This document shows, one piece after another, positions 1 through 64,000 of a stretch of DNA of 64,000 nucleotides. The position numbers were made by a program, and so were the translations under genes. Position 1 is the stretch's first letter; each line of letters begins with the position of its first letter. The notes beneath the pieces were generated by a model. The model was not told the origin of the DNA and did no database searches. It worked only from the letters and a program-made list of their open reading frames with translations. Source of the stretch: a virus; the IMG/VR virus record IMGVR_UViG_3300034198_017445, positions 10,335-74,334 of that record; one strand, given 5' to 3'.

Positions 1-34
1 CCAGGGAAAAGACTGGGAGTGCTCGCTTCGCTGT

Positions 35-397
35 ATGGATATCGCGCCAAAGGTTCGCAAGAAATTGCAGCTAACTAGAATCGGTCTGCTCAAACTTTTT
101 TCGGATGCAAATGGATTGCCGGGCGCAATTGTCGCCAACGCGATTTTGGATTCTATTGTCGCTATCAGCGCGCAGAATTCATTGGTTGCCAAGGTGTATG
201 ACTTTACTGGTCCAAGCACCAATCCAGACTCAATTTTCGATTGGGCTGACGGGCCATCATTGGCAATCCTAATGGCACCAATTGATTCTGGTGGCTGTGG
301 GTTTACGGAAGAACAATTAGCGCCGTTGCTGAGTGCTGCTTTCGAACGCCCTCACATATCTGATCTTGAAATTGAATTCGTTAGGAATCGCATCTAA
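35..397 (+). CDS. Hypothetical protein (virion gene region)
   Basis: ORF coupled to the next gene via TAATG; true start may lie upstream of the window. Confidence 0.6.
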   Translation: MDIAPKVRKKLQLTRIGLLKLFSDANGLPGAIVANAILDSIVAISAQNSLVAKVYDFTGPSTNPDSIFDWADGPSLAILMAPIDSGGCGFTEEQLAPLLSAAFERPHISDLEIEFVRNRI

Positions 398-987
398 TGC
401 CGGACATTCTCAAGAAAACACCAACGTACACTCAAGTCGAAGCTCCTGTTTCGTTGACTGCTAACACCCTCGGATCGCTTCGGACTTTGGATTTGCGCAC
501 CAAGCAAGGAGCACTGATTGGTATTCGGTTCGGCAGGTCCGTCGCTACAGTGTTGAATAGACCTGCCTATGTTTCAATCCGGCGCACTGACGGGAATACA
601 CTTTGCATTCCGTCAACAATATTTGACTTCGTGTCGCAAGTAAACGCATGTACTGCAACGACGCTTTCGAGCAGCGCATCGGCTGGAGATACTCAAGTTG
701 TCGTTGTCAGTGGAACAGGGCTTGCGATCGGTGATGTGATTTGCTTCGCCGTAGCTGGAAGATTTGAAATAGCGAGGATCTTCAACATTGTCACTTCCAC
801 GACACTTGTGCTTGAAAGACCATTGCTCGCGGCGCATACAAGTGGCGATGCGGTTACGAACTGGGCTGAAGCGGCATGGATATTTTTGCCCGGATGGGAG
901 CACTACGAAATTCGTTGCTGCAACGCAAGCAACCAAACAGTTCTTTTTGCGATCGATGCGGTGATTGATGAGGGCGAATCCTACTGA
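397..987 (+). CDS. Putative virion structural protein
   Basis: Thr/Ser/Val-rich beta-type composition; overlapping stop/start with neighbours. Confidence 0.6.
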   Translation: MPDILKKTPTYTQVEAPVSLTANTLGSLRTLDLRTKQGALIGIRFGRSVATVLNRPAYVSIRRTDGNTLCIPSTIFDFVSQVNACTATTLSSSASAGDTQVVVVSGTGLAIGDVICFAVAGRFEIARIFNIVTSTTLVLERPLLAAHTSGDAVTNWAEAAWIFLPGWEHYEIRCCNASNQTVLFAIDAVIDEGESY

Positions 988-1808
988 TGAGCCGTCAAGG
1001 GGTTGTGCAATTCGAGAATCCTGTAAGTAGGCATCCACTGAATGTTGGGCTTCGGGCGTGGTATTACATGCCTGACTCTAGGTTTGCAACTCAGGGTAGA
1101 ATTTTCAACTTGGTAAATCGACGATTCAATCCTGGAACGGTATCTGGGACCTTCGGCTTCGGCGCGACGCCGCGAAACTCCATTGCGTTCCGACAGCTCT
1201 CGCCTGTGTCGTTCGTCACCGTGCCGGACGGCCTGATCCCAGGGGCTGCCGCTGGAACCAGTGGCACCGTATGCGGGTGGGTTAGAGCGACCGGCCTATG
1301 GTCGAGATTCCGCAACGTGTGGCTGTGGAACTCAAGAAATGTCGACGTGAGCATGAACGGAGGGCAGATTGGAGGAGCCGGGGCGCAGCCGTCCGCGTTC
1401 ATTTTCTCCGCTACGAGGGTGACTGGCACACTGACCACGGACGCACGCTGGGTATGGCTTGCGGCGACTCTTCGCTACAACGGCACGTTGAATGTGTACG
1501 TCAACGGCGTATCGATTGGATCCAGTGCCGTCGGAACCCATCAAACGCAAGTCGGATTCACTGCGAGGATTTGGGCGTACAGCGATCCAGTTGCGAATCA
1601 AGCTGACTGGCTTGGACCGTACGAATTCGACTACACGCGAGTCTATGACCGGGATTTGAGTGCGGAAGAAATTAGGTTTTTGTATATGGAGTCGCTTGAC
1701 GGAAACCAGAATACATTAAATCTGGAGCGTCAGCGCCGATATGGGTTCGCTTCTACTCCAAGCGGATCGCTTTTGCAATCTAGCTATTTCATGGCATTTC
1801 CAGGATAA
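987..1808 (+). CDS. LamG/concanavalin A-like lectin domain protein (virion attachment candidate)
   Basis: TVCGWVR, W-x-WLAAT, LNVYVNG and TRVYDRDLSAEEIRFLY are LamG-like motifs. Confidence 0.75.
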   Translation: MSRQGVVQFENPVSRHPLNVGLRAWYYMPDSRFATQGRIFNLVNRRFNPGTVSGTFGFGATPRNSIAFRQLSPVSFVTVPDGLIPGAAAGTSGTVCGWVRATGLWSRFRNVWLWNSRNVDVSMNGGQIGGAGAQPSAFIFSATRVTGTLTTDARWVWLAATLRYNGTLNVYVNGVSIGSSAVGTHQTQVGFTARIWAYSDPVANQADWLGPYEFDYTRVYDRDLSAEEIRFLYMESLDGNQNTLNLERQRRYGFASTPSGSLLQSSYFMAFPG

Positions 1809-1811
1809 ATC

Positions 1812-2354
1812 ATGCTCGTTTCGTGGGTTGGTTTCGTCATCCTGTCTTGGCTTGCTGCTGACTTTGTCTCTGGGTTTTTTCATTGGCTGGAGGATAGGTA
1901 CTTTGACAAAGATTGGCCGATTGTCGGAAAGTACATCGCAACTCCAAATCAAGAGCATCATGCGCGACCGCAGGCGTTTCTAAGTGGTTCTTACTGGTAT
2001 CGAAATTGGACGACGATTGTTCCTGCCCTGGCGGGACTTGCGGTCTGCTTGCTGGTTCCATCGTTGCATTGCGGTTGGTTGACGTGCTTGTTTTTGACTC
2101 AAGCAAACGAACTGCATGCCTGGAGCCATCAGCACGGGCACCTTACAAAGCCCATTGTGCTGATCCAAGAGACGGGCGTTGTGCAGTCGTGTCGTCATCA
2201 TGCCGAGCACCACCGAAGCCCACATGAGGTGCGCTATTGCGTAATGTCAAACTGGTTGAATCCGTTTCTGGACTGCGTTGGTTTTTGGTATGCTTGCGAG
2301 CGTGTTCTTGCTTGTGTCGGTATTCGCGTCAGGGAGATAAATCATGCCTCTTGA
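1812..2354 (+). CDS. CarF/TMEM189 (PEDS1/FAD4)-family lipid desaturase
   Basis: ADFVSGFFHWLEDRY, EHHARP, HAWSH, HHAEHH, YCVMSNWLNPFLD; hydrophobic segments. Confidence 0.85.
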   Translation: MLVSWVGFVILSWLAADFVSGFFHWLEDRYFDKDWPIVGKYIATPNQEHHARPQAFLSGSYWYRNWTTIVPALAGLAVCLLVPSLHCGWLTCLFLTQANELHAWSHQHGHLTKPIVLIQETGVVQSCRHHAEHHRSPHEVRYCVMSNWLNPFLDCVGFWYACERVLACVGIRVREINHAS

Positions 2355-2691
2355 AATCACGTTAGTTCCGGACGCGTCACCAACTCTGCGAGCGTACAAA
2401 CGATCGGACGGTGTCGCGCAGGGCACTCCGATCTCGGGCACGGCGGTCGGTTCTCGATCGGCGCTTTACGAGTTCGACTTGTCGTCGCTTCCGAACGGCG
2501 ACTACTGTTGTGATATTTCTAGCCCACTTGCGCGTCTTTATGTTCGCAAGACAGGGTCGGTTATTGTTGATGCGGGATCCTGGGTCGACTTAGATGCCGT
2601 CACTCGCGTCGCTACGCTTCCCGCCTATGGCGAGTCGCAAGAGTGGGACAGCGGAACGAATCAATTAAACGTCACGATCACGAAGAACTAA
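2344..2691 (+). CDS. Hypothetical virion-region protein
   Basis: GGGAG RBS; tight packing. Confidence 0.6.
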   Translation: MPLEITLVPDASPTLRAYKRSDGVAQGTPISGTAVGSRSALYEFDLSSLPNGDYCCDISSPLARLYVRKTGSVIVDAGSWVDLDAVTRVATLPAYGESQEWDSGTNQLNVTITKN

Positions 2692-2692
2692 C

Positions 2693-3142
2693 ATGGCACT
2701 TGTAACTACGTTCTGCGAATTCTTCGGCTGCGGTAGCGGTGGTGGGAACCCTTCGATCACTGGTTCGGTCGTCAATCTTTTGTCGGTCGATTACGAGGAT
2801 GACTGGATCTACCTTGAGGGAATCGAAGACGTTGGTTTTGTTCTTGGACCGCAGCGAGATGCGACCGGCTTGACTGCTCCTACCAGCGGTGTCAAGGCAA
2901 AGCGTGCGAGCATGACCCACAACGAGGTCGTGGTTGCGGCTGCTACGATCGGCTACGAAGCGAACGATTGCGTGTTTGTGGTTTGGGCTCAAACTCTGAC
3001 CAGCAGCGGCACACCGTTCGATCCAAGGCCAGGGGATACAATTCGGGCGTTCGACTATGACTGGATCATCAAGTCTGCAAAAAGGAACGTCGACTTTTCT
3101 CAGTATCGGTGCGTCGTTAAGCGATCGGCAAAGCAAGCATGA
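2693..3142 (+). CDS. Putative head-closure/head-tail joining protein
   Basis: Position; PRPGDTI...WIIKS pattern typical of head-closure proteins. Confidence 0.5.
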   Translation: MALVTTFCEFFGCGSGGGNPSITGSVVNLLSVDYEDDWIYLEGIEDVGFVLGPQRDATGLTAPTSGVKAKRASMTHNEVVVAAATIGYEANDCVFVVWAQTLTSSGTPFDPRPGDTIRAFDYDWIIKSAKRNVDFSQYRCVVKRSAKQA

Positions 3143-3585
3143 TCCCTCGTGAGTTCATGGCTTCCGATGCTTTGGATGTGATGACTTCGTTCGCGGATGA
3201 CTTTGAGAGCGTGTCCGTTCGGGATGCGTTCGAAGCAATCAAACCAGACGTTCGCGAGGCGTTTGCTTCTAACTTTGCAAACACTCGTGCACCGTATGGA
3301 ACGTGGCCCCCCCATTCACCGTACACGGTTGCAAGGTATGGACCGCACCCACTGTTGATTCTGTCCGGCGCGATGCTCGCAAGCGTGACCACAAGCGGTG
3401 CTTCGGAGTCGATCGAGGAGACTGGCGATCGGTATATGGTGCTCGGGACTGGGTTTTTCTATGCTCCCTACCAGCAGTTTGGAACCAGGAAGATCCCACC
3501 CAGGCCGTTTTTGTGGCTGACTGGTGATGCTGCTGATCAGATTTCCGAGAAATTCCTTGATGCATGCTGGACTATTTTGGTCTGA
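3139..3585 (+). CDS. Phage virion morphogenesis (tail completion) protein
   Basis: W-P-S..T, L..SGAMLASV, YAPYQQFGTRKIPPRPFL. Confidence 0.8.
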   Translation: MIPREFMASDALDVMTSFADDFESVSVRDAFEAIKPDVREAFASNFANTRAPYGTWPPHSPYTVARYGPHPLLILSGAMLASVTTSGASESIEETGDRYMVLGTGFFYAPYQQFGTRKIPPRPFLWLTGDAADQISEKFLDACWTILV

Positions 3586-3601
3586 GAACGGCTATGTAAT
3601 T

Positions 3602-4537
3602 ATGGAAAAGTCGAAGCGGCAAATAGGGAGCGTGGTTGGGTTGGCGATCGGTGATGCGATTGGCGCTCCGTGGGAGTTCACGCGTGGTCCGAATGTGGTA
3701 AATGGATACGAGTCCGGTGGTCCCTGGGATCTTGAGAAAGGGCAGTGGACGGACGACACGTCGATGGCGCTGTGCTTGGCTGATTCGATTATCGAGTCGG
3801 GGTGGTCGCTTCGTGATCAGCTTGATCGGTATGTTCGCTGGCACCGCGATGGGTATATGTCTAGCACTGGTTCGTGCTTTGATATTGGCGTGACGACATG
3901 CCGGTCGCTGAGTGCTTACCAGAAGACTGGATTCACGATTGCCCCCCATGACGATCGAAGTCGTGGCAACGGTTCGATAATGCGTCTTGCTCCTGCAGCG
4001 GTTTATGCTTCTCGTATTTTTGACGTTTGCGGCATGCGCGGCGCTTTGGCTTTTGCGAATCTTTGCGGGACGTCGTCGCTGACAACTCACTCGCATCGGG
4101 AGTGCGTCGACTGCTGTGCATTTCTCGGGCTCGTGCTTGGGTTTCTTTACGAGTCGATGAGCCTGGAGGAGTGCTTCAAGCAGGACGCTTGGCATGCGAT
4201 TCAAATGCTTGAGAGTTTCCCGGAGATCGGGTACGAGGTTTTTGAGTCGTCAAAGAAGCCTGTTCCGTTCGGCGTCAGGGGGCGTGCGATCGATACGTTG
4301 ATTGCTGCTATTCATTGCGTTGCTACGACGAGCACGTTTTGCGAGGCTGTCTGCAAGGCTGCGGCGCTTGGTGGGGACACGGATTCGGTTGGTGCTGTCG
4401 CTGGTCAGATCGCTGGGGCACTGTACGGTATCGACGGCATTGACCATGATTTGATCGGGGGGCTGTTCTGGTCTGACAAAATCACGGCAATGGCAACGGA
4501 ACTATCGGAGTGGGTAGAAAAGCCAAGAAAAAAATAA
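3602..4537 (+). CDS. ADP-ribosylglycohydrolase (DraG/ARH family)
   Basis: GLAIGDAIGAPWEF, WTDDTSMALCLADS, GNGSIMRLAP, GGDTDSVGAVAGQIAG. Confidence 0.92.
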   Translation: MEKSKRQIGSVVGLAIGDAIGAPWEFTRGPNVVNGYESGGPWDLEKGQWTDDTSMALCLADSIIESGWSLRDQLDRYVRWHRDGYMSSTGSCFDIGVTTCRSLSAYQKTGFTIAPHDDRSRGNGSIMRLAPAAVYASRIFDVCGMRGALAFANLCGTSSLTTHSHRECVDCCAFLGLVLGFLYESMSLEECFKQDAWHAIQMLESFPEIGYEVFESSKKPVPFGVRGRAIDTLIAAIHCVATTSTFCEAVCKAAALGGDTDSVGAVAGQIAGALYGIDGIDHDLIGGLFWSDKITAMATELSEWVEKPRKK

Positions 4538-4809
4538 GACTTGCGCCAAAGAGACGCGTTGCAAAACCGGAGTGCATTCCGGACTGTATCGATGACGACG
4601 TTGTGGTGTATGCTGGCGTGCCGAGCAAGCCTACGGACGCATTGCCTGGAACGGCGGAAAAGAAAAGAGTGCTTGCTGAACGGTTTTCTCGTGGGGAAGA
4701 TTTGTTTCATCCAGACGATCCTTCTGAAATCATCAACATGATGGAGATGCACTATGGCTTTGTTCTCTCGGGCGATAACGATCGGCAATGCGATCGTGAC
4801 GATTCTTAA
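4510..4809 (+). CDS. Small conserved hypothetical protein
   Basis: PTDALPGTAEKKRVLAERFSRGEDLFHPDD motif, recalled from planctomycete proteins. Confidence 0.6.
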   Translation: MGRKAKKKIRLAPKRRVAKPECIPDCIDDDVVVYAGVPSKPTDALPGTAEKKRVLAERFSRGEDLFHPDDPSEIINMMEMHYGFVLSGDNDRQCDRDDS

Positions 4810-5263
4810 TGCCGATCCTGATCTTGCTACCTACGATTTTGTTTTTCAAAAAAAGCCGTACAACCGAACGAATCCAGACTTGGACTTCGGTGTTGTTTCG
4901 CTTCCGCAGGTCATGGTTCGCGACTTCGAAAACGAGGAAGAGGAGATTTCGTTTCAGTTTAAGGTGTCGATCTCGCGCCCTGCAGACGGCGATTTGACTT
5001 CTGGAATAGAGGACCAATGCGGCGCGATTGAACGTGTCGCAGATTTGTTTCGAAATCGGGCTGGTCGGTATCTTCCGACTGCCCTAAAGGTGACCGCACA
5101 GAACGCGATGAATGCGGCAACTACAAGCGGTTACATTGCTTCGACGGCGATCGAAAAGACCACGTCTCAAATCACGGGCATGTTCGTGGACGGCGCGTTC
5201 GAAGCGGGTTATGATTCATCGTCGTGCGTCGTGACTGTTATTTGCCGTGCTACCAGGATCTAA
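4754..5263 (+). CDS. Putative tail terminator protein
   Basis: Size and position between the neck and tail tube genes. Confidence 0.5.
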   Translation: MALFSRAITIGNAIVTILNADPDLATYDFVFQKKPYNRTNPDLDFGVVSLPQVMVRDFENEEEEISFQFKVSISRPADGDLTSGIEDQCGAIERVADLFRNRAGRYLPTALKVTAQNAMNAATTSGYIASTAIEKTTSQITGMFVDGAFEAGYDSSSCVVTVICRATRI

Positions 5264-5266
5264 AAA

Positions 5267-5581
5267 ATGAGCACTGATGATGTTTCGCTTGATGTAATTC
5301 CTGCTCTCTCCGTGCCTGACGAATCGGGAAGTGTAAAAATTGACACTTCGTTAAGTCCTGATGTGGTCGTGAGTTCGGACGATGCGAAAGCCGTAGTCGA
5401 TGGATACTGGGTATGCGATGGAAAGTGGGTCATGGCTCCTACGGACCACGAGGCTTCGGTGATCTATGTCGGTTTTTTTCGTGCTGAGCCTGCTTGCGTT
5501 GTTCCAGCGACTTCGTACCCGGAAAAAGGGGAACACGTCTATTTGATTCGCGACGGTCAGCCTGTCGACGAACTGGCGTAG
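5267..5581 (+). CDS. Hypothetical protein
   Basis: ORF filling a gap in the tail operon. Confidence 0.55.
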   Translation: MSTDDVSLDVIPALSVPDESGSVKIDTSLSPDVVVSSDDAKAVVDGYWVCDGKWVMAPTDHEASVIYVGFFRAEPACVVPATSYPEKGEHVYLIRDGQPVDELA

Positions 5582-5626
5582 TGTGCGCATGGGTTGGGTA
5601 TCATTCCCTTTGGAGGATTGTTACCT

Positions 5627-6568
5627 ATGAGTCAAAGTGCAGCAGCTAGGTTGATGCTAGCCGACGATGCGGCTATCACGACGAATCCGATCGCGGTCGC
5701 GTTTTCGGATTGTTCGTTGGCAGGTCCACAAACGATCGCGACGCACATGGGGCACCGTGGAACGCGGCAGCGTGCTTCGTGCCGTTCTCGTGTCGTCTCA
5801 TCCAAGTCGCAAGGAAACATCACAGGAAATTTTTCGGTCACTGAGATCGACTGGTTTTTGAACCGCGCTCTCGGTGGTGCTACGCTCGGTGCGAACGGAA
5901 CGCTTGCGGCTTCTGGAAATTCGACTATTTATCCAGGCGAGTCCCTGCTTCCGATCTATGCGCTGGTCGACAAGGTCGCTGCAATCTACCTGTACAACAA
6001 ACTTCGCATTGCCAGCTTTGAGGTTGGTGGTCAGGAAACTCAGTATCTGAACTGGTCGATTGCTACGGCTGGTGAACTTGAGACGGTCTATGGTTCGGCG
6101 TGGCCATCGACACCTGCTTACGAGTGCGGGACTTCGTTCCTGTTCTCGGATTGCACTCTGACTTACAGCGGGACTGCATACAAAATGCAATCGTTCCGGT
6201 TGTCTGTCAGCAATGCTCTTGATGCTCAGCAGTACGAAAACTCGATCACTCCGTCGAGGTTTGAAACTCCTGACTTGCAGGTCGGACTGTCTGTCCAGTG
6301 TGCGTTGCGATCGGATACGATCGCGCTGTACAACGCTGCGCTCGCTGGTGCGGCTGCGAAACTTTCAATCAGCAACGGATCGACTTCTGGTTGCGTTACC
6401 TATGATTTTAATTTTGGAAACCTGAAGTATCGTCAGGGGGCTCCGACCATTCCTCCCCAGGGACGGATCAACATGCCATTGCAGTTTGAGGCGTTCCGTT
6501 CGGCTGCTGTTTCCAGCTTTGTGATCGGTGACAATCAAATTCACGTCGCGAAGACTGTTACGCCATAG
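5627..6568 (+). CDS. Major tail tube protein
   Basis: GGAGG RBS; about 313 aa, beta-rich; precedes the chaperone and tape measure genes. Confidence 0.7.
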   Translation: MSQSAAARLMLADDAAITTNPIAVAFSDCSLAGPQTIATHMGHRGTRQRASCRSRVVSSKSQGNITGNFSVTEIDWFLNRALGGATLGANGTLAASGNSTIYPGESLLPIYALVDKVAAIYLYNKLRIASFEVGGQETQYLNWSIATAGELETVYGSAWPSTPAYECGTSFLFSDCTLTYSGTAYKMQSFRLSVSNALDAQQYENSITPSRFETPDLQVGLSVQCALRSDTIALYNAALAGAAAKLSISNGSTSGCVTYDFNFGNLKYRQGAPTIPPQGRINMPLQFEAFRSAAVSSFVIGDNQIHVAKTVTP

Positions 6569-6618
6569 TCGCTGTTTGCTACAATCGGCGTTTTCTGATT
6601 CTCTAAAACGAGGCCGAT

Positions 6619-7032
6619 ATGCGTACTGATGGCGAAGCAAACCTGGAAGCTGACGACTGGACAAACCCGTTTGTGCGTGGGGCTGGCGAGTGTCCTGCGT
6701 TCGTGCAATCAAAGATTGGTCTGTATCCTTCGGTGTTCTATAAGTACCGTAGGATTGCTCCACGAATGATCGAGAGGCTTCACAAGGAGTTTCGCGATAG
6801 CACGTCGAACAAAGATGCCGGAACTTCTATCGGAGTTGCGCAGCGAATCGTTTTCGAGCACGTTACGTCGTGGTCGTTCGGTGAGTTGAGCCGAGAACGA
6901 ATCGAGCAGTTGATACATCCGTTGCTGCTCAAGGTTTTCTGGCAAATCATGCAGTCGGACCCAACTGATCCGATTCCAGAAAAGTATTTACCAGAGTCGG
7001 AAGAGGATGCAGATAGCGACGAAAAAAAATAA
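6619..7032 (+). CDS. Tail assembly chaperone (G-like)
   Basis: Between tube and tape measure genes; ends in an A-run slippery site. Confidence 0.6.
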   Translation: MRTDGEANLEADDWTNPFVRGAGECPAFVQSKIGLYPSVFYKYRRIAPRMIERLHKEFRDSTSNKDAGTSIGVAQRIVFEHVTSWSFGELSRERIEQLIHPLLLKVFWQIMQSDPTDPIPEKYLPESEEDADSDEKK

Positions 7033-7448
7033 TGACATGGTTCGCGGTGTCGCTTTCAAACCCGGCGCTGGCATCGCGGCCATGTGATCTATGTCGGCAG
7101 ATCATGTTCGACGAGGAAACTGGTATGCCGTATGAATCAAAGCCTGGATCCAAAACCAAGTATGACGCTCGCGTCGGGAAGGTTCCCTGCGAGACGTCTA
7201 TTGGTTGCAAGAAGGGGCATTGGAAAGACAAGCCTGATCTAAATCCTTCGCAGGAAGCTGTAATCGACTTGTTCTATTCTTCGCGCGCCACGGGGGGAGC
7301 GTTTTTGTCTCGTGCCGAACGGCGCGATTGGTGGCTGCTTACTATTTTTGCGCGTCTTCAGGCCATCTCCGAGGCAAACGAGAGATCCGCATCGTCGTCG
7401 CTTTTGAGTTGCATCACTGCGATGCAGACGGGGGCAGTCAATGGCTGA
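7032..7448 (+). CDS. Tail assembly chaperone (T-like)
   Basis: In the -1 frame relative to the previous ORF; directly precedes the tape measure gene. Confidence 0.55.
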   Translation: MTWFAVSLSNPALASRPCDLCRQIMFDEETGMPYESKPGSKTKYDARVGKVPCETSIGCKKGHWKDKPDLNPSQEAVIDLFYSSRATGGAFLSRAERRDWWLLTIFARLQAISEANERSASSSLLSCITAMQTGAVNG

Positions 7449-9792
7449 GAATGCTGAACGCGGCGTAACATTCTTGCTTCGTGCAAAGGCGGATCCTAGC
7501 TCGCGCACCGTCATCGAAAGTTTTGGGCATGATCTAAGTTCGGCGCAGTCGCAAATCGACAAGGCTGTCTCTACGACTGCTCGCAATGTCGAGACGGCTG
7601 TCGATGCCCAAAACGCAAGGACCAAGGCTGCGGTGGATGCTTCGATCTCTGAACGGCAGCGTGCTGTCGATAGGTCGATCAAGGATCAGCAGGAGGCTGA
7701 GGAAAAGGCGCTTAATGATCGCGCTTCGGCGATTCGTCAAAGCGAGTCTAAGATATCGGCTATCGAGATGGACCTTGAAAGCAAGTCTCTTGAGGAACTG
7801 GAGGCTATGCGAGAACAGCGGATTGCGCAGCGTCTTGCAAAGGAGGAGCAGAAGTACCTGGAAGCGATGCAGGCTCGCATTGCTGCGGACAAGGCTTACG
7901 AGCAGATTTCTGACGCTGCTCAAAAACAAACGGTCGAGACGGGTCGTGCGTTGTCGAAGGAAGAAATCGACATCATCAAGCAGATCCAGAAAGCTCGCGA
8001 TACCTTGACTCGCGAGGCAGAGGCTTCTGAAAAGCGATGGACTTCGGTGCAAGAAGCGGAGTCAGAACGGCGCTTAAATTCTGCCATCGTCGAAGCCAAA
8101 AAGAAGAAGTCTGTCCAGGACGAGCAGGACGAGGCTGTCAAGGCGTCGCATGAAAAGGTCGAGAAGCACCTGGAGGACATGAAAAACGCACTCAGCGGCG
8201 CTCTGCTTGCTTCTGGTCAGTTGGCGCGTGGTCTTGCTTTCCTCGGGCTCTCTGGCGAGAAGGAAGTCAATAGGCTCACCGAGGGGATCATTAAGTTGGT
8301 TGGTGCCCTGGATGCGTTTGAGGGTTTTGTTGGCACCGTCATCAAGATCGAAAAAGCGTACCGATCGTGGACGGCTGCAACGGTCGAGCAGGTCGCTGCA
8401 GAGCAATTGCTTGCTGCTGCTCGTGCTGGTGGTTCGGCGGTTGGCGCTGGCGTCTCGGGGGCTACCGGGGCTGTTCAGGCTGGTGCGGCAAAACGGGCTG
8501 GAAGCGCAGCGGCTGGTGGGCTCGTTGGCGAGGGTGTTGGTGGGGTTGCTGGTGGTCTTGCTGGGACTGCGGTTGCTGGCGTCGGAGGAAAAATTGCTGG
8601 CACTGGACCGGTTGCTGGTGCGTTAGCTCGGTTGGCTGCGTTTGGGGATAGAGCGAAGGCTTTTGCTGCTCCTGTTGCTAGGGTCGCAGGAGGTTTGGCT
8701 GCGCGAGTCGCACCACCACTGGCTGCGCTTGCTGGTGGTTATGCGTTAGGAAGCGGAATCAGGAACGCATGGGAGGAGTCGTCGATCGAGGACGATGTTT
8801 GGGGTGGTGCAACGAAGCTAGCCAAGAACGTGATTGATATGCCCACGTTCGGCTGGGGTTCGTACATCATGGGCGAGAAGACTTTCGAGACGTCTCGCGA
8901 TCGCAGACTGAAAAGCGAGGACAAGGATTTCAATCAGCGAACGGAAATCCTGAACGAAAAAAACAAAAGGGACGCGGCTGACGAGGAGTCGCTTGTCGCG
9001 CAGACAAAACAGAAACTCGAAATCCTGGAAGCTCAAGCCCAGGTTGAGAAGCATCTTCATGACCTAAAATTCAAGGACATGACGATCGACGAAAAGCGGC
9101 TGGATCTGACTTCAAGAATCGCCGATGCTACCAAGGAGGCTGCTACCGGAGACGAAAAGTCTCATGCTCGTGTCATCGATCTTTTGAACAAAAAACTGGA
9201 GACTGAGCATGCGATTTACTCCGTTCAAAAGACCGCAGCAGTTGAGCAAGAAAACACCGCTAGAAAATTGCTCGATCTCGCGAACGCTAAACTTGAATCA
9301 GAAAAGTCTGCTCACGAGTCTGCCAAGGAACGCTTTGGTGGGATGTCAGCTAGTGAGCAACAGGAAACGATTGACCTGTTTGCAAAGTTTCAGCAGGATC
9401 CTAAGTCGATGGATCCTGAGGCCATGCGAAAGATGGGCGGTCTTTCGAAGTCTATGGATGCCCAGATCAAGGCTGAGAAGTTACGTCGCGCTGATGCGGC
9501 TGGCTTCGATCGAACGCTGGGTGCCAATGACGTAGCCGAAATCGCAAAGCTGGAGCACGAAATCAAAACCAAGTTGGAGGTCGACGTGCAGGCAAAGGCT
9601 GACGTGAGTGTCAAGCTGACGGCTGACTACGAAGCGATCGCTAAAACTGTAAACGAGCAGATCAAAGCCCAATGGAAAGACGTACTCGACTTGATGGCAA
9701 AACGTGTCATGGAAAACGAGTCGTCTATTCAAGATATCCTTAAAAGATTGAAGGATAGAAACATTCGCCTGACCAATGGAGGTATTCCATAA
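7441..9792 (+). CDS. Tape measure protein
   Basis: 783 aa, coiled-coil with an Ala/Gly-rich central part; canonical position. Confidence 0.85.
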   Translation: MAENAERGVTFLLRAKADPSSRTVIESFGHDLSSAQSQIDKAVSTTARNVETAVDAQNARTKAAVDASISERQRAVDRSIKDQQEAEEKALNDRASAIRQSESKISAIEMDLESKSLEELEAMREQRIAQRLAKEEQKYLEAMQARIAADKAYEQISDAAQKQTVETGRALSKEEIDIIKQIQKARDTLTREAEASEKRWTSVQEAESERRLNSAIVEAKKKKSVQDEQDEAVKASHEKVEKHLEDMKNALSGALLASGQLARGLAFLGLSGEKEVNRLTEGIIKLVGALDAFEGFVGTVIKIEKAYRSWTAATVEQVAAEQLLAAARAGGSAVGAGVSGATGAVQAGAAKRAGSAAAGGLVGEGVGGVAGGLAGTAVAGVGGKIAGTGPVAGALARLAAFGDRAKAFAAPVARVAGGLAARVAPPLAALAGGYALGSGIRNAWEESSIEDDVWGGATKLAKNVIDMPTFGWGSYIMGEKTFETSRDRRLKSEDKDFNQRTEILNEKNKRDAADEESLVAQTKQKLEILEAQAQVEKHLHDLKFKDMTIDEKRLDLTSRIADATKEAATGDEKSHARVIDLLNKKLETEHAIYSVQKTAAVEQENTARKLLDLANAKLESEKSAHESAKERFGGMSASEQQETIDLFAKFQQDPKSMDPEAMRKMGGLSKSMDAQIKAEKLRRADAAGFDRTLGANDVAEIAKLEHEIKTKLEVDVQAKADVSVKLTADYEAIAKTVNEQIKAQWKDVLDLMAKRVMENESSIQDILKRLKDRNIRLTNGGIP

Positions 9793-10535
9793 TGCTGTTC
9801 TCCGTTGGTTCGGTTGTTCGACCAAACAACGAGGCGGTTGCTTCGATCTCGATCACTCCGGTGTACGGTATGGATCGGGTGATGTCGTACTACATTGAGC
9901 GTTGGGACGTTACTGGTCGCATCGTCAATTGGCCGATAGCGACTCAGGATGTGACGACGGCTGCTCTTGCTCGGTTGAAAGCGGATATGCTTCAACAAAA
10001 CGTCGACGTGAAGTTCTTGGCTGACGATGGGAAGGAGACCGCTTTCAATCTTCGCGCATCGCAATGCTTGCTTGGTCCGTATGTCACTGAGTATTCATTT
10101 CCAAATTCCCAGGAGGAAGTCTACGCGACTGGTCAGTTGTATCGCGTGCTGTACGAAGCAAGGTGCATGCCTAGTGGGAACGCTTCGAACCTACTTGAGT
10201 TTAGCGAAACGGTTAGCTTGACTCAGGTTGGCGGTCGCCACATGGTGTACGTTGGTGGGTCTGTCAATTTGCCGGAACGCCAGACTGGAATCCAAAACAA
10301 GACGTGGATGTACTCTCAGTCTGGTAGTGCCGTTGGGTTGACTGCGTATCCGTTTATCCCAAATGCGATATGGCCATTTGCCCTAACAAATCCAGATGGG
10401 GTGTCGCAGTCGCTTGTGAGTCCTGTTGTGGTTGGAAACACTCCGGGGCTGGATACGGAGTTTCGGATATCGTGGGAGTACCAATTTGAGTGGGCGTATC
10501 CATTGCGTGGGTTGCCTCACAGGAGAACTATTTGA
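9792..10535 (+). CDS. Tail tip/distal tail protein
   Basis: Coupled directly after the tape measure gene. Confidence 0.6.
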   Translation: MLFSVGSVVRPNNEAVASISITPVYGMDRVMSYYIERWDVTGRIVNWPIATQDVTTAALARLKADMLQQNVDVKFLADDGKETAFNLRASQCLLGPYVTEYSFPNSQEEVYATGQLYRVLYEARCMPSGNASNLLEFSETVSLTQVGGRHMVYVGGSVNLPERQTGIQNKTWMYSQSGSAVGLTAYPFIPNAIWPFALTNPDGVSQSLVSPVVVGNTPGLDTEFRISWEYQFEWAYPLRGLPHRRTI

Positions 10536-10536
10536 T

Positions 10537-11778
10537 ATGGCTACTAAGTATTGGGTTGGTCGGGCTGCTCGCGTCGCGCAAGTTTCCAAGATCGTTTTTT
10601 CGTCTGTGACTGTTTCGGCGACGTACACCATCACCATCAACGGAAAGTCCGTATCGGTTGTAGCAGCCACGACTGTGCTCGCTGATCTTGTTGCTTTGTT
10701 TGCGGGGGCTTGGTCGTCGTCTGCGGAGCCTGAGCATCAAGAGGTGACTCTGGCTGGTCGGTTCGATCCAACGTTGTCTGGCGTGCAGCTAACGTGCAAC
10801 ACGACGGGAGTGGATTTTACTGTCTCTGCATCGGCGACTTCTGGGTCTGCAACTGTCACCACTCCAACGGCAGCATCGGGTCCGAATTTTTGGAACGTTG
10901 CGGGTAATTGGAGTGGTTCGACATTGCCATCGGCAGCAGACGATCTTGTGTTGTCAAACAGCGACGTTTCGATTCTCTACGGGTTGACCGACACGACCAG
11001 TTACGCTTCGCTTACAATCGATGCGTCGTACACGGGAACGATCGGTTTGCCATCAAAGAATGAACGCGGGTATCCTGAGTATCGCACTCAGCACTTGACC
11101 CTCGGTTCGGGTTCTGCGATCACTGTGACGATCGGAAATGGAATCGGTTCGTTTTCTCCAATGATCAAGTTGGATTTTGGGGCGTCGAATGTTACTTACA
11201 CACAGGTTGGGAGTTCTTCGTCTGCTTTCGGAACGTCTTCATCGGCGATTGAACTTCGCACGTCATCGTCTGCGAGCACGTATCGTGTCTACGGTGGTTC
11301 GCTATCTGTTGTCTCTGGCAGCACCGCGACCATCACGACTCTTGATGTCATTCGTCGCGATCAATCCAATATTCCTAACGTAGTTACGTCAAATGCGATC
11401 ACAATCACGACAGCCACGGTCATCGGCGGAAATGTCAAGATCTCGGGACCATGCACGACGCTTGTCGCGCGTGACGGGTCGGAGGTTACTACGGCGCAGG
11501 CTTCCGCAGCGGCGACGGTACGTGTCGGTTCCAGAGCAAGGATCGGATGGGAATCGTCCGGAGGAATCACGACGAAACTGTTCGTAGAGGCTTTCGGGAT
11601 AATCGATTTTGGTCGCGTTGCAACTTCGAAGACAATAGCTGCTTGTGATCTGTATGCCAGCGGTGCGATCTTGGATCCTTTGAACATCGCGACGTTCACT
11701 AATGGCATTGTTTTGCAAGCGTGCCGGTTGGCTGATGTTACTTTGGATGTTGGTATCGGAGTGACCATCAATGCCTGA
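10537..11778 (+). CDS. Tail protein (Ser/Thr-rich, beta-rich)
   Basis: AGGAG upstream; composition; position. Confidence 0.65.
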   Translation: MATKYWVGRAARVAQVSKIVFSSVTVSATYTITINGKSVSVVAATTVLADLVALFAGAWSSSAEPEHQEVTLAGRFDPTLSGVQLTCNTTGVDFTVSASATSGSATVTTPTAASGPNFWNVAGNWSGSTLPSAADDLVLSNSDVSILYGLTDTTSYASLTIDASYTGTIGLPSKNERGYPEYRTQHLTLGSGSAITVTIGNGIGSFSPMIKLDFGASNVTYTQVGSSSSAFGTSSSAIELRTSSSASTYRVYGGSLSVVSGSTATITTLDVIRRDQSNIPNVVTSNAITITTATVIGGNVKISGPCTTLVARDGSEVTTAQASAAATVRVGSRARIGWESSGGITTKLFVEAFGIIDFGRVATSKTIAACDLYASGAILDPLNIATFTNGIVLQACRLADVTLDVGIGVTINA

Positions 11779-13570
11779 TCCACAGGGAAGGCTGCGGTAC
11801 GCTGGTGTTTGGTGCGATGGCGCGTTTTCTGTTCCGCGTACCCCATCGTGCAATCCAGACACGATCGTCGCCGACTTCAATCTGTCAAAGAATTTGCCTC
11901 AGGTTGGAGACATTGAAGTCTGGTACGGAAGTTCGTTCATCACGCTTCCGCGTTGTCGCTTGATCCGTCAGGAGGTTCAGACTTCGGATAGCGGTCGGAT
12001 GTGGCGTTGCATTTTTCAGGATCGAAGGTGGGTATGGAACTACGCTTCGTCGATGGGAAACTTTTGCTATGCCAGCGGATTAAGTGATAACAACGGGTTC
12101 AAGCTAATATTTAATCAAGTTGAGATGATTGAGCTTTTGATTCGCTTGTTTGCTCAGCTTGGTGATGTGCCAAATTTCAACATTGGCACTCGCATCAATG
12201 GTGCGTTCACAAACCCAACGGTTCACATGAACCTTGCGCCTGCAAGCGTTGCGCTGGCTACGCTGCTTGACAGCATCAGTGCTGTCGCTTGCCTGAATTG
12301 GAACAACTCAATCAGTGTTTTCACGACGAATACTGGCGATCCTCCACCGAACGACTCGCGTGTTTGCGAGTATGCGATATCGTCCGTTCCTCCTACCATT
12401 CCGGAGTTCTTGGCGATGTTTTCGGAGCCAACGGAATTCCTGACTGACATCCCGCTTTCGGCGGTTGGCTTTGATGTGACCAGCGCAGGGGCTCCTGACT
12501 ACAACAATCCTAAGCCAATCGATCAACTGTCGTATTCACCTACCAGTGCTGGCAAGCCATGGGATCCACCGCACTTTAACAACGTTGATCCAACGTACCG
12601 TCAATTGGCTGTCGAGACCATCTTTCGGTTTTATCAAGTGCGGTATCGCAGGTCGAAGCTGCAGGTCGCCGTTCCGAACGTGCAGGCTGGATTGAAGCCT
12701 GGAAAGAAAGTATGGGAGTGGTTCAATCCAGACGACTTCGTTATTGGTGACTCCGACGACGAGTACTCTCGGCTGTTGTATCCTGATGTCAAAGGCAAAG
12801 AGCCGATCCCAGAGATCTGGGGATTCTATTGCACGGGTGGGTACTCAAAAAACAACAATCTGACCCCACCGCCAGCAGCGATTGCTACCGACCAGATGAA
12901 TCCCGCCTACACGTCACCCTATACGGCTGCGGGGGTGAACGCTCAGTATCCGTTGCTGGCTTACACGGGAAAGTATCGGTTTGATCGAGCAGCCAATATG
13001 GTGATTTTCCAGAAGCCTGTTTACTACAACAACTCGAACCCTGTCACGCTTGGTGGTTTTGGTCCTATCATTCCTGCGTTCTTAGTCATGCGCGCGTGGC
13101 ATCATTTGAGGCGAAAGTATGACCGAGAAACAATGCGTCAGTTTTCGTTTATCCCTACGGGATCTCCGTTCGCAATTCCTGGGCTTGTGCAGCCAAGCCC
13201 GATGAATTCTCCGTTCTTTGTCTCTCCAAGAGTTTTGGAGTGCACCAAGTGGCCTAACTGGACGGCGTTGGTTGAGCAGCGTGCTCGTGATGTGTTCCAG
13301 CAATTTGCGATTAACAAATCGGCAACGGTTCAGTACAAAGGCTTTGCTTTCGACATCAACGTCAACGGGTGCATCAAGGGTGTCCGGTTTGATTGTGGTC
13401 CTGCGGGGCATTGCACAACTACGGTTGCGTGGAACGAGGCGCAGGGTATTTTCTTCGACGACCATCGCTTGAAAGAAATCGAAGCATCGATGAAATTCAC
13501 GGCGACTCAGATGCTGAGAGTTTTGAAGAAAAGCGGGTTGTATGATCTTTCAAATTCGGTGCAGCCATGA
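11771..13570 (+). CDS. Tail hub/baseplate protein
   Basis: 599 aa ORF within the tail operon. Confidence 0.6.
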   Translation: MPDPQGRLRYAGVWCDGAFSVPRTPSCNPDTIVADFNLSKNLPQVGDIEVWYGSSFITLPRCRLIRQEVQTSDSGRMWRCIFQDRRWVWNYASSMGNFCYASGLSDNNGFKLIFNQVEMIELLIRLFAQLGDVPNFNIGTRINGAFTNPTVHMNLAPASVALATLLDSISAVACLNWNNSISVFTTNTGDPPPNDSRVCEYAISSVPPTIPEFLAMFSEPTEFLTDIPLSAVGFDVTSAGAPDYNNPKPIDQLSYSPTSAGKPWDPPHFNNVDPTYRQLAVETIFRFYQVRYRRSKLQVAVPNVQAGLKPGKKVWEWFNPDDFVIGDSDDEYSRLLYPDVKGKEPIPEIWGFYCTGGYSKNNNLTPPPAAIATDQMNPAYTSPYTAAGVNAQYPLLAYTGKYRFDRAANMVIFQKPVYYNNSNPVTLGGFGPIIPAFLVMRAWHHLRRKYDRETMRQFSFIPTGSPFAIPGLVQPSPMNSPFFVSPRVLECTKWPNWTALVEQRARDVFQQFAINKSATVQYKGFAFDINVNGCIKGVRFDCGPAGHCTTTVAWNEAQGIFFDDHRLKEIEASMKFTATQMLRVLKKSGLYDLSNSVQP

Positions 13571-14115
13571 CGCTAGTTGAGCAGGTTCGTGAGTACGGTT
13601 TTGAAAACACGACGGGCGAGGAGATTCCTCCGTTTGCGTGCTTGGCTGTAACCAGTTCAACGACCGAGAACGGCTTCGTTCGATACGTCATTCGGAAGCC
13701 AAACTACGAGGACGAGCAAGCGCAGAATCCAGGAAGGCTTGTGTTCAACTCTGGGGCTGTTTGTCCGGTTGACGCGTGGGGTTCGTGTTCGTCTGACTTT
13801 CCGGCGATCGCTCTTGTGAACGAAGCGACCGAAGTGACCGAGGGTCAAATCATGGGACCGGTTGAGAACCAATGGTATCTTGGTCCCTACGGCAACGCTT
13901 TTGTGCTAAAGGCGAAAGAGATCAGTCGTGATGCGGTTGCAACCGATATCTATCCATGGCTGGTTGAGCCGTATGTCGCCGAGGTTGAGATTGTTCGCGT
14001 GACATCGGCTACTCCTACGGCTGGTTACTATTCTGGTGTCGTGGAGCGATTCGACAAGGCGACGCTCACTTGGATTGCTGTTCGAGACTGCAAGGTGAGG
14101 GATACGAACGCATGA
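13567..14115 (+). CDS. Tail-associated protein
   Basis: ATGA coupling on both sides. Confidence 0.6.
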   Translation: MTLVEQVREYGFENTTGEEIPPFACLAVTSSTTENGFVRYVIRKPNYEDEQAQNPGRLVFNSGAVCPVDAWGSCSSDFPAIALVNEATEVTEGQIMGPVENQWYLGPYGNAFVLKAKEISRDAVATDIYPWLVEPYVAEVEIVRVTSATPTAGYYSGVVERFDKATLTWIAVRDCKVRDTNA

Positions 14116-15677
14116 CGATCCAAACACGGAGGTACGTCAGTGAGTTCATCGGTGTCGATGGCGCTCCGATCTACTCGGCTGAATGTCGCAATACGGTCAC
14201 GATGGAAGACAATCGCTTCGTTGCTAAGTTCCTTGGTGTCGATGGTGGTGAGCCAATCTTTGGTGTTGCGCGGTGCGACTTCCCTTCCCTCGGGCGATAT
14301 CCGATGCGGTTTGTTGGCGTTGACGGCGCTCCGGTTTACTCGATTGGTTGTTGCGTTCCGAGCTGCTACGAAATTTCGCCATTGGAGCGACCGGTCATAA
14401 GCAAGTCAGGATGGACGGCAAGTCCCTGGGGAACGAACCCATGTTGTCCGTGCATGGAGCTAGTGCCAGATACTCCGTTCGATCCGACTTACTGTTGCAC
14501 TGACTACTTTTTAGACAAAACTTTGACCGGCGTTTCTGTCATGTCAGAGCGAGCGTATCGAACACAAAAGCCGAAGCATTTCCCTACCACTGGTGGCGTT
14601 ACTCTATCGGAAGAACACTGCTGCGACGGCGCTCCGTTTGAGGTCGCTTCGACAACGCGAACGACCACTCAACGAATCAGGTACAAGCTGCTTACTGAGT
14701 TCCAGCTTATTAAGATTGTGATTTGCATCTCAAAGAATTTAGTGACGTGCGGAAGCGATGCGCCTGCCATGAAATGGATCGTCAGTTCGCGATTTGTTTT
14801 TTCGTATCGGTCGTGGGCTACGATCGCTTTGAATGCTGACGTTGTTCACGTCAGGACTGTAACTCCTGGGACGTGTTTCACTCTCGGCGCTGCGGATGTT
14901 GACTGCTCTGCATCCACTACTGCTCCGTGCCATCCTGATGATTTCGATGACAACGTAAATTCTCCGACTATCGGATTTGGGAACCAGCCAAATTTTATTT
15001 ATCTGGGTGGTGGTTCGGATTCGTTTGAGCGGGTCAAGTTTTACGAAACGCTTCCAACGGAGACCACTGTCAATTTCACCAATGCTGACGTTGGCGATGA
15101 TTGCGAGTGGGATCGTTGCGGTCAGGCTGGGATTCTTGGAGATAGTTTTTGCGTCGACGTGACTTCAGTTCCTTCCGGAATACCAACGTGCTATTGCGAA
15201 AAGTCGTACACGTCGCCGACGACTACCTACACCGGGAATATCGTTTCGTCGTGTTGTGGGATTTGCTCAATAATCGTCGGATTGAATTACCCGTACACCG
15301 AAGTTACTAGGTGCGATGACCCAGAGTTTTTCTACTTGGATTGTATCGCAGGTTGTCAGTTCGATCCGTGCCCGACTTCAACGTATTCGTACTCTACTGT
15401 GACGGCTGATTCGCCGACTGCATGGGATCCATGCTTCCCAAACTGGAGAGACGAGTTTCCTGATTGCGTTGGGAATTCGTGGGGGTACATGCGAGCAAAG
15501 ACATGCGCTGAGGATGCATCTTGCTTCTGGCCAGATTCGTGCGGTAGTTCGTGTGGATATCCCAAGTACGCTGGATTGGTTGCTATCTATCCGAGCCTTG
15601 TAACTACGGCTGAGTGTGATTTTTCTTCGCGCAGTTGTTGCCTGTCAGCACCTAGCTGGAACGTTTACTTTGAGTGA
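14112..15677 (+). CDS. Cysteine-rich putative tail fibre/receptor-binding protein
   Basis: About 38 Cys in 521 aa; three N-terminal F(I/L/V)GVDG repeats; end of the tail operon. Confidence 0.6.
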   Translation: MTIQTRRYVSEFIGVDGAPIYSAECRNTVTMEDNRFVAKFLGVDGGEPIFGVARCDFPSLGRYPMRFVGVDGAPVYSIGCCVPSCYEISPLERPVISKSGWTASPWGTNPCCPCMELVPDTPFDPTYCCTDYFLDKTLTGVSVMSERAYRTQKPKHFPTTGGVTLSEEHCCDGAPFEVASTTRTTTQRIRYKLLTEFQLIKIVICISKNLVTCGSDAPAMKWIVSSRFVFSYRSWATIALNADVVHVRTVTPGTCFTLGAADVDCSASTTAPCHPDDFDDNVNSPTIGFGNQPNFIYLGGGSDSFERVKFYETLPTETTVNFTNADVGDDCEWDRCGQAGILGDSFCVDVTSVPSGIPTCYCEKSYTSPTTTYTGNIVSSCCGICSIIVGLNYPYTEVTRCDDPEFFYLDCIAGCQFDPCPTSTYSYSTVTADSPTAWDPCFPNWRDEFPDCVGNSWGYMRAKTCAEDASCFWPDSCGSSCGYPKYAGLVAIYPSLVTTAECDFSSRSCCLSAPSWNVYFE

Positions 15678-15680
15678 TGC

Positions 15681-16103
15681 ATGAGAGTCGAACTGGGTTC
15701 TGGGGTCATTCCAAAAAAAGGCATCACGGTTATCAATCCGCCTGCATCTAGCGACGCGGTTGCTGCTCCCTTGGTTGGTCAAGCTCCTGGACGCATCGAC
15801 CAAGCGGAGATGATCCGTCGCGCTGGGCGTCTTGCGTGGCAGTTTCTCCACGAGTACGTTGGCTGCGATCCTCAATGGTTCAAACTTTGGACGATTCTTA
15901 TCCCTCGGGGCTGCGAGTGCGAGGAAGCGTTTGCAAAGATCGTAGTTGACTTTCCTCCTGACTTCTCATCCGACGATGCGTTCTGGGTCTGGGGTGTTAT
16001 GGTTCATAACTTGGTCAATGAAAAGCTGATCAAGAAGGGCGACACTACGAAGCGGATCATTCCTATCGACGAGGCTCGCTTTATTTGGAACCGTGCGGCT
16101 TAG
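15681..16103 (+). CDS. Erv1/Alr-like sulfhydryl oxidase
   Basis: WQFLH...IPRGCECEEAF...FWVWGVMVHNLVNEKL resembles the Erv W..LH / C..C..HF / HN.VN motifs, with CxC instead of CxxC. Confidence 0.65.
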   Translation: MRVELGSGVIPKKGITVINPPASSDAVAAPLVGQAPGRIDQAEMIRRAGRLAWQFLHEYVGCDPQWFKLWTILIPRGCECEEAFAKIVVDFPPDFSSDDAFWVWGVMVHNLVNEKLIKKGDTTKRIIPIDEARFIWNRAA

Positions 16104-16148
16104 GTCTATGTGCGCATCTCTGCGATAGGTTTTCACCATGGAGGTGAC

Positions 16149-16514
16149 ATGGATTTTCTACTTCTGTCCGATGAATTCGCTGTAAGATTGCAAGCTGGGG
16201 CTTTTGGTTCCTTGCTGGCTGTCGTTTCCGAGACTCGCGATCACTCAGTTCCTGCGACACGCAGGTGGCTTGGTGGGTGGATATTCGCTATCTTTGGGGC
16301 TCCAATCGGTTCTGCTCTGATGTTGTCTTTGCTTGGACCTATCGGCATGGTTGGGAATGCTACCAAGCGTGACGCGGAGTTGATCACGGCGTTCTTTTGC
16401 GGCATCGTCGGATGGAAAATCGTTCACGCGATTAACTTAAGAGCAAATTCATTTCGCTTTGGTCGTGACAAAAAAACAAAAGGCAACGACGAGAATCATG
16501 ATCAGCGAAGCTAA
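16149..16514 (+). CDS. Holin-like membrane protein
   Basis: GGAGG RBS; about 3 hydrophobic segments and a basic C-terminus. Confidence 0.55.
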   Translation: MDFLLLSDEFAVRLQAGAFGSLLAVVSETRDHSVPATRRWLGGWIFAIFGAPIGSALMLSLLGPIGMVGNATKRDAELITAFFCGIVGWKIVHAINLRANSFRFGRDKKTKGNDENHDQRS

Positions 16515-16830
16515 CATCCCGGATTTTGTGGGCGTTTTAAGTCGGTTTGTGCTTATTGGTTTTTGCGCTGGGGTTTGCTTGCGGCGAGTCGTGCTGGGAT
16601 GTGTGATTAGACCGTCGTGGCTTTGTAAGGTAGAATCCATCGTTCTTTTGCTGTCGATCGTGACGGCTGGGGCTGGTATTTTTTATCCTTCCGTCGCTAG
16701 TTTTTTTGCCATTTTGCTGACGATGACAATGTTTTTTGTTGATCGTTCTGTGGCGATGTGGAAGAAAACGCACCGCGTTAATCCAGTATGGAGTTCGACC
16801 AAATTTCGCGAGGTTCAAAGTGACCACTGA
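16498..16830 (+). CDS. Membrane protein (lysis region)
   Basis: About 3 hydrophobic segments. Confidence 0.55.
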   Translation: MISEANIPDFVGVLSRFVLIGFCAGVCLRRVVLGCVIRPSWLCKVESIVLLLSIVTAGAGIFYPSVASFFAILLTMTMFFVDRSVAMWKKTHRVNPVWSSTKFREVQSDH

Positions 16831-17428
16831 CAATGCTGCTGACCTTGATCAAAATCCGTCCGAGGTTGATCCTGCTCCCGTCAAGCCAAAGCCACGGAAA
16901 AAAAGAAAGCCCCACAGAAAACCAAAGGCACCGACCGTTTCAGACCCTCAGTCGTGGTTTTCTCTTAAGTCGTGGTCGTCGTCGATCGACTGGTATTTGG
17001 TTGGCTTGCTGTTTCTTGGTGCCATCACTCTTGCGCCCTACATAGTGAAGTTTACGCAGTTTGTTGTCCCTGCTGTAATTGTTCCTGTAGCTAATTTTGA
17101 CGCTTCGGCTGCAAAGGTTCCGGAGTGGCTCGGGCTCGTTGGAACCGAAAAAAACACGGGTGCTCCTGCATTCGCTGAGTCGCTTAGAACGATTGCGGCT
17201 GGATGCAAGTCTGGGGCGATCACAAGTTCGGACGTGCTTTGGGACAAGCTGCACGAGGAGTTCGCTGCAAAGACCGATGAGGTTGCGTGGGCTGACTGGT
17301 CGCTGTTTGCTCGGGAGATTTTCAGCGAGGCGAAGGCGTTGAAGCAGGCAGGTAAAATCACTACGATCAACCGCGATGTTGCGGCATATTTCGAGGCAAT
17401 TGCGAAAGCACTAGACGAGGTAAAGTGA
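16820..17428 (+). CDS. Single-pass membrane protein
   Basis: GTG start; Lys/Pro linker, TM helix, helical C-terminal domain. Confidence 0.55.
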   Translation: MTTDNAADLDQNPSEVDPAPVKPKPRKKRKPHRKPKAPTVSDPQSWFSLKSWSSSIDWYLVGLLFLGAITLAPYIVKFTQFVVPAVIVPVANFDASAAKVPEWLGLVGTEKNTGAPAFAESLRTIAAGCKSGAITSSDVLWDKLHEEFAAKTDEVAWADWSLFAREIFSEAKALKQAGKITTINRDVAAYFEAIAKALDEVK

Positions 17429-19575
17429 TGCCAGTTAAGACTCAGATTTGGGATCGGTATCTTCATGGCGATCTTGATCAGGCTGCTTTCCACGATCGCG
17501 ATCACCAAAAGAAGTTTGCGGCTGAAAGCCCTACTCCGATGTACGCGATGGCTGCGCCAAACGTCATGGCAAGGGAGCCAGCCAAGGACGTATTTCTTGG
17601 TCGCTATATGGTCATGGGAATGCGTACTCTCTACGGTCAAAACTACAAGTATCTCCCTCAGTACCAAGAATCAGGGACGTGTTTCTTGGCAGGCACTCTT
17701 GTGCTGATGGCTGACGGGACTGAAAAGCCAATTGATCAGGTGGTTCCTGGTGATTTTGTTCGTTCTCACGATGGGTCCATCCAGCAGGTGATTGATGTCG
17801 GTTCGCGTCAATTCACAGGGAATCTGCACAGTTTGAGAATGTCCGGTGCTTCGAGACCGCTTGTAACAACTGCTGAGCATCCGGTTTTGGGGTATTTGCG
17901 ACACAGAACATCGAACGCTTCGCATCGCGCACGGGACTGGCATCCGGCTTCATCTCTTGGGGCTGGGGATCGTGTTTTCGTTCCGTCTGGTTTTGATGGT
18001 GGTCGATCTATTTTTGATGCGTCGGTTCTTGCGATGGAAAAGGTCGTTAGGGTCTACAAGGAAGAAACCGTCACTGAGGATCGAGTACGTCCAAAGCAAT
18101 CGAGCAAGTCTTGCAAGCGGTTCATCCCATTGAACGCTGATGTTGGTTTTTTGGTTGGGTTGTATGCTGCGGAAGGAAGTGTGGAAAAAGGCGCACGAAC
18201 TACTTTTACAATGCATCGTGACGAAGTTGAAGTCTTAAATCGATGCAGTGTTTTTCTTAAAGATTTGTTCGGCACTTCCGGTACGGTTGGCGTATCCAAA
18301 AACCTATCCAGGCTTCGTGTTTCCTCGGTTGCACTGGCTCGTCTTCTGTCGATGTTTGTTCCTGGTAAGGCGATAACCAAGTCGTTTTCTGTTGACGTTT
18401 TTACTGCTTGTCGCGAGTTTCGCGAGGGTGTTTTGCGAGGATGGTTTGAGGGTGATGGTCATCTTTCGAAAAGGCGGCGAATTGGAGTAGGCGTGACCAG
18501 TTCGTTGCAATTGGCAATGGATATTGAAAGATTGTCGCTTTCCATTGGTGCGCGATGCAGTGTTTTTCCAAGAGAGCAGCAAGATCACCAGAACGCGGCT
18601 GCGAACGATATTGCCTACTCTGGTTCTTCGCTTGGTCTTGTGTCTGGCGTAGCCACTGAGAAGTCAACGCGGCCAAAGAATCACGTTGAGGTTGAAGGGG
18701 GATTTGCTGTCAACATCGCTTCAAATACTGCTATCTGGGTTGAAAATGTTCAGGTTTGGAACCTTGAAGTAGAAAACACCCATAGCTATATCGTTGCGGA
18801 TGTGGCTGTTCATAACTGCGTCGGGCAGTCTCACTCAAGCGGTGCGACTTGCGTTATGGCTGTTTCTTCGCTGCTCTCGGGGCTCAAGTTTCCCGGTCGC
18901 GCGGCGGTTGCTCCGATCTACGGTGGTTCTCGCGTTGAGGTCGGGAAGCAAGTAGGCAGGTGGGACGGTTCGACCGGATCCTGGGCTGCGGATTGGCTTT
19001 CGGTCAAGGGTGGCGTTGTCACGCTGCTTGAGATGGGGCTGGACGACAATCCCAAAACCGAGAAAGAGTGGCTTGCCACAATGCAACGGGACGAGCGTTC
19101 TGCGGTCGCCTGGGCTGCTTCTCGCGACGGTGTTCCTGCAAACTATGAGCAAATGTCCAAACTCAAACCTATCAGGTCTGCTCCGTTGGTTTCCACGGTT
19201 GAGGAGGTTCGGGCTTCGATCGGAAACCTAACACCAGTCAATATTTGCGGACAGGTCCATCCGTCGCAAAGCCTGACCGACAAAGGGGTGTCAAAATCCA
19301 TCAGTCGTGGTGGTGGTCACTCTACGCTCTTGATCGGTCAGTATTTCGACGGTACAAACTGGTGGTATGATCATCTCCAATCGTGGTGGTGGTATTACCA
19401 GGGAGGGTTCTGTCGACCGATTAATGCGATCGACAAGCAGTTCGCTCGTTGCGTGACTCGGATCCCTGAGTCGTGGCTAAAGAGTTGGCTCGTTGAACGA
19501 GACTGTTATGCTCTCGTTGGAGTTCAGGGTCTTGAGCCGGTGGAAAAGTCGTTTATGAAAATCATGCACTCTTAG
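17425..19575 (+). CDS. Papain-like (C1) cysteine peptidase containing an intein
   Basis: Spliced extein reads YQESGT-CVGQ (catalytic Cys), then GGGHSTLLIG (His) and LQSWW. Confidence 0.75.
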   Translation: MMPVKTQIWDRYLHGDLDQAAFHDRDHQKKFAAESPTPMYAMAAPNVMAREPAKDVFLGRYMVMGMRTLYGQNYKYLPQYQESGTCFLAGTLVLMADGTEKPIDQVVPGDFVRSHDGSIQQVIDVGSRQFTGNLHSLRMSGASRPLVTTAEHPVLGYLRHRTSNASHRARDWHPASSLGAGDRVFVPSGFDGGRSIFDASVLAMEKVVRVYKEETVTEDRVRPKQSSKSCKRFIPLNADVGFLVGLYAAEGSVEKGARTTFTMHRDEVEVLNRCSVFLKDLFGTSGTVGVSKNLSRLRVSSVALARLLSMFVPGKAITKSFSVDVFTACREFREGVLRGWFEGDGHLSKRRRIGVGVTSSLQLAMDIERLSLSIGARCSVFPREQQDHQNAAANDIAYSGSSLGLVSGVATEKSTRPKNHVEVEGGFAVNIASNTAIWVENVQVWNLEVENTHSYIVADVAVHNCVGQSHSSGATCVMAVSSLLSGLKFPGRAAVAPIYGGSRVEVGKQVGRWDGSTGSWAADWLSVKGGVVTLLEMGLDDNPKTEKEWLATMQRDERSAVAWAASRDGVPANYEQMSKLKPIRSAPLVSTVEEVRASIGNLTPVNICGQVHPSQSLTDKGVSKSISRGGGHSTLLIGQYFDGTNWWYDHLQSWWWYYQGGFCRPINAIDKQFARCVTRIPESWLKSWLVERDCYALVGVQGLEPVEKSFMKIMHS
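17680..18816 (+). mobile_element. Intein with LAGLIDADG homing endonuclease (379 aa)
   Basis: Starts CFLAGTLVLMADG; TAEHP block B; LVGLYAAEGS and LRGWFEGDG; ends VWNLEV..HSYIVADVAVHN before Cys. Confidence 0.93.
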
Positions 19576-19585
19576 GAGAGACGCG

Positions 19586-20128
19586 ATGAAGTTCGACCGA
19601 AGGTTGGTTTGTAATTTGGTTTGCTTGGCGGTTTTTGGGTTGTGGATGACTTGCGTTGGAACCGCTTCGCTGGTGTTCGATCCCCATCAAGCGATGGGTT
19701 CGGATTTTGGTTACGATCCGCTTGAGATGGTCGCCGAGAACGAAGTTGGAAATGCGATCGACTTCCCTGATATGGTCATTGAGCCGGTTGCGCCTGCTCC
19801 TGTTGAGCCGTCGCCAGTTTCGCCTGCTCCTGTCGCGCCTGTTTCGTTTCCATCGGATCCATACGTCACCACGGTTTACGCTGACGGCGTTCCGGTTTCT
19901 AGTTCGGGTTCGTGCCAAAACGGAGTGTGCGCTGTCGCCACAGCTCCTGTCAGGCTTGCTGCTGGGGCTGTCCGGGTTGTAGCGTCGCCGTTCATTCATG
20001 AACCGAGACCTGTCGCGTACCCTGCTACTACTTACCGATACTCATCGTCTTCATGCAGCGGGTCTACTTCGTCTGGTTCATGCAGCGGTTCGGCGCGTCG
20101 CGTCGGTTTGTTCCGTTGGCGTCGCTAG
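19586..20128 (+). CDS. Exported/membrane-anchored Pro/Ser-rich protein
   Basis: AGGAG RBS; signal-like N-terminus; SCQNGVC motif. Confidence 0.6.
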   Translation: MKFDRRLVCNLVCLAVFGLWMTCVGTASLVFDPHQAMGSDFGYDPLEMVAENEVGNAIDFPDMVIEPVAPAPVEPSPVSPAPVAPVSFPSDPYVTTVYADGVPVSSSGSCQNGVCAVATAPVRLAAGAVRVVASPFIHEPRPVAYPATTYRYSSSSCSGSTSSGSCSGSARRVGLFRWRR

Positions 20129-20176
20129 TCTCGCAATGGTTGCACACTTTAGGCGCGGCGAAAGCCGCTTTCCTCG

Positions 20177-20209
20177 AACCCTCCCAGATTAAACCCTGGG
20201 GGGGTTTTT
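20177..20209 (+). terminator. Putative intrinsic terminator closing the late operon
   Basis: AACCCTCCCAG/CTGGGGGGGTT hairpin followed by Ts. Confidence 0.55.
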
Positions 20210-20222
20210 CGTGCCTGCTTCG

Positions 20223-20459
20223 GCGCAGCAATTAGGCGCAGCTATTCGGTGGTAATTGCTGCGCGGATAGAAAAATCTATCCAAATCTATCCGCGTTTTT
20301 CCTTGGGTTTTAATGCTTTTCCGAGTGCGAATCTATGCAAATCTATCCGCGCAGGAGATCGTTAATTAATTGCTGCGCGTCTTTTGTCTCGCGTTGTCTG
20401 GGGTTGAAGTGTAAAAATTTACACTTCGGAATCGCCCTGAAAAACCTAGAAATCTATCG
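20223..20459. repeat. Iteron-like direct and inverted repeats (possible origin/control region)
   Basis: AAATCTATCC at 20273, 20283, 20339 with variants at about 20330 and 20450; GCGCAGCAATTA at 20223 with its reverse complement at 20253 and 20367. Confidence 0.7.
20406..20446 (-). promoter_or_regulatory. Palindromic operator-like element, copy 1
   Basis: Reverse complement reads GGTTTTTCA-N9-CGAAGTGTAAATTTTTACACTTC. Confidence 0.65.
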
Positions 20460-20986
20460 AGATTCGGAGTTGCAAACCGTTTCGACACGGCTTAAAAGAA
20501 AGAACCCCCAGAGACAGTGGTTTCTCTGAGGGTTCTTGGGGACGGTCTGGCTGACCGTTCGCAAGTATACAGTGGTGCTAGGCATGGTTCAAGAGACTTA
20601 GGGACAGATCGGGATTCATCGGTATGGCGTCGCATGGTTATGCATGGCGCGGAATCGGTTACCGCGTGGCGATTAAGTTTGGCGATCTATTCTGGGCAGC
20701 GACTCGGATCCATATCCGGGGCAAGTAGGGCGAGAGCCCGAGTCGCGATTTTTCGCGGCGACAGGGGACGGGATTCGCAATCCCGCACGATCGGTAAAAA
20801 GCCAAACCAAATAAATCCGAGCAACGACTAACCTGTCGACTCGGTCCCTGGACTGGCTGAAACGATCGGCTTCGAAACGTCAACATGCGTTTCGCGTGGA
20901 TTTTCCCCACTGTGCACAACGTATCGCCGATCCTGGTCTGGGCCTATGTCCAGGGTGAAAAGGGGCGGCGCGCGCTGAGGTGGAAA

Positions 20987-21556
20987 ATGACGCTAGATTT
21001 ATCTGATGTGGTGGTGAAAGAGTCTGGAATTCTTCGGACGCGAGTTCCGGGTGGGCTCGGGTTTCGGAAGCAGCGGGGGGCTGTGTTCTCTCCGTGCGAG
21101 CGTTGGAGATACGCATTGTGGAACGTCTGGAGTGGTCACGAGGATCCCAGGATCATTGCCTACGTCGGGCTCAATCCTTCCACGGCTGACGAGATGAAAG
21201 ACGATCCTACCATCCGTCGCTGTCGTGGCTTCGCGGAAAAATGGGGCTGGGACGGGATGGTAATGCTCAATGCGTTCGCGTTCCGTTCTACGGATCCGAA
21301 AGGGTTAAAAACCATTGATGATCCGGTCGGGGCTGAGACTGATTTGTGGTTAGCACGGCTAGGACAGAGTTGCGGCGTTGTTGTCGCTTGCTGGGGCGTG
21401 CATTGCGATTTGAATCGTGAGCGTGCGGTCTGTGGGGCTATTGGTCGCAAGATGCGATGTTTTGGAAGGACAAAGGATGGAAAACCAAAGCATCCGTTGT
21501 ATTTGCCTGGAAGTAGTACTCTGATCCAATATTGGAGTGGACGTTTTGAAAGCTAA
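20987..21556 (+). CDS. DUF1643 family protein
   Basis: WRYALW, GLNPSTADE..DDPTIRRC, NAFAFRSTDP, PKHPLY. Confidence 0.85.
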   Translation: MTLDLSDVVVKESGILRTRVPGGLGFRKQRGAVFSPCERWRYALWNVWSGHEDPRIIAYVGLNPSTADEMKDDPTIRRCRGFAEKWGWDGMVMLNAFAFRSTDPKGLKTIDDPVGAETDLWLARLGQSCGVVVACWGVHCDLNRERAVCGAIGRKMRCFGRTKDGKPKHPLYLPGSSTLIQYWSGRFES

Positions 21557-22145
21557 CAAAGAGGTTTTGTGGTACACGTTGAGTGCTGGCATTATGTGCG
21601 GCGCGTACCCTGGTTCGTTCCTGAAAAACGACGCAAAGCGGAGAATCAACAAGCTGCTCAATTTGGGCGTTCGATCGTTCGTTGATCTTACCGAACAAAG
21701 GGAAGCAACCAGAAACGGTTGGCTGCGGTCGTACACGAAGGTCGATCCAATGTCGGACGAAGATATCCTGGCTGAGTGTGCCAAAAAGAAGGGTATCGTC
21801 GATTACGAGTACGCTGGGTTTCCCATCCGTGATGGTGACGTTCCTAGCTACGCTGTGGTCGATCTGGCAATGATTCGGATCCTCCGGGCGCGTTCGGAAG
21901 GCAAGATTGCCTACGTCCATTGCCGTGGTGGTATCGGTCGAACCGGGGTGATCGCTGCGATTTTCCTTGGGTGCGAGGATCTCGACTGCAATCCGCAGGA
22001 CAAGCTGGACGTGATCCGGTCGACGGCTGGCATCTTCACGCCAAGTCCGGAGAACGGGAAGCAACGCGAGTTCGTTGATCGATACCTGCAAACCTACCGG
22101 GAAAAGCGGCATAAGTTCTGGTTTTCGAAGGACGCAAAAAAATAA
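21537..22145 (+). CDS. Protein-tyrosine/dual-specificity phosphatase
   Basis: HCRGGIGRTG (CX5R) and PIRDG loop. Confidence 0.88.
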   Translation: MDVLKANKEVLWYTLSAGIMCGAYPGSFLKNDAKRRINKLLNLGVRSFVDLTEQREATRNGWLRSYTKVDPMSDEDILAECAKKKGIVDYEYAGFPIRDGDVPSYAVVDLAMIRILRARSEGKIAYVHCRGGIGRTGVIAAIFLGCEDLDCNPQDKLDVIRSTAGIFTPSPENGKQREFVDRYLQTYREKRHKFWFSKDAKK

Positions 22146-22156
22146 CGCTCAAAGTT

Positions 22157-22182
22157 GAGACTGTTTTTGTTTTTGCTCGGCT
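22157..22182 (+). promoter_or_regulatory. GAGAC-N16-CGGCT promoter-like motif (first of 9 exact copies)
   Basis: GAGAC starts at 22157, 24214, 30937, 33510, 45279, 51487, 56057, 58422, 61396; all at gene boundaries upstream of + strand genes. Confidence 0.8.
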
Positions 22183-22228
22183 TAGTAGGTGAGGCGATTT
22201 TTCAGGCTTTAACTTCCCGAGGTTTACC

Positions 22229-23716
22229 GTGACTTACGATTTTGCAAAGAGTTTCGAGCGTGCTTTTCGAGTTGGTGTTCCGTTGGTGGCTGTCGAGTCG
22301 TCGGATCCTACCGAGTCGATTCGAAAGATCTACCAGTCTGTTCGCGGAATCAACAATGCTCCCGGTGTCATTATGTGGGATTGCGTTCGCGGCGTCTCGA
22401 TCGCATCCTTGGAGGACAAGGCTGCTCAGGAAGCGTTGACGACGATTAGTGGAAACCCAAGCGATTACGTTTCCAGTCCTGTTCCGTTTCTTCTGGAGGT
22501 TCCAAAGATTCGCGAGAGGACGATCATCGTTCTTATCAATGCTCATCGGTTCATCAACGACACGATGTGCATCCAGGCGGTCAGTAATCTTCGCGACGTG
22601 TGCAAGGCTGAGAGCAAGCTGATTGTCCTGCTCGGCTGTGCGACGCTGCCTGCTGAATTGCAGCACGACGTTATCAGTTTCTCGGATCCACTTCCGGACG
22701 CTGATCGATTGCAGGCGATCGTGAGCGAGGTTTGCGATTGTGCAAGCACGGAAGTCAGCGACGAAACCGTTCGCCAGGGTGGTTCGGCTTGTTTGGGGGT
22801 GACTGGCTTTGCTGCTGAAAACCTGACCGCGCTGGCGATCGATCGTGAGGACGGCTTGAAGTTGGATCAGCTTTGGGCATCCAAGGCGAGGAAGATCAAT
22901 CAAACTCCGGGGCTGTCGGTTGTGTCAAGCACCAATGGCTACGATTCGATCGGTGGTTGCAATCAAATAAAGAAATTCTTGCGTGCAAACCTGAACGGCA
23001 AGGCGCGACCAAACGCGATCGTCTACATCGACGAAATCGAAAAGATGCTGGGTGGTTCGGGCGATACGAGTGGGGTGTCTCAGGACCAGTTGGGTCAGTT
23101 GCTTTCCTGGCTGCAGGACAAGCGAGCGACTGGGGTGATCCTGGTTGGACCCCCAGGTGCAGCCAAGTCTGCGATTGCGAAGGCTTCCGGTGCCGAGGGT
23201 AACATCCCAACGATCCAGTTGGACCTTGGTGCTACGAAGGGATCGCTGGTTGGTCAGTCTGAGCAGCAAGTTCGGGAGGCACTCAAGGTGATCGATGCGG
23301 TTTCGGGTGGTTCGACGCTGTGGGTCGCGACCTGCAATTCCTTGACGGATTTGCCCCCAGAACTAAAGCGTCGGTTCAAACTCGGGACGTGGTTCTTTGA
23401 TTTGCCCGACCTGGAAGAACGACGATCGATTTGGGAAATCTACGGCGCTCGGTATGGTATCGCCAAGGAAGATTGGCAACCGATGCTTTCGAATGAGTGG
23501 ACTGGGGCTGAGATTGAATCTTGCTGCGAGCTGGCGAGCAATCTCGGGATCCCTGTCAGCGAGTCGGCTGAATACATCGTTCCGGTCGCCAAGCAAGCCG
23601 CAGACGCGATTGCCAAACTGCGATCCGGTGCGGAGGGCAAGTTCCTATCGGCAAGCGTTCCTGGTCCTTACATGCGTCGTCAGGTGGCATCCACGGCTGG
23701 TCGTCGGATGGAGTAG
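22229..23716 (+). CDS. AAA+ ATPase (Ycf46-like)
   Basis: GPPGAAKS Walker A; YIDEIEK; SLVGQSEQ; ATCN..LPPELKRRF; FFDLP. Confidence 0.85.
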   Translation: MTYDFAKSFERAFRVGVPLVAVESSDPTESIRKIYQSVRGINNAPGVIMWDCVRGVSIASLEDKAAQEALTTISGNPSDYVSSPVPFLLEVPKIRERTIIVLINAHRFINDTMCIQAVSNLRDVCKAESKLIVLLGCATLPAELQHDVISFSDPLPDADRLQAIVSEVCDCASTEVSDETVRQGGSACLGVTGFAAENLTALAIDREDGLKLDQLWASKARKINQTPGLSVVSSTNGYDSIGGCNQIKKFLRANLNGKARPNAIVYIDEIEKMLGGSGDTSGVSQDQLGQLLSWLQDKRATGVILVGPPGAAKSAIAKASGAEGNIPTIQLDLGATKGSLVGQSEQQVREALKVIDAVSGGSTLWVATCNSLTDLPPELKRRFKLGTWFFDLPDLEERRSIWEIYGARYGIAKEDWQPMLSNEWTGAEIESCCELASNLGIPVSESAEYIVPVAKQAADAIAKLRSGAEGKFLSASVPGPYMRRQVASTAGRRME

Positions 23717-23734
23717 GCTGATTGATGGTATTCT

Positions 23735-23761
23735 GACGGTCGTTTCGGCGACCGTTTTTTT
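23735..23761 (+). terminator. Intrinsic terminator
   Basis: GACGGTCG-TTTCGG-CGACCGTT hairpin followed by a T-run. Confidence 0.7.
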
Positions 23762-23777
23762 GTGTCTGGAGGCAAGC

Positions 23778-24197
23778 GTGGAAAATCGAGAAGCATTGGA
23801 GGTCATTCGCTGCGGGGTGGAGTTGTTTCCTGACCTGCGGTCGTACTTGGCTTCGGTGGATTCTTCGGCGACGGCAGTCGGATCCTGGGCTGCTCAGATC
23901 CTCGGGCTCGATCGGTTGGATGCTATCGATGTTTTTGAGGCGTGGAGGGTTGGTGAAATCCCTCTATTTGACCGCCAGGATTGCGTTCTGTTCGGCGATG
24001 CGATCGTTGGCGCTCTGGAGGTCTTGCGCGAGCGACGGAGTTCGATGGATCGCGTTCCAGTGCGTTCCCTGTCCGACCAGTACCAAGAGATCCTGTCGCG
24101 TCGGGAGAAACCTGTTCGCGAGTACAACGCCAAGGCTGCGGAAGCGTACCGGAGATTCATGATGCGGTACTTGGCAGACCTGGCGTACCAGGAATAA
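23778..24197 (+). CDS. Hypothetical protein
   Basis: GGAGG RBS with GTG start. Confidence 0.6.
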   Translation: MENREALEVIRCGVELFPDLRSYLASVDSSATAVGSWAAQILGLDRLDAIDVFEAWRVGEIPLFDRQDCVLFGDAIVGALEVLRERRSSMDRVPVRSLSDQYQEILSRREKPVREYNAKAAEAYRRFMMRYLADLAYQE

Positions 24198-24290
24198 AAA
24201 AACAGCCAAAGTTGAGACTGTTTTTGTTTTGGCTCGGCTTAGTAGGTGTGCTGAAAGTTTCCGTGTTCAAGTTTCCCAAGGGGTTACGAA

Positions 24291-25193
24291 ATGACCAATT
24301 TTTCCGACAGGATCAAAGCTGCTACAACCGGTTGCAGGCTTTCAATCGGTTCGATGAGTGTTCGCAAGAAAATCACCGCTACCCAGCAGGCGAAGATTGC
24401 ATCTTTATTTGATGCTGAGTTGGCTTCCGTCGATGGTGGTCGCAAGATCATCAATCGTAAGTTGAAGCCCGTAGCTGAGATGTTTCGGATTCTTCGCGAG
24501 GTGCGTTCGACTTGGTTTGCCTATTCGATTCCTTACGAGCCAGGGGTGCGGTTGATTCGCGTCGATCGGGTCGAATGGATCAGCGAGACGGTTGCGAAGG
24601 CTGCTGAGGAATTGGAAGTTGCCAAGAATGAATTGCATGCTCGTTGGGATGAAGTGATCGAGGATGCTCGGACACGGCTGGGCGACCTGTTTGTCGAGTC
24701 GGATTACCAATTCGATGTTCGGGACATGGTTGGGATTGCGGTATCGTTCCCTGCGATCGAACCGGACGGACGGGTCGCTGCCCTGGCACCAGAGGTTTTT
24801 GCTGCGGAGCGTGCTCGGATTGCAGCCAAGATGGAAGAAGCGGCTGTAACTGCGGAGGCTGCTTTGCAGGCTCAGTTGCTCGAAATGGTTTCGTCTCTCG
24901 AAACGCGGCTGGTCGACGGTGAGTCCGAGGACGGCAAGAAGCGGGTGATCCGCCAGGGGGCTGTCGATGAAATCGTCGAGTTCGCCAATCGGTTTCGCGC
25001 TACGGCAATCAACAGCGATGCCCAACTGGACGAAATCGTGGAGCGTGCTAAGGCTTTGGCTTCCGGCGTGGACTTGTCGGCTGTCCGAAAGGATGCAGTC
25101 GCGAAGAAATCGCTTTCGGAATCGTTCGGCGACATCCGTAAAAACCTTGAGAATTACGTCGAAGTGAAAAAGGAAAGAAAATTCGACCTGTAG
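24291..25193 (+). CDS. DUF3150-like helical protein
   Basis: SIPY.PGVRLI and ARTRLGDLF...DY motifs; follows a promoter motif. Confidence 0.6.
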   Translation: MTNFSDRIKAATTGCRLSIGSMSVRKKITATQQAKIASLFDAELASVDGGRKIINRKLKPVAEMFRILREVRSTWFAYSIPYEPGVRLIRVDRVEWISETVAKAAEELEVAKNELHARWDEVIEDARTRLGDLFVESDYQFDVRDMVGIAVSFPAIEPDGRVAALAPEVFAAERARIAAKMEEAAVTAEAALQAQLLEMVSSLETRLVDGESEDGKKRVIRQGAVDEIVEFANRFRATAINSDAQLDEIVERAKALASGVDLSAVRKDAVAKKSLSESFGDIRKNLENYVEVKKERKFDL

Positions 25194-25239
25194 TCGCGCC
25201 CTGTTTTGGCCTGAAAACCGCCATGGTTAGTAAGGCCGA

Positions 25240-25530
25240 GTGGCTGGTTCGAAGTTCTCTCTGAAAGTTAAGAAAATGGTCGCTGCTACAAAGGTTTCTG
25301 AAATCGTCTCAGGTGTCAAGGTTGTGATCCAAACCGCAGACGGGTTGTGGTTGTCGCTCAAAAAGGACGTTGACGTTTCCGACTTCGCTCGATCGCACGG
25401 CGACTTGCCTGTCGAGGTTGCTGACTTCGATCCTCAGTTCGTGGCTTACAAATGCCCAGCGTTGCAGGCTCGCGTTGCTGCGATCTCGCACTGGATGGAC
25501 ATCGACGCTGCTCAGCACGGGGCTGATTAG
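25240..25530 (+). CDS. Hypothetical protein
   Basis: ORF in the early gene cluster. Confidence 0.5.
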   Translation: MAGSKFSLKVKKMVAATKVSEIVSGVKVVIQTADGLWLSLKKDVDVSDFARSHGDLPVEVADFDPQFVAYKCPALQARVAAISHWMDIDAAQHGAD

Positions 25531-25592
25531 CTTTTCCTGGTGGCTTGTGGCGCTGCTGTCCTGGTGGTCAGCGGCGCTTTTGGAGTGTGGTT

Positions 25593-26108
25593 ATGTCGAG
25601 TGAAGTTAAATCGAACGTAAGTCTTTCGTTTGTTGTGGATAAGTTCTCTTGGCATTCTTCTGATCGCGTTTGCGATCGGTACGGTTCGTTTGGTGTCGAA
25701 AGCGACGTTACTTTTAAGTTGCTTTCCGATCGATTTGAAAGGAAGCGAGTCAAGGTTGTTGCCAAGGTTCTTGAGGTCAAGCCGTGCGAGCACATTGGCG
25801 ACTTGTTTCACGGGTTCTTTCACACTGTTCCCGAAGTTGGCGAGGTCGCTACGCTCGGGATCGGTTCGCTTATTGTTTGTTCGGATGGTGACTATCATTT
25901 TGTTCGCATCAAACCAGAAGACTCTCGGTCAGAATTCTGGCTTGATCCGATGTTGCTGTATCGTCTCTGTCATCAGCGAGTTGAGATCACGATCGAGGAA
26001 ACCGACGAAGCTGATTTGCTATATCCGTTCTGGTTTATTGATGGCAGCAAACAGGAATGTCCTGCTTGGATCAAGCGTCTCTTGAAAAAGAAAGAAGGTG
26101 ATGCGTGA
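25593..26108 (+). CDS. Hypothetical protein
   Basis: GGAG RBS; coupled to the next gene. Confidence 0.6.
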   Translation: MSSEVKSNVSLSFVVDKFSWHSSDRVCDRYGSFGVESDVTFKLLSDRFERKRVKVVAKVLEVKPCEHIGDLFHGFFHTVPEVGEVATLGIGSLIVCSDGDYHFVRIKPEDSRSEFWLDPMLLYRLCHQRVEITIEETDEADLLYPFWFIDGSKQECPAWIKRLLKKKEGDA

Positions 26109-26434
26109 ACACAAGGGAGAAGATTCTGTACCTGCGAGATTGTGCTATCGAGTTGAGAGCGATCAGTGCAAAGCTCGATGCAATGCAGGGAGGTCTGGCA
26201 AAGAATTGCGGTGATGATTCTCTGCTTGCGAAGGACATCGAGAAGTTCGATGATGCGGTTGATGAAATCGATGACCTGATGGTTGCTGTCGAAGAATCAA
26301 AGGAGCGTTACGAGGACGAGATAGCGGAGGACGAGCACGATTGTCGTATGACCGACGATCCGATCTATCGAGATGCATGGGTCAAGTCGCAAAAGGAAAA
26401 GGAAATCGCAGAGCATGGCATCAACGAAGATTGA
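26105..26434 (+). CDS. Acidic coiled-coil hypothetical protein
   Basis: GTGA overlap. Confidence 0.55.
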   Translation: MNTREKILYLRDCAIELRAISAKLDAMQGGLAKNCGDDSLLAKDIEKFDDAVDEIDDLMVAVEESKERYEDEIAEDEHDCRMTDDPIYRDAWVKSQKEKEIAEHGINED

Positions 26435-26852
26435 AAGCGGAAAGTTTCCGCACATCGAAGGCGTCTCAAATTGCCCGTTCTGCGGTAGCGATCGGATTGT
26501 TTTGCTGGTTCGCCAGGAACGGCTAGCGATCGTTGAGCCTGGGGAGGATTCGGACGTTGATCTTCACTGGGGTGAGTGCATTAACTGCGAGGCTCGTGGT
26601 CCGTTGGTTGGGTCGTGTGACGTTGCAAAGAAGGCTTGGAACGATCGAGCTGTTGATAGGGCAAGAATTCAGGCGATGCACGAGGCGATCGCTATGGTGT
26701 ACTTCGCTGACGATAGCGACTATCTTCCGGCGTTCTATTCGATCGTTTGTTTGCTTGGTGGTGATGAGGCGAAGGATTTGCTTGTTGCAAATCCAAAAGA
26801 GGCGTATCACAAATACGATCCAGAAAAAAAGGTGAGTGATGGGCATGGCTGA
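26415..26852 (+). CDS. Lar (restriction alleviation)-like zinc-ribbon protein
   Basis: CPFCGS...CINCEARGP...AKKAWNDRA. Confidence 0.75.
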   Translation: MASTKIESGKFPHIEGVSNCPFCGSDRIVLLVRQERLAIVEPGEDSDVDLHWGECINCEARGPLVGSCDVAKKAWNDRAVDRARIQAMHEAIAMVYFADDSDYLPAFYSIVCLLGGDEAKDLLVANPKEAYHKYDPEKKVSDGHG

Positions 26853-28220
26853 GGTAAATGAAACCAAACCGGTCGACGGTGAGATCGAAGCAATCAAAAA
26901 GCAGTCGGCTGCTCGTATGGCATTGATTGAAGCGATTCAGAAAAAAGGGAGTTACTGGGAAGCTCTAGCTACAAGCGAAGCGATCGCGTTTGCCAGAAAT
27001 CCTGACGACAAAGACGCAAGGGATAGGGCGCAGCGAACAATTCTTCGCGCTGATACTTCCGAGAAGCTAGCCAAGGAAATCATCGAGTTGGTCTACAAGC
27101 ACTGGGCCATCAAGGGGGCGTCGTGAGCAAGTTCAAAGAGGCTGAGTTCGATCCTCCTGTTGCTGCGTACTACGCTTCCAAAGGTATAACTCCGGTCAAG
27201 TTTCTGGTTTGCCAAAAGCCGAACGGCGTTGTTGTCTGTGCGATAGTCACTGACGATCCAAGCGGCGAGAATGATGCTGTCGAACGGTGCGTTAGCGTAT
27301 CGGCGTCGCAGTTCGGTGTTCGTCGGATGCCTACTCGAAACGAGGTCATGAGTGCCGTGGCTGCGGTCGGTTGGGAATGGTCAAAGTGTAGCGCGATCGA
27401 GGGTAATAACGTGGTTACCGTTTATCAGTCGTGATGGGTGTTTTTATTATGGACGATAGGAGGTCGATGATGCATCAAGGTCGAAGTTCAAACGCGCAGC
27501 TTGCGTTGTGTGCTCTGCTTGCGAGCGAGATGAATCGGATGCAGGTTCCGGTTGAGCATGTTGTTGATTCAACGCGTGGTCAGCCAATCAAATCGATTCA
27601 TGCTGACGAGCGTGCGCGTCGCAAGGCTCGAAAGAAGTTAGCAAACAAATCCCGCAAGCGAAACCGAAAGGGGTAGGTGGTTCTATGGCTGGTCTTTTCA
27701 TCAACGAAATTATCAGGATGCTTTCGCCGTGGTATCGGCTTGAGTTCCGCAATCTGGAAACCGACTATGTTTTTGTACGGTTGCTCGGAGAGGACATGCA
27801 GGTCGCAAAACTAAATGACCGTTTTCTCGTTCGCAGCGTATCTCCAAATCTTTTGATGTACGAGGAAAAGACGTACAACGCCCACCGCATCGAAAAGATC
27901 CTGAACGGCTGGGTTCGAAACGATGCTGGCGATCTTGTTCATCCAGATAATGAGGCTCAGTCATGCCCGGAAATATAAGCAAAAGTCTTGAGCAGCGAGT
28001 GTTCGAGGCTTTCAAAACCGAGGATGCTCTTGTGCTTTCATTTAAAGAAGTCATCTCTCTGATGCGTGATGACGCTTTTGCTACTCGCGTGACGGCTGTG
28101 GCTGCGGAGGAGGCTGGAGTTGAGCATGATGGACATGATGCGGTCGAGGGGTATCGCGGTGGTGAAACGTGGTCGGAGTTCAAGCGTCGTCTAAAACGAG
28201 TAGCGAAGGGCAAGTCATGA
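26836..28220 (+). other. Run of five small hypothetical CDSs (26836-27126, 27123-27434, 27431-27676, 27685-27978, 27963-28220)
   Basis: Overlapping or abutting ORFs, several with RBS-like motifs. Confidence 0.55.
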
Positions 28221-28636
28221 AAGCATTAACAATTTCGCAGCCATACGCATCTCTGATCGCATCCGGCGAGAAGTGGGTCGAGAACCGAACGTGGCAGACC
28301 AGCTATCGCGGTGAGTTGGCAATCCATGCTGGGCTGGGGAGTCGGTACTTGAAGAAGGAGCAGCTTGCTGATTACCCGACCGGATGCGTGATTGCAATCG
28401 CTCGGCTGGTCGCTTGTGTGTCGGCTGCTTCAATCTCGATTCAAGGACACGACAGGAAGTTAGGTTCTGTTGTGATTCCAGGGTCCAAAGTGACGTGGCT
28501 TGAAGCCTTAACGCACAAGCATGCAGAAGGTCCATGGTGTTGGATCCTGGAGGACGTTCGAACGATCGATCCAGTTCAAGTCAGGGGTGCTCAGCAGCTT
28601 TGGGAGTTCGACTACAAGAGTGAGGTGGTGAAGTGA
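28217..28636 (+). CDS. ASCH domain protein
   Basis: MKALTISQPYASLIASGEKWVENRTW..YRGELAIHAG. Confidence 0.9.
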   Translation: MKALTISQPYASLIASGEKWVENRTWQTSYRGELAIHAGLGSRYLKKEQLADYPTGCVIAIARLVACVSAASISIQGHDRKLGSVVIPGSKVTWLEALTHKHAEGPWCWILEDVRTIDPVQVRGAQQLWEFDYKSEVVK

Positions 28637-29325
28637 CGCATTCGAGACGGGCGTTCATGGCTCGGGCTGTCGTAGCTGGCGCGGCAACGTTATACGCTCC
28701 GACCGTCTTGCTGCGAGAGAGCATCGATCGTGAGGCGATCCTTCGATCGTTTTGCGTGCGGGAGTATTGCTGTCGATACGACATTGCTGATCCGTTTTCT
28801 CAGGGTGCTTGGACCTACGCGACCGATGCGAGATGGATCGTTCGTGCTGAGTTGGTGTCCATGGTCGACGACGGCGAGCCGAAGCGAAGACCAAACGCGG
28901 AGTTGATTTGCAGTGGGCTGTGGGACGACAGCGCGGTAATGCGAGAGTTCTGCATGCCTGCTCTCGATCATCTTGTGGAGGGGTACGAAGATTGTCCTGT
29001 ATGCAAGGGGCGGCGCATTGATGTGCGCGATAACTGGACTGCCTACACTGGCGATCTTGATTTCGATCCTGATGACGGAACCATTGCTGACCGATCGTGT
29101 GCTTGGTGCTGGGATCCGGTAAAGAAAAAAACTAAGAGCAAGATCAAAAGTTGCGTCATGTTTGGCGATAAGGTTTTTGGTGCCAATCGCCTAGCCAACA
29201 TTCTTTCGATTCCGGACGTGCGCATCGCGGAAGTTTCGCGAAAGGGTGCGTTCGAGGATTCAGGTCTTATTCAGTTCGAAGGTTCTGGTTTCAGCGGATT
29301 TATGACTGGAATGAAGTATGAGTGA
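28633..29325 (+). CDS. Hypothetical protein with CxxC pairs and a twin-arginine-like N-terminus
   Basis: SRRAFM; CPVC; CAWC. Confidence 0.6.
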   Translation: MTHSRRAFMARAVVAGAATLYAPTVLLRESIDREAILRSFCVREYCCRYDIADPFSQGAWTYATDARWIVRAELVSMVDDGEPKRRPNAELICSGLWDDSAVMREFCMPALDHLVEGYEDCPVCKGRRIDVRDNWTAYTGDLDFDPDDGTIADRSCAWCWDPVKKKTKSKIKSCVMFGDKVFGANRLANILSIPDVRIAEVSRKGAFEDSGLIQFEGSGFSGFMTGMKYE

Positions 29326-29695
29326 AGCACACGAAAGAAGATGCTTTGACTGCGGAAACGTCACGCAGCATTCGAGCAGCATTGTGCCTGGGGTGCTCTG
29401 CAAGAAGTGCGGAAGTCAGGATACGCGACGGGTCAAGGAGGCTTCTAGTCCATCGCGCAACTATCTCAATGATCCGAAGTTCGAGAAACGAATGATTCTG
29501 TTTTTTTATTGGGCGATGTGTTGGCATCGGCAGTCTGGAGGATATCTTGCTTCCGATACGTCGCTGATGTTGATGCACGTCACGGCGTATATTGTCGAGA
29601 TGGCTGCGAACCATCCAGAGATGAAATGTTTTTTGCCCGAAGAAAACGAGGGACCGATGAGTCATCAAGCACAACCGGTTCCTCCGTCCGTTTAG
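29318..29695 (+). CDS. Zinc-ribbon hypothetical protein
   Basis: CFDC...CKKC. Confidence 0.55.
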   Translation: MSEAHERRCFDCGNVTQHSSSIVPGVLCKKCGSQDTRRVKEASSPSRNYLNDPKFEKRMILFFYWAMCWHRQSGGYLASDTSLMLMHVTAYIVEMAANHPEMKCFLPEENEGPMSHQAQPVPPSV

Positions 29696-29732
29696 CGATC
29701 GGTACAACCGATCCGAAAGAAAGAGGCTTGAA

Positions 29733-30041
29733 GTGAAGACTACTATTTTGATTGGCGTGTTGTTGGCAGCGGTTCGGATTTGGCTTGGGTTTAACATCGA
29801 GCCTGAATCGTTTCGCTGGGACCAAGTCTTCAAGGACGCGGCGCACTTGTTCATGGGTGGTCTTGCTGTCGCGTGGTGGTTCAATAGGTATGAGCTGACC
29901 GACGAAGACTGGGACGATACCGAGGACAACAGTGCTCTGTTTGAGGCGCTGACGTGGTGTCTTTTGCAACCGTGGCAATGGTGGTTGTTTTGGTCGCTTA
30001 ACGCGATTGAGGTTGCTGTCGCTGTCCTGAGTCGAATCTAG
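29733..30041 (+). CDS. Small membrane protein
   Basis: Hydrophobic segments; GAGG RBS. Confidence 0.55.
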   Translation: MKTTILIGVLLAAVRIWLGFNIEPESFRWDQVFKDAAHLFMGGLAVAWWFNRYELTDEDWDDTEDNSALFEALTWCLLQPWQWWLFWSLNAIEVAVAVLSRI

Positions 30042-30343
30042 CTTGCTCAGCGGCTTTGTTGCGGAGATGGGTCGGTTACGCATGCCTGCTCGGAGGCGTT
30101 GTTTCTGAGGCGATAGACGCGCGTTCGCTTCGTGCCTGTCCTGAGGCTTTGTATCTGGAATAGAAGCCGCTAGTGAACCTGCCTGGAGGTTTTGTTTCCT
30201 TGACGGAATTGAGTCTGGCTTATTGCCTATCAAGCGGCGTAATTGCTTGGAGTGCGATCCATTTGAGCCTGCCATGAGGCTTTGTTTCGTGGACAGGAAT
30301 TCAGCATGATACAATGCCTGCCTAGCGGCTTTGTTGCTGGGAT
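30041..30343 (+). CRISPR. Orphan structure-conserved CRISPR-like array B (7 units)
   Basis: 28-nt units at 30041, 30084, 30134, 30177, 30225, 30267, 30316; consensus GCCTG-N6-GGC-TTTGTT-N6'-NN; spacers 14-22 nt. Confidence 0.8.
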
Positions 30344-30374
30344 CATTCGAATCTAATACCAAGCGAGGCAGGTA

Positions 30375-30938
30375 ATGGCACGAGTAATTCGTTGGCGGTT
30401 TACGAAGGAGGCTGGTACCAATGGATCCAGTTTTAAGGCCGATGCCATAACCCAGGTGATGATCCCTCGGTTCCTGCGGTACTGGGATGTGGATTTCCAG
30501 CAGTTGACAACGATGGCAGGAACGCCACACGTCACGTTTCGGCTGACGACTCGGACGGTCAGTACGATGTGGACGAACGGTCCGGTGATCCATATAAACG
30601 CCAAGTTCAAATGGGGCACTTCGCTCGCGGCGCGTGAGCAAATGGGACTGTGCCTATGTCATGAGGTTGGTCACTGGTTGTCGCCATCGAATCCGATTCA
30701 CGCTGCCAGTGTTGGAAACGTCATGTTCGCTCAGGTTGGCGATCCGTACCTAAATTGGACGCTGGTCGACATGAAGTGGTTTGGCATGCTTCCGTGGCGA
30801 TCCACCTTACGTCCGTGGCACGAGAAAACGCACTGGTATCCCTTACCAAAGGTTGCAATGGGGCTGTCGGGGCATGAAGATCACGAGATTCTGGAGCCTA
30901 TCGTGCTTGGTTGCGGTAAGAATCATCGAAAAAATTGA
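30375..30938 (+). CDS. Zinc metallopeptidase (matrixin-like)
   Basis: CHEVGHWL....H followed by NVM Met-turn. Confidence 0.7.
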   Translation: MARVIRWRFTKEAGTNGSSFKADAITQVMIPRFLRYWDVDFQQLTTMAGTPHVTFRLTTRTVSTMWTNGPVIHINAKFKWGTSLAAREQMGLCLCHEVGHWLSPSNPIHAASVGNVMFAQVGDPYLNWTLVDMKWFGMLPWRSTLRPWHEKTHWYPLPKVAMGLSGHEDHEILEPIVLGCGKNHRKN

Positions 30939-31005
30939 GACGTTTTGGCGTTCGTCTCGGCTTAGTATGTGTGCTTGGTTCTGCTCTTACTTTTGGAGTT
31001 TCAAA

Positions 31006-31422
31006 GTGTCTCACGTTGCTACTGTCGATGTTGTCATCAAGGATCTGGATTGTCTTCAAAAGGCAGCGGAATCGCTTGGTCTTGTGTTCAATCGGGACGC
31101 GAAGACGTTCTACTCGTATCAGTCTGGGCTGACCTGCGATCACTCGCTGTCGGTCAAGGAAAAGCAAGCGAACCCGAATCGCCGACCGTATGAGATCGGA
31201 GTCGTGAAGGGAGAGGGTGGTTACTCCCTCCAATTCGATCCGTTCAACCATGGCTATGGCTTGTGTCCCTACATCGAGTCGGAACCTGCAAAGGGCGACG
31301 CTGGAAAACTGGTACAGGCTTACGCTCTGGAGGTTGCCAAGAAGCAGGCTCGGATGCAGGGTTTTTTGGTTCGCGAGGTTCGCGCTGCAAACGGTGCGGT
31401 GACATTGACGCTGTCGCGATAG
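31006..31422 (+). CDS. DUF1257 (Ycf35)-like protein
   Basis: MSHVATVDVVIKDLDCLQKAAESLG...YEIG...L.QAYA...ARMQGF. Confidence 0.75.
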   Translation: MSHVATVDVVIKDLDCLQKAAESLGLVFNRDAKTFYSYQSGLTCDHSLSVKEKQANPNRRPYEIGVVKGEGGYSLQFDPFNHGYGLCPYIESEPAKGDAGKLVQAYALEVAKKQARMQGFLVREVRAANGAVTLTLSR

Positions 31423-31477
31423 TTTCGCGGCGGTTGGTTTGGTTGGTTTCTGTCGGCATCAAATTGGAAATAAAATC

Positions 31478-31672
31478 ATGAGCGAACAAATCAAGATCGA
31501 GATAAGTCCTGTAGGCGCGGTGAAGGTGTCGGTTCAGGGCGTTGCTGGTTCCGGTTGCAAAGATCTAACCAAAGCGATTGAGGCGTCTCTGGGGGTCGTG
31601 ACTGAGGACACAAAAACGGGGGAATTTTACCAGACGGCAAAGGCTGGTCAGGTGGTTACCCAAGGAGGGTAG
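31478..31672 (+). CDS. DUF2997 family protein
   Basis: IEISPVGAVKVSVQGVAGSGCKDLTKAIEASLG...TGEFY. Confidence 0.85.
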   Translation: MSEQIKIEISPVGAVKVSVQGVAGSGCKDLTKAIEASLGVVTEDTKTGEFYQTAKAGQVVTQGG

Positions 31673-31673
31673 T

Positions 31674-31937
31674 GTGGCTGGAGATCAGTTTCGGGGTGAT
31701 CACTATTTTGAGGTCTATGCGCGTCGAAACATCGGGGGCGTGCGTAGCTCTGTGACCTGGGTTGTTAAGGTCCGGTCCATGGCGAGGTTCCAGGCTCATT
31801 GCCGGTGCTATCGTGATTCCGAGAAAATGCTGGAGCACTCTCCTGGCTGGCTTTTGGTCGTCACTGAAATTAATGAGACGACTTTCGATCGCATGCGGCT
31901 ATTAGGATATGGTCGCGAGTTTGAGTTCGTCGGTTAA
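31674..31937 (+). CDS. Hypothetical protein
   Basis: GGAGG RBS. Confidence 0.5.
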   Translation: MAGDQFRGDHYFEVYARRNIGGVRSSVTWVVKVRSMARFQAHCRCYRDSEKMLEHSPGWLLVVTEINETTFDRMRLLGYGREFEFVG

Positions 31938-31956
31938 CGGGAGCTGTGCTGTGGAA

Positions 31957-32190
31957 ATGCAAATTCGGTTTGGTGGTGACGGGGTGGTGACAGCGGTTTA
32001 CGCGGATGACCTGATGCCAGTCCTGAGTTCGATCGGCGGGACATCCATCGTTCGGGCTTCCAACGTGGAGCCCGTTGAGGGTGGCTGGGAGGTCGCCATA
32101 GTCGACGGTCCGAAGTTCGGTCCGATCGTGCGTCGCGATGATGCGATCGCTGCTGAGGTCCAATGGTTGCGTGATAACGGGAGAGCGTAA
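31957..32190 (+). CDS. Small conserved protein recalled as linked to DUF1257/DUF2997
   Basis: G....VY....RASNVEP..W....GP..GP..RR..A..AE..WL. Confidence 0.6.
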   Translation: MQIRFGGDGVVTAVYADDLMPVLSSIGGTSIVRASNVEPVEGGWEVAIVDGPKFGPIVRRDDAIAAEVQWLRDNGRA

Positions 32191-33002
32191 TGTTTCGGGA
32201 TGTTGTGTCACATATTGAAACGCATGAGCAGTATCATGCGAGGCGTGAGCTGTCGACTTCGATGGTCAAGGACTGGATTCATTCGCCAGAAATGTACCAT
32301 CGTCGGAACGTTCTCGGCATCAAGAAAAAAGCCACTGATCCTATGGATTTTGGTAATGCGGTGCACGAAGACCAGTTGTTGTCAATTTGGGAGCAGACTT
32401 ACATTGTCATTCCCAAGGAGGTACTGGCTACCAACGGTGCGCGTCGTGGTAACGCTTGGGATGCGTTCAAGGCAGCGAACGAAGGAAAGGTTTTACTCAA
32501 AGAGCAGGACGTTGCTGATTTGGTTGCTATTCGCGAATCGATCGCTGCAAACCCGGACGCGAGGTATCTCCTGGAGTCCGAGGGTCTGTCGGAAGTTTCC
32601 CTGGTTGGCTGGGCAGATCTTCCCGGCGAGGAGGGTGCTGGTACTCACTACCGTGGCAGGCTTGATCGTGTCATGCAGGCTGGTGAGCGTAGGATCGTTG
32701 ACCTGAAAACGACCGGCGACATGAGTCCACGGGCGATGCGGTACAAACCGTTGGATTCGTGCTGGGATATTTCCGGCATGGCTTACTCGAAAATGTGGGA
32801 GGCGATGACCGGCGAATTATTGCCGGTGGATTTTATCGTCGTCGAGACGTGCGAGCCGTATCGGGTTGAGGTATACTCACCTAGCAAAGCGACGCTTGCG
32901 ATGGCTTTGGATCGCTGGCTTGAGGCTGTTATCGGCATCCAGTCGGCTGTCGCAAATGGGTACTGGCATCGTGACGGTTACCCTGCGAGAATCATGTTTT
33001 AG
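32190..33002 (+). CDS. PD-(D/E)XK exonuclease VIII/RecE-like (DUF3799-like)
   Basis: YHA..ELSTS, MDFGNAVH, RGRLD, IVDLKTT. Confidence 0.85.
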   Translation: MFRDVVSHIETHEQYHARRELSTSMVKDWIHSPEMYHRRNVLGIKKKATDPMDFGNAVHEDQLLSIWEQTYIVIPKEVLATNGARRGNAWDAFKAANEGKVLLKEQDVADLVAIRESIAANPDARYLLESEGLSEVSLVGWADLPGEEGAGTHYRGRLDRVMQAGERRIVDLKTTGDMSPRAMRYKPLDSCWDISGMAYSKMWEAMTGELLPVDFIVVETCEPYRVEVYSPSKATLAMALDRWLEAVIGIQSAVANGYWHRDGYPARIMF

Positions 33003-33033
33003 TTTGTGATCTTGTTTTTCTGGGAGTGCTTGT

Positions 33034-33402
33034 ATGGCTGATGAAGTCAAAGATGAATCTGTTGTTTTGTCCGGCGCTGCTGGCGCTGCGTTGTCTTTCG
33101 AGAAGGTGCTTCGCGAAAACCTGGACACTCATGACGAAATGTTCTTGTCCGATGCGAAGCCGTTGCTTCTCGGGCATCGGTTTGTCGATGCGGTTGTCAA
33201 CGCTCTGAAAGCCTTGACTGGTCAAAGTCTCGCAAGTCTCAACAAGGAAGACGCTCTTGCTTTGGTTGCGAAAATGTACGACGAATACATTTCGAAGATC
33301 GATCTTCCCGGTCCGTTCGACAGTTTTATCCATCCGATGATCAAGAACATCGCCCTGGTTATGATCGGTCGTGTTTTCGACTCGTTGAAAAAACCGGCGT
33401 AG
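33034..33402 (+). CDS. Hypothetical protein
   Basis: GGGAG RBS. Confidence 0.6.
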   Translation: MADEVKDESVVLSGAAGAALSFEKVLRENLDTHDEMFLSDAKPLLLGHRFVDAVVNALKALTGQSLASLNKEDALALVAKMYDEYISKIDLPGPFDSFIHPMIKNIALVMIGRVFDSLKKPA

Positions 33403-33458
33403 TTCGCAGTACAATGATTCCGATGGCGATAAGCAGGTACGGACGACTTGCTTCGCTA

Positions 33459-33499
33459 GCGCACCTGGGTTACTCCCGTTTCCCAGGTGCGTTTTTTTT
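33459..33499 (+). terminator. Intrinsic terminator
   Basis: GCGCACCTGGG/CCCAGGTGCGT stem followed by T8. Confidence 0.8.
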
Positions 33500-33579
33500 G
33501 CGCTGGCGTGAGACGTTTTGGCGTTCGTCTCGGCTTATGTATTAGTGGTGTTCTGTTTTTCACGTTCTGGAGTCTGGCT

Positions 33580-34539
33580 ATGAGTGTTGTTGTCGAAAAC
33601 GGAGTTATGGTGTTCGAGGACGGCGCGTTGATGCAGACCGTCGATATCAATTTGCTATTGCAAGGGTTGCATGCGTTCCACGCTGAGTGTCCGAAAGTAT
33701 TCAAGTCGGAATGGAACAAACAGCTAAGTTCGTACTATGCGGATCTGGCTACGATCTTGGATACGATCAGTCCGTTTCTTGTGAAGTCTGGACTGGTGTT
33801 GACCCAGGCGGCGTTTGGTAACAATCTCGCGACGACTCTGTATCACACGTCCGGTCAGTGGATGCGAGTGACGACCAAGTTCGAGGTTCTTGATGCTGTG
33901 AGGTATCGCACGGGGGATAAAGGCGAGATCGATGTTCGCGGTGTCACTCCGCAGACCTACGGTTCTGCTCTGACCTATGCGCGTCGATACGCAGTGGGTT
34001 CGATCCTAAGTCTCACGATCGATTCGGATGACGACGGCAATGGTGGGCAGGGCGACGATCCGCGTCGACGCTACTCGGGAAATTCACCTGGAAGAACAAT
34101 GAACCAGAACTCTGCTCCGAAGGCTGGAAGTGCGAAGCCTGCGGACGCAAATCCAAAGATCGAAGTTCCAAAGGCTGACGTTGCTCCTGCGAAGATTGAG
34201 CCGTTGTCGAACGCGAAGATTTCCGAGATCGTGACTCGAATCGGCGAAAGCACTCTGGAGAAGATGCCTGCATGCGAGGCTGCGTTGACGAGGTACGGTT
34301 CATCATCGTCTATCACCAAGGCGTTGTGGGGGGATTTGATCGATGTTTTATTGGGTCGCTGGATATCCTTGGAGTCTGTCGATGGTGTTGAGGCTTTGCG
34401 TGCAAAAGTGACCGCCTACGGTGGTCGTAGTTTGCTTCCGAACGAAACAGTTGTACGGCTGATTGGTGCCATCGATGAGCGTATCGCGGTGAACCAGGAG
34501 CCACAAGAAAAGGTCGAGGGGTCATCCGATGGTCAGTGA
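33580..34539 (+). CDS. ERF-family ssDNA-annealing protein
   Basis: YADLATIL, TTLYHTSGQWM, QTYGSALTYARRYA, DDDG. Confidence 0.9.
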   Translation: MSVVVENGVMVFEDGALMQTVDINLLLQGLHAFHAECPKVFKSEWNKQLSSYYADLATILDTISPFLVKSGLVLTQAAFGNNLATTLYHTSGQWMRVTTKFEVLDAVRYRTGDKGEIDVRGVTPQTYGSALTYARRYAVGSILSLTIDSDDDGNGGQGDDPRRRYSGNSPGRTMNQNSAPKAGSAKPADANPKIEVPKADVAPAKIEPLSNAKISEIVTRIGESTLEKMPACEAALTRYGSSSSITKALWGDLIDVLLGRWISLESVDGVEALRAKVTAYGGRSLLPNETVVRLIGAIDERIAVNQEPQEKVEGSSDGQ

Positions 34540-35434
34540 TGAAAAAGAGAGAATTGTCCAGGTCGATATTGCGGATCTGGTTTTGGATCAAAGGCTTCAA
34601 GCGAGGGCCGAGGTTGACCGTGTTGTCATCGACGACTACAGCGAGGGGTGGAAGGACCAGGAAAAGTTCCCTCCGATTCGAATCATCGTCGTGGACGGAT
34701 CCAAGTACGTTGTCGACGGTTTTTTGCGGGTCATGTCTGCGTCGAACGCTGGCGTGATTTCAGTTCCAGCGGTCGTTAAGCCAGGAACGTGGGACGATGC
34801 GGTTGCTTTTGCGGTTGGAGCCAACGCGAAGCATGGCGCTAGAAGGTCGTCTGCTGACAAGCGAAAGGCTGTCACGATGGCTATCACTCAGTGGCCTGAT
34901 CGGAGCGATCGGCTGATTGCTGGGATGGTCAAAGTTTCTGTTCCGTTGGTTGGTTCGGTGCGGTCGAAGTTGGGGAAGAAAAGCCCATCAAAGCACAACG
35001 GCGTCGATGCAAAAAGGAAAGAAAAGGCGGAGCGAGCGAGCAGAAAAAAGGCTGCATCGGTTGTCAACGTTTCAGAGGCTGGCAGTTCGATCGTCTCGCT
35101 TGCTGATGTGGCGCACGTCACGAAATGCCCGGAGTGCAATTGTCCGGAGTTCGTGCTGGACGATGGTGGCAAAACCTGCAGTGCATGCTTGCGACCGGTG
35201 GTTCCTGGCGACGCTGCTACTCCACTTGATTCGGTTCCTGCTGTCGCTGCGGATCCTGTTGTCGAGGCTCCGACTGTCGATTCCGAGACTGGGTCCGGGA
35301 AGGTGAAAGGGATCAGCGGTACCAAGGCTGCGGCGCGTAAGTCGCTAGGCGAGTTGGTCCGTTTGTGTGATCGCATGAAGATTTACGAACAGGCTCGCGA
35401 GCATTTGAATGCTCTGTCTCAAATCATTGGATAG
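34529..35434 (+). CDS. ParB-like N-terminal domain protein
   Basis: FPPI....DGFLR, ANAKHGARRSSADKRKAV, then an HTH-like segment. Confidence 0.8.
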   Translation: MVSDEKERIVQVDIADLVLDQRLQARAEVDRVVIDDYSEGWKDQEKFPPIRIIVVDGSKYVVDGFLRVMSASNAGVISVPAVVKPGTWDDAVAFAVGANAKHGARRSSADKRKAVTMAITQWPDRSDRLIAGMVKVSVPLVGSVRSKLGKKSPSKHNGVDAKRKEKAERASRKKAASVVNVSEAGSSIVSLADVAHVTKCPECNCPEFVLDDGGKTCSACLRPVVPGDAATPLDSVPAVAADPVVEAPTVDSETGSGKVKGISGTKAAARKSLGELVRLCDRMKIYEQAREHLNALSQIIG

Positions 35435-35454
35435 TTTCAGGAGGGGGGTGGCTG

Positions 35455-37068
35455 GTGAGTGCGATCGATGCGTCAAAAAACTGGGATCACCAAAATCGGG
35501 CGAAGCATGAAACTGCCCAGGCTCGTGCTGAAGGATGCAAGTCATCGCTGGTGGTTGCTCCGTGCGGCGCTGGCAAGTCTCGGATCATGATGCAGCTTAC
35601 TCACGAGGAGGTTGCTCGTGGTGGTTCGGTCAGGATCTACGTCCATCGGACGATGCTTCGCGAGCAATTGTCTCGTGACTTTACGGCTGCGGGAATAAGC
35701 CACGGGTTGATGGCTGCGGGTGCTGAGGTCGACGAGTCGAAGCCTGTTCAGATTTGTATGGCTGATTCTGTTTACTCGCGTGCTATCGTGCGTTCCAAGT
35801 GGTCGCTTGGAAGTCCAAGTTTGGTGATGGTCGACGAGTCCCACAATCAAACCGGGAACACGTTACGATCGATTCTGTTCGGTGGCACCAACGCTGGAGG
35901 CTTTACTTGGCAAGGGCACATTCAAACTGGAGCTGATTGCATTGGTTTCACGGCTACTCCGGTCAACTGCGAAAAAATCTACGACCGAATCATTGAGTGC
36001 GGTTCGTACTCTGAGATGCGTCGGGTAGGGGCTCACAGTATGGTCCGGGTGTATTCTCCATCGGAGATTGACTGCGCTGGGTTGGCTCGAAATGCTGACT
36101 ATGAGTTTTCAAGTTCGGCGTTGTCTGATCGCGCGGTTCGCATCTTCGGAAACTGCTACGACTCGTGGAAGAAGTTAAATCCTGATTGCTATCCGTCGCT
36201 GCTGTACGCTCCCTCGGTTCAGTCGTCGCGTTGGTTTGCGGAGGAGTGGGCAAAGAAAGGCGTGATGGTCGCGCACATCGACGGTGAGACGTGCATGCTT
36301 CCGGTCCGTAAAAACGGCGAGGTTCATCTTGAAACTTACGAGTCGGACGAAGAAGCCAGAAAGCAACTTTTGGAAGGTTCGAAAAGTGGCGAGATTGCTC
36401 TGATTTGCAATCGGTTTGTGTTGCGAGAGGCGATCGATATGCCATGGATCCGTCACGGCATTGCGGCGACCGTGTTTGGTGGTATTTCATCCTACCTGCA
36501 GTCGGTTGGTCGGATCCAGCGGTTCAGTCCTGCGTATCCATACAAGGTCTGGCAATGTCACGGAGGTTCGTTCTTTCGGCATGGTAGCCCGAACGCAGAC
36601 CGCGACTGGGAGTTGGGTTGCACGAACAAGTCTTGCGCTCAGGGGCGTGCTGAAAAAATCGCGAAGTCTGAAAACCCGCAGGACGTCGAGGGTATCTGTT
36701 GTCCGAAGTGCTCCGTCTGGAGGCAGTATGGACCGCGATGCCCTGGCTGCGGTCATTCTCACAAGCTGTCGGTGCGCGTGGTGCAGCAGGTCAGCGGCGA
36801 GTTAAAGTTGATGCGTGGCGTCGTTAACAAGGTGAAAAGCAAAGCAAAGGCGAAAACTCCTGATAAAATATGGACGAGCGTTTTGTGGGGAAGTGCCAAG
36901 CGGGACCGTTCCGTTTCGTCGGCTGTGGCTTTGTATCGGGCTCGTTGTGCGAAGGAGGGGGTCTACTGCGACATCACCAAGTTGCGGTTTGCACCACCTG
37001 CTCCAAATTCATCCGATTGGCATCTCTCGGTACGAACGGTTTATCCATGGTTGGGTGGTGCTGGATGA
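35455..37068 (+). CDS. SF2 DEAD/DEAH-box helicase with C-terminal Zn ribbon
   Basis: APCGAGKS, DESH, TATP, QSVGRIQR, CPKC..CPGC. Confidence 0.9.
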   Translation: MSAIDASKNWDHQNRAKHETAQARAEGCKSSLVVAPCGAGKSRIMMQLTHEEVARGGSVRIYVHRTMLREQLSRDFTAAGISHGLMAAGAEVDESKPVQICMADSVYSRAIVRSKWSLGSPSLVMVDESHNQTGNTLRSILFGGTNAGGFTWQGHIQTGADCIGFTATPVNCEKIYDRIIECGSYSEMRRVGAHSMVRVYSPSEIDCAGLARNADYEFSSSALSDRAVRIFGNCYDSWKKLNPDCYPSLLYAPSVQSSRWFAEEWAKKGVMVAHIDGETCMLPVRKNGEVHLETYESDEEARKQLLEGSKSGEIALICNRFVLREAIDMPWIRHGIAATVFGGISSYLQSVGRIQRFSPAYPYKVWQCHGGSFFRHGSPNADRDWELGCTNKSCAQGRAEKIAKSENPQDVEGICCPKCSVWRQYGPRCPGCGHSHKLSVRVVQQVSGELKLMRGVVNKVKSKAKAKTPDKIWTSVLWGSAKRDRSVSSAVALYRARCAKEGVYCDITKLRFAPPAPNSSDWHLSVRTVYPWLGGAG

Positions 37069-37349
37069 AAACTATGAAAAAGAACGATCGTGTCGAAAAT
37101 GCGTTGCGTGCCGTCGAAGCACGGGGGAGGATCGATATGGTGATCGGTGCGTTCGGGATGATCGAGGCGACTGAGGCGATCAAAGAAATCAAGCGTGATG
37201 CTGATTCGTCTCAAAAATCCATCGAGGCCGAGGAGGAAAGTTACCGCGCTGCGTTCTCGCGTTCGTTTGCTCATGCGATCGACGCGTGCTTGGCTGCTGA
37301 CGACTTTCGGACGGTCGAGGAGATGCGTCGTGCCTGTCTGGGAGAATGA
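37065..37349 (+). CDS. Hypothetical protein
   Basis: ATGA coupling. Confidence 0.55.
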   Translation: MKTMKKNDRVENALRAVEARGRIDMVIGAFGMIEATEAIKEIKRDADSSQKSIEAEEESYRAAFSRSFAHAIDACLAADDFRTVEEMRRACLGE

Positions 37350-37746
37350 CGACTACGATCCGTTGCGTTACTACGATGATATCCGGCGTGAGATTCGGTC
37401 ATGCTGGTACTGCAATGCTGAGCGTGCTCCTGTATGGTGGTATGCTCCCTGGCTGATCGAGCGTGCTCACATCGTCAACAAACCGCGTAGGACCGATCGG
37501 CGAGTGGTTGTGATGCTTTGCTCGACTTGCCATAAGCGATCGCACGGCGAGCGATTCTCGGGGGTTGATTGGCCTATTTTGTCAGTTGCGAATATGTTGT
37601 GGCTGAAACTCAATCTCGATCCTGATTGGTGGGATCCTGCGTTCCTGCAGAAGCAATCGATTCGCCGTTTGCCCGAGCCCGAGATGCCTGCAAAGTTCCA
37701 GTTGCAAATCCCAGGAGGGGACGTCCGTGGGAAACCTAATAAGTGA
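37330..37746 (+). CDS. HNH-like nuclease
   Basis: CWYC...ERAHI...LCSTCHKRSH; start uncertain. Confidence 0.6.
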   Translation: MPVWENDDYDPLRYYDDIRREIRSCWYCNAERAPVWWYAPWLIERAHIVNKPRRTDRRVVVMLCSTCHKRSHGERFSGVDWPILSVANMLWLKLNLDPDWWDPAFLQKQSIRRLPEPEMPAKFQLQIPGGDVRGKPNK

Positions 37747-38161
37747 TCTAGATCGTCCTGGTCGCGAGTTCTCGATTCGGCTTCCGTGGCCTGACCGCAG
37801 GCTGCATGCGCAGACTCGGGGGAGTCGCTGGAAGAAAATATCGGCGACCACGGCTGCTCGCGAGGCGGCGTTCATGCTCGGGCAAGCCGAAAAGCAAAAG
37901 GCGACGGTGCGGCTTCCCATCGAAGTGTGCGAGGTGTCGTATCTGTTCGTCATGCCGTCCAAAACGCGGAGAGACGTTGCAAACCTGATCCAGTCCTGCA
38001 AGCCTTTTATCGACGGGCTGGTTGATGCTGGCATTGTTTCCGGGGATGATTGGACAAAAATGCGGATCGCTGGCGCTGATGCGATTGTGGCTAAATCGCG
38101 GCATTCTGCGGGGGTGGTCATAAAATTCGAAGAATTATTGCCGTGGTGCGCCTCAGATTGA
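37727..38161 (+). CDS. RusA-like Holliday junction resolvase
   Basis: RRDVANLIQSCKPFIDGLVDAGIVSGDD. Confidence 0.8.
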   Translation: MGNLISDLDRPGREFSIRLPWPDRRLHAQTRGSRWKKISATTAAREAAFMLGQAEKQKATVRLPIEVCEVSYLFVMPSKTRRDVANLIQSCKPFIDGLVDAGIVSGDDWTKMRIAGADAIVAKSRHSAGVVIKFEELLPWCASD

Positions 38162-38255
38162 GGTTGCTTTGGCCGATAAGTGTATGTACATTAAGTGCAT
38201 CGATCGACGGGGTTGTCGGTCAGGTTCGGTGGGTTGGAAAACGGGAGATCTGGCA

Positions 38256-38756
38256 ATGGCTGCATCATTTGAAGTCGATGTTTTGGATGTGGATTTTGAT
38301 GCTGTGCGTCGCGCTGCGGCGTTCAGCTTGCGAACGAACCAAGGAGTGTGCTCGTTTGCGGACGCGGATGACGTTGCTCAGGAAACTGCGATTGCGGTGA
38401 TGAACGGCTATGTGAGCGTTCAGTGGAAAAGCCGGAACATCGCTAGGAATTTGCGAAGCAAAGAAAAGCTGGCGAAGAAGCGTGAGATGGGCGCTGCTGT
38501 GCGTCGATCCGAGTCGGCTAGCGATGTCGATCCGTTGTCGCAGTTGATTGCTCTTGAGAACGATTCCATGGTCTGGTCGGTTGTAGAAAAGCTCCCTACT
38601 TTTCATTGTTGGGTGATCATGGCTCGGTATCGCGATGGGATGACTATCAGCGAATGCGTGGACGCGAGTGGGTGGTGCCGTGGAAAGGTTACGCGAGCCA
38701 TTGCCGAGGCTTTGGTGATGCTGCGGGATGAATTGGCAGACTTTGTCGCCGAGTAG
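38256..38756 (+). CDS. ECF-like sigma-70 family factor
   Basis: Region 2 DADDVAQET; region 4 LP....VIMARYRDGMTISE....G...GKV...I..AL..LR. Confidence 0.75.
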   Translation: MAASFEVDVLDVDFDAVRRAAAFSLRTNQGVCSFADADDVAQETAIAVMNGYVSVQWKSRNIARNLRSKEKLAKKREMGAAVRRSESASDVDPLSQLIALENDSMVWSVVEKLPTFHCWVIMARYRDGMTISECVDASGWCRGKVTRAIAEALVMLRDELADFVAE

Positions 38757-38815
38757 CGTGGTGGTTGCTACAATCCAAGGCATCTAATTTTGGGTGCCTG
38801 AACGGGAGAAGTAGC

Positions 38816-40099
38816 ATGGACTGGGTTTCGCGAATTGTTGGTCACGAGAAGGTTGCTGCAGGTCAGTTGCTTGCCAATCCATTTAATCATCGGCAGCATC
38901 CCAAGGCTCAGCGGGATGTTGTTGCGGCATCGATCGAGGAGTTGGGGTTCGTCAAATCGGTCATCGTGAACCGAACGACCGGTCACATCGTCGACGGTCA
39001 CGAACGGGTGATGCAGGCGCTGGGTGTTGGCGAAGAGACGATGGTCGACGTGGAGTACGTCTCTCTGACCTTGGATGAAGAACGCAAGGCTTTGTTGATT
39101 CTTGATGCGTCGTCTGAGATGGCGAAGGTGGACGCGGATCTCTTGCGTGAGCTGGTCAATGTGACCGAGTTCAATCTCCCTGCCCTGGACGGGCTCATGC
39201 AGGACATGATGGCGTCGGCTGGCGTGAAGGTCACGATTCCCCCTGGCGACGACGATCTTCCGGAACCACCAGACGAGCCAATCGCGCGGCTGGGTGATCT
39301 TTGGATCCTCGGGGACCATCGGGTGATCTGTGGCGACTGTACGGACAGCGGCGTCGTTTCTCGGTTGCTCAACGGCGTTATGCCAGTGCTCATGGTGACC
39401 GATCCTCCGTATGGGGTCGAGTACGATCCATCGTGGCGAAACGAAGCGGGGCTGGGAAGTACCGAGCGTACTGGCGTGGTGCTCAACGACGATCGTGCGG
39501 ACTGGACGGAAGCGTGGCTTCTGTTCCCTGGTCCGGTGGCTTACGTTTGGCATGGTGCGCTTCATGCTTCGGAAGTGGAGCAGTCGCTGGTAAAGGCTTC
39601 ATTTGAAGTTCGCTCGCAGATTATTTGGGCGAAGCCGAGGGCGGCGATCAGTCGTGGCGCGTACCACTGGGGGCATGAACCGGCGCTCGTGGCTTCCCGT
39701 GGAGAGCAGTCGATCGAGCCAGATGAATCGACGGATCAAGACGGCGAGCACGGTTGGTACTGTGTGCGAAAAGGTGCCAAGGCGTACTGGTGCGGCGGTC
39801 GGAAGCAATCGACGGTCTGGAATATCGGATTCGCTGGCGAGGTGAAGTCTGAGCACGGTACGCAGAAACCGGTCGCGTGCATGGCGAGGCCGATGATGAA
39901 TCACGGGAGACCTGGGGATGTGGTCTACGATCCGTTCCTCGGGTCGGGCACATCGGTTATTGCAGCCATGCGGTCGAAGCGAGTATGCTATGGGTGCGAG
40001 CTGAATCCAGCATACGTCGATCTAATCGTGCGTCGCTGGCAAAACATCACGGGCCTGCAGGCTCAAGTGGTGCGTCAAACCGAAGAGGTTGAAGCGTGA
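38816..40099 (+). CDS. ParB-like domain fused to an N6/N4 DNA methyltransferase
   Basis: NPFNHRQH/IVDGHER; TDPPYG, HGTQKP, DPFLGSGT. Confidence 0.9.
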   Translation: MDWVSRIVGHEKVAAGQLLANPFNHRQHPKAQRDVVAASIEELGFVKSVIVNRTTGHIVDGHERVMQALGVGEETMVDVEYVSLTLDEERKALLILDASSEMAKVDADLLRELVNVTEFNLPALDGLMQDMMASAGVKVTIPPGDDDLPEPPDEPIARLGDLWILGDHRVICGDCTDSGVVSRLLNGVMPVLMVTDPPYGVEYDPSWRNEAGLGSTERTGVVLNDDRADWTEAWLLFPGPVAYVWHGALHASEVEQSLVKASFEVRSQIIWAKPRAAISRGAYHWGHEPALVASRGEQSIEPDESTDQDGEHGWYCVRKGAKAYWCGGRKQSTVWNIGFAGEVKSEHGTQKPVACMARPMMNHGRPGDVVYDPFLGSGTSVIAAMRSKRVCYGCELNPAYVDLIVRRWQNITGLQAQVVRQTEEVEA

Positions 40100-40647
40100 C
40101 GAAGCGCTCGAAAAAGCATAAACAAAAAGCCGGACTGTCACCTGCTCTAGAACATACGACGGGCGGAAATCGCGAACCGCTTGAGTCACGTAAGAGCCAG
40201 ATAGCGACAGGCGTTAAACCCCAAACTGAGGATGAGGCGTATCGGGCATTCTGGCCAGAGTTTGCTCCAGGCATGGAGAAAATAGCCGAGTCAACAGGGA
40301 GGGGTGGAGCGTATCAACGTATGTCGGATATGGCACTGGCAATCCGTGCCGTGTCCGACTCGTTTCCAGTTCCTCGGGCAGCGGTGGAGCGTTTGGTGTT
40401 CGATGTCATTCGGCAATCGACCGATCCTTCGCTTACCCTGGAACAGAGGCAGCGGTCGCAGAAACTGCTGTCTCGCATGATCGAACGGAACGCGGCACCG
40501 AAGGGGTTGCCCGACCAACTGCAAACCTTGCCTGGGCAAGTACTCTCTATTCAGCAGGTGCTCGACGTGATCGATGTGGACGATAACGATATCGACCTGC
40601 GGGACTTCAAACCGGCAATCGGATCCGATGAGGATTATGCCGAATGA
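40096..40647 (+). CDS. Putative terminase small subunit
   Basis: Coupled directly upstream of the large subunit. Confidence 0.5.
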   Translation: MTKRSKKHKQKAGLSPALEHTTGGNREPLESRKSQIATGVKPQTEDEAYRAFWPEFAPGMEKIAESTGRGGAYQRMSDMALAIRAVSDSFPVPRAAVERLVFDVIRQSTDPSLTLEQRQRSQKLLSRMIERNAAPKGLPDQLQTLPGQVLSIQQVLDVIDVDDNDIDLRDFKPAIGSDEDYAE

Positions 40648-42167
40648 CTGCGGTCGCTGGCTGGACGGATCAGTTCGGATCGGAAAGCGTACATTCGCAC
40701 GAGCGCCAAAGTAACGCAGCCAGGGAGTTGTATCTGGACGCACAGGCGATGCGTTCTCCGTTGTTGCTGGCTGAACGGTTTTCTCGTGGCGAGTGGAAGC
40801 GTGCGCGGCACTTGCAGTTCATCGACTGGGAATTCAGAAATCTGCTGAAGTCTCGGGATATCGACCTGCTGATCATCAAATGCCCTGTCCGTCACGGAAA
40901 GAGCCAGTATCTAGCGCGGTGGGCTCCTGCTTGGTACCTGCTCCGGAATCCGCACAAACGGGTCATGATCTGTACCGCGACGGCTTCGCTGGCATCGTCT
41001 CACTCGCGTTGGGTGCGGGACAAGTTCCATGAGTTGGCTTCGCTCATGCAAATGAAGGGCGTTGATCCTACGCATGCTTCTGTGAAGGACTGGGGTATCG
41101 ACATTCCTGGCGGGGGTGGTGCGTTGGCTGCAGGTGTCGGCACGTCCATCGTCGGCTTCGGCGCGAATTTGCTGATCATCGACGATTACCTGAAAGACGC
41201 AAAATCGGCGTTCTCTCCAAAGATCCGGGACGACCAATGGGACTGGTTTCTGTCGACCAGTTCGACGCGGTTGGAGCCTGGGGGGAAGTTAATTCTTCTC
41301 TGTACTGCTTGGCATTCGGACGATCTCATCGGTCGCATCTTGAAACACAGAAAAGAGCTAGATATGCGGGTGCGTTGCGTCACTCTGCAGGCGTTGCGTG
41401 ATTCGTCGTATGGCGTTCACGATCCTTTGTGTCGGCAGGATGGCGAGGCGCTTTGGCCTGAGAGATGGCCTGTCGAGGTCATGGAGCGTCGGAAGCGCCA
41501 GGCTGGTATGTGGTGGCACTCGATCTACCAGGGAACGCCAAAGGGGACGGGGCTTTCATCCTGGCCTGATGCGTACTTCTCGAATATTTGGGCGGATGAC
41601 GACGAGTGGCCTAGTCCGGAGGAAGGCGTTCTGTCGGCTTCATTCCTCGATCCATCGAAGGGGAAGAATTCGAAAGTCGGGGATTATTCCGCGATCGTGT
41701 CTGTGGTTTACGCAAAGGGTAAGCTGTGGGTGGATTCCTCGATCGATCGTCGATCCGTGCAGGTGATGGTTCGGGAGTGGATGGAGTTCAACCGGGCGCG
41801 TCGTATCGCTTTCCAGGGGGTCGAGGGTAATGCGTGGCAGGATTTGCTCGCTGAGGACTACGTCGAGGAGTGTTTGCGGCACGGGTATCAAATCGATCCT
41901 CCTGAATGCGTGATTCACACGACGAACAAAAACCTGCGGATCGAAAAGATCGGGAAGTGGTTGGACGGTCGGTTGCTTCGGTTTCGTCGGACGGCTTCGA
42001 ACGAGTTGCTCCTTGCCCAGATGCGGGAGTTTCCGTTCGGGCAATACGACGACGGTCCGGACGGTCTGGAGGCTGCGATCGCGCTGCTGTGTCGATCTGT
42101 CGATGCGTTGTCGGATGCTCACGACATCGAGGAGAGCGATGCGACGGTTGGTACCAGACCGCTATGA
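40644..42167 (+). CDS. terL: Terminase large subunit
   Basis: PVRHGKS, LLIIDD, TAWH..D, FLDPS..GDYSA, DDGPD. Confidence 0.92.
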   Translation: MTAVAGWTDQFGSESVHSHERQSNAARELYLDAQAMRSPLLLAERFSRGEWKRARHLQFIDWEFRNLLKSRDIDLLIIKCPVRHGKSQYLARWAPAWYLLRNPHKRVMICTATASLASSHSRWVRDKFHELASLMQMKGVDPTHASVKDWGIDIPGGGGALAAGVGTSIVGFGANLLIIDDYLKDAKSAFSPKIRDDQWDWFLSTSSTRLEPGGKLILLCTAWHSDDLIGRILKHRKELDMRVRCVTLQALRDSSYGVHDPLCRQDGEALWPERWPVEVMERRKRQAGMWWHSIYQGTPKGTGLSSWPDAYFSNIWADDDEWPSPEEGVLSASFLDPSKGKNSKVGDYSAIVSVVYAKGKLWVDSSIDRRSVQVMVREWMEFNRARRIAFQGVEGNAWQDLLAEDYVEECLRHGYQIDPPECVIHTTNKNLRIEKIGKWLDGRLLRFRRTASNELLLAQMREFPFGQYDDGPDGLEAAIALLCRSVDALSDAHDIEESDATVGTRPL

Positions 42168-42222
42168 TGTCGGCTGTGTGAGCAGTGGGGCGGGATAATT
42201 CTGTGAAAGAGGGGGGTGACCC

Positions 42223-42504
42223 ATGGACGAGGCTGCTATCAAGAATCGGATTTTGGAGCTGGCGAAACAATCGAACGCTTCGATCGCTTCGGGGTACATG
42301 GACGAGCTGATTTCCGTCTGGCGAAGGGGGTATTCAGACCGGATGCCTGGGTGGGTGGCTGATCTTTTGCCGGTAAAGACGCTGGAGAATCGTGTCTATC
42401 GCGACGGTCACTGGGAAGCGAGAGTGTTTCTGTCTGGGTTTTTGTGTCTCGGGCGAACGAAGATCGTCTACAAAAAAGATCGAAAAGGCGGGTCTGGAAA
42501 TTAA
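42223..42504 (+). CDS. Hypothetical protein
   Basis: GAGGGG RBS. Confidence 0.55.
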   Translation: MDEAAIKNRILELAKQSNASIASGYMDELISVWRRGYSDRMPGWVADLLPVKTLENRVYRDGHWEARVFLSGFLCLGRTKIVYKKDRKGGSGN

Positions 42505-42604
42505 ATCAGGAAATTGTCGATCGTTCGCGCCCTGATTCGGCGTGGATCCAGCCATGACTAACGTGGGGCAGTGGTTGCCCTGGTTTTTCCTGGAGGATTC
42601 GCAA

Positions 42605-43012
42605 ATGCTTAGTTCGACTTTTGTTCTTGGTGGTAAGGCTGTTTTCACGGTGTCCAATCCTTCCGGCGTGCGATACACGTATCGGGTGAAGGCGAGCAAG
42701 GGGCCAAATCCAAAGTTTTTTGCTCAACTCTTGGCTGGTCCTGACAACACCAGCGATTACGTCTATTTGGGCGTGGTTGATACCTTTTCCGGTTCGGTGC
42801 GGCTTACTGAAAAGTCGAGGATGACCGGGGATTCGCTTCCAGTGAAGGTTCTACGCTGGTCGCTTGGCAAGTGCTGGCAAGGCGGCGATCTTCCTGAAGG
42901 CTACTCGATCCATCATGAGGGTTGCTGTGGTCGCTGCGGTCGGGCGCTCACGGTTCCCGAGTCGGTAGAAAGTGGTTTCGGGCCTGAGTGCATCAAGCTG
43001 GTTGGTGGTTGA
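42605..43012 (+). CDS. DUF6011-like protein
   Basis: LAGPDNTSDY; CGRCGRALTVPESVESGFGPEC. Confidence 0.8.
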   Translation: MLSSTFVLGGKAVFTVSNPSGVRYTYRVKASKGPNPKFFAQLLAGPDNTSDYVYLGVVDTFSGSVRLTEKSRMTGDSLPVKVLRWSLGKCWQGGDLPEGYSIHHEGCCGRCGRALTVPESVESGFGPECIKLVGG

Positions 43013-43028
43013 GGTTTTCAAAAACCCT

Positions 43029-43069
43029 GGTTTTTCATTGGTCAAACGAAGTGTAAATTTTTACACTTC
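43029..43069 (+). promoter_or_regulatory. Palindromic operator-like element, copy 2
   Basis: GGTTTTTCA-N9-CGAAGTGTAAATTTTTACACTTC, inverted relative to 20406-20446. Confidence 0.65.
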
Positions 43070-43103
43070 CCTTCTGTCTCTGTGGTTGTGGAGGGTTTGT
43101 AAT

Positions 43104-43397
43104 ATGGGTGGTTGCAGCGTTGCTTGGTCTTTTGATGGGCGACTTTCGGAGCAGGAAGTTCGGACTGTGTTCGCGGATTTGCGACAGGCTGACCTGAAAG
43201 TGAACGGGTCGGATCCGTATTCCGGGACCGTGCATACGATTCCATCGCTCAAGTTCGTAGGGCAGGTGGCTGGCTCCTACGACGAGGCGTTCGATTTGGC
43301 GTTGGACCGCGCGGTGAAGTGGGAATATGCGATCGCTGTGAAGTATCCGAGGGACGGCAAGCTGTTCTGGTTGGTCGCTGGCTGGGCTGCGGAGTGA
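43104..43397 (+). CDS. Hypothetical protein
   Basis: GGAGG RBS. Confidence 0.6.
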   Translation: MGGCSVAWSFDGRLSEQEVRTVFADLRQADLKVNGSDPYSGTVHTIPSLKFVGQVAGSYDEAFDLALDRAVKWEYAIAVKYPRDGKLFWLVAGWAAE

Positions 43398-43450
43398 CGG
43401 GCTGGCTGGTTCGGTCGCTGAAAAGATTCCCCAGAAATGACCTTATTTTT

Positions 43451-43555
43451 GTATTTACGGTATTGACGCTAAGTGTTTGGTCGTTAAGATCAATGCATGC
43501 GGACGACGGGGTGTCGGCTGCGGGGTTCGAAGTGAAACGGGAGACGTTGAAAATG
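43451..43555 (+). promoter_or_regulatory. Sigma70-type promoter/leader module, copy 1
   Basis: TTGACG (43463)-N16-TAAGAT (43485); similar to 49404-49505. Confidence 0.75.
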
Positions 43556-44467
43556 ACTGCTGCAAAAAAAGAAGAATTGGCTCCAACGGTCTACCGCACA
43601 AGCGGCACGAAAAATCGAGCGATTGCTCAGTTTGTCACGATCGAAGCGGCAAACGCTTACGTTGCAGAATTGATTGCCGGAGGCCAATCAAACGAGTTTT
43701 TGATAAAGATGGCCGTTCGCAATCCAATCAAAAAGGCTTACACCAAGCGAGGTGTTTGGAGAGAAAGCGGAGTTCGGCAGGTTAATCGATAATGTTGCTG
43801 TACTGCGAACGGATGGAATGTCGCCTGGATAGGTGGGTTTCGAAACGCGGGGTGCGATATGGCAAGCGATATGGGTGCTCTCTCTGAAAAGTGCAAGCGA
43901 GCACTTCGGAGCCGAGCGTGGAAGATGACCACGAAAGAACGTCAGGCTTTGTTGAAGGCTGCGGACGAAGCGGCTGGCATTTGGATCGTGTTTCGCAAAG
44001 GGAAGGCGCTGAATCGGGCGTATGGCTTTGAGTGCCATCCTGTAGCGTTCTCGGTTCCAAATGGTCACATCATCATGGGTCGCGACGGAGTTGCGGTTCT
44101 GGAAAAAGTTTAGAAAGTCGCGCCCTGTAATCGGCTGGGCGTGGCCTGGGTATGTGCGGTGGTTGGTTTGGTTGGTTTCAAAACGGGAGATTCTGTGATG
44201 CGTGCTAATACTTTGGGTGAGTTGCTTGAGGCTGTTGAGGAGTTGATCGAGGCTCATGGTGCGGACGTCGAGGTTCGCATGGCGACGCAGCCAAACTATC
44301 CGTTCGAGTGGTCGATCGGTGGCGTGGTCGCTGTCGATCCGAGCGAATCGGACGAGGACGACGATGAAGGCTCGGATGCTCCCTCGGGAGATGGCGAGGT
44401 CATCGTCTACATCCTGGAGGGTTCCCAGCTCGGGTACGCTTCCAAGCGGCTGTGGGACGAGCAGTAG
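43553..44467 (+). other. Three small early CDSs (43553-43792, 43859-44113, 44198-44467)
   Basis: AACGGGAG precedes two of them; downstream of the sigma70-type promoter. Confidence 0.6.
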
Positions 44468-44548
44468 GCGTTGGTGTCAAGTTTGCAGTCGCGTCGCGTT
44501 GGCGCGGCTGCTGTGGGGGTTGGTTGGTTTCAAACGGGAGACGGTTCT

Positions 44549-45280
44549 ATGTCGGTTAAGAACAGGGCTGCGGTTGTGTTGTACGAGTCGATGGTCGCTT
44601 CGATCCACGACATGCTTGCTGATCTCAACGAGGCTGCGGGAAACTTTCCTGCTCCGGACGGAGATGTGATTCCGAACGGTGACTATGGCGATCTTGGCAA
44701 TGTCGCCGAGGTTCATCGGTTGCTTGGTGAGGCGATGGGGTTCATCAAGTCGTATCGACCGGTGGGGGCTGCGGCGCGTGGTGCTCCGTGCGACGACAAC
44801 GCGTATCTGTTCCGTGCGCCTGTCAACGCTGATAAGGGTCGCATGATTTGGGTGCGAGGCGATGAAAACTACGACTGGGTTCTTCGGGAGTTCGTTCGCG
44901 TCGATTGTGCTGGTCGGTTCGTTTGCGTCGACGCTGAGATTCGCACTGTGCGTGTCTTCTGGAACTGCGGTCTGATCTGGGATGGAACCATGCCTGTCGA
45001 GAAGGATGTCGTGTCGGAAGTGATGGATCGTGGTCCGTGCGACGACAACGATGCGGAGTTTCGAGTTCCGGTTGATTCGGACCGTGGTCGCATGGTCTGG
45101 GTCAAGGACGTTGGCTCGCGATGGTTCCGTCGCGAATTTATTTCTAAATCCGGAGGTAGGTTTTTGTGCAAGGAAAGCAGTGCTCCTTTGGGCTATGTTA
45201 GCTGGGATGTAGCAAATATCAGGGTCGATTCCAAGCCTGTCGAAAAGGCTGATCTTGGAACAATTCGCGTCATCACCTGA
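44549..45280 (+). CDS. Hypothetical protein with a tandem internal domain repeat
   Basis: Two copies of RG(A)PCDDN..FR.PV..D.GRM.WV. Confidence 0.65.
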   Translation: MSVKNRAAVVLYESMVASIHDMLADLNEAAGNFPAPDGDVIPNGDYGDLGNVAEVHRLLGEAMGFIKSYRPVGAAARGAPCDDNAYLFRAPVNADKGRMIWVRGDENYDWVLREFVRVDCAGRFVCVDAEIRTVRVFWNCGLIWDGTMPVEKDVVSEVMDRGPCDDNDAEFRVPVDSDRGRMVWVKDVGSRWFRREFISKSGGRFLCKESSAPLGYVSWDVANIRVDSKPVEKADLGTIRVIT

Positions 45281-45347
45281 GACGGTTCTCGGTTGGCGTC
45301 GGCTATGTAGGTGGTGTTCTTGTTTGTCTTTCAGTCGGGGGCGTGCC

Positions 45348-45965
45348 GTGAGTGCAAATCAAAAGTTATCGATGGATGAGGCGTGGGTGCTGATTTCGAA
45401 GTTGCTGCCAAACGCGATTGCAATGCATCCTTATGGCAGGGGGGCGACGGTTCATTTTCGAGATGGTTCGCCTACTCAGGTGTTGAACTGCTTGGTCGAC
45501 TGGAAGGCTGGAAACGGAAGTGTCGTGTCGTGGTATTCTCCTCACAATTGGCGTGGCGCGATCGCTTCCGATGTTCGAGGCGATAATCCTCCGATTTGCC
45601 GGTATCGTGGTTCCGTAAGTAGTCCGTGGGAGTACGGGTTTCTTCGGGGGTGTGATCCAGAGACTTCGCATCATTACTACTGCGGTGGTACGTTACGGTT
45701 GCATTGCGAAGTGATCGATGAGCCAAAACAGGAAGCGGTCGCCGATGCTACTGTTCGTGTTCCTGATTTACTGCATGGCTGGCGAGAACCTACATCGAGC
45801 GACGCTGGTCGAACCGTGTTCGTTCGTGATCATGCTGGGGTAAAGTGGACACACCGAGTGCTCGCTAGGGTTGAAGGAAAAAAAGTGTTTTGGTGCGAAC
45901 CGAACGACGGAGTTGGTGAGGTCGACTGGGCTCATGCTTTGATCGTCGATGACGTCGTGTTCTAG
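45348..45965 (+). CDS. Hypothetical protein with related repeat domains
   Basis: WR.....D.GR.V.VRD...W pattern; follows a promoter motif. Confidence 0.6.
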   Translation: MSANQKLSMDEAWVLISKLLPNAIAMHPYGRGATVHFRDGSPTQVLNCLVDWKAGNGSVVSWYSPHNWRGAIASDVRGDNPPICRYRGSVSSPWEYGFLRGCDPETSHHYYCGGTLRLHCEVIDEPKQEAVADATVRVPDLLHGWREPTSSDAGRTVFVRDHAGVKWTHRVLARVEGKKVFWCEPNDGVGEVDWAHALIVDDVVF

Positions 45966-46009
45966 TTTGCTGTGGTGTTGTGTTCGTGGTTCAAGCGGGA
46001 GATTGAAAG

Positions 46010-47758
46010 TTGAGCGTTAAAAACTGGGTCTATGGTGGTAAGGTTCCTACGCCACAAGAGGCTGTCGATGAGGCGATCTTCACGGCGCACAAGTATCGAA
46101 ACAAGCTGTGTGAGTTGGAGCTGGAAAAACGGAAGCGGCACTACGATTTGTTGCGTCGGCTTGCTCCTGAGTTTGTTGCTGCTGAGGAAACGGTCGCGAC
46201 GTTGGAGGCGGCGCTGGGTGCCTGTCGCGAAAAGATCCAAGCGGAACGGGTGAAGCAGCGGACGAAAACTCCGACTGGGTGCAAGACCTGGATTGCCGAA
46301 AGTGCGGACATCAAATCGCGGTTAAAAGATGCGCGTGCAGTCTTGAAGGCTGCGAAGCATGCGGCTTACGATGATCCTGCTGTCAAGGCTGCGATGGATG
46401 CGAACAGCGAGCAGCATAAATCCGAGTGTGCTCAAGCCAAGCAGGAGTCCGGGCTGTACTGGGGGACCGAAGCGGTGATCCGTGATTCGTGTCGATCGTT
46501 TGCGAGTGGTGCTCCACCGAAGTTTGCGCGGTATGAAGGGCGCGGTCAGTTGGCTGTCCAAGTCCAAGGCGGGATGGATTGTTCCAAGGCGATCGATGAG
46601 AACACGTTGGTCTACATCGTTGGCGAGGGTCGGAAGCGAACGGCAAAGGTTCGCATTGCTTCGGACGGTGGGCGACCGGTGTTCGCGGATCTACCGATCG
46701 TGTTCCATCGGGACTTGCCTGACGGCGCTATCAAGTGGGCGTTCCTGCAGAAGCGGATGCGTGCGAACAAACCGAAGTACAGCTTGCGTCTTGCGATCGA
46801 CGTTGCTGATCCTGTCGATGTGCAGGTTCCTCCGGGTGAGGTTGCGATTCACGTCGGCTGGCGAAAGCACGGGGACGGATTAAAGGTCGTGACTTGGCTC
46901 GGGAGCGACGGCGAGAAAGGTTCGCTCGTGCTTCCGGCTTCTCATTGCGAGGACTATCTCAAGCTGGACAAAATCAAGTCGGAGCGTGACATCGAATTCG
47001 GAAAGGCGATTGATCATTTGCGTGGGTGGCTGGAGTGTCGTGGCGATGTGCCTGAGTTCTTGGAGGAGGTTCGATCGCACTTGCATGCGTGGAAGTCTCA
47101 GAAGCGGTTGGCTGCTCTCGTGGTGGCTTGGCGCGATGCTCGCTTCGATCCGTGGGATATTGATATTTTCGAGTACCTGGAGGCGTGGCGAAAGAAGGAC
47201 AAGCATGCATGGCAGCACGATGCTCGGTTGCGGGAGCGAATCGCTGGTCGTCGCAAAACGATCTACCAGACGTTTCTGTGTGGTCTTGCTCGGAGGTACG
47301 GAGTGGCGATCGTTGCTCCGATCGATGCGAAGGAGTTGACCGAAAACAGCGAGCCAGAAGACTTGACGGCGGATCCAACGTTGCAGCATCGGCGTGCGAA
47401 GTGGGCTGCTGTATCGACGCTGATTCAGTACGCTCGCGAAAAATGGCCTGAACGCTGCATCGAAGTGGACGGTGCGAACATGAGTCGCCAGTGCATGCGG
47501 TGCGGTCACGTCAACGAACCGCAAGGCAAGCGGGTGCAGTGCCATGGTTGCGGTGCTACTTGGGATGTGGACATCAACGCGGCTACGGTTATGCTCGAAC
47601 GTGGTCAGGCTGCGGCGCGTGATGGTGCTCTTGATGCGTTGGTTGAAGCGAAGGAAAAGAAAGCCGAGGCTGCTCGCGAGAAACTTGCAAAGATGATACA
47701 GGCGCGGCGTGATGCTTCTGCTCGCAAGCGTGCTGAGATGGAGGGCAGCGAGGCTTAG
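46010..47758 (+). CDS. Cas12m (type V-M)/TnpB-like RNA-guided protein, RuvC probably inactive
   Basis: AHKYRNKLCELE, long coiled coil, GLYWGT, PPKFARYEGRGQLAVQVQGG; RuvC-I VAIHVGWR (His for Asp); no Glu at RuvC-II (IVAPID); Zn finger CMRC/CHGC; RuvC-III DVDINAA. Confidence 0.85.
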   Translation: MSVKNWVYGGKVPTPQEAVDEAIFTAHKYRNKLCELELEKRKRHYDLLRRLAPEFVAAEETVATLEAALGACREKIQAERVKQRTKTPTGCKTWIAESADIKSRLKDARAVLKAAKHAAYDDPAVKAAMDANSEQHKSECAQAKQESGLYWGTEAVIRDSCRSFASGAPPKFARYEGRGQLAVQVQGGMDCSKAIDENTLVYIVGEGRKRTAKVRIASDGGRPVFADLPIVFHRDLPDGAIKWAFLQKRMRANKPKYSLRLAIDVADPVDVQVPPGEVAIHVGWRKHGDGLKVVTWLGSDGEKGSLVLPASHCEDYLKLDKIKSERDIEFGKAIDHLRGWLECRGDVPEFLEEVRSHLHAWKSQKRLAALVVAWRDARFDPWDIDIFEYLEAWRKKDKHAWQHDARLRERIAGRRKTIYQTFLCGLARRYGVAIVAPIDAKELTENSEPEDLTADPTLQHRRAKWAAVSTLIQYAREKWPERCIEVDGANMSRQCMRCGHVNEPQGKRVQCHGCGATWDVDINAATVMLERGQAAARDGALDALVEAKEKKAEAAREKLAKMIQARRDASARKRAEMEGSEA

Positions 47759-47768
47759 GGTATGGTTC

Positions 47769-49351
47769 TCCTGCTCATGGGAGTTGTTCATGAGATAATG
47801 ATCTGGAATATGCTAATGCCTATCAATCGGCTTTGTTGCTTGAAGACGAACTATGTGGCTGATCGGTGCCATCGTTACCGAAAATATGGGTCTGTTGCGT
47901 TATCGCCAATCGCGAGGCTTTGTTTCGCTGATATCGATGCAGTTCACCGCCTGCTCGGAGGCTTTGTTTTCGAGATACAACGACGTGGTTGCTTTTGATT
48001 TTATGCCTGCTAGGTGGCATCGTTACATTGGCTCGAACTTGAATTTCATTCATTGCGTGCGATGGGGCATCATTCCATTGACATACCCGTAAGCCTGCTC
48101 GGAGGCGTTATATCGGAGACAAAAAGCATACGGGGAGACTATTTGGACTGCGATTGATTTGCCTGTCGTGAGGCGTCGTATCGCGAAAACGAGATTGATC
48201 ACATGATTCCGCCTGCGGACCGGCTTCGTTGGTCCGGCGCAAGGACATCGTTGCCTGCTCAGAGGCATTGTGTCTGAGACGTTCGCGAGAACTTCGATCT
48301 GTCGCCTGCCATGAGGCTTTGTGTCATGGACGGAGTCCATAATGCCCGAAAGTGAAACCAAAAACATACCGATCAGCTCGGTCACAAATGCTCTGTGGGA
48401 GTGCCGTGATTGCGGCTGCGAGTCGAGCGATGTGTACTGGTTCAGTTGTTTGGGTGCGAGGCTCAAGAAGCCGAGGTGCGCGTGCTGCCATGAGAAGGCG
48501 GTCGTCTCTGGTTCGTCTGTTTACGAAGAAGGGACTATTGAAATGTCTGGTTGCCAGCAACGGGTGTACGGTAGGCATGTTCGGGGAATCTACTTGTTTC
48601 GGGAGGAGAAGTAACTTGCTTGTGCCTGTTCGGAGGCATCGTATCCGTGACGACCACTGTTTTACCCGCCTGCGCTGGGGCGTCGTTTCGGTGAGTGTGA
48701 CTACACAATCTCCTGCGCGGTGGAGTTGTAACCGTGGCCAGATTAGCGATTTTGCTTTAAGCCTGCATGGAGGCATCGTATCTATGACCCCATTGTGCCG
48801 TGTTCATTGCCTGCTCGGAGGCGTCGTATCCGAGATGAAACATTTGCTATCTCGTTTTCATTGCCTACCGTGAGGCGTTGTTTCATGGATCCGACCATAG
48901 CTTCCGGCGTGGCTTTGTAGCGTCGATGGCCTGATTGCGTGCGCCTGCTTGGAGGCTTTGTTTCCTTGGCTCAATACGATCAGTGAGAATTTTGCCTGCT
49001 CAGTGGCGTTGTAACTGCGATCCAGGATTTGGTTGGCGTATCGCCTGCTTGGAGGCTTCGTTTCCTGAACATGATGCATCGCTGCTCAGTGCCTGCTCAG
49101 CGGCTTTGTTGCTGGGATGAAAAGTCACTTTGCCATCTATCGCCTGCGGACCGGCGTGGCTGGTTCGACGTCAGCCATTTTTTGTAATCGTCACGAAACT
49201 GTTTCATGACGGTTTTGTCCTGCGCATCGGACTTGTTGGTGCGACAACGCGGAAAATGTGGAAAGTATTGATGGTGCTCGGATGAAATTGGAATCGTCAC
49301 GAAACTATTCTGTGACGTGTTTTGCCTGCTCGGAGGCTTTGTATCCGTGAC
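47769..49351 (+). CRISPR. Structure-conserved CRISPR-like array A (26 units, split by a small ORF)
   Basis: 28-nt units at 47769, 47818, 47857, 47905, 47949, 48005, 48055, 48093, 48161, 48211, 48253, 48304, 48624, 48668, 48711, 48761, 48809, 48863, 48900, 48943, 48994, 49043, 49091, 49142, 49218, 49324; covarying stem and pseudoknot. Confidence 0.85.
48342..48614 (+). CDS. Small Cys-rich zinc-finger-like protein embedded in array A
   Basis: GGAG RBS; CRDC...CACC; fills the gap between units 12 and 13. Confidence 0.6.
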   Translation: MPESETKNIPISSVTNALWECRDCGCESSDVYWFSCLGARLKKPRCACCHEKAVVSGSSVYEEGTIEMSGCQQRVYGRHVRGIYLFREEK

Positions 49352-49403
49352 AGGTAGCTCTAGCAGACCGCCAAATTCGAGCGATAAAATACTCCAAGTT
49401 TCC

Positions 49404-49505
49404 GTATTTACTGTATTGACGCGAAGTGTCCGGTCGTTAACATGGACACATGCGAACGACGGGGTGTCGAACGCGGGGCTGGTTCAAACGGGAGACTGGA
49501 AAATG
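49404..49505 (+). promoter_or_regulatory. Sigma70-type promoter/leader module, copy 2
   Basis: TTGACG (49416)-N16-TAACAT (49438); GACGGGGTGTCG; AACGGGAG. Confidence 0.75.
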
Positions 49506-50762
49506 CGTTACTCAAAAAGTGGATTGTTCGAGTTGTGGCGAAATGTTGTCATTGAGGGCGATTGCGTCACGCCATCCGTTTGCCGATCTTTTCTGGTTCG
49601 GATTTGTGCGACATCGGAAGATGCCAAGAAAGCACTTGCTGAGTGCGATCCTCGGGATGACATCGGTATCGTTGCTCCGAAGGCTTATGTCGAACGGCAC
49701 AGGAAGTTGTTTCTCCGCAAGCAAGCGAGGCTGGCTGCGAGCAGTGCTGTTGATGTTCCATTCTAGTGCGATGGTTGGTCTTGCTCTCCTGCGCTTTGCA
49801 GGGGAGCGTTGTGGTGGTTAGGAAACGGGAGTCTCTGAAATGTTGATCGAAGAAGTTCAGGCTGATCTTGGCGATCTGTTGCGTGATGTGGTTGCCATTC
49901 GCGAGGACATGGAGAACGCTGAGTGCTGCGAGGTAAAAAGCGATCTGTGCGAGAACTTGCGATCGGCGTTGCTGAAGGTTTCTGATCTGAAGGTCGAGCT
50001 GCAGAAGTTTGTTCGCAAGGCTGAGAAGTGCTCGGGGTGATTGGTTGTTTTTAAACGGGAGGTCTGTGATGTTGGAAGCTGGCAAGTTCTATCGGAACAA
50101 TAACGGAAAGCGGATCCTGATCGGCGGTCGGATCAAGCACTACTCGGAGTTCAATTCGTTCGTGTGGTCGGTTTCCGGCGACTGGTACGACGAGGCGACC
50201 GGTCGGTTTGTGCTGTGCACTCGGAGGTACTGCGGTTTCAGGTTGCCGGTGGAGTTCACTGGTTCCTGTATCGAAAACCATGAGGCTGTCGGAGACATGG
50301 ACGATGCGGTCGTCGTCGATGAGCCATGCAGTTCCGATCGCGTTCTTGCTGACCAAGCAAAAGGAAGGACTGTTCGCCATGAAGGATAACGAGGCTACTG
50401 TTGTTGTGCTCAAAAACGGCTTGCGAGTCGCTAACTTCTCAAGCCCACATTCGTTCACGTTCACCGATGGTTCGGTGCTTGAAGCCTGCTCTGCAAAGCG
50501 TGCGAAGAAGTTGATGCTTGAACACGTCGAGGTTGAGCACAAGATGCAGCGCTGGACGGACATCGAGTTGAAGTTCGAAATGTCTGAGCCTGTCATGCTG
50601 GAGGTGCTCGCGTTGATCCAGCGGTCGGACATCGACATCGTTCTGGTTCCGTTGCCTGTTCTTGAGTTGGTTCGTGAGAAGGGCTGGACGACGAAGATTC
50701 GCGGCATTCGCGTCGCTGATCGGGTCACGAAAACGATCCATTGTGATCGCTTCTGTTTGTAA
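49503..50762 (+). other. Four small early CDSs (49503-49766, 49840-50040, 50069-50389, 50379-50762)
   Basis: AACGGGAG or AAGGA upstream of each start. Confidence 0.6.
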
Positions 50763-50776
50763 TGGTGGGTTGATCT

Positions 50777-51085
50777 ATGAGCTGCGAGTCTTGTGGGCGT
50801 GAGGTCAAATACTACGGGCATTTGCATGGTGGCGTGCGTTGCGCCAATTACTGCAAAGGCCAAGGTCTTATTGTGGAGGCTGATTCTGTGGCTGAGAAAG
50901 AAAAGCGTCGGATGGGTCGACCACCGACCGGTGTCCCTACAAAGGTCGCTATCGCGTTCCGGTTGGATCCCGAGGTCTATGCGTTCCTGCGGTCCGTCGA
51001 AAACGGAAAACGCACGACGTTGGTCGAGGGGGCTGTCCGTGGGTCCAAGGAGTTCCGTGCCTGGGTGAAAAGCCAAAAGGCTTAG
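50777..51085 (+). CDS. Small DNA-binding protein (Zn ribbon plus RHH/BrnA-like)
   Basis: MGRPPTGVPTKVAIAFRLDPEVYAFL. Confidence 0.65.
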   Translation: MSCESCGREVKYYGHLHGGVRCANYCKGQGLIVEADSVAEKEKRRMGRPPTGVPTKVAIAFRLDPEVYAFLRSVENGKRTTLVEGAVRGSKEFRAWVKSQKA

Positions 51086-51099
51086 CGAGGGTTTTTTTA

Positions 51100-51480
51100 A
51101 TGAGTGAGAATATCGTAAGGTTCGAAGCCACAAAAACTCCGAAAGGCTGTGTTGCGATAGCTTCGTGGCCATCCGGTCGATTCCAGGAGAAGCGTTATTT
51201 GGGTGGGCAGGAGCGTGCTGAGACTTGCGCGGTGAGATGGATCACTGATCAAATCGAATCGTTGCGAGAAAAGTGTGAGGTTGAGCGATCGGAGATGCCG
51301 AAGGTTTACGTCAACGGCAAACAGATATTGCTTGTGGGTCAGTCGAGAACTTGGTCAAAGTCGATCAAGTTCAGTTGTGATGTAGCTAAGTTTTTGGTGG
51401 AGCGCGGGGATGGTTGCGTCGAGGATTTGATTCGCAAATCGAAGGCGTTTAAGGACTGGGTGAAAAGCCAAAAGGCGTAA
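51100..51480 (+). CDS. Hypothetical protein sharing its C-terminus with the previous gene
   Basis: Both end SK.F..WVKSQKA. Confidence 0.6.
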   Translation: MSENIVRFEATKTPKGCVAIASWPSGRFQEKRYLGGQERAETCAVRWITDQIESLREKCEVERSEMPKVYVNGKQILLVGQSRTWSKSIKFSCDVAKFLVERGDGCVEDLIRKSKAFKDWVKSQKA

Positions 51481-51554
51481 TTCCCGGAGACGGTTTCGGG
51501 CTGGCGTCGGCTATTGATGTATCTGGCTTTTGTTCTTTTGCGGGGGGCGGTTTG

Positions 51555-51878
51555 ATGTTTGTGGAAATTGAGGTCAGTCTTTGGATCGTGCATTCCAGTG
51601 GATGCGGTCGGGTACAAAGCACGATGTTCAAAGCCAAGAAGACGTTTCTTCGTCCATGCGTGCCTGAAGTTGGTTCTCTGTTTCAGGTCGATGGAACCAA
51701 CGGAAACGGGGTAAGTACGCGGGTCGCCGATGTTGTCTGGCATACTGGGAAACGGGATTTTGTGGAGGTCTTGACTACTCAGATCGTTGTTTTTGGCGAC
51801 GAGACCGACGAGGACCGGACTGTCTACCTTAAGACGCTTACGGCTGAAGGTTGGAAGTGTGACGAGGGGACATCATGA
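51555..51878 (+). CDS. Hypothetical protein
   Basis: Follows a promoter motif. Confidence 0.55.
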   Translation: MFVEIEVSLWIVHSSGCGRVQSTMFKAKKTFLRPCVPEVGSLFQVDGTNGNGVSTRVADVVWHTGKRDFVEVLTTQIVVFGDETDEDRTVYLKTLTAEGWKCDEGTS

Positions 51879-52402
51879 CTCAAGAACTAAAAATCAATCG
51901 GGCACCATGCACGAGCTGCCCGTATCGAAAAGACGTTCCAAGCGGTATCTGGGTCAAAGAGGAGTACGACAAGATTTTGCCATACGATGGCGAGATGTGG
52001 GTTCAACCACGGGGCGTGTTTCTATGCCATCAGAACGATGGTTCGCTGTGCCGTGGCTGGCTGGATTGCCATGGCGACAATCTGCTTGCTGTGCGGCTGT
52101 TGTGCTCGCGTGGCGATGCGACAAGCGCGGCGATGATCAAGGCGTTGGACGAAGGGCCTGCGGTCGCTGTGTTCAATAGCGCGGCAGATGCGTCGAAGCA
52201 CGGCAGGAAAGCGATCAGGAAACCTGGGAAGCGGGCGCAGGTGTTGATGGATTCAATCACTCGCAAGCGTGGCAAGCTGTGCATCCATGCGGACAAGTCT
52301 TGCCGGTGCCATGGCTACCAAAAGGATCCGAACGATGCATCTCTGTGTACTTGTGGCTGTCCGTTGGATTTACACGTTGTTGAAAAGGTGGAAGCAAAGT
52401 GA
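51875..52402 (+). CDS. DUF6283-like Cys-rich protein
   Basis: PCTSCPYRKDVPSGIW..EY.K...YD, FLCHQ, LCRGW. Confidence 0.75.
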   Translation: MTQELKINRAPCTSCPYRKDVPSGIWVKEEYDKILPYDGEMWVQPRGVFLCHQNDGSLCRGWLDCHGDNLLAVRLLCSRGDATSAAMIKALDEGPAVAVFNSAADASKHGRKAIRKPGKRAQVLMDSITRKRGKLCIHADKSCRCHGYQKDPNDASLCTCGCPLDLHVVEKVEAK

Positions 52403-54529
52403 GCGAAGCAAACGAAGTCAACGAAGACGGCGAGATTCTGGTCCCTGTCACAATCAAGCTGTCGAGGCGGGAAGCGGAGGAGATACTTGTCGCGATCGAT
52501 CAAAGGCGTCGCAAGTCTTCCCGTGCTCGCGATTATCAGCTCGGTGCGCTGGGTGATCGAATCGGCAAGGTCGTAGAGGTTATCTTCTATGCGGATCCTG
52601 GTTGGTGGCAAAGAATCGCGGAGCGAAAATGATCGAAGAAACCCCAATTCGGAAGCACTACTTTCGTAGTGATGAAGAACTGATTTTCAAACGTCAGTTC
52701 GTGATTCAGTTCCTTGCTTCGCATGAGGCTGAGAATTTCGATCGCAATTCCAGTGTGTACGGCTGGAAGAATCATCAGGAAAGAATTCCTGTCGAGGACG
52801 CAGCGTGCTTGGCGCAGCGTGCTTGGGACCGTTGGGTTGAAGTGATCGGTGTAGTCAAAACAGAAAGCGGTGGTTGAGATGGCAAAAAAAGGAAAGAAAC
52901 CTGTTCAGCGGGTTCGGTCGAAACTGGAGATCATCGCTCAAGAAGCGAGTTCATCGGTTACCGATGCGTTGTGTCGAACGAGCGACCATGGTGAGGCTGC
53001 TGCGCTTCAAGCGTTCGTCGATGAGTTCGATACGTTGCTTGAAGGCTGGAAGATGCGGCTTGATGAACTTCGCGAAGAAGAAGAGGAGGGCGAGGACTGA
53101 ATGGGTACTCACGGCACGATTCTGGTACTGAACAAAGGCGACAAGCGTGACGAGGGTATCTGGCTTCATGCCTACTCGGACGGGCAAGTCGATGATGCGA
53201 TGGATATGCTTCACGATTTGCCGAAGTGGTACGTCGACCGCGCGGTGCTTTCGAATCGATTGGAGGATCACTCGATCGGCTTTGGTTTTCTAGTCCGTAG
53301 TTTTAACAATGAATTATGGGATGGGTGCTTGTTTCCGAAGCTAGCGGCTGAAAAGACATTCATTGCTTCTCTGGTTTGCGGTCGCTACTTGGGTCGCTGG
53401 AGTCCTGTTGTCGAGGGCGAGATTCCATTTCACGTTATGGGCTGCGAGCCGGATATAAAAGTTGTTTGCTGCCAAGATTCGTACTCTGTGCTGAGGAAGC
53501 ACGGCAGGAAAGGTGGAAAGCAGGTCGCGTGGTCGGATGATCTTCGACGGTTGTTTGGTGAGGCAAATGCAAAAGAGCCGAAGCCGATGCAGTTGTTCAG
53601 CAGTAAGACCAAGGTGCGATCGCGAGCGTGCTCCAAGGGTCCGTGGTCGCGCTGGGGGCAAACGATCGTTAGTGCTCCTGTTGACTTCGATGGTGGTTAC
53701 CCTGCTCCCGCTTCGAAGGTCATCGCGCATCTCTTTTGCACGGCGGATGGAACCGGGGTCGAGGACCGGATTCTGGATTCGGAGATGGTCGGAAACGGTA
53801 ACGTGCTTGCTGCATCGTATGCCATGTTCGATGCGATCGAGGCGATGGTTGAGTGGGATGCGCTCGATGCGACCGAGGAGGGTAGGTACTGGAAGAAGGT
53901 ACTTGGTGACTTGAGTTCGCTGGCTCGGGGTGGTGCTCCTATCGAGTTGAAGCAGTACGAGGTCGATGCCCCTGACGGAGAGGTTTTTGGGTCGATGGAA
54001 TCAGGAACCCTGTTTCCTCCAAGCAAAGTATCGCTGGCGTTCGACGATTTGCTTGCTGCTTGCAAGGAGTTGGTCGTGGGAAACTTTGCTGTGCTGTCGG
54101 ATAATGGCGATGTCGAGGCTGTGAAAATACCAAGCGTGAAGTTCACCGAGTTCGAGGCTGCGATTCATAAGGCTGAGGGCAAAGATGGCGAGTGAAGAAA
54201 CCGAAGGGGAAGTGGAGTTCTCGGACGGAGAGCGTTCGTTCGACTGGCTGCGAGACGCGCTCGGTGCTGGAGTACCACCATCTCATGTTATGTGCCGGTG
54301 CTTTATAAGTCCGGATGATCTTGTGCCGAAGGAGCGAAAGTTCGTCGCCATCTTCGACGAACGAAAGAACGACTATGTGTGGCATAGCGTTCGTAATCGT
54401 TACATGCCTGTCCTAGAAGAACCGCTTCCGGAGGGGTGTACTGAAACTGCGTATGTGGCGACTGGTAGGTATCTGTCGCGTGGTGATGGCAATATCGCGG
54501 AGATTTTCGAGGAGAGGGGTGACGGGTGA
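52399..54529 (+). other. Run of hypothetical CDSs (52399-52632, 52629-52877, 52879-53100, 53101-54195, 54185-54529)
   Basis: Coupled ORFs. Confidence 0.55.
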
Positions 54530-55314
54530 AGTCGCAATGGTTCGCGGATCGAAACCGGTATGAGTTCGCCAAATGCCTAGCAGAAGCAGACTACTCGTTG
54601 CAATCGTGGGATTTGATGGACGTGTTCCTGACGTGCGCTGTGATGTCTATGCGTCAGGCATATCAAAAGATGATGTTTCAACCGTTGCGTGCCGACTGGG
54701 AGGAGCGTTACCAAAAGTCGATCGCTCGCGTGAAGCATCCAGAAAAGATCAAGCAATGCTACGCCATTCTCGCGATGGGGCTGGAGGCAAGGGGCGATGA
54801 TTTCCTCGGGTCGACTATCCAGGAGTTGGGGCAAGCTGACGTTGCGTGGCGTGGTCAATGCTTTACTCCTCCTGCGCTGTGTACGGTCATGGCTCAGATG
54901 ATGATGGGTGACTTGCTACCGGATCCAAACAACCGGATCGTTCTGCAGGAGCCTGCTTGCGGTGGTGGCGCGATGGTGATCGCTTCGTCGCAAGTTCTGG
55001 CTGGCAATGGTTTCTATCCGTGGAACTACTATTGGACGTGTGTTGATGTTGACTGGCGCATGTTCGCGATCTGTTTCTTGCAGTGCAGCCTGCTTGGGAT
55101 TCCTGCGACGGTGATCCATGGGAATACTCTATCGCTCGAAACGTGGGACAGTGCGCCTACGTTTGCTGCGGTGATGCATCCGTTGCGAAAGAAAAGAGAC
55201 CAAAAGCCGGAGGTTGAGGCTATCGCTATGGAGCTGGAGCCTGTTCCGGTGGTCGATGTGCCTGTCGTGTCGGAAGTCGCCAGTCAAACTTACAAGCAGT
55301 TGTCTCTGTTCTAA
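54526..55314 (+). CDS. N-6 DNA methylase-like protein (truncated HsdM-like)
   Basis: DFLG, GQCFTPPALC, QEPACGGGAMV, HGNTLS; no NPPF motif. Confidence 0.8.
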   Translation: MKSQWFADRNRYEFAKCLAEADYSLQSWDLMDVFLTCAVMSMRQAYQKMMFQPLRADWEERYQKSIARVKHPEKIKQCYAILAMGLEARGDDFLGSTIQELGQADVAWRGQCFTPPALCTVMAQMMMGDLLPDPNNRIVLQEPACGGGAMVIASSQVLAGNGFYPWNYYWTCVDVDWRMFAICFLQCSLLGIPATVIHGNTLSLETWDSAPTFAAVMHPLRKKRDQKPEVEAIAMELEPVPVVDVPVVSEVASQTYKQLSLF

Positions 55315-55317
55315 GGG

Positions 55318-56938
55318 GTGGTCGTGAAACCGAAGGATCTAAAAGCAAAAAGCGTCGATGTGGACGATCGGTTTGTTGCTGTTGTGAGCAACCGCGATCC
55401 GTTTGCCCAGCCATCGCAGCCTGTCGGAACGCACTACTATCTTCGTGTGGTCGCCGTGAAAGAACGACGTGGTCACGTCTACTTTCAGTGTGCCGTGGAG
55501 GATCAGCATCGGGTTGAGGCGGGAGCGTATCGAACTGTCATGCATCGCTGTGATGCGGATGTGCAGGTGTACGCATGACTGGTATCGCTATGATCGCAAG
55601 GGGCCAAAAGCGTGAGCCTACGGAGCGAATCAAAAAGCTGGAGTTGGAAGCGTATGATGCGGCTTCGGAGATTTTCCTGACGGCTTTGCTTGATGTGTTC
55701 AAAAAAGAGAATAGCGGAAAGTCTTCTGTTGTGATCAGGCTGCACGGTCGAAAAGGGCTAGGGATCGAGTACTGGACGGTTGGTCCGGATGAGGTCGACG
55801 GTGATGATTCTGAAACTGGGGGGCGTGATGTCTCAAACGATGGCTGTTAAGGTCATGAAGTGCAAAACAACCGGGCGCACGGAGATGCTTTTGATGCATG
55901 CTCGCGATGCGCCTGCTGAATTGTTTTTGACGGCGCTGACCGATGCGTTCTCATCCAAGTCTGGCGATCCGGTTGTTATTGCGGTGACCACCGACGAAAA
56001 GACGGTGTCGTATTGTTTTGAGCCTGGGAAGCTGACCGATCTTGGGAATATTGACTGAGACTGTTTCGTGCTCGCGTCGGCTATTGATGTGTGGTTGTTC
56101 GTTGTTCTGTTGTGCGGGAGCGTTCTCTTGAAAACGGTAGTGATTCAAATCGGAAATTCTGATAGCAAGTTGACGAGATCCGACTGGCTTCTGTTCATTG
56201 CTGATACCCGTCAGTCTGTTGCGAAGCATTGCGGTCAGGTTCATTTCGACGGTGGTTCGAGTTTCGATTCGCAATGGCAAAACGTATGCATTGTCGCGGA
56301 GTCTCGGGTTGAAAACGAGGCGAGCCTGCTTATCGATTTGCGTCGTATCCGTCAGAAGTGGAAACAGTACGCGATCGCTGTCACGCTTGGCGAAACCGCG
56401 ATGGTCTGATTCTTAGTGTGGTTCGTCTCTTTTGGATTGCTGGAGGTGATGCGTGGAATACACAGATTTGTGCGAGGAGTTGCGTGCGTTCAATAGACCT
56501 ATGGTTCAAGAGGCTGCACGAGTTATCGAGTTGCTTGAAAAGAAGATAGAAACACTTGAAGCGGCTGCTTCCGATGTTCCTGAAAACGTCGACTTCAATG
56601 CTGACTTAGATTTTTTGGTGGCTGCTCACGATATGCAGGTTCGGCTGCTCAAGTCTGTTACCGGAAATCCGCACGTTCTCGAACGATCTAGCGTCGTCGA
56701 GAGGCAAGTTGCAGATTGGTCAAAAAAGCGAAACGCAGCGGATCTTGCGGCGGCGCAAATGCAGCGGTATTGGCGACTAAAAGACGATCTGCTTTCGAAC
56801 GTCGTCAAGGTAACAGGGTTTGTCAATTCGCTCCCGTTGATGTTTCCTGGCTACGAGCCGTCTCAGTTGGATCAGTTGGAAAACATGGTTAGGTGTCTCA
56901 AGCAAGCGTTTGACGCTGCGGACGTCTCTCGAATCTAA
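55318..56938 (+). other. Run of small hypothetical CDSs (55318-55578, 55575-55850, 55828-56058, 56128-56409, 56453-56938)
   Basis: Coupled ORFs and RBS motifs; two share an A(A/P)(S/A)E(I/L)FLTAL.D.F segment. Confidence 0.55.
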
Positions 56939-56981
56939 GTGTGGTTGTTTTTGTTCGTTCTATTTTTTCTCGGGGCAGGTC

Positions 56982-58418
56982 ATGGCTGTAGTCGAAGTTG
57001 ATCACATCGGTAAGGTTGAGCATATCGTTTTCGATTTCCCTGAGGGGCAAGGAGGCGTTCGCATCTTCACGGGCGATTCTGCCACAGGCAAGACGACGGT
57101 GCTCCGTGCGTTGCAGGCGCTCCTCGGGGACGCTGATGCGGCGCGTGGCTTGACTCCGACCGATGGTCACGACAAGGGCGAAATCGTGGGTTTGGGGCGA
57201 TCCGTTCGCATCGGGAAGAATGTACGGACGCTGGGTCACGTTCAGGTTCCGTCGCTGCGGGGGCGCTTCGATATTTCTGTGCTCGTTGATCCGGGCGTTC
57301 AGGATGCGGCTGCGAGGAAAAAGGCACGGGTTCGGTGCTTGGTCGCTTTGTCTGGTCAGACGGCATCGATCGAATCCCTCCTTGGCGAGCACTTTGAGGA
57401 GTACGGTCGCGATCTTGGTATCGACGAAGCGAACTACGATGATCCTGTCGCGCTGGCTGACGCGGTCAAGCGTGCAATCGATGCGAAGGCGTTGGAAAAA
57501 ACTCGCGAGTCGGATCGGCTGAACGGTGGCGCTGTCGCGAAAATGGGCGAGGCTGGAAACGTCGACGAGTTGGTTGAAGTCGAATCTATCGAGGTGGCGA
57601 CGGAGGCGTATAAGGAAGCTGTTCGGACGCACGATCGTCTTGAGTCGGATCGTCGCAAATGGAAAACGGCGACTGAGCACAATGCTGGCTTAGAGCCTGA
57701 AATTGCATCCCTCACGAGCGAGCTGGCTTCTATCTGTGGTCCTAGTCTTGATCCGGGGGCGATTCGTGGCGCTGCGTTGCAAGCTCTCGAAATGGTTGAT
57801 TCAGCTCGCAGGGCGTTGAAGGCTGCGGAGGAAGAATACGATCGACTGCAAGGCACCTTTGAAACTGCGCTCGGGATCAGGGCATCGATCGAACGCTTGC
57901 AGAAGGGGATGGTTGCTGTCGACTTCGACAATCCGACCGAGTTGGATATCGCTAATGCGTACCGGGAGCAGCGAGACCGGATGGAGGCGTTGCAAAGTGT
58001 TTCGAATCGGGAGCGTCGTCGCGCTGCATATGCCGAGGCTCAGTCAATGTCCGAGCAGGCAAGTGCGGCTGCGGATGCTTCGCTTCGTGCTCGGGTTGCT
58101 GCGAAGCGTGTTGTCGAGGCTGTCAATGAAATATTGCCCAGCGGGGACATAGAAATTCGCGAGAGCGAGTTGGTCGTGTTCGAGGAGTCGCGTGGTAAGC
58201 ACGTTCCGTTGGACGAGCTGTCGACCGGTCAGCGTTGGGAGATTGCCATCAAATACGCGATCCAATCGGTCGGGGTTGGTGGCGTGATTGCGCTGAGCCA
58301 GGAGTCGTGGCAAAGCATGGGCGACGTTTTGCAGGCCAGGGTTCGTGCTCTGGTTACGGCTGCAAACGTTTGGATTGTCTCGGGCAAAGTCGGTAGCGGT
58401 CCGTTGCGGGTCGAGTAA
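56982..58418 (+). CDS. SMC/Rad50-like ABC-type ATPase
   Basis: GDSATGKTT, central coiled coil, LSTGQR signature; Walker B degenerate (LSQE). Confidence 0.75.
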   Translation: MAVVEVDHIGKVEHIVFDFPEGQGGVRIFTGDSATGKTTVLRALQALLGDADAARGLTPTDGHDKGEIVGLGRSVRIGKNVRTLGHVQVPSLRGRFDISVLVDPGVQDAAARKKARVRCLVALSGQTASIESLLGEHFEEYGRDLGIDEANYDDPVALADAVKRAIDAKALEKTRESDRLNGGAVAKMGEAGNVDELVEVESIEVATEAYKEAVRTHDRLESDRRKWKTATEHNAGLEPEIASLTSELASICGPSLDPGAIRGAALQALEMVDSARRALKAAEEEYDRLQGTFETALGIRASIERLQKGMVAVDFDNPTELDIANAYREQRDRMEALQSVSNRERRRAAYAEAQSMSEQASAAADASLRARVAAKRVVEAVNEILPSGDIEIRESELVVFEESRGKHVPLDELSTGQRWEIAIKYAIQSVGVGGVIALSQESWQSMGDVLQARVRALVTAANVWIVSGKVGSGPLRVE

Positions 58419-58490
58419 ATTGAGACGCTTTGGCGTTTGGCTCGGCTTAGTAGGCAGGGGGTTGGTCGCTTGAAACTTGGAGAGATTGCT

Positions 58491-59108
58491 ATGGCTTTGA
58501 AAACGAATGAAGAAAACGGGGACGGGATCCTGTCGCTAACTCGAAAGGCTGGGGATAAGATCGTTTTCGGAAACGTCACGATCTACTTCGACAAAATCAC
58601 TGGCACACGGTGCAAGGTTCGGGTCCGATGCCCACGGGACATAAAGATCACTCGTGGCGAAGTAGAACGGCTTCCGGGTGGCGTCGACGTTGAGAACGCT
58701 GTTGCTCAGGATGAGGCAGCGGAACATGCGGCTGGTCAGTACAGCATGGCTCGATTCAGGGAGGAGCAACGCAGGAAGTTCGAGGCTGAGTACCAAGGGC
58801 GGTTTCCAGAACAATCTGCAGAACGTCGGGGGGCTGACCAACTTCGGATGCTCGATCAGGTCGCTGCTCAGAACGCGGTCCATCCTGCTTCCGTGATGTC
58901 GCGTCGCGTTGGTGACTACGAGGTTCGCGGGAATGAGTACGTTGCTTTTGCTATCAACGTAAAAAATCCGAAGGACAATCATTTCTATCACATGAGCAAT
59001 GTGCCGTCTGCGGATGACACGGCGTTTACTCGTTGCGTGCGTCGCTGTACCCCTCGGGGGCGCGACGATCATTTGGTTGGTATCGGCGAAAACGAAAGCG
59101 GTGAGTGA
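58491..59108 (+). CDS. CsrA-like RNA-binding protein with a long C-terminal extension
   Basis: LSLTRKAGDKIVFG.VTI.....RCKVRVRCPRDIKITRGEV. Confidence 0.75.
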   Translation: MALKTNEENGDGILSLTRKAGDKIVFGNVTIYFDKITGTRCKVRVRCPRDIKITRGEVERLPGGVDVENAVAQDEAAEHAAGQYSMARFREEQRRKFEAEYQGRFPEQSAERRGADQLRMLDQVAAQNAVHPASVMSRRVGDYEVRGNEYVAFAINVKNPKDNHFYHMSNVPSADDTAFTRCVRRCTPRGRDDHLVGIGENESGE

Positions 59109-60220
59109 AAGTGACCACGATTGATACTGATGTGCTCAAGAGTTTGGCTGGTCCAGTTCTGTCTGCGACCAGCAATGAGTTCTCTACCAGGAACGGATGT
59201 ATACGCATTGTCGCGTCGGGTGATTCGTTTGTGCTTGAGGGTGGAACGTTTGACACTCGGGTTAAGGCTTCGGCTGCGAATCGCGAGGGTGGTAATCTAA
59301 ATGCGTTGGTCGCAAAGGATACGCTGGTCAAGTTTCTGTCCGTCATCGATTCAAAGTTCGTCACGCTCGTGTCGGACGGGAACGACTTGGTTGTGAAATC
59401 CGGGAGTGCTGAGTGGCGATTCCCAACGTACCAGTACGATCATGGTATTGGCATCCTTCCACTTTCCGGCGACAACGTGACAAGTGTAAGCATTGAGGCT
59501 CAGTGGCTTGGTGCGGCGCTCGGTGCGGCGTTGCCAATTGCCGACAGAACGCACGAGGTTCTCAGTGGCGTTCTGGTCGAAGTGTCGGGCTGCGACGCGG
59601 CTGGCGCTTGCGTGGTGCATATCGTGGCAACTGACGGGCGTCGCATGGCTGTCACGACTGGAGTTGGTATCCAGGCGAGCTGTCCGTTCAAGGTGGTATT
59701 TCCGATGCGGGTGATCCCTCTAATCACGAGTGCGATCAAACGGTCGGTTCTAATGAACGCTTTGGTTTCCTCTAATGGAAATTCGGTCTTGCTTGAAATG
59801 GGCGAGTACCTGTTTTCATTCGCTGCGTTGGGTGGAAGGTATCCGGCGTGGCAGAACGTGATGGCGGGGGTCAAGTCAAATTCGGACGCGAGGCTGGAGT
59901 GCAAGGATGCGATGCGTCTTGCAAAGCTATCGTCGCTGTGCTCGGACGTGGAAAGTCACGCGATCGAGTTGTCTGTATCGGACGGGAAATTGTCGGCTGT
60001 CGGAAAGAGCGAGGGGGCTGGTAAGTCGTCTGCTCATGCTTCGGCTGAAACGCGAGGCGATGCTTCGGAAGCGGTCGACGGGAAGTATTTAAGAGACGCT
60101 TTGGCTTCGGTGTCGGCTGAGGACATGGTGTCGATCGAGTTTGGTGACGCTGGCATGCCGATGGCAATCCGAACCGAAAAAGGTTATTGTGCGGTGATCA
60201 TGCCAGTGAAAAAATCCTAG
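59105..60220 (+). CDS. dnaN: DNA polymerase III beta sliding clamp-like protein
   Basis: 371 aa; LSGVL, VATDGRRMA, GRYPAW, YL.DAL, VIMPV. Confidence 0.85.
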   Translation: MKVTTIDTDVLKSLAGPVLSATSNEFSTRNGCIRIVASGDSFVLEGGTFDTRVKASAANREGGNLNALVAKDTLVKFLSVIDSKFVTLVSDGNDLVVKSGSAEWRFPTYQYDHGIGILPLSGDNVTSVSIEAQWLGAALGAALPIADRTHEVLSGVLVEVSGCDAAGACVVHIVATDGRRMAVTTGVGIQASCPFKVVFPMRVIPLITSAIKRSVLMNALVSSNGNSVLLEMGEYLFSFAALGGRYPAWQNVMAGVKSNSDARLECKDAMRLAKLSSLCSDVESHAIELSVSDGKLSAVGKSEGAGKSSAHASAETRGDASEAVDGKYLRDALASVSAEDMVSIEFGDAGMPMAIRTEKGYCAVIMPVKKS

Positions 60221-60239
60221 TAGCATTGGAGTTCGGTCG

Positions 60240-60713
60240 ATGAATAAGCATGAAAAGTTGCCGGTTCTTAGCTTGTTGGTTGGTAGTCTCGTGTGCTGTT
60301 TTTTGTTGTCGGGTGCGATCTTAATCGTTCGAGATAATTTTGCTCATGCTGGCGCACAAGAAGCATCGGATGCTCAGGTGCTTGAAAGAGCCAGGGGCGA
60401 CGTCGAAGTGTGGGATGTTGACATGATCTACGCTGGTTCTAGGTTACACGGCACGGTCCGTCGAACCATTCCAAAACCGAGGAGTGCTCTTGTCGATAGC
60501 GATCTTGGCTTGATCCCTGTTCTCGGGGCGCAGACCTGGACGGTTCAGCTTGAGTACGGTGGTGTCTGGATCGTCTACGATGCGACCGGCAGTGATGTGG
60601 CTGGCGGAATGTCGCAACAGGACGCGGAGGCTGCGGCGCGGCGTTATGCGTTGTCTCACGGCATTCGCCTGGGGGAGATTCGAAAGGTCGTAGCCGACTG
60701 GGAAAAGGAGTAG
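60240..60713 (+). CDS. Membrane-anchored hypothetical protein
   Basis: N-terminal TM segment. Confidence 0.55.
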   Translation: MNKHEKLPVLSLLVGSLVCCFLLSGAILIVRDNFAHAGAQEASDAQVLERARGDVEVWDVDMIYAGSRLHGTVRRTIPKPRSALVDSDLGLIPVLGAQTWTVQLEYGGVWIVYDATGSDVAGGMSQQDAEAAARRYALSHGIRLGEIRKVVADWEKE

Positions 60714-60717
60714 CGTC

Positions 60718-60978
60718 GTGAGTAATTCCAAGTCGTCGGGATCGGGCTGTACTGTTTTTGCGCTGCTGCTGTTTGTCACGCTCGCAACGCTCAAGCTGGG
60801 AGGTGCCATCAGCCTATCGTGGTGGTGGGTAACTGCTCCGCTTTGGGGACCGTGGGCGTTGCTCGTGGTGTTTTTTGCTCTGATCGCGATTGGAGTCGGT
60901 TCGATTGCTGTGGCAGTCGGGATTGGTGCTTGCTGTCAGTTTTTGGTTGACTTTATGAAAACGGTAGGTGATCCATGA
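60718..60978 (+). CDS. Small phage membrane protein
   Basis: LKLGGAISLSWWWVTAPLWGP. Confidence 0.65.
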   Translation: MSNSKSSGSGCTVFALLLFVTLATLKLGGAISLSWWWVTAPLWGPWALLVVFFALIAIGVGSIAVAVGIGACCQFLVDFMKTVGDP

Positions 60979-61276
60979 AAAAGCCGGAATTCGATAACGA
61001 CGGCGATGCTGATCTGGTATTCGAGACGTGGTGTGTTGGTGGCGCTGCGGTTTTTGTCGTGGCGTGCTTGGTTGGCGTCGTGTGGCTTATCATTCGATGG
61101 TGTACTTGACGGCGTTCGCGCTGTCGGTTGGTGGGCGACCAGCAGCATAGCCTGCGAAACGCTGAGATAAGTTGTGAGTGCTCTCGGAGTAAGGGCCGAA
61201 AAAACCACAAACTTGACGCGAGTTGGTTCCGGGAACAACACAACAGTCGCGTCGGACTTCCGGGAAAGAACGGACG

Positions 61277-61383
61277 GGGTCGGATCGATGCGATCTGCTG
61301 CACAACGTGACCAGGGCGCGATGCGTTACATCCGTTGGAACGTAGGCAAGTCGATAAGCAGGTATCCAATCCTGCCCGATCCC
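61277..61383 (+). ncRNA. tRNA-like element 1 (acceptor stem plus T-arm-like hairpin)
   Basis: GGGTCGG pairs with CCGATCC; GCAGG-TATCCAAT-CCTGC; then a T-run. Confidence 0.45.
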
Positions 61384-61468
61384 TTTTGGAAAGCTGAGAC
61401 GCTGGTTCGATCGGCGCGGCTATAGATGAAAGTGTTTGTTTTGAATGTGCTCCTGAAAGGTGGCTACT

Positions 61469-61870
61469 ATGCGGCGTTTGACTTCGCACCGAGTGAATAA
61501 ACTAAACGAAGCCCTGGATATTCGCGTTGTCGATAATCCTGGTCAGGGCAATGCATGCCACGATTATGCGATTACGTTTGTGGACAAAAATCTTGGCGGG
61601 ATCGAACGGTCGCCGATCAGCGATAGGCATGGTCGGAACTGCATCATTTCGTTTCAGAAAGGGGATGTCGATCAGGTTGGAGTGAACGGCATCAGCCAAG
61701 AGGCGTTGCTGGCAATTGTCGAGGATCGCTTGATTGGATTTCAGTCGGGGCCGTTCGCGTGCCGTGAGAATGCTGTCGCATTGACGAAGGTACAAGAGGC
61801 GATGATGTGGCTTCGCAAGCGGACCGAAGAACGGATCGAGCGAGGCGTCGAGGGCAAGCTTGAGGCGTAA
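61469..61870 (+). CDS. Tad1-like anti-defence signal sponge
   Basis: PGQGNACHDY, ISFQKG, LLAIVEDRLIGFQSGPFACRENAVALTKVQEAMMWLRKRTEERIERGVEG. Confidence 0.82.
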   Translation: MRRLTSHRVNKLNEALDIRVVDNPGQGNACHDYAITFVDKNLGGIERSPISDRHGRNCIISFQKGDVDQVGVNGISQEALLAIVEDRLIGFQSGPFACRENAVALTKVQEAMMWLRKRTEERIERGVEGKLEA

Positions 61871-61908
61871 ACGAAAACTGAGATCAATCGGCTATTGAAA
61901 GGCGATGA

Positions 61909-62613
61909 GATGCGAAAAAAGTTTGAGATGACGGACGAGCAGTTGAAGACTCTTTTGGATTCTTGCAAGCCAACTCCTGTGATGAAGGTTGGATTTGTTT
62001 GTACTGGTCGAAGTGCTCAAGAAAACGCGAATGCAGCATGGGCTAGACTGGGTGAGCAAATGGGATTCGATCCGATGACAGTGCGACCGATCAGTGGTTC
62101 GAGCATGCAAGTATTCGAGGCGGAAGCGATCGAGCCAATCAAACCGTTCGAGCCGGTGGTATCGTTGATGATGGACAAAAGCAACGAGTTGCACGAGCTG
62201 CAATCGATATCGAGAGAGATTCGTGACGTTGTTTCCAAAGTCGGAGATATCTCGGACTGGCTGGGTGTCCATGAAAAAGAAATGCAAAGCGGCGCAGGCG
62301 AGTGCATCACGCGCCTGGATCATTCAATCGCTGAGCTTGAAGCGATCAAAGGCGTGATCGACAAAAAGGCGAGCGATCTGGAGAACGAAGTGTACGCGGA
62401 GCGTGAATCGCAATGCTCCAAGTAGAGTGCGATCAGTGCAAGCGGCGTTTTTGGGTCAAGGGGCACACAACTCCTGACTCATGGGACGAGCCTGGGGAGG
62501 TCGTTACCGAACTTGAAGTCAGCGATGAACCTTTGTGTGCCTGCCTGATGGAAGGCGGTTCGTTCGCTGTTGTTGACGAGAGCCATCCATCTTTCGATGA
62601 TGACGTTATTTAG
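61909..62613 (+). other. Two hypothetical CDSs (61909-62425, 62413-62613)
   Basis: Overlapping ORFs. Confidence 0.55.
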
Positions 62614-62626
62614 CTTTGGGGGGATC

Positions 62627-63211
62627 ATGAGTTTTGAAAACGTTCCGATCGTTCGGCTGACTGTTCAAAAGATGGCTTTTGCAATGGATCGGGCGCTAAC
62701 CGAATACGAGTGCGTCAAGGACGAGCAAATCAAGGAAGCAATCGCTAAGGCTTGTGAGCCTGCTCGAATCCAAGAGATACTTGATCATGCGTTGCGAATC
62801 GAGGTCGACCGCGCGGTCAATGAGTCTGTGAAGCAGTTCTTTGGATACGGCGATGGTCGAAAGTACATTGTTGATCGAGTGACTCAAAAGTTGAAGGAGT
62901 CGCTGAAGGAAGAACGCAAGAATTCGAATGTCGATGAGAGGGACGTGATCACTCGGGAACAATTGGATAGGCTTTCCGTTCGAGCTAGGAAGGTTTTGAT
63001 GCGGAACGAGTTCGACTTGTTTTCGCAAGTCAACGAGGACGATCTTGCGGAGTGTCGCAATTGCGGTAGCAGTACGATCATCGAGATCATGAGATGGGTG
63101 AAGAGTGAAGCGGAAATCTTGAGCAAAGGAGAACAACAGGAAACACCTAAAAGCGAGCAGGCCAACGGTGAGCCCGTCAGGGATGGCCAGGAATCCATCG
63201 AGACCGAATAA
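62627..63211 (+). CDS. Protein with a C-terminal RNA polymerase alpha-CTD-like domain
   Basis: LSVRARKVL...EDDLAECRNCGSSTIIEI. Confidence 0.65.
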   Translation: MSFENVPIVRLTVQKMAFAMDRALTEYECVKDEQIKEAIAKACEPARIQEILDHALRIEVDRAVNESVKQFFGYGDGRKYIVDRVTQKLKESLKEERKNSNVDERDVITREQLDRLSVRARKVLMRNEFDLFSQVNEDDLAECRNCGSSTIIEIMRWVKSEAEILSKGEQQETPKSEQANGEPVRDGQESIETE

Positions 63212-63419
63212 GTGGATTCTATATCGAAGTCGGAAAGCAGCGGCTATCGATGAATGTAGAGGTTTTGGGGGGCACGAAACAACCGGCGAAACGGACCTGC
63301 ATCAGCGATGTAAAGCTGCGCAGGAAACCGGTCGTGGACGCAAAATGGTTTCGGAGGCTTGGCATCCGGGGAGACGGAGGGAACGTCAGCCAGTGGCGTG
63401 ACAGCCAGAGAGAAGGCAA

Positions 63420-63547
63420 GGGTCGGCGGCGTGGTGTGCAACACGCGCAGCCTGAGGCTGTGATTCCCTGGTTCAATGAACCGACTGAAAAGCGGGATGA
63501 ATTGAATCAGTGTGAATTTGATGCAGGTTCGAATCCTGTCCGATCCA
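63420..63547 (+). ncRNA. tRNA-like element 2
   Basis: GGGTCGG/CCGATCC acceptor stem; GCGT/ACGC D-like arm; GCAGG-TTCGAAT-CCTGT T-arm; no canonical anticodon arm; T-run follows. Confidence 0.55.
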
Positions 63548-63573
63548 TTTTTTTTAATCAGTGGAGTTTGGGA

Positions 63574-64000
63574 ATGGAAAAAACGATCTATCACGGACGC
63601 TACGTTGCATCGAGCAGCGGGGCGATTTCAAACGCGGAAACTGGGCGAGTGCTTCGCGGCGGGAGAACGTCGAAGGGGTACTTGTCGGTTTGTCTCTATG
63701 ACGGGTCGAGTCCAAAGCGACCGAAGTCTTTTATGATCCATCGTCTTATCGCGGAGGCGTTCTTGGGTGATGGTGATGGCAGGCAGGTCAATCACAAGAA
63801 CGGCGATAAAACGGACAACCGTCTTGAGAATCTCGAATGGGTTACGCTTCAAGAAAACATTGATCACTCTCGGCAGGTGCTCGGCAAGACTCAGCACGGC
63901 GAGACAAATTCGCGATGTAAGATTCCTGCGGATGTGGTGGTGCAAATTCGAAAGAGGGATCGGACGGCGCGATCCTGGGCGGAAGAACTTGGTTGCAACA
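63574..64000 (+). CDS. HNH homing endonuclease (runs off the window end)
   Basis: Translated by hand: GYLSVCL...IHRLIAEAFL...VNHKNGDKTDNRLENLEWVT. Confidence 0.85.
   Translation, partial: MEKTIYHGRYVASSSGAISNAETGRVLRGGRTSKGYLSVCLYDGSSPKRPKSFMIHRLIAEAFLGDGDGRQVNHKNGDKTDNRLENLEWVTLQENIDHSRQVLGKTQHGETNSRCKIPADVVVQIRKRDRTARSWAEELGCN

Follow-up and report, generated by a model that had tools for sequence, protein, structure and literature searches.

We describe a gene pair from an uncultured tailed bacteriophage in which a compact relative of the Erv/ALR sulfhydryl oxidases probably forms disulfide bonds in the tail protein encoded next to it, the two proteins being enzyme and substrate. As the phage encodes an Erv relative beside a tail protein with 38 Cys residues, and as more than 100 related phage contigs keep this pair, the phages probably introduce cross-links into their own tail protein within the bacterial cell. 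The source genome comprises 74,334 bp (~74 kb); the coordinates below are positions in the window, the 64,000-nucleotide stretch of it that was analysed, and all genes and motifs described lie on the plus strand.

The gene pair at the end of the tail module

The Cys-rich gene (14112-15677), which encodes the proposed substrate of 521 residues, closes a siphovirus-type tail module, distal to the tape measure and the hub. The module runs from the tail tube (PF18906) through a tape measure, identified by a weak match to phrog_1533, a baseplate-hub-like tail protein of 599 residues (11771-13570), two genes upstream of the Cys-rich gene, and a tail-module protein of 182 residues (13567-14115). In an ESM Atlas structure search, the 599-residue protein matched clusters carrying Phage_GPD, YQBQ and E217_gp41 with TM scores (by target) of 0.67-0.71, and VgrG-like clusters were also among the matches; no match was found in Pfam or PHROGs. 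The 182-residue gene ends within the ATGA at which the Cys-rich gene begins, and its homologues are located directly 5' of the Cys-rich gene in loci L066, L003, L059 and L046. Judged by the gene position and the hub-like neighbour, the Cys-rich protein is likely a distal tail or receptor-binding part.

Between the TGA stop of the Cys-rich gene (15675-15677) and the ATG of the Erv-like gene at 15681 lie only the three nucleotides TGC. The initial annotation had described a protein with about 38 Cys that closes the tail operon and an Erv-like ORF starting 3 nt behind it, in agreement with the count of 38 Cys, the position at the end of the module and the spacing given here. The lysis region opens directly 3' of the pair with a holin-like membrane protein (16110-16514), which matches phrog_13918 (E 6.9e-6) and phrog_2359 (holin, E 0.0039) in PHROGs. 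A tmRNA called by ARAGORN at 63458-64011 is unsupported, since no Rfam family matched in the window. Among sequencing runs, a single DNA run contains the sequence and may represent the source sample, and no RNA run with it is listed.

Family and fold of the Erv-like protein

The Erv-like gene (15681-16103) encodes 140 residues, proposed from sequence and model to be an FAD-linked sulfhydryl oxidase. The protein matches Pfam PF04777 (Erv1/Alr) with 32.5 bits, above the curated threshold of 27.6; the match spans positions 41-82 of the 93 in the profile. A profile built from 60 sequences of the family matches PDB chains of Erv1, ALR and Erv2 over the whole domain (E 5e-14 to 2e-10). In the predicted structure (pLDDT 85.5) residues 1-40 are disordered, and residues 41-135 form a helical core with helices at 41-58, 64-71, 79-90, 98-118 and 129-135, that is, the four-helix bundle with a short fifth helix of the Erv fold. 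An unbiased VIA search of 48,161 PDB chains returned Erv oxidases at ranks 1-6 (Z 8.0-10.0, 91-101 residues aligned), followed by the first unrelated chain at Z 5.5. The best structural match is pB119L of African swine fever virus (ASFV; Z 10.0-10.5, rmsd 2.6-3.0 over 91-92 residues), while structural alignments with cellular Erv1, ALR and Erv2 show 21-30% identity. Hence, by its profile matches and its predicted fold, the protein is a true Erv/ALR homologue. The Erv1/Alr-like identity given in the initial annotation is thus borne out, both by the match above the PF04777 cut-off and by the structure prediction that had been named as a check, and the likeness drawn there to the Erv oxidases of poxviruses and other large eukaryotic DNA viruses proved apt for those of poxviruses, ASFV and mimivirus.

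Putative active-site pair and flavin site

The Erv-like protein has Cys only at positions 62, 78 and 80. C78-E79-C80 (15912-15920), located at the N-terminus of helix 3 (79-90), is the putative redox-active pair; C80 corresponds in the alignment to the second CxxC Cys of AtErv1 and ALR. Among 60 aligned sequences C80 is found in 59 and C78 in 53. The seven sequences that lack C78 carry a Cys at position 76, six of them reading IPCGxC, and one of the seven, P0039, has lost the second Cys. Hence, selection acts to keep a Cys pair at this position of helix 3. The C-E-C of the window protein departs from the canonical CxxC spacing, as had been noted from the sequence, and this is the norm in its family: of 148 representatives, 127 have CxC and 18 have CxxC (PCGxC). 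Given this norm and the homology, we assign the protein to a divergent subfamily with a variant active site. To our knowledge, an active-site CxC beside a flavin has no characterised precedent.

The residues of the putative flavin site are conserved as well. W53-x-x-x-H57 in helix 1 (15837-15851) is invariant in all 60 sequences and aligns with the W...H of Erv1 and ALR. In H109-N-x-V-N-x-K-L116 of helix 4 (16005-16028), H109 and N110 are invariant in the 60 sequences, V112, N113 and L116, as well as W136, are found in at least 90%, and K115 in 52/60; 140 of 149 representatives carry HNxVN. In published Erv structures, the W..H of helix 1, the HNxVN..K of helix 4 and the W of helix 5 contact FAD.

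The Cys-rich protein

With 38 Cys in 521 residues (7.29%, ~7.3%), the protein has the highest Cys share among the 80 plus-strand ORFs with 100 residues or more in the whole 74,334-bp genome, 3.7 standard deviations above the other ORFs at a genome median of 2.0%, and is the sole large Cys-rich protein of the genome. Six CC doublets and a single CxxC are included. Two homologues with 54% and 38% identity share 30 invariant Cys, which shows the gene to be real coding sequence.

The AlphaFold model shows a confident beta-rich core formed by residues 85-360 and 460-521. Three N-terminal repeats of the form R-[YF]-V-x-x-F-x-GVDGAP-x-[YF]...C were read from the translation (14130-14354); each ends in a Cys, the model there is of low confidence, and the homologue P0003 lacks all three. 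A Cys-dense segment, residues 364-458 with 9 Cys (15201-15485), has little regular structure at low model confidence and is variable in the family alignment; in the model it may represent a disulfide-knotted variable tip.

No known fold, that of tail fibres included, was detected: with the 521-residue, partly confident model as query, Foldseek TM scores were at most 0.13 against the PDB and 0.17 against BFVD, a VIA-wide search with the whole model found no related fold (best PDB Z 4.9), and the ESM Atlas gave no usable match. Aerolysin and levivirus-coat hits in the fold searches are not credible, and a Pfam match to Vp24_capsid was ignored at 19.4 bits against a cut-off of 27. PHROGs matched neither gene of the pair, and pattern scans of IMG/VR with the single protein and with three sequences revealed no further loci close to the Cys-rich protein of the window.

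The window protein has 38 Cys, and its close homologues, two in number, have 37 and 36. In the partner family, odd Cys counts outnumber even ones by 21 to 8; hence, not every Cys is in an intramolecular pair. Most family members share an N-terminal cluster of the CCCxCxC type. The alignment columns 347/510 and 481/502 always co-occur, which is confounded by phylogeny and no proof of disulfides.

Conservation of the gene pair

Conservation of the gene pair, likewise named as a check, was evaluated by pattern scans of IMG/VR with the alignments A3, A5 and A7, and it held in both directions across many diverged contigs. Of 80 loci found via the Erv gene, 79 have an ORF of 363-880 residues with 5.9-9.6% Cys directly upstream, and in the 80th the upstream gene is cut by the contig end. 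Conversely, the Erv gene is directly downstream in 35 of 37 loci found via the Cys-rich family; in the remaining two the contig breaks off, so that all testable loci (35/35) have it. The Cys-rich partners form 32 clusters at 70% identity, and the pair sits behind different tail modules. The gene 3' of Erv varies in related loci (a metallophosphatase, unknown proteins, a glycosyltransferase fusion), whereas the upstream Cys-rich gene is constant. Two matches were discarded: L001, the sole match of the single-protein Erv scan, has N-terminal similarity and no Cys-rich neighbour, and P0088 (2,503 residues with 21 'Erv-like' stretches) is a spurious match to a protein of charged, low-complexity repeats.

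The type of active site and the type of neighbour are associated. A partner with at least 5.5% Cys was found for 16/19 CxC-type Erv clusters vs 2/10 CxxC-type clusters (Fisher p = 0.0013, uncorrected for phylogeny). A Cys-rich neighbour is missing beside many phage Ervs of the CxxC type, among them a large group of 126-127 residues encoded after a methyltransferase-like gene; the Erv module therefore need not always serve the adjacent gene. Fusions recur among some relatives, in which Erv modules are joined to glycosyltransferases of the GT1/GT4 and GT25 types and to a sulfotransferase; a GT8 match in the fusions is weak and below the cut-off. The fused Erv genes examined in viral loci are downstream of Cys-rich or moderately Cys-rich genes, and the fusions fit a role in the maturation of surface proteins.

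Redox partners, cultured relatives and host

A six-frame Pfam search of the 74-kb genome gave no match to Thioredoxin, Glutaredoxin or DSBA at E values up to 0.1, while control genomes were positive; by this search, no isomerase or thioredoxin-fold partner is encoded. A tblastn search with the Erv protein in 50,697 cultured phage records returned no match, the phage terminase is less than 30% identical to any of these records, and neither a cultured phage nor, among the papers searched, a report with an Erv and Cys-rich tail pair was found.

Only two observations hint at the host. A contig of 3.5 kb that carries the pair was binned in a Pirellula MAG, and a divergent Erv-like gene (HDxVD) is located on a 1-Mb contig in a genome of the same family, where its neighbours have no PHROG match except for a transposase. 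Overall, matches occur in 1/401 genomes of the phylum and 2/301 genomes of the family of the Pirellula MAG. On these hints, a Pirellula-related host is possible.

Proposed mechanism

Disulfide formation would take place in the bacterial cytoplasm during phage assembly. In the compact Erv flavoenzyme, C78-x-C80 at the start of helix 3 would lie beside the bound FAD, take two electrons from thiol pairs of the newly made 521-residue protein and pass them via FAD to oxygen, yielding H2O2. The 3-nt gene spacing would deliver enzyme and substrate together, and the disulfide-stabilised protein would then join the distal tail, probably as its receptor-binding part. Both a cytoplasmic reaction and a minimal enzyme have precedents: yeast Erv1p in the cytoplasm of wild-type E. 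coli, together with an isomerase (CyDisCo), enabled the formation of proteins with up to 44 disulfides (PMC11180911), and viruses are known to encode compact Ervs that lack a shuttle disulfide (PMC3509050).

A further-reaching version, which we put forward only tentatively, takes the CxC-type phage Erv to be a self-sufficient catalyst, in which a strained and highly oxidising CxC disulfide beside the flavin both introduces and reshuffles disulfides. A single enzyme of 140 residues would then suffice, without a thioredoxin-fold partner, to fold a protein containing as many as 19 disulfides in a reducing bacterial cytoplasm, and in sister phages the fused glycosyltransferases would extend Erv to a secretory-pathway-like maturation of the tail tip.

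Alternative explanations

The Cys residues of the 521-residue protein could instead bind metal (Zn or Fe-S) or stay reduced, with Erv otherwise employed and the adjacency due to shared inheritance of a module. The often odd Cys counts and the CCCxCxC-type cluster, which looks like a metal-binding motif, would be in line with this. A pattern rich in CC doublets and poor in CxxC is, however, typical of disulfide-rich extracellular proteins and not of Zn sites, and the six doublets and lone CxxC among the 38 Cys follow it; the tight, reciprocal link to a thiol-oxidase homologue, which persists over 32 diverged clusters of partners and behind different tail modules, also speaks against metal binding, which we consider very unlikely. 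That the oxidase acts on host proteins, on other virion proteins or on lysis timing (through H2O2 or thiol oxidation) rather than specifically on its neighbour appears more improbable still. Its gene directly precedes the holin-like gene in the window, and the 126-127-residue CxxC-type group does without a Cys-rich neighbour, yet it is the downstream gene that varies in related loci and the upstream Cys-rich gene that stays, and the genome offers no other large Cys-rich protein.

An unlikely but slightly more plausible alternative is that the Erv-like protein mainly serves as a disulfide isomerase or assembly chaperone, or is even a pseudo-enzyme, while oxidation is left to air after lysis. 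CxC peptides are said to mimic protein disulfide isomerase (Woycechowsky and Raines 2003). The CxC spacing does depart from the oxidase norm, and the phage encodes no separate isomerase. A preprint likewise refers to CxC peptides as mimics of protein disulfide isomerase (bioRxiv 10.64898/2026.01.27.701630). Against this, W53, H57, H109, N110, V112 and N113 are invariant or nearly so, which is difficult to account for unless the protein binds a flavin and transfers electrons.

Comparison with known systems

Among the closest counterparts are the Ervs of nucleocytoplasmic large DNA viruses. ASFV pB119L (PDB 3GWL), vaccinia E10R and their relatives are, like the phage protein, minimal modules of ~100 residues without a shuttle disulfide; they are likewise encoded by viruses that assemble in a reducing cytoplasm, and they are thought to oxidise virion proteins. 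The phage Erv differs from them in the bacterial host, the tailed virus and the CxC in place of CxxC, and its presumed substrate is encoded by a single adjacent gene. Thioredoxin-like relay proteins of the A2.5L/G4L or pA151R type were not found in the phage genome among the Pfam families searched; poxviruses and CyDisCo use a thioredoxin-fold partner or isomerase, whereas the phage genome has no match to one.

With cellular Erv1, ALR and Erv2 (PF04777) the phage protein shares the fold and the W..H, HNxVN..K and C-terminal W motifs. It differs from them in lacking both the shuttle disulfide and the structural CX16C disulfide (V106 is at the Cys position), in its CxC, in an additional conserved C62 in the loop between helices 1 and 2, and in its first 40 residues, which are disordered and contain no Cys.

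Phage virion glycosylation cassettes, in which glycosyltransferases are encoded beside structural genes, e.g. in mycobacteriophages, resemble the pair in that a modifying enzyme adjoins a virion protein, and some related Ervs are indeed fused to GT1/GT4 or GT25 domains. The Erv of the window, in contrast, has no glycosyltransferase domain, and the proposed chemistry is thiol oxidation. CyDisCo, too, employs an Erv oxidase that oxidises a co-expressed protein in a bacterial cytoplasm with intact reducing pathways (PMC11180911). While CyDisCo is engineered from Erv1p plus PDI or DsbC, the phage pair is natural and phage-encoded, no isomerase was identified, and the oxidase gene follows that of its presumed substrate after 3 nt.

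Implications

The accepted view places the formation of structural disulfides in bacteria outside the cytoplasm. Erv oxidases count as a hallmark of eukaryotes and of the large DNA viruses that infect them (PMC3509050). If the proposed reading is true, a widespread phage lineage with its own Erv oxidase, linked gene by gene to a protein with about 40 Cys, would bear on the placement of the giant-virus and eukaryote Erv family relative to prokaryotic viruses, extend Erv enzymology by a conserved active-site variant with CxC and provide a natural, compact oxidase-substrate pair that is directly testable in E. coli, with a possible practical use in the cytoplasmic production of disulfide-rich proteins. 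Should the enzyme even be self-sufficient, the pair would be the first pathway of a prokaryotic virus that is dedicated to disulfide formation, and a natural one-gene counterpart of CyDisCo. In either case, tailed phages would be seen to face the problem of poxviruses, how disulfide-bonded parts of the virion are made in a reducing cytoplasm, and to solve it with the enzyme fold that poxviruses use.

The Erv-like protein and its putative CxC active site

The 140-aa ORF at 15681-16103 (+) matches Pfam PF04777 with 32.5 bits (curated cut-off 27.6), and a HMMER search of 1.84 billion representatives returned 358 relatives at E ≤0.001, 69 of them at E ≤1e-10. A profile built from 60 relatives matched Arabidopsis Erv1, human and rat ALR, yeast Erv1, African swine fever virus (ASFV) pB119L and Erv2p among PDB sequences over the full domain, with E-values between 4.8e-14 and 2.2e-10. 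The AlphaFold model has five helices and a pLDDT of 85.5, with a core above 92. In a Foldseek-independent search against 48,161 representative PDB chains, ranks 1-6 are exclusively Erv-family sulfhydryl oxidases (pB119L, two entries of Erv1, Erv2p and two entries of mimivirus R596; Z 8.0-10.0), while the top unrelated chain reaches a Z of 5.5. When the Foldseek candidates were re-aligned, pB119L reached a Z of 10.5, with an rmsd of 2.6 across 92 residues, and Erv2p, AtErv1, ALR and Erv1 scored 9.0-9.4. The 140-aa protein is a genuine Erv/ALR homologue, and the Erv fold, for which the initial annotation had proposed a structure prediction, is borne out.

W53, H57, H109 and N110 are invariant in the 60 sequences, and at least 90% of them retain V112, N113, L116 and W136. 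In the profile alignment, the W..H and HNxVN..L positions coincide with the matching motifs of Erv1/ALR, which we take to line the flavin as in published Erv structures. The protein contains cysteines at positions 62, 78 and 80. C80 pairs in the alignment with the second cysteine of the canonical CxxC; in the model, it belongs to the first turn of helix 79-90, and C78 immediately precedes this helix. Hence, the CxC noted initially in place of CxxC is the pair C78-x-C80, with its first cysteine one residue nearer to the second than in any characterised Erv known to us. CxC is present in 127 of 148 representatives and the canonical PCGxC in 18; in the first IMG/VR set, every one of the 77 classifiable loci has CxC. 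Both spacings exist, yet the pair is nearly always kept, which argues, at the sequence level, that it is functional. The protein has neither the structural CX16C disulfide nor a shuttle disulfide, an absence it has in common with many compact viral Ervs (Fass laboratory, PMC3509050). C62 (15864-15866) lies in the G-C-D-P loop that joins helices 1 and 2. It is near-invariant in the closest subgroup, and 23 of the 60 sequences of the wider alignment have it; it may be a resolving cysteine, form a substrate link or have another role.

The Cys-rich protein and its genomic surroundings

The source virus record comprises 74,334 bp and is 100% complete according to CheckV; the window covers 64,000 bases, and all assigned genes lie on the plus strand. 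Upstream of the pair sits a siphovirus-type tail module. The tail tube gene (5594-6568; PF18906, phrog_290) is followed by two small ORFs, a gene for a 783-aa protein that weakly matches tape measures (7441-9792) and three genes whose products have no family match. These include the 599-aa product of 11771-13570, which is baseplate-hub-like in an ESM Atlas structure search (Phage_GPD, YQBQ and VgrG-like clusters, TM 0.67-0.71 by target). The stop of a 182-aa gene (13567-14115) overlaps the ATG of the Cys-rich gene (14112-15677). The initial annotation had described a protein of about 38 cysteines closing the tail operon, 3 nt ahead of the Erv-like ORF; the protein has exactly 38, its gene comes after the tail tube, tape-measure-like and hub-like genes, and TGC alone separates its TGA stop (15675-15677) from the ATG at 15681. 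A holin-like gene (16110-16514; phrog_13918, E 6.9e-6; phrog_2359 holin, E 0.0039) directly follows the pair. The terminase large subunit (40644-42167) shares less than 30% identity with that of any cultured phage.

The whole genome has 80 plus-strand ORFs of 100 aa or more, with a median cysteine share of 2.0%. With 7.29%, the 521-aa product ranks first, 3.7 sd over the others. The next in cysteine share are a 175-aa protein with 12 cysteines and an Arg-rich ORF that is probably non-coding. Thirty cysteines are invariant between the 521-aa protein and two close homologues (54% and 38% identity). AlphaFold, run on an alignment of 29 diverse family members, predicts a beta-rich core with high confidence at residues 85-360 and 460-521, where many blocks exceed 90, and shows low confidence for the N-terminal 80 residues and the Cys-dense segment 364-458. 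A fold search with the whole 521-residue model gave no convincing match (best Z 4.9; TM ≤0.13 against the PDB and ≤0.17 against BFVD), which, for a model searched as a whole, is no proof of a new fold. From the gene position we infer a distal tail or receptor-binding protein. Three N-terminal repeats of ~20 residues (14130-14354, +; F-x-GVDGAP-x-Y...C, each repeat ending in a cysteine) also occur in homologue P0004. Homologue P0003 lacks them, as does most of the wider family, and they may adapt the protein to the baseplate of the source phage.

Several other features were observed in the window. Just downstream of the holin-like gene, a 716-aa protein (17425-19575, +) is split by an intein with Hint and LAGLIDADG homing-endonuclease domains (residues ~82-470); its 251-aa C-extein has no Pfam match, and the protein may be a lysis enzyme. 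A 582-aa protein with a Cas12f1-like/TnpB TNB domain (PF07282, E 9e-9) is encoded within the phage genome at 46010-47758 (+). Two genes shortly before the tail genes resemble auxiliary or moron genes: one for a lipid desaturase domain protein (1812-2354, +; PF10520, E 2e-38) and one for an ADP-ribosylglycohydrolase (3524-4537, +; PF03747, E 3e-58). ARAGORN called a 554-nt permuted tmRNA at 63458-64000, extending beyond the window end; as Rfam detected no RNA family at gathering score in the whole window, this call is probably spurious.

Conservation of the gene pair

A first IMG/VR pattern scan with an Erv sub-alignment as query confirmed 165 loci. Among the 80 retained, 79 have an ORF of 363-880 aa with 5.9-9.6% cysteine that ends at or overlaps the Erv ORF, and the remaining locus is cut by the contig end. 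At 70% identity, the 62 distinct sequences of the Cys-rich partners fall into 32 clusters, and a single BLASTP component joins 60 of the 65 partners compared, including the window protein. The reciprocal scan, with the Cys-rich family alignment as query, found 37 loci, at least 13 on new contigs; an Erv ORF lies directly downstream in 35, while 19 and 1 bases remain before the contig end in the other two. Thus, the gene-pair conservation that had been suggested as a check holds from both sides. The upstream tail genes of the window are shared only with locus L066 and differ in other loci; hence, the pair moves as a unit between tail modules. In L060 (6260-7258), L020 (7052-8068) and L080 (6215-7246), a calcineurin-like metallophosphoesterase gene (PF00149) follows the Erv gene, at the place of the holin-like gene in the window.

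A third scan, seeded with canonical CxxC members, added 63 more varied loci, and the Erv domains of the 178 pooled loci formed 30 clusters at 70% identity. An upstream partner with at least 5.5% cysteine was found in 16 of 19 CxC clusters versus 2 of 10 CxxC clusters, the latter with 12% and 6.7% cysteine (Fisher p = 0.0013, clusters counted without phylogenetic correction). The large CxxC group of 126-127-aa phage Ervs (L157-L160, L165-L170, L174, L180-L188) has no Cys-rich gene within 3 kb; its upstream gene encodes 200-227 aa, and the one scanned, with 221 aa in L160, resembles a methyltransferase (PF13578). The specialised pairing of enzyme and presumed substrate thus belongs to the CxC clade, window included. 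Some of the 126-127-aa CxxC loci lie on contigs of 80-183 kb. In L135 (3706-4656), L139 (3712-4656) and L140 (3709-4656), proteins of 314-316 aa with 38 cysteines (12%) and no Pfam match are encoded directly upstream of a CxxC-type Erv gene.

Proposed disulfide formation and its possible mechanism

The 38 cysteines of the window protein include six CC doublets and only one CxxC. This pattern, the predicted beta-rich architecture and the obligatory oxidase neighbour argue for disulfides and against cysteines bound to metal, a reading that, even together with reduced cysteines and another role for the Erv-like protein, we consider improbable. It draws on a CCCxCxC-like cluster at the N-terminal start of most family members and on cysteine counts that are commonly odd (21 odd, 8 even; 38, 37 and 36 in the window protein and its two close homologues). 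As odd counts prevail, some cysteines must be unpaired, intermolecular or metal-bound.

In the simplest model for disulfide formation, an Erv dimer would directly oxidise the adjoining Cys-rich protein with oxygen as acceptor. Domain searches of the genome for Thioredoxin, Glutaredoxin and DSBA were negative, with positive control genomes, so a relay like that of poxviruses (E10R, A2.5L, G4L) is not evident. CyDisCo, in which yeast Erv1p and an isomerase yield proteins with up to 44 disulfides in wild-type E. coli (PMC11180911), shows that Erv-driven disulfide formation in the bacterial cytoplasm is feasible. CyDisCo adds an isomerase, and the missing phage counterpart is a real gap in the model. 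A preprint reports that CxC peptides can replace protein disulfide isomerase (bioRxiv 10.64898/2026.01.27.701630), which suggests, speculatively, that the CxC site might unite oxidase and isomerase activities.

Possible host, fusions and relation to known Erv systems

A 398-aa ORF with 6.8% cysteine, followed by an Erv gene, lies on a 3.5-kb contig assigned by binning to a Pirellula MAG, and a survey lists PF04777 in Pirellula, among a few bacterial groups (PMC10598087). As only 1 of 401 genomes gave a match at the level of the phylum, and 2 of 301 at that of the family, a Planctomycetota host is a lead, not a result. A 1-Mb contig from a bacterial genome of the same family as the Pirellula MAG (L128; G552:C3:224000-243900) contains a divergent Erv-like gene (locus 9617-10135, -), whose product has an N-terminal zinc-ribbon-like CxxC...CxxC and HDxVD replacing HNxVN; the gene comes after large ORFs without a PHROG match, with a transposase close by.

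Erv domains are also fused to C-terminal GT1/GT4 glycosyltransferases (homologues P0009, P0027, P0055, P0070 and P0098; loci L009, 5920-7365, and L162, 4896-6212), to GT25 (L131, 4419-6245), to a domain with a weak GT8-like match (L151, 4788-6146) and to a sulfotransferase (P0111). In the viral loci examined, the gene preceding the fusion encodes 4.6-7% cysteine, L131 being lowest. The window's Erv-like protein has no glycosyltransferase or sulfotransferase domain. Recurrent fusion of an Erv module to enzymes that add sugars is consistent with a part in the maturation of a protein on the virion surface.

The Erv family has been described as eukaryotic and NCLDV/baculoviral (PMC3509050; PMC10598087); the literature we searched describes no bacteriophage with an Erv oxidase, and cultured phage records gave no match to the Erv-like protein. 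Neither the enzyme family nor the viral strategy is new. What is new is the occurrence in a bacterial virus, the fixed gene pair of enzyme and presumed substrate, and the CxC active site.

Follow-up and report, generated by a model that had tools for sequence, protein, structure and literature searches.

What function could be served by a row of small RNA folds that fills the gap between two viral genes, with no cas gene beside it, in a genome whose only CRISPR effector is encoded 15.7 kb further downstream? The locus lies in one complete virus genome of 74,334 bp, in which all called genes are on the + strand, and it is described here in the coordinates of the window, the 64,000-nt stretch of this genome that was analysed. 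The array in question, at 30041-30343 (array B), consists of seven 28-nt units on the + strand, each followed by a distinct sequence of 14-22 nt. A larger set of units with the same handle (array A) is located just downstream of cas12m. In the initial annotation, array B had been regarded as an orphan array whose guides are supplied in trans, possibly at a different stage of infection.

Features of array B and its flanking genes, the effector gene and array A, in window coordinates
Feature	Coordinates	Strand	Description
upstream gene	29733..30041	+	102 aa; hydrophobic segments; no family match
unit B1	30041..30068	+	pseudoknot GCT/GGC; stem CTCAGC/GCGGAG, 5/6 pairs; 34.1 bits; nearest A22 (49091), 3 differences
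spacer 1	30069..30083	+	15 nt; matches not above chance
unit B2	30084..30111	+	stem CTCGGA/TCTGAG, 6/6 pairs; 36.9 bits
spacer 2	30112..30133	+	22 nt; 20-mer not in IMG/VR
unit B3	30134..30161	+	stem TCCTGA/TCTGGA, 5/6 pairs; 35.3 bits
spacer 3	30162..30176	+	15 nt; 10 nt complementary to B7 handle (30322-30331)
unit B4	30177..30204	+	weakest stem, 4/6 pairs; pseudoknot jointly switched to ACC/GGT; 28.2 bits
spacer 4	30205..30224	+	20 nt; not in IMG/VR
unit B5	30225..30252	+	GCCTA, stem TCAAGC/GCTTGG, 6/6 pairs; 25.9 bits; nearest A02 (47818)
spacer 5	30253..30266	+	14 nt
unit B6	30267..30294	+	stem CCATGA/TCGTGG, 6/6 pairs; 38.5 bits; z -2.7; 2 differences from A11 (48304)
spacer 6	30295..30315	+	21 nt, AGGA-N7-ATG; not in IMG/VR as 20-mer
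unit B7	30316..30343	+	stem CCTAGC/GCTGGG, 6/6 pairs; 37.6 bits; z -2.2; 2 differences from A22
downstream gene	30375..30938	+	187 aa; HEVGH motif; no family match
cas12m	46010..47758	+	582 aa; sole effector in genome; matches PDB 23vw Cas12m
array A	47769..49351	+	25 units with array B's handle; interrupted by a 90-aa ORF (48342-48614)

All units share the same geometry, which comprises GCC-TG, a 6-nt arm, GGC-NTNGTN, the complementary 6-nt arm, and a final A-N. A covariance model derived from the array B units and the repeats of relatives yields 32 matches in the complete genome and none other, seven in array B (25.9-38.5 bits) and 25 at 47769-49351, all of them on the + strand, corroborating the seven units of a single fold that had been claimed for this place. 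An independent Logan contig of 1,091 nt, assembled from the same source run, equals 29849-30939 with zero differences. The near-identical direct repeats of ~36 nt with regular spacers of ~30-38 nt are a feature absent from array B: its periods are 43, 50, 43, 48, 42, and 49 nt, nearest-neighbour units differ at 2-9 of their 28 positions, and the 5' 8 nt of the canonical repeat are not conserved. A weak T/A-rich signal is found in the 5 nt preceding each unit and may be part of the repeat, in which case the guides would be shorter still. Two other explanations for the repetition were discarded. A protein-coding tandem repeat is at odds with periods that are not multiples of three, and the sole long ORF over the region, which could have pointed to a gene on the opposite strand, is antisense and lacks a PHROG match.

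The spacers are all unique, none being common within array B or to array A. The end of spacer 6 (..ACAAT) resembles the 5' part of the canonical 36-nt repeat. The same spacer had been described as resembling a ribosome-binding site and a start codon; the pattern itself is present, but the frame that it would open runs for 16 codons through the next unit and is indistinguishable from chance. In addition, positions 30164-30173 of spacer 3 are the exact reverse complement of the B7 handle at 30322-30331, a match with a chance expectation of ~0.1 in 300 nt that may be a coincidence.

Some possible traces of the growth of the array can also be recognised. A 24-nt direct repeat at 30017-30040 and 30332-30355, 75% alike and with TCGAATCTA at its end, flanks array B and may be the footprint of a tandem duplication. 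Its first copy, which lies in the last codons of the upstream gene, resembles the 3' arm and spacer start of a lost unit. The periods of the array alternate between short and long, and so, roughly, does the inner stem pair (C-G in B1, B5, and B7; A-T in B2, B3, B4, and B6), which hints at growth through the duplication of two-unit blocks.

With regard to its genomic setting, B1 begins on the base that closes the upstream gene's stop codon, and only 31 nt separate the end of B7 from the next start codon. The flanking genes had been described as encoding a membrane protein and a metallopeptidase; hydrophobic stretches and one HEVGH motif are indeed present, although these are the only features in favour of such assignments, and neither protein has a Pfam or PHROGs match. 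Array B is embedded in a block of co-oriented small genes of unknown function that precedes genes for an exonuclease (32190-33002), Erf (33487-34539), and a helicase. Since the array fills the entire gap between two co-oriented genes, its transcription as part of the operon is probable. A scan of 28500-31500 for promoter and terminator consensus sequences gave results at chance level, two of the 'terminators' being the handles themselves. Neither a blastn search of 28600-32200 against GenBank phages nor an IMG/VR scan with the downstream HEVGH protein returned a match or a close relative, respectively. Elsewhere in the window, ARAGORN reports a permuted tmRNA at 63458-64000 that runs off the window end, with the tag ARQDSARRDKFAM; this call is probably false, as Rfam gives nothing there.

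The product of the gene at 46010-47758 is assigned by its sequence to Cas12m, type V-M. A family profile matches 23vw with an E value of 1e-133 and Cas12m2 (8hhl) with 2e-77 (3.6e-45 for the single sequence), and the protein holds a TNB domain like that of Cas12f1. Its RuvC site is reduced to H-x-D, with H281 in RuvC-I, D521 in RuvC-III, and no acid in RuvC-II (IVAPID), where Ala-Pro occupies the position of Asp-Asp in Cas12m2 and of Glu in distant homologues. H233-R234, invariant across the close clade, aligns with H269-R270 of Cas12m2, which touch the crRNA scaffold (PMC10442227). Cas12m proteins with D-E-D, H-D-D, or N-D-D triads bind DNA without cutting it, and their crRNA processing is independent of RuvC (PMC11013384); an H-x-D protein can therefore still plausibly mature and use the RNAs of the arrays. 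The activity of the phage protein is nevertheless not assured, because the RuvC-II acid that is kept in the studied Cas12m proteins is missing from it. About 90 homologues were collected, the closest being P0002 (66% identity, on a 91-kb contig) and P0003 (64%). A single-protein IMG/VR scan found no close relative, and tblastn against GenBank phages returned one record, KX853510, at 31% identity.

The scaffold design of Cas12m, with a short helix, a 6-bp helix, a pseudoknot, and an A at -2, is present in the units, and the 32 aligned units allow it to be scored as a 6-bp stem (columns 6-11/21-26) and a 3-bp pseudoknot helix (columns 1-3/12-14). Pairing is found in 94% of the paired cells, vs 70% in column shuffles and ~40% when the partners are slid, and there are 69 double-sided changes vs 20.5 in shuffles, a value reached by 0 of 500 shuffles. 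The pseudoknot pair 1-14 has switched jointly four times, to TCC/GGA three times in array A and once in B4. ViennaRNA favours a simple hairpin extension instead; this alternative contains no joint change and has more mismatches, which makes the pseudoknot the better model. The unpaired bases T4, T16, G18, T19, and A27 are also kept in the units. Support for the fold comes from covariation, not from energy: the folding of the whole array is uninformative (z of -1.45 for the + strand and of -0.83 for the - strand), and that of single units is mostly unremarkable (z from -0.05 to -2.7). An Rfam search returned no family for the array.

These data bear directly on whether array B is still in use. 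Its heterogeneous repeats and short, irregular spacers, the poor stem of B4, the unremarkable thermodynamics of most single units, and the blank target searches described below would all be expected of a once canonical array that has lost its function and is decaying. Pairing is, however, kept at the same rate in array B alone (59/63 pairs) as in array A (212/225). Had the array B units drifted at random from their nearest array A units, 47.9 pairs would be expected instead of the 59 seen (P < 1e-4), and 53.9 if random bases had been placed at the same differing positions (P = 0.003). The changes that separate array B from its nearest counterparts thus preserve pairing far beyond random change, which suggests that selection acts on the RNA structure of array B itself. 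Together with the compensated pseudoknot change in B4, the retention of the unpaired contact bases, and the fact that a tightly packed genome has retained these 300 non-coding nt, this renders a dead relic very unlikely.

The two arrays are closely related. In both of them nearly every repeat differs from the others, and the period is 42-50 nt instead of 72-75 nt. The stem variants claimed to occur in both arrays are found in each: CCATGA at 30267 and 48304, CTCAGC at 30041 and 49091, and GCCTA-TCAA at 30225 and 47818, with CTCGGA repeated at 30084, 47949, 48093, 48809, and 49324. Every array B unit is nearer to one array A unit than to other array B units, the closest twins being B6-A11 and B7-A22 (2 differing positions each), followed by B1-A22 (3), B2-A07 and B4-A19 (4 each), and B5-A02 (5); random subsets of seven units are as close as observed in 1% of trials. 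The absence of common spacers, also claimed previously, holds as well, with best local scores between the arrays equal to those of shuffled spacers. Specific near-twins with unshared spacers indicate that units or unit types have been moved or copied between the arrays while the guides differ.

Array A shows some particularities of its own. The ORF that interrupts it encodes a Cys-rich protein of 90 aa without a Pfam match and is situated directly 3' of A11, with GGAG as the first bases after the handle. The B6 spacer agrees with the start of this ORF in 9 of 13 bases, not above shuffled scores. Near the end of array A there are two near-identical terminator-like hairpins (~49165-49215 and 49283-49323), each consisting of AATCGTCACGAAAC...GTGACG and a T run, and each followed by one more handle unit.

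The arrays of relatives define the canonical format. The Cas12m homologues in 20 IMG/VR loci, 12 metagenome loci, and one Pirellulaceae MAG contig are followed by arrays with a period of 72-75 nt and near-identical repeats of ~36 nt, whose 3' 28 nt correspond to the core of the phage's unit. When the covariance model was run over whole viral records, remote units were found in several of them: G405 (179 kb) has cas12m flanked by an array on either side, five units in a further array ~62 kb off, and several lone units; G402 has units ~40 kb from cas12m; and G406 has one lone unit at a distance of 12 kb. As several related phages carry remote arrays and lone repeats, the orphan array can be considered a trait of the group. 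Among the relatives read, which did not include the P0002 and P0003 contigs, the compact heterogeneous format is found in none except L025, where three diverged units lie close together directly before cas12m.

Handle units just upstream of cas12m are also present in other relatives of the H-type clade (L025:9811-9946, L024:139-397, and L030:467-494), the last of them 40-45 nt before the start. Those of L025 are 43 and 65 nt apart, and in L024 the 8 nt that come after the handle are identical for two units (AGAAAGAC). Such units may serve autoregulation or represent a 5'-UTR handle. Furthermore, the otherwise canonical arrays of L001 (12393-12447 and 12584-12638) and L010 (12907-12962 and 13035-13090) include short units with a period of 55-56 nt and spacers of ~19-20 nt, which may be intermediates towards the compact format.

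Five canonical spacers from four relatives match the phage genome or contig that carries them. Two are from G402 (L001/L043; G402:1744-1781 and 2045-2084), with 3 and 2 mismatches, and the others from L033 (L033:44-81; 2 mismatches), G406 (L047; G406:16238-16272; 1 mismatch), and G405 (L046; G405:19251-19290), the last one being perfect (36/36). Four of the five have a mismatch within the first six guide positions, usually at positions 2-6, and no common motif is found in the 5' flank. From sequence comparison, these near-self matches fit arrays directed against closely related rivals, from which the copy in the carrier phage would escape, and the perfect match in G405 could represent self-regulation instead, which a non-cutting effector would allow. 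Given that arrays with the same handle hold phage-matching spacers, this family of handles is taken to be used for DNA targeting.

No such near-self matches are found in the genome of this phage, where exact, seed-anchored, and full-length mismatch searches with the array B spacers perform like shuffled controls. Planctomycetota, the phylum of the sole cellular MAG with a Cas12m homologue, was chosen for a further search, and its 401 genomes yielded 16 matches at E <= 0.05, with ~20 expected. The three longest spacers (2, 4, and 6), searched as 20-mers, are absent from IMG/VR. Spacer matches thus do not exceed controls in any of these three sources, an outcome that the initial annotation had named as one half of what would speak against its reading. 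For array A, the same 401 genomes gave 9 matches at E <= 0.01 with ~4 expected, which is about chance, and its best spacer match, an exact one of 23 nt, runs into the handle and is read as a chance match. These results constitute a blank rather than a refutation, given how little information is contained in a guide of 14-17 nt. A separate stretch of 29 nt in a planctomycetotal locus (L048; G113:C104:2825-2853) is 93% identical to the 7 nt before A02 and the first 22 nt of its handle, and might stem from a V-M array of cellular origin whose repeat is of a similar kind.

The blank searches would also agree with a role at the RNA level, in which the units are docking or cutting sites for Cas12m in the polycistronic mRNA of the phage that separate or regulate the flanking cistrons, the spacers being mere linkers. 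Array B spans the distance from a stop codon to 31 nt before the next start, leaving no room for a promoter of its own; A11 precedes the 90-aa ORF with its GGAG; units are found close to the start of cas12m in L024, L025, and L030; and some spacers in array A are as short as 9-10 nt. Nevertheless, a processing site would not require as many as seven tandem units, no two spacers are the same, their lengths cluster near that of a working guide, and the relatives' arrays with the same handle carry phage-matching spacers of 35-40 nt. We consider this the main alternative for array B, though an unlikely one, and both roles can coexist.

Another possibility is that array B produces a decoy or hijacking RNA, whose handles imitate the repeat of a type V-M system in the host and either soak up or redirect the host's Cas12m. 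Lone phage repeats that inhibit host CRISPR systems have been described (PMC11656645), as have crRNA-like RNAs by which viruses hijack the Cas proteins of their hosts (10.1101/2024.10.29.618823), and the short spacers would be suitable for such a task. RNA anti-CRISPRs are, however, recognised by the lack of a cognate effector in the phage, and this phage encodes its own Cas12m, with the same handle variants beside the gene. No V-M system is known from the host. Because the phage provides the effector itself, a decoy appears highly improbable.

The reading that we favour, and regard as probable, is that array B is a working trans-acting guide array, transcribed with the operon and processed into crRNAs of ~45 nt, which load Cas12m and silence host or rival DNA by binding. 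The absence of a cas gene beside the array makes guides supplied in trans the natural reading, and the earlier proposal to this effect is strengthened by two observations: the units are true copies of the handle of the phage's single Cas12m, and relatives also possess remote arrays. According to the proposed mechanism, array B would be transcribed as part of the surrounding operon and the transcript cut into ~45-nt crRNAs, which would be loaded in trans onto the only Cas12m of the phage. The resulting complexes are predicted to bind matching, PAM-flanked DNA without cutting it and to block transcription or replication, with targets that would belong to the host or to a competing element. Each step, from transcription through processing and loading to DNA binding, is inferred here, as is the kind of target. 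The use of array B at a different stage of infection is only suggested, on the basis of its location in a separate co-oriented gene block.

The compact format also fits this function. In Cas12m2, the first 7 of the 36 nt of the repeat are disordered, and the scaffold is made up of a 6-bp helix and a stacked stem, with the helices recognised via the backbone and an optimal guide of 17 bp (PMC10442227). The mature crRNA of PmCas12m comprises ~33 nt of repeat and ~17 nt of guide (10.64898/2026.03.26.714355). A 28-nt unit with its spacer of 14-22 nt is about the size of a mature crRNA, and the units vary only at positions where Cas12m reportedly contacts the backbone. The repeats would have drifted apart with their fold held by selection, and the parts lost would be those that are absent or disordered in the mature crRNA, namely the first 8 nt of the repeat at its 5' end and any spacer sequence past ~17-22 nt. 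Against this reading, the spacers of B1, B3, and B5 (14-15 nt) are below the 17-nt optimum, and the relatives read, with their canonical arrays, lend the compact format no comparative backing.

The two arrays have the look of a guide set that is hard-wired and streamlined, and no cas1 or other adaptation gene was noted in the genome. As a speculation, the divergence of the repeats could shield the array from the recombination activity of the phage's own exonuclease and Erf. A more specific version, which we put forward tentatively as possible rather than probable, is a hard-wired, CRISPRi-like form of multiplex silencing, where minimal diverged units are perhaps recombination-proof against Erf and the exonuclease, and two operons time the guide sets for one nuclease-dead Cas12m.

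In comparison with known systems, the phage shares with MmCas12m2, GoCas12m, MsCas12m, and PmCas12m the effector family, the pseudoknot and stem scaffold, and the A at -2 (PMC10442227, PMC11013384, 10.64898/2026.03.26.714355). It also resembles type V-M in general in having no tracrRNA, in the typical absence of adaptation genes, in the non-canonical RuvC triad, and, by family likeness, in non-cutting DNA binding. Unlike type V-M, its units are of 28 nt instead of ~36, nearly all of them differ, the period is 42-50 vs 72-75 nt, the RuvC site is further reduced to H-x-D, and the system resides at two loci 16 kb apart in a lytic-looking 74-kb phage. V-M is known mainly from plasmids and 'some prophages' (PMC11656645), and the Cas12m of the myxophage MV-1 has been called the first from a phage (10.64898/2026.09.14.751636). 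MV-1 also has a Cas12m without cas1 or cas2, and no protospacers were found there either (10.64898/2026.09.14.751636); it differs in its D-E-D triad and in having only one array, in which eight spacers are combined with a single consensus repeat, and no remote array or heterogeneous repeats are described for it.

The near-self spacers of the relatives, with their few mismatches, follow the pattern of mini-arrays that target rival viruses, a pattern absent in this phage. The mini-arrays studied in viruses reportedly use the effector of the host, and their repeats are identical to one another, whereas this phage brings its own effector, with differing repeats and no near-self matches. The likeness resides in the short, cas-less arrays in viral genomes, discussed as virus-borne mini-CRISPR or orphan arrays in inter-virus conflict (PMC6858448).

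Array B is also similar to crRNA-like regulatory RNAs with degenerate repeats and short, partly matching spacers (10.1101/2023.03.03.530964) in combining a degenerate repeat with a short guide, to be used, as predicted here, for repression and not for cutting. Regulators of this type include scaRNA, tracr-L, and CreA. They are single units by cas genes with a known target at the same locus, unlike the seven units found here, which are far off and have no self target. TldR proteins offer a further parallel as RuvC-inactivated members of the TnpB/Cas12 lineage that employ fixed guides for transcriptional control (10.1101/2023.11.30.569447); they use one long guide of the omega-RNA type per gene, in contrast to the multi-unit arrays of short crRNA handles in this phage. 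Orphan Cas12m arrays are known in the group, and the novelty is in the compact, structure-only, heterogeneous format of both arrays and in their distribution over two loci.

Cas12m is known as a DNA-binding silencer from bacteria and plasmids, and reports of it in phages are very recent. If array B works as proposed, the phage would keep fixed guides at several sites of its genome without spacer-acquisition genes, and evolution could compress an array down to the handle and ~17 nt of guide. In that case Cas12m may also recognise the handle mainly by its shape, as suggested by the differences in stem sequence between units. Natural arrays of this non-repetitive kind would offer a template for compact, recombination-stable multiplex guide arrays, and knowledge of the targets would reveal whether Cas12m is directed by phages at their hosts, at rivals, or at their own genomes.

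Follow-up and report, generated by a model that had tools for sequence, protein, structure and literature searches.

A phage Cas12m homologue is accompanied by tandem, putative crRNA-handle units that conserve a fold rather than a sequence

What is the run of short, mutually dissimilar hairpins that follows a Cas12m/TnpB-like gene in a phage genome? An initial annotation, made from the letters alone, read it as a guide array whose repeats keep their structure and not their sequence. We analyzed the window, a 64,000-nt stretch of the IMG/VR record IMGVR_UViG_3300034198_017445; the phage genome measures 74 kb, and the CheckV completeness of the record is 100%. No match was returned by a near-identity search with 20 kb against a GenBank phage collection, and the public sequencing runs containing the locus comprise one DNA metagenome, with no RNA run listed. 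Pfam searches of the ten ORFs neighboring the locus recovered DUF6283 only, and neither Cas1 nor Cas2 was found in the complete record. The effector gene and the two arrays are as follows:

46010..47758, plus strand: cas12m gene, 582 aa, TTG start, stop codon at 47756-47758; homologue of type V-M effectors, His281 occupying the RuvC-I position
47769..49351, plus strand: array B, 26 mutually distinct, putative crRNA-handle units (28 nt each) separated by short spacers; covariance-model scores 25.8-38.9 bits
Array B unit starts: 47769, 47818, 47857, 47905, 47949, 48005, 48055, 48093, 48161, 48211, 48253, 48304, 48624, 48668, 48711, 48761, 48809, 48863, 48900, 48943, 48994, 49043, 49091, 49142, 49218, 49324
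30041..30343, plus strand: array A, 7 units, ~16 kb upstream of cas12m; covariance-model scores 26.3-38.9 bits
Array A unit starts: 30041, 30084, 30134, 30177, 30225, 30267, 30316

The initial annotation had counted 26 units after the gene and 33 in all, and both counts hold. It had also placed the first unit 11 nt past the stop codon; the adjacency stands, on the same strand, with the gap measured at 10 nt. Array A fills the space between the genes at 29733-30041 and 30375-30938. The layout described earlier (a 3-nt P, 2 nt, a 6-nt stem, a 3-nt P', 6 nt, the second stem strand and 2 nt) is followed by all 33 units as GCC-TG-stem6-GGC-loop6-stem6'-AC, 28 nt long and free of indels, after the register of two units (30225 and 48055) was shifted by 1-3 nt to align them. 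Spacers within the arrays span 7-40 nt and mostly 14-23 nt, with three segments of only 9-11 nt and eight of 14-16 nt, and the median start-to-start period is 48.5 nt. The last 5 nt 5' of each unit are weakly T-rich and may be repeat remnants rather than guide, in which case the guides would be shorter still. Tandem Repeats Finder reported nothing at either array, and an Rfam scan of the window at gathering thresholds assigned no family.

The encoded protein, preceded by GGGAG 8 nt 5' of its TTG start, bears out the Cas12m/TnpB-like assignment in its Cas12m half. The search against protein families and structures that had been recommended for it matched Cas12m structures in the PDB (23vw_A, E 3.5e-45 over residues 21-532; Cas12m2 structures 8hio/8hhl, 7e-32; 8pm4, 3.6e-25) and the Pfam family Cas12f1-like_TNB (PF07282, 9e-09), so that Cas12m homology runs over the whole length and includes the RuvC/TNB zinc-ribbon C-terminus. 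The closest protein homologues are 66% (P0002, on a 91-kb contig), 64% (P0003) and 56% (P0004) identical, and a scan of IMG/VR proteins with the single phage sequence gave no match. The RuvC triad is non-canonical: its first residue is His281 and its third Asp521, while the position of the canonical Glu aligns with A436/P437, a placement that is uncertain. Two to three residues further on lies D439, an Asp in 16 of 23 close homologues; H281 and D519/D521 are invariant among these 23. Described Cas12m RuvC clades are HEK/HQK, HDD, DED/NED and DND, and the phage pattern, H-?-D by alignment, appears closest to HDD. Since H281 is invariant and Cas12m2, a member of the HDD clade, binds DNA but does not cut it, the phage Cas12m is probably non-cutting.

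We then considered whether the units are held together by anything beyond their spacing. All 33 are distinct, with a mean identity of 62%, and the statement that their stems differ yet stay complementary proved accurate: standard pairs occupy 93.9% of 297 pair cells, compared with 68.6 ± 1.8% after shuffling (0 of 500 shuffles reach the observed value) and 35-45% when the partners are slid by 1-3 columns. A lack of significant covariation had been named beforehand as one result that would count against a guide array; we observed 73 pair cells changed on both sides, where 20.5 are expected. The 6-bp stem and the 3-bp P/P' helix both covary, the latter through the variants GCC/GGC, TCC/GGA (three times), GGC/GCC and, in array A, ACC/GGT. 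Among the pair cells, G:U outnumbers A:C by 23 to 1, and the fold is therefore selected in plus-strand RNA. Columns C2, C3, T4, G12, G13, T16, G18 and T19 are at least 90% conserved, and the stem columns are near random. A covariance model (R1), built as had been suggested and from the window's own units only, separated them cleanly from the background when searched with filters off over the 64 kb on both strands: the 33 units scored 25.8-38.9 bits, and the next best match 13.8 bits (E 0.36). The window thus holds no dispersed solitary units, and the first 10 kb of the genome hold no units. Coding repeats were ruled out because the period varies and is not divisible by three; the excess of G:U over A:C rules out palindromes at the DNA level and template-switch repair.

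The same observations bear on the thought that the arrays are the decaying leftover of a normal V-M array, devoid of present function. The absent adaptation module would suit such decay, as would the fruitless spacer searches and the diverged repeats and shortened spacers at the trailer ends of relatives' arrays, both described below. Neutral decay, however, predicts pairing near the shuffled level rather than the level observed, and neither the compensatory changes nor the bias towards G:U would be its product; nor would it keep eight columns nearly fixed while the stem columns are saturated, or leave the cas12m ORF intact with its family-invariant residues. The covariation already disfavors this account, which we regard as very unlikely.

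To what family do the units belong? In other phage and metagenome contigs, R1 recovers these 28 nt at the 3' end of ordinary 36-nt repeats, with a period of 72-74 nt, that adjoin cas12m homologues. Matches lie directly 3' of homologues of 27-54% identity (loci L002, L003/4, L005, L010-L014, L018, L155, L163, L166 and L176), where the arrays have identical repeats and a period of 71-75 nt. Across the relatives' arrays, repeat identity is 0.87-1.0 and the period 71-74 nt, as against 0.62 and 48.5 nt in the phage. In the virus Rctr197k, a CRISPR annotated by its depositors stands immediately 3' of the Cas12m homologue, and its repeat ends, like the phage units, in a 6-bp stem (CTCAGA/TCTGAG) followed by AC. 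Over 82 distinct units of other loci the same stem covaries and is 98.2% paired. On these sequence comparisons, each 28-nt unit corresponds to a Cas12m crRNA handle, the portion at the 3' end of an ordinary 36-nt repeat, because the model trained on the phage recovers exactly this segment in V-M repeats beside cas12m homologues. The homology also rules out attC-like or REP-like elements. It agrees with the Cas12m-repeat layout given in the initial annotation, and the concern that homologous genes might consistently lack arrays does not apply: arrays adjoin cas12m homologues in the relatives.

Its sense of a stand-alone case has to be given up, since other viral contigs carry arrays that are similar or intermediate in form. 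Intermediates were found at L163, L176, L177, L166 and L160, and the trailer ends of relatives' arrays carry diverged repeats with shortened spacers. Cas12m homologues with arrays are present in many IMG/VR contigs, and a Pirellulaceae MAG contig carries cas12m with a 3-repeat array. Elsewhere, single or few units stand immediately upstream of cas12m (L010, L015 and L011), or one solitary unit lies 3' of it (L007-9). A first search pattern of three closely spaced units gave only chance matches among the matches listed; a tighter two-unit pattern succeeded.

We consider it probable, if with some reserve, that the locus is a streamlined, fixed, non-adaptive and still-selected V-M crRNA array of a complete phage. 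By analogy with the family, whose members process their own pre-crRNA and use no tracrRNA, cas12m and array B, which starts just past the gene's end 10 nt upstream, would be co-transcribed, and Cas12m would cut the transcript just 5' of each handle. The product would be a handle with the 14-23 nt that follow, approximately the length of a mature Cas12m crRNA; published mature forms measure ~50-60 nt with a handle of roughly 30 nt. There being no Cas1/Cas2, no new spacers would enter and nothing would homogenize the repeats. Evolution may then have deleted the parts that processing discards, namely the repeat's 5'-terminal 8 nt and, of a 36-nt spacer, the distal half, shrinking the period from ~72 to ~48 nt, and the handles may have drifted apart while selection kept both helices and the conserved unpaired bases. 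Since the protein shares its first RuvC residue, His, with the non-cutting HDD clade, the resulting RNPs would occupy PAM-flanked DNA and obstruct transcription or replication without cutting it. Host genes or competing mobile elements would be the likely targets. Divergent repeats might, speculatively, also shield the array from deletion by recombination.

The spacers have so far led to no target. With as many as 2-3 mismatches allowed, no spacer matched the genome of the phage itself, and seeds of 9-12 nt showed no enrichment there. BLAST of array B against 301 genomes of the Pirellulaceae family, a tentative host link based on one MAG contig, stayed at chance level, with a best E of 7.8e-4 per genome and two candidates scored per genome. 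The full set of spacers gave 8 matches in 1.5 Mb of related loci, again at chance level (1-6 in shuffles), and 2 of the 8 came from loci picked by the Pirellulaceae BLAST; two 20-nt spacer heads had no match in IMG/VR. Selection is evident for the handle and not for the spacers. The three inter-unit segments of 9-11 nt and the eight of 14-16 nt are shorter than the 17-bp heteroduplex reported as optimal.

An alternative is an RNA decoy array resembling the RNA anti-CRISPRs (Racrs), in which many handle mimics would soak up a host Cas12m or regulate the phage's own and the segments would be meaningless. Phages do encode repeat mimics that inhibit Cas effectors (PMC10651486); the shortest segments are too short to guide, the searches turned up no targets, and the Pirellulaceae MAG contig carries a cas12m with a small array. 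Yet array B directly follows its cognate effector on one strand, exactly the place of genuine arrays in the relatives; the lengths of most segments fall at 14-23 nt, neither minimal nor random, and a host V-M system was not identified. We judge a decoy role rather improbable.

A further possibility concerns the phage's own messages. Cas12m might bind or cut handles within polycistronic phage mRNAs, tuning how stable or how well translated the messages of neighboring genes are; examples would be the gene following array A, cas12m itself and an ORF inside array B:

48342..48614, plus strand: 90-aa Cys-rich ORF between array B units 12 and 13, ATG at 48342

The ORF has no Pfam family and no relative among the fetched loci. 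Unit 48304 is directly followed by GGAG and then by its ATG, its stop falls 9 nt 5' of unit 48624, and array A ends 31 nt 5' of the start codon of gene 30375. These positions fit mRNA punctuation, as do the units upstream of cas12m, or solitary after it, in the relatives noted above, and the confinement of proven selection to the handle. One handle would suffice for such a role, however, and the phage has tandem runs of 26 and 7 whose spacing is that of mature crRNAs. Solitary copies are not dispersed over the genome, and the same handle serves relatives in ordinary spacer-bearing arrays. We therefore hold punctuation to be unlikely and retain the streamlined crRNA array as the preferred reading.

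Compared with described systems, the effector family is that of type V-M Cas12m (MmCas12m2, GoCas12m and MsCas12m; PMC10442227, PMC11013384). The phage unit resembles the Cas12m2 scaffold (PMC10442227) in its 6-bp pseudoknot helix, second short stem, closing G.A pair and terminal AC. The arrangement matches what was solved for Cas12m2 and GoCas12m, the guide following on the 3' side of the handle. Like V-M repeats, the units carry the pseudoknot helix and stem of the repeat's 3' ~28-30 nt. Unlike them, they depart from near-identical repeats with ~36-nt spacers: they lack the repeat's 5' 8 nt, are separated by spacers of mostly 14-23 nt, and fall into two arrays at a phage-borne locus, with ~16 kb between array A and the gene. 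MvCas12m of myxophage MV-1, presented by its authors as the first phage Cas12m, likewise combines the effector with an adjacent array and lacks cas1/cas2/cas4, and no protospacers were found for it; its array, however, is built on a single consensus repeat with eight ordinary spacers, and its RuvC is a canonical D-E-D (bioRxiv 10.64898/2026.09.14.751636). The LalCas12r-CRISPR of Thermus Lalka phages (bioRxiv 10.64898/2026.04.20.719267) also places a degenerate-repeat array 15 bp after a type V effector, has no adaptation module, makes a guide from one repeat and uses ~18 nt of the spacer. It differs in effector family, active RuvC nuclease, 29-bp repeats, 31-33-nt spacers and known targets, which are integrative elements.

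Mini-arrays, solitary repeat units, cr-like RNAs and RNA anti-CRISPRs (Shmakov 2023, 10.1101/2023.03.03.530964; Camara-Wilpert 2023, PMC10651486) share with the phage locus repeat-derived units outside normal arrays, which are often degenerate and in some cases viral, with short or partially matching spacers. They consist of one to few units, are usually mimics of a host system and are unreported for V-M, whereas the phage has 33 units and its own effector. A Racr is a mimic of a host CRISPR system's repeat without a cognate effector, and here cas12m directly precedes array B. An autoregulatory mini-array has one to a few units with a spacer that partially matches the promoter or 5' region of the cas gene; the model finds no unit directly upstream of cas12m within the window, array A being ~16 kb away, and neither spacers nor seeds match the phage genome above chance. 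Our literature search found no paper describing a Cas12m array of such diverged repeats and mature-crRNA-length units.

A bolder extension of the preferred reading is possible, although we regard it as doubtful. The locus might represent a distinct type of phage V-M array, a heritable, non-adaptive guide program of mature-length crRNAs placed head to tail. Handle diversity would itself be selected, resisting recombination and escaping repeat-based recognition; while the phage infects, Cas12m would use the 33 guides to silence, without cutting, a fixed set of genes of the host or of rival elements, and each array would belong to a transcription unit of its own. CRISPR finders that look for sequence identity would in that case systematically overlook a class of natural multiplexed CRISPRi.

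More generally, the preferred reading implies that a CRISPR array can persist without sequence repeats, held together solely by the fold that its effector recognizes. Finders that depend on repeat identity would miss such arrays, so some phage Cas12/TnpB-like genes that look like "orphans" may have one. That the period has shrunk to the length of a mature crRNA would amount to an evolutionary readout of which array parts are functional and, were the guides active, the phage would encode a multiplexed silencing program without DNA cutting. The 33 natural variants, together with the 82 from relatives, form a mutational scan of the Cas12m handle in which C2, C3, T4, G12, G13, T16, G18 and T19 are fixed and the 6-bp helix is free in sequence. 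Such variants would be useful in designing non-repetitive Cas12m guide arrays. Engineered non-repetitive guide arrays, which are synthetic, carry many guides without long identical repeats, and TldR is a nuclease-dead TnpB-type repressor with fixed guides and one long omega-type RNA; the likeness of both to the phage array is functional, and no homology is claimed.

The distal end of array B carries further structured elements:

49156..49188, plus strand: terminator-like hairpin and T run overlapping the atypical unit 49142, a 9-pair stem followed by TTTTTTGTAAT; evidence at the consensus level only
49189..49211, plus strand: second hairpin element, first copy, CGTCAC-11 nt-(A/G)TGACG
49295..49317, plus strand: second hairpin element, second copy, CGTCAC-11 nt-(A/G)TGACG

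The terminator-like segment (49140-49192) folds no better than its shuffles. The CGTCAC-11 nt-(A/G)TGACG element stands 5' of each of the last two array B units, and its copies make up a direct-repeat family (D6) of 55 nt and 73% identity. The region around the second copy (49290-49356) folds with z = -3.08, a stability reached by 0 of 200 shuffles.

The protein encoded beside the larger putative guide array resembles solved Cas12m structures over nearly its whole length, with the best match to 23vw_A ("CRISPR-associated DNA-binding protein Cas12m", E 3.5e-45, residues 21-532) and further matches to Cas12m2 (8hio/8hhl, E 7e-32) and 8pm4 (E 3.6e-25). It carries a Cas12f1-like TNB zinc ribbon, while TnpB models match weakly and in the C-terminal part only; the initial annotation had called the gene Cas12m/TnpB-like, and comparison with both families upholds Cas12m. 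In a clade of close homologues, the RuvC-I His (His281 in the window) and D519/D521 are invariant, and the canonical RuvC Glu column aligns to A436/P437, with D439 close by. By sequence, the closest described class for this pattern is the HDD clade, whose Cas12m members bind and silence DNA without cleavage, so binding-based interference would be expected here. The virus record (74,334 bp, 53% G+C) is 100% complete by CheckV, carries almost all long ORFs on the + strand, and encodes a helicase, ParB/methyltransferase and sliding clamp among its phage hallmark genes. Cas1 and Cas2 are both absent from the genome, which thus has no adaptation module. The features discussed are as follows.

30041-30343 (+): array A, 7 units filling an intergenic gap
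40644-42167: large terminase, a phage hallmark gene
46010-47758 (+): cas12m, 582 aa, TTG start preceded by GGGAG
47769-49351 (+): array B, 26 units, the first starting 10 nt past the cas12m stop codon
48342-48614 (+): 90-aa Cys-rich ORF inside array B, with two Cys clusters
49189-49211 and 49295-49317 (+): second, distinct hairpin element, one copy ahead of each of the last two units

A single 28-nt layout fits all 33 units in a gap-free alignment: GCC, TG, 6 nt, GGC, a 6-nt loop (mostly NTYGTN), the 6-nt complement, and AC or AT. Each unit has a stem pair of its own, shared with no other. Pairwise identity averages 0.62 (0.45 in stem columns, 0.76 in the remaining columns), and eight unpaired or short-helix columns are conserved at 90% or more. 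We scored the pseudoknot [[[..((((((]]]......)))))).. over 297 pair cells against 500 shuffles. Standard pairs occupy 93.9% of cells versus 68.6 ± 1.8% after shuffling, and pairing drops to 35-45% when partners are slid by 1-3 columns. Both sides have changed in 73 cells versus 20.5 expected, a count reached in none of the 500 shuffles. Covariation appears at all six stem pairs and in the 3-bp helix, which reads GCC/GGC in 26 units, TCC/GGA in three, GGC/GCC and ACC/GGT in one each, and GCT/GGC (with a G.U pair) in two further units; in unit 48055 (GCG/GGC) the third pair is broken. A covariance model built from the window's units alone (R1), run with filters off, scores the 33 units at 25.8-38.9 bits and the window's next match at 13.8 bits; no unit was found in the genome's first 10 kb. 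The proposal that this array keeps structure rather than sequence is thereby confirmed in full. Among paired cells, G:T or T:G occurs 23 times and A:C once, and the fold is therefore under selection in the + strand transcript, the strand of cas12m; the same asymmetry rules out selection on duplex DNA or on an opposite-strand fold. Neutral decay is a very unlikely source of the array, being contradicted by three features: covariation, the excess of G:U over A:C, and conservation at unpaired positions.

R1 also detects the identical layout directly downstream of cas12m homologues (27-54% identity) at relative loci, numbered with L, on metagenome contigs (L010-L014), a Pirellulaceae MAG contig (L018) and IMG/VR contigs (L002, L003/4, L005, L155, L163, L166, L176). 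There, the 28 nt form the 3' portion of ordinary 36-nt repeats, which have an AT-rich 8-nt head ahead of GCC, often ending CAAT, are identical within each array and recur every 71-75 nt. Virus Rctr197k (GenBank) has a depositor-annotated CRISPR directly 3' of its homologue, with the repeat end CTCAGA...TCTGAG-AC. The 6-bp stem likewise covaries in 82 distinct units of relative loci, with 98.2% paired, and GCC/GGC is invariant there. The layout further agrees with the published Cas12m2 crRNA scaffold, in which C(-22..-17) and G(-8..-3) pair as a 6-bp helix capped by a G.A pair involving A(-2); this helix is stacked on a short stem, and it is backbone rather than bases that the protein reads (PMC10442227). 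By analogy, G5 and A27, both conserved among the units in the window, probably occupy the position of this G.A pair. The GoCas12m handle spans ~30 nt of a ~50-nt crRNA. Because both the relatives' 36-nt repeats and the published Cas12m scaffolds match them, we identify the units as type V-M crRNA handles, as had been suggested from the window alone; effector family and handle homology both support a Cas12m guide-type array.

Identity inside the array is 0.62 in the window (33 of 33 units distinct) versus 0.87-1.0 in relatives, and the median period is 48.5 nt versus 71-74 nt. The 8-nt head is missing, a weak T-rich, G-poor bias remaining at -5 to -1, and inter-unit segments are mostly 14-23 nt; one period is thus as long as a finished Cas12m crRNA. 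That the units are Racr-like decoys is unlikely, given this clustering of segment lengths and the phage's own effector adjoining the array. The window is an extreme case, not an isolated one. Normal arrays at L163, L177 and L166 end in diverged, fully paired units with a period of 48-64 nt, and L176 has ten differing units. Two orphan clusters of diverged units (L160, 9030-9311 and 11251-11437; period 45-59 nt) sit between genes on a 106-kb phage contig from IMG/VR, which carries cas12m and a normal array elsewhere (L005). One to three headless units lie just upstream of cas12m at L011:7811-7946 (closely spaced), L010:370-397 and L015:467-494, and may form an autoregulatory leader mini-array. 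No array follows the 54%-identical homologue (L007, L008, L009); a lone unit 3' of cas12m (L007:3977-4004) precedes ordinary genes. The structure-conserved V-M array thus recurs among phages.

Action of the handles on the phage's own mRNAs is a rather unlikely alternative: unit 48304 abuts the ribosome-binding GGAG of the 90-aa ORF, and array A ends 31 nt ahead of the next gene, but 26 tandem copies at crRNA spacing would be unnecessary, and R1 finds no scattered copies in this genome. The ORF, whose stop codon lies 9 nt ahead of unit 48624, matches no Pfam family, and none of the relative loci compared encodes a homologue. The second hairpin element consists of CGTCAC, an 11-nt loop, ATGACG or GTGACG, and a T-rich tail; its sixth base pair is restored in the copy at 49295-49317, and 49290-49356 has a fold z-score of -3.08.

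The Cas12m array may plausibly serve in multiplexed silencing. Because only 10 nt without a terminator intervene, cas12m and array B would be transcribed together, and Cas12m would cleave the transcript just 5' of every handle, as in characterised orthologues, each processed RNA comprising a handle and a 14-23-nt guide. The data agree with a simple evolutionary scenario. Without spacer acquisition, repeats would be neither renewed nor homogenised; the repeat head and distal spacer, discarded in processing, would be free to be deleted, and handle drift would be confined to paths preserving the fold. We found no target in the phage's own genome, 301 Pirellulaceae-family genomes or 1.5 Mb of related loci, and no IMG/VR match for two spacer heads; these negatives are weak, since the guides are short and neither host genome nor PAM was at hand. 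Spacer A+T (57% versus 47% genome-wide) is compatible with a foreign or promoter-derived origin, though proof of nothing.

The array belongs to the known type V-M, in variant form. Cas12m biochemistry and structures are published (PMC10442227, PMC11013384), as are mini-arrays and RNA anti-CRISPRs (10.1101/2023.03.03.530964; PMC10651486). A September 2026 preprint describes a myxophage Cas12m as the first in phage, which differs in having one consensus repeat and eight spacers (bioRxiv 10.64898/2026.09.14.751636), whereas Thermus-phage Cas12r has degenerate 29-bp repeats but normal spacers (bioRxiv 10.64898/2026.04.20.719267). A non-exhaustive literature search returned no V-M array with structure-only repeat conservation and none compacted to mature-crRNA length.

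Several smaller observations were made. At L001 (KX853510.1, Virus Rctr197k, 5935-9351), the cas12m homologue is annotated merely as "similar to transposase" and the adjoining 1.5-kb CRISPR without type; the record also has another CRISPR, unrelated to this one, at 619-873 beside a transposase-like gene. In unit 49142 the loop is atypical (GTGGCT), and the 3' half of this unit could form an alternative 9-bp hairpin followed by six T (49142-49188, +), an arrangement resembling an intrinsic terminator downstream of the 24th unit. A DUF6283 protein (51875-52402, +; Pfam E 6e-28) is the sole Pfam match among ten ORFs flanking both arrays. ARAGORN calls a permuted tmRNA-like gene, flagged with an asterisk, at 63458-64000 (+), extending past the window end; an Rfam gathering scan gave no match there. 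The + strand, with nearly all genes, is skewed in composition genome-wide (G 31% versus C 22%).

Follow-up and report, generated by a model that had tools for sequence, protein, structure and literature searches.

The DNA analyzed here is a window of 64,000 nucleotides from a virus record of 74,334 bp (IMG/VR IMGVR_UViG_3300034198_017445), which CheckV rates as 100% complete. Nearly all long open reading frames (ORFs) of the window lie on the plus strand. The large terminase gene (TerL) occupies positions 40644–42167 of this strand, and other phage genes code for a helicase, a ParB-methyltransferase (ParB-methylase) and a sliding clamp. Downstream of the terminase gene, at 46010–47758 of the plus strand, lies a gene for a protein of 582 amino acids. 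It starts with a TTG codon, has a GGGAG Shine-Dalgarno sequence 8 nt upstream and contains no internal stops. This gene, cas12m, is present once in the complete phage record, and no match to Cas1 (PF01867) or Cas2 (PF09827) was found anywhere in the 74 kb. A Pfam scan of the genes neighbouring cas12m gave no informative match. When the neighbouring ORFs of the window were compared with 12 related loci, no conserved partner gene was found beyond one weak similarity, that of the ORF at 45255–45965, upstream of cas12m, to a small ORF that precedes cas12m at loci L028–L030 (58 aa, E = 1e-6).

The encoded protein was compared with PDB chains using phmmer. The best match was Cas12m 23vw (E = 3.6e-45), with residues 21–532 aligned; MmCas12m2 (8hhl/8hio, E = 8e-32), GoCas12m (8pm4, E = 4e-25) and 23vu (E = 8e-14) were also matched. 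An AlphaFold2 (AF2) model built from 51 relatives has a mean pLDDT of 91.8 and a pTM of 0.80. In a Foldseek search this model superposed over its full length (~610 columns) on 8hhl and 8pm4, with TM scores of 0.78 and 0.80, respectively, whereas the next families, Cas12f and TnpB, reached at most 0.44. The Cas12m fold that it matches is compact (~600 aa) and bilobed, and it comprises WED, a REC domain containing a long coiled-coil, a RuvC domain with a helical insertion, and TNB. A superposition on Cas12m and TnpB had been proposed in an earlier reading made from the sequence alone (hereafter, the sequence-only reading), and the comparison proved apt, with the predicted structure matching the former. 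The sole Pfam match, at residues 465–526, was PF07282, the Cas12f1-like TNB zinc-finger domain. NCBIfam TnpB models matched the C-terminal 130 residues only, with scores far under their cut-offs. The four cysteines of the TNB zinc finger (C495, C498, C511 and C514; 47492–47551, plus strand) fall within the PF07282 match and are invariant in an alignment of 51 proteins of the clade. In the phmmer alignment to solved Cas12m, the pair H233-R234 (46706–46711, plus strand) is equivalent to His269/Arg270 in the WED domain of MmCas12m2, which recognize the final bases of the crRNA handle (PMC10442227). R234 is invariant in the 51-protein alignment, and H233 is present in at least 90% of its members. 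Judged by sequence similarity and predicted fold, the 582-aa protein is a full-length Cas12m, a type V-M CRISPR effector.

The RuvC site and its fixation in a clade

The sequence-only reading held that the catalytic Asp of RuvC-I is replaced by His, that the Glu of RuvC-II is missing, and that the Asp of RuvC-III and the zinc finger are kept. We tested residue equivalence in two ways, through phmmer alignments to solved Cas12m chains and through an alignment of 226 proteins, and all of these assignments were borne out. The RuvC-I residue is His281 (codon CAC, 46850–46852, plus strand; motif VAIHVGWR), which aligns with the Asp of AIDLGWR in 23vw and with His317 of MmCas12m2. The RuvC-II position is taken by Ala436 (codon GCT, 47315–47317, plus strand; motif IVAPIDAKEL), which aligns with the first Glu of IVLEEF in 23vw and with Asp485 of MmCas12m2. 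The RuvC-III residue Asp521 (codon GAC, 47570–47572, plus strand; motif WDVDINAA) is kept; it aligns with an Asp in 23vw and with Asp579 of MmCas12m2. On these alignments, the protein of the window has a natural H-A-D RuvC site, in which two of the three DNA-cutting residues are lost. At the RuvC-II Glu position, Ala436 is followed by Pro. The nearby D439 (of "PID") does not substitute for the Glu, since relatives with an intact D-E-D triad often have D or N at +3 as well. Among the conserved acidic columns of the C-terminal half, we see no convincing candidate for a relocated acid. H-(small)-D sites, including H-A-D, are absent from the triads listed for Cas12m in two publications (PMC10442227, PMC11013384), which are, by clade, HEK/HQK, HDD, DED/NED and DND, and also NDD.

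To place this site among related proteins, relatives were collected by a word-indexed search, which gave 89, and by an HMMER scan of 1.84 billion representatives, which gave 1,212 at E ≤ 1e-30; the alignment and a FastTree tree were built on 226 of them. The D-E-D triad is found in 114 of the aligned proteins. H-A-D (32 proteins), H-S-D (22), H-G-D (7) and other H-x-D forms also occur, and altogether 83 of the 226 combine a His, a non-acidic residue and an Asp or Glu. Column 281 is D in all 114 D-E-D proteins and H in all 83 members of the query's group. At column 436, all 114 D-E-D proteins have E, and none of the 83 proteins grouped with the query has an acid (A in 34, S in 22, G in 8, others in the rest). 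At column 521, D is present in all 114 D-E-D proteins and in 80 of the 83. When all conserved acidic columns of the C-terminal half were considered, a complete switch between the groups was seen only at columns 281 and 436.

The tree contains a single split, with an SH-like support of 100, between 140 D-/N-type rows and all H-type rows. The query belongs to a series of nested groups with good support, of 3, 22, 51 and 60 rows, and almost all of these rows are H-x-D; the 60-row group includes three further decayed triads, SSS, RAL and RPD. H281 is invariant among the 51 closest relatives (39–66% identity), and position 436 is occupied in them by varying small residues. The loss of the two triad residues is a trait of the clade and not a private lesion of this phage.

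We also asked where the close clade is found. In ~185,000 species genomes it occurs once, on a contig of 14.9 kb that belongs to a Pirellulaceae MAG and bears an integrase as well; otherwise it was seen only in metagenome and virus contigs. GenBank phages contain one distant relative, with 31% identity. The near absence of the clade from bacterial genomes, together with its position beside terminase or integrase genes, argues for a phage/MGE lineage. The Pirellulaceae contig is a hint, and no more, to the host of the clade. We conclude that this is a deep clade, almost wholly virus- or MGE-borne, in which the RuvC site is fixed as His, a small residue and Asp.

Guide units, related arrays and the search for targets

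Array A begins 11 nt past the cas12m stop codon (47769–49351, plus strand) and contains 25 Cas12m-type crRNA handles of 28 nt, separated by short gaps; it is broken by a 292-nt stretch with a small ORF. Array B, with six handles of the same type, is intergenic and lies 16 kb upstream of cas12m (30041–30343, plus strand). The 31 handles share the 28-nt consensus GCCTGC-N-C-N-GAGGC-N-TTGTTTC-N-G-N-GAC. Positions 1–3 pair with 12–14 in a 3-bp pseudoknot, and positions 6–10 with 22–26 in a 5-bp stem. In the crRNA scaffold of PmCas12m, positions -28 to -26 pair with -17 to -15 and -23 to -20 with -6 to -3, a pairing geometry identical, nucleotide for nucleotide, to that of the window's handles (bioRxiv 10.64898/2026.03.26.714355). 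The handles differ from one another and, compared with a 36-nt repeat, are shorter by 8 nt at the 5′ end, but their pseudoknot geometry is exactly that of a Cas12m scaffold. Most of them end at the 3′ side in A-C or A-T, and several contain one stem mismatch.

Across the handles, 93% of the cells that should pair do so, compared with 34–46% when partners are slid, the former figure being inflated because structural filtering was used to pick part of the handle set; the majority, however, had initially been detected by a plain sequence repeat search. Double changes occur in seven of the eight pairs. Such paired substitutions in the stems point to selection on the RNA fold. The gaps between handles measure 21 nt at the median, with 21 of the 29 in the range of 14–28 nt, in agreement with the short spacers described in the sequence-only reading. 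The typical gap thus fits the 17-bp heteroduplex of Cas12m2 (PMC10442227); some gaps, of only 9, 11 and 14 nt, could not accommodate a duplex of 17 bp. Since the genome is complete and has no cas1 or cas2, and since the handles differ among themselves, the guides appear to be hard-wired.

Arrays of a more ordinary kind accompany other members of the clade. An H-A-D relative with 48% identity (L033) has 14 identical repeats of 36–37 nt, which end in a handle of the window's type and are separated by ~36-nt spacers; this array adjoins a terminase gene. Similar arrays were found at L032, L034, L035, L053 and L001, whose proteins have H-A-D, H-S-D, H-C-D or H-M-D sites. Because H-x-D relatives carry ordinary arrays built on the same handle, the association of the clade with CRISPR is genuine. 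At L028–L030 (H-S-D, 54% identity), a lone single handle lies 14 nt 3′ of the gene. A compressed array like that of the window, with 21 handles, was found in a virus locus whose Cas12m is D-E-D (L009/L011/L012), and it is identical in three metagenome samples. Hence, compressed arrays are not tied to the H-x-D state.

A TldR is a TnpB-sized protein that has no REC coiled-coil of the Cas12m kind and uses one long omega-type guide RNA, located next to its gene. We rejected this identity for the window's protein, which has 582 aa and the Cas12m fold, and whose guides are short crRNA-type units with their handles set in arrays. There are likenesses as well, as TldRs are RNA-guided, nuclease-dead, often phage-borne and bind DNA with fixed guides (bioRxiv 10.1101/2023.11.30.569447). 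A Cas12m that regulates the phage's own genes in the manner of TldR, with guides directed at phage promoters to time their expression, would agree with the fixed guides and the lack of an adaptation module, with the first unit lying 11 nt past the stop codon and the second array between phage genes, and with the regulator-like layout of the closest relatives, L028–L030, where a lone handle follows the gene. To look for self-matches, up to 16 nt of every guide of at least 12 nt was searched on the two strands of the 74-kb genome. Allowing up to two mismatches over 16 nt, no self-target was found except for one match with two mismatches, which is at the level of chance; with three mismatches, ~21 matches were observed and ~16 expected. 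These chance-level numbers, and the ordinary multi-spacer arrays of relatives in the same clade, make regulation of the phage's own genes unlikely. The most likely targets are host genes or competing elements, because the guides do not match the phage itself.

Targets were also sought outside the phage. A blastn search of Array A against 50,697 GenBank phages returned just two matches, both with E = 6, and three 18-nt guide prefixes scanned in IMG/VR gave no match. No target of Array A was found in the Pirellulaceae MAG. Against 401 Planctomycetota genomes, Array A had a match at E ≤ 0.05 in 30 genomes, with ~20 expected. The best exact matches, of 21–23 nt, straddle the border between handle and guide, and none starts from guide base 1. 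Given this near-expected number and the placement of the matches, we judged them to be due to chance and rejected them as targets. Spacers of the related arrays showed no cross-targets when compared with the window's phage and with one another, and the L033 and L001 arrays found nothing among GenBank phages. As no guide had a target in the searched sets, a PAM could not be derived.

Probable DNA binding without cleavage

Binding without cutting, perhaps to repress host defence genes or competing elements, had been proposed in the sequence-only reading on account of the disabled triad and the short spacers. Binding alone stands as the best-supported activity, but the basis for it is mainly the family and not the triad. 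All biochemically tested Cas12m proteins, with D-E-D, H-D-D or N-D-D sites, bind dsDNA without cutting it (PMC11013384, PMC10442227). The RuvC site of MmCas12m2 is H-D-D (His317/Asp485/Asp579), and its reversion to D-E-D does not restore cleavage (PMC10442227). Membership in the Cas12m family is thus enough to suggest binding-only activity, and the dead triad alone is not needed for it. Gradual decay of the RuvC site has already been described (PMC10691335); the H-(small)-D state would be a further step along this path, and a dead triad is in itself unsurprising. We consider it probable (about 0.78) that the phage encodes a type V-M effector with hard-wired guides, which binds DNA without cutting it and whose targets are probably host genes or competing elements.

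With MmCas12m2, GoCas12m and PmCas12m as models, such a system may operate as follows. The cas12m gene and the downstream array would be read from the same strand, and the transcript would be cut into units consisting of a 28-nt pseudoknot handle and a guide of ~15–25 nt; pre-crRNA processing by Cas12m is independent of RuvC (PMC11013384). The handle would be gripped by the WED domain, through H233/R234, and by the RuvC domain. The resulting RNP would locate PAM-flanked dsDNA, form an R-loop of ~17 bp and stay on the uncut target, so that transcription or replication is blocked. The RuvC site of MmCas12m2 binds a single Mg2+ and the displaced strand through its His and its last Asp, and the second metal is absent (PMC10442227). 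H281 and D521 may likewise hold the displaced strand via one Mg2+, and a second metal site is not expected because position 436 has no acid. In MmCas12m2 the His is steadied by the RuvC-II Asp, for which the window's protein has Ala. The D485A substitution, which creates an engineered H-A-D site in MmCas12m2, weakens both DNA binding and silencing (PMC10442227). For this reason, natural H-A-D proteins might bind more weakly, unless the loss is compensated elsewhere.

The constraint on the remaining residues can also be read as a sign of an active enzyme. A RuvC site that is rearranged yet functional, with a relocated acid or with one-metal chemistry of the His/Asp pair, could nick DNA or cut ssDNA or RNA. 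H281 and D521 are strongly constrained, two acidic residues show higher conservation among H-x-D proteins than among D-E-D ones (D455, 0.71 vs 0.19; E477, 0.95 vs 0.58), and rearrangements of RuvC-II are known in TnpB lineages (PMC10691335). However, the loop that contains D455 is the one modelled with the lowest confidence (pLDDT ~75), the His/Asp pair of MmCas12m2 with its one Mg2+ serves strand binding and not catalysis (PMC10442227), and cutting is not seen even in Cas12m proteins with a D-E-D site (PMC10442227, PMC11013384). We regard residual cleavage activity as quite improbable. That the locus is a decaying relic, a dead enzyme with an eroded array and no function left, is very improbable indeed, since the non-identical repeats, the irregular gap lengths, the ORF that breaks the array and the mismatches in some handles are outweighed by an intact 582-aa frame with a confident model, by many residues invariant across 51 relatives, by handle stems that vary through paired substitutions, and by the unchanged state of the similar compressed array of L009/L011/L012 in its three samples.

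If the effector binds without cutting, as we favour, it could possibly serve phages of this clade as a multiplex silencer, in which ~30 hard-wired guides simultaneously turn off numerous genes of the host or rival elements during infection, as a tool for takeover and not for adaptive immunity. We offer this role only tentatively. Were it true, the missing RuvC-II acid would be the sign of a lineage that relies wholly on binding. Diversified handles that keep their fold could prevent recombination between repeats, and they could also hide the array from the rules by which CRISPR arrays are found. Identification of the targets would reveal what the phage gains from ~30 fixed silencing guides.

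Taken alone, a disabled triad is ordinary in Cas12m, the textbook CRISPR effector that binds and does not cut. What the present analysis adds is a large, deep clade, comprising 83 of the 226 sampled proteins, with a fixed His/small/Asp site, the same state as that of the weakened D485A mutant of MmCas12m2. It further adds that this clade is nearly missing from bacterial genomes and forms a phage/MGE lineage, and that in the phage of the window an H-A-D Cas12m goes together with compressed arrays to which no new units are being added. Should natural H-A-D proteins prove to be good binders, they would reveal how Cas12m holds DNA in the absence of the Asp that steadies the His, and they would provide compact binders of ~580 aa for use in CRISPRi or base editors.

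The system can be compared with several that are already known. MmCas12m2 from Mycolicibacterium mucogenicum (8hhl/8hio) and GoCas12m (8pm4) have the same fold and domain order as the window's protein and a similar size (~590 aa), with ~24% identity to it. They share with it the RuvC-I His, the RuvC-III Asp, the zinc finger and the His-Arg pair that reads the handle. Both are guided by one crRNA, which has a pseudoknot handle at its 5′ end, and need no tracrRNA, and the handle predicted in the window is of the same kind. Like the phage studied here, which has no cas1 or cas2, they are not accompanied by adaptation genes; both silence by binding uncut DNA. In contrast, their genes reside on a plasmid or a chromosome, whereas the window's gene is phage-borne, and their arrays consist of identical 36-nt repeats with ~36-nt spacers, in place of the differing 28-nt handles and ~20-nt gaps seen here. 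Among solved structures, the nearest in sequence is 23vw ("CRISPR-associated DNA-binding protein Cas12m"). It belongs to the same length class, but it keeps the RuvC-I Asp and the RuvC-II Glu and is D-E-D at the aligned positions, while the window's protein is H-A-D.

PmCas12m, whose scaffold geometry the handles share, is nuclease-dead and represses by binding, with an effective guide of 17 nt (bioRxiv 10.64898/2026.03.26.714355). It differs in being bacterial, in having a canonical array and in its N-D-D RuvC site. A parallel in a phage is MvCas12m of the myxophage MV-1, which lies next to an array, is not accompanied by cas1/2/4, and for whose guides no target was found (bioRxiv 10.64898/2026.09.14.751636). 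Unlike the protein described here, MvCas12m keeps D-E-D, and its array has one consensus repeat and eight spacers. The MvCas12m preprint claims the first phage Cas12m (bioRxiv 10.64898/2026.09.14.751636); type V-M in prophages and viruses was noted earlier, in a review (PMC11656645) and in a landfill virome study (PMC12607003).

A repeat-bracketed block and nearby ORFs

The cas12m gene and array A, the run of crRNA handles directly 3′ of it, lie in a block of ~6 kb that also contains two genes of unknown kind and is bracketed by two copies (81% alike) of an 80-nt repeat of family D5, at positions 43446-43525 and 49399-49478. A promoter-like site (49416-49443) is found inside the second copy. 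Directly upstream of cas12m, two ORFs were called on the + strand, at 44471-45280 and 45255-45965; a family search returned no match for either. The former carries an internal duplication, with PCDDN..FR.PV..D.GRM.WV present twice. A further + strand ORF (50777-51085, 102 aa) gave a weak, BrnA-antitoxin-like match that fell below the cut-off (E = 9e-4).

Within the window, we also observed a recurring motif, GGTTGGTTTCAAACGGGAG, and its variants at 44163-44188, 44515-44540, and 50036-50061 and near 45990. Motifs of this type are located directly 5′ of several start codons, and the copy near 45990 is upstream of cas12m. The motif looks like a leader and ribosome-site module common to several genes of this phage.

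A Cys-rich ORF inside array A

Array A is broken for 292 nt, and the break is occupied by a Cys-rich ORF (48321-48614, +) of 97 aa, or 90 aa if started at the ATG at 48342. The ORF starts directly after one handle and ends 9 nt 5′ of the next. Its product has the Cys pattern CxxCxC ... CxCC; a Pfam search with it produced no match.

Handles in related loci

Among relatives whose locus DNA was compared, the closest Cas12m (54% identity to the query; H-S-D at the RuvC-I, -II, and -III positions) is encoded by metagenome contigs OFRO01002113.1, OFQZ01001684.1, and OFRE01001168.1 (L028, L029, and L030). In these loci, a small ORF directly upstream of cas12m is weakly similar (E = 1e-6) to residues 82-139 of the 45255-45965 product. 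One lone handle is present 14 nt 3′ of cas12m, and no array was found within the 1.5-3.9 kb of downstream flank available per contig. The lone handle looks like a single fixed guide.

A virus represented by three IMG/VR contigs encodes a D-E-D Cas12m (30% identity to the query) and a compressed array of 21 handles (L009, 2721-4000; L011, 6751-8030; L012, 1696-2975). This array has a period of ~48 nt and diversified handle stems, and is identical across the three samples.
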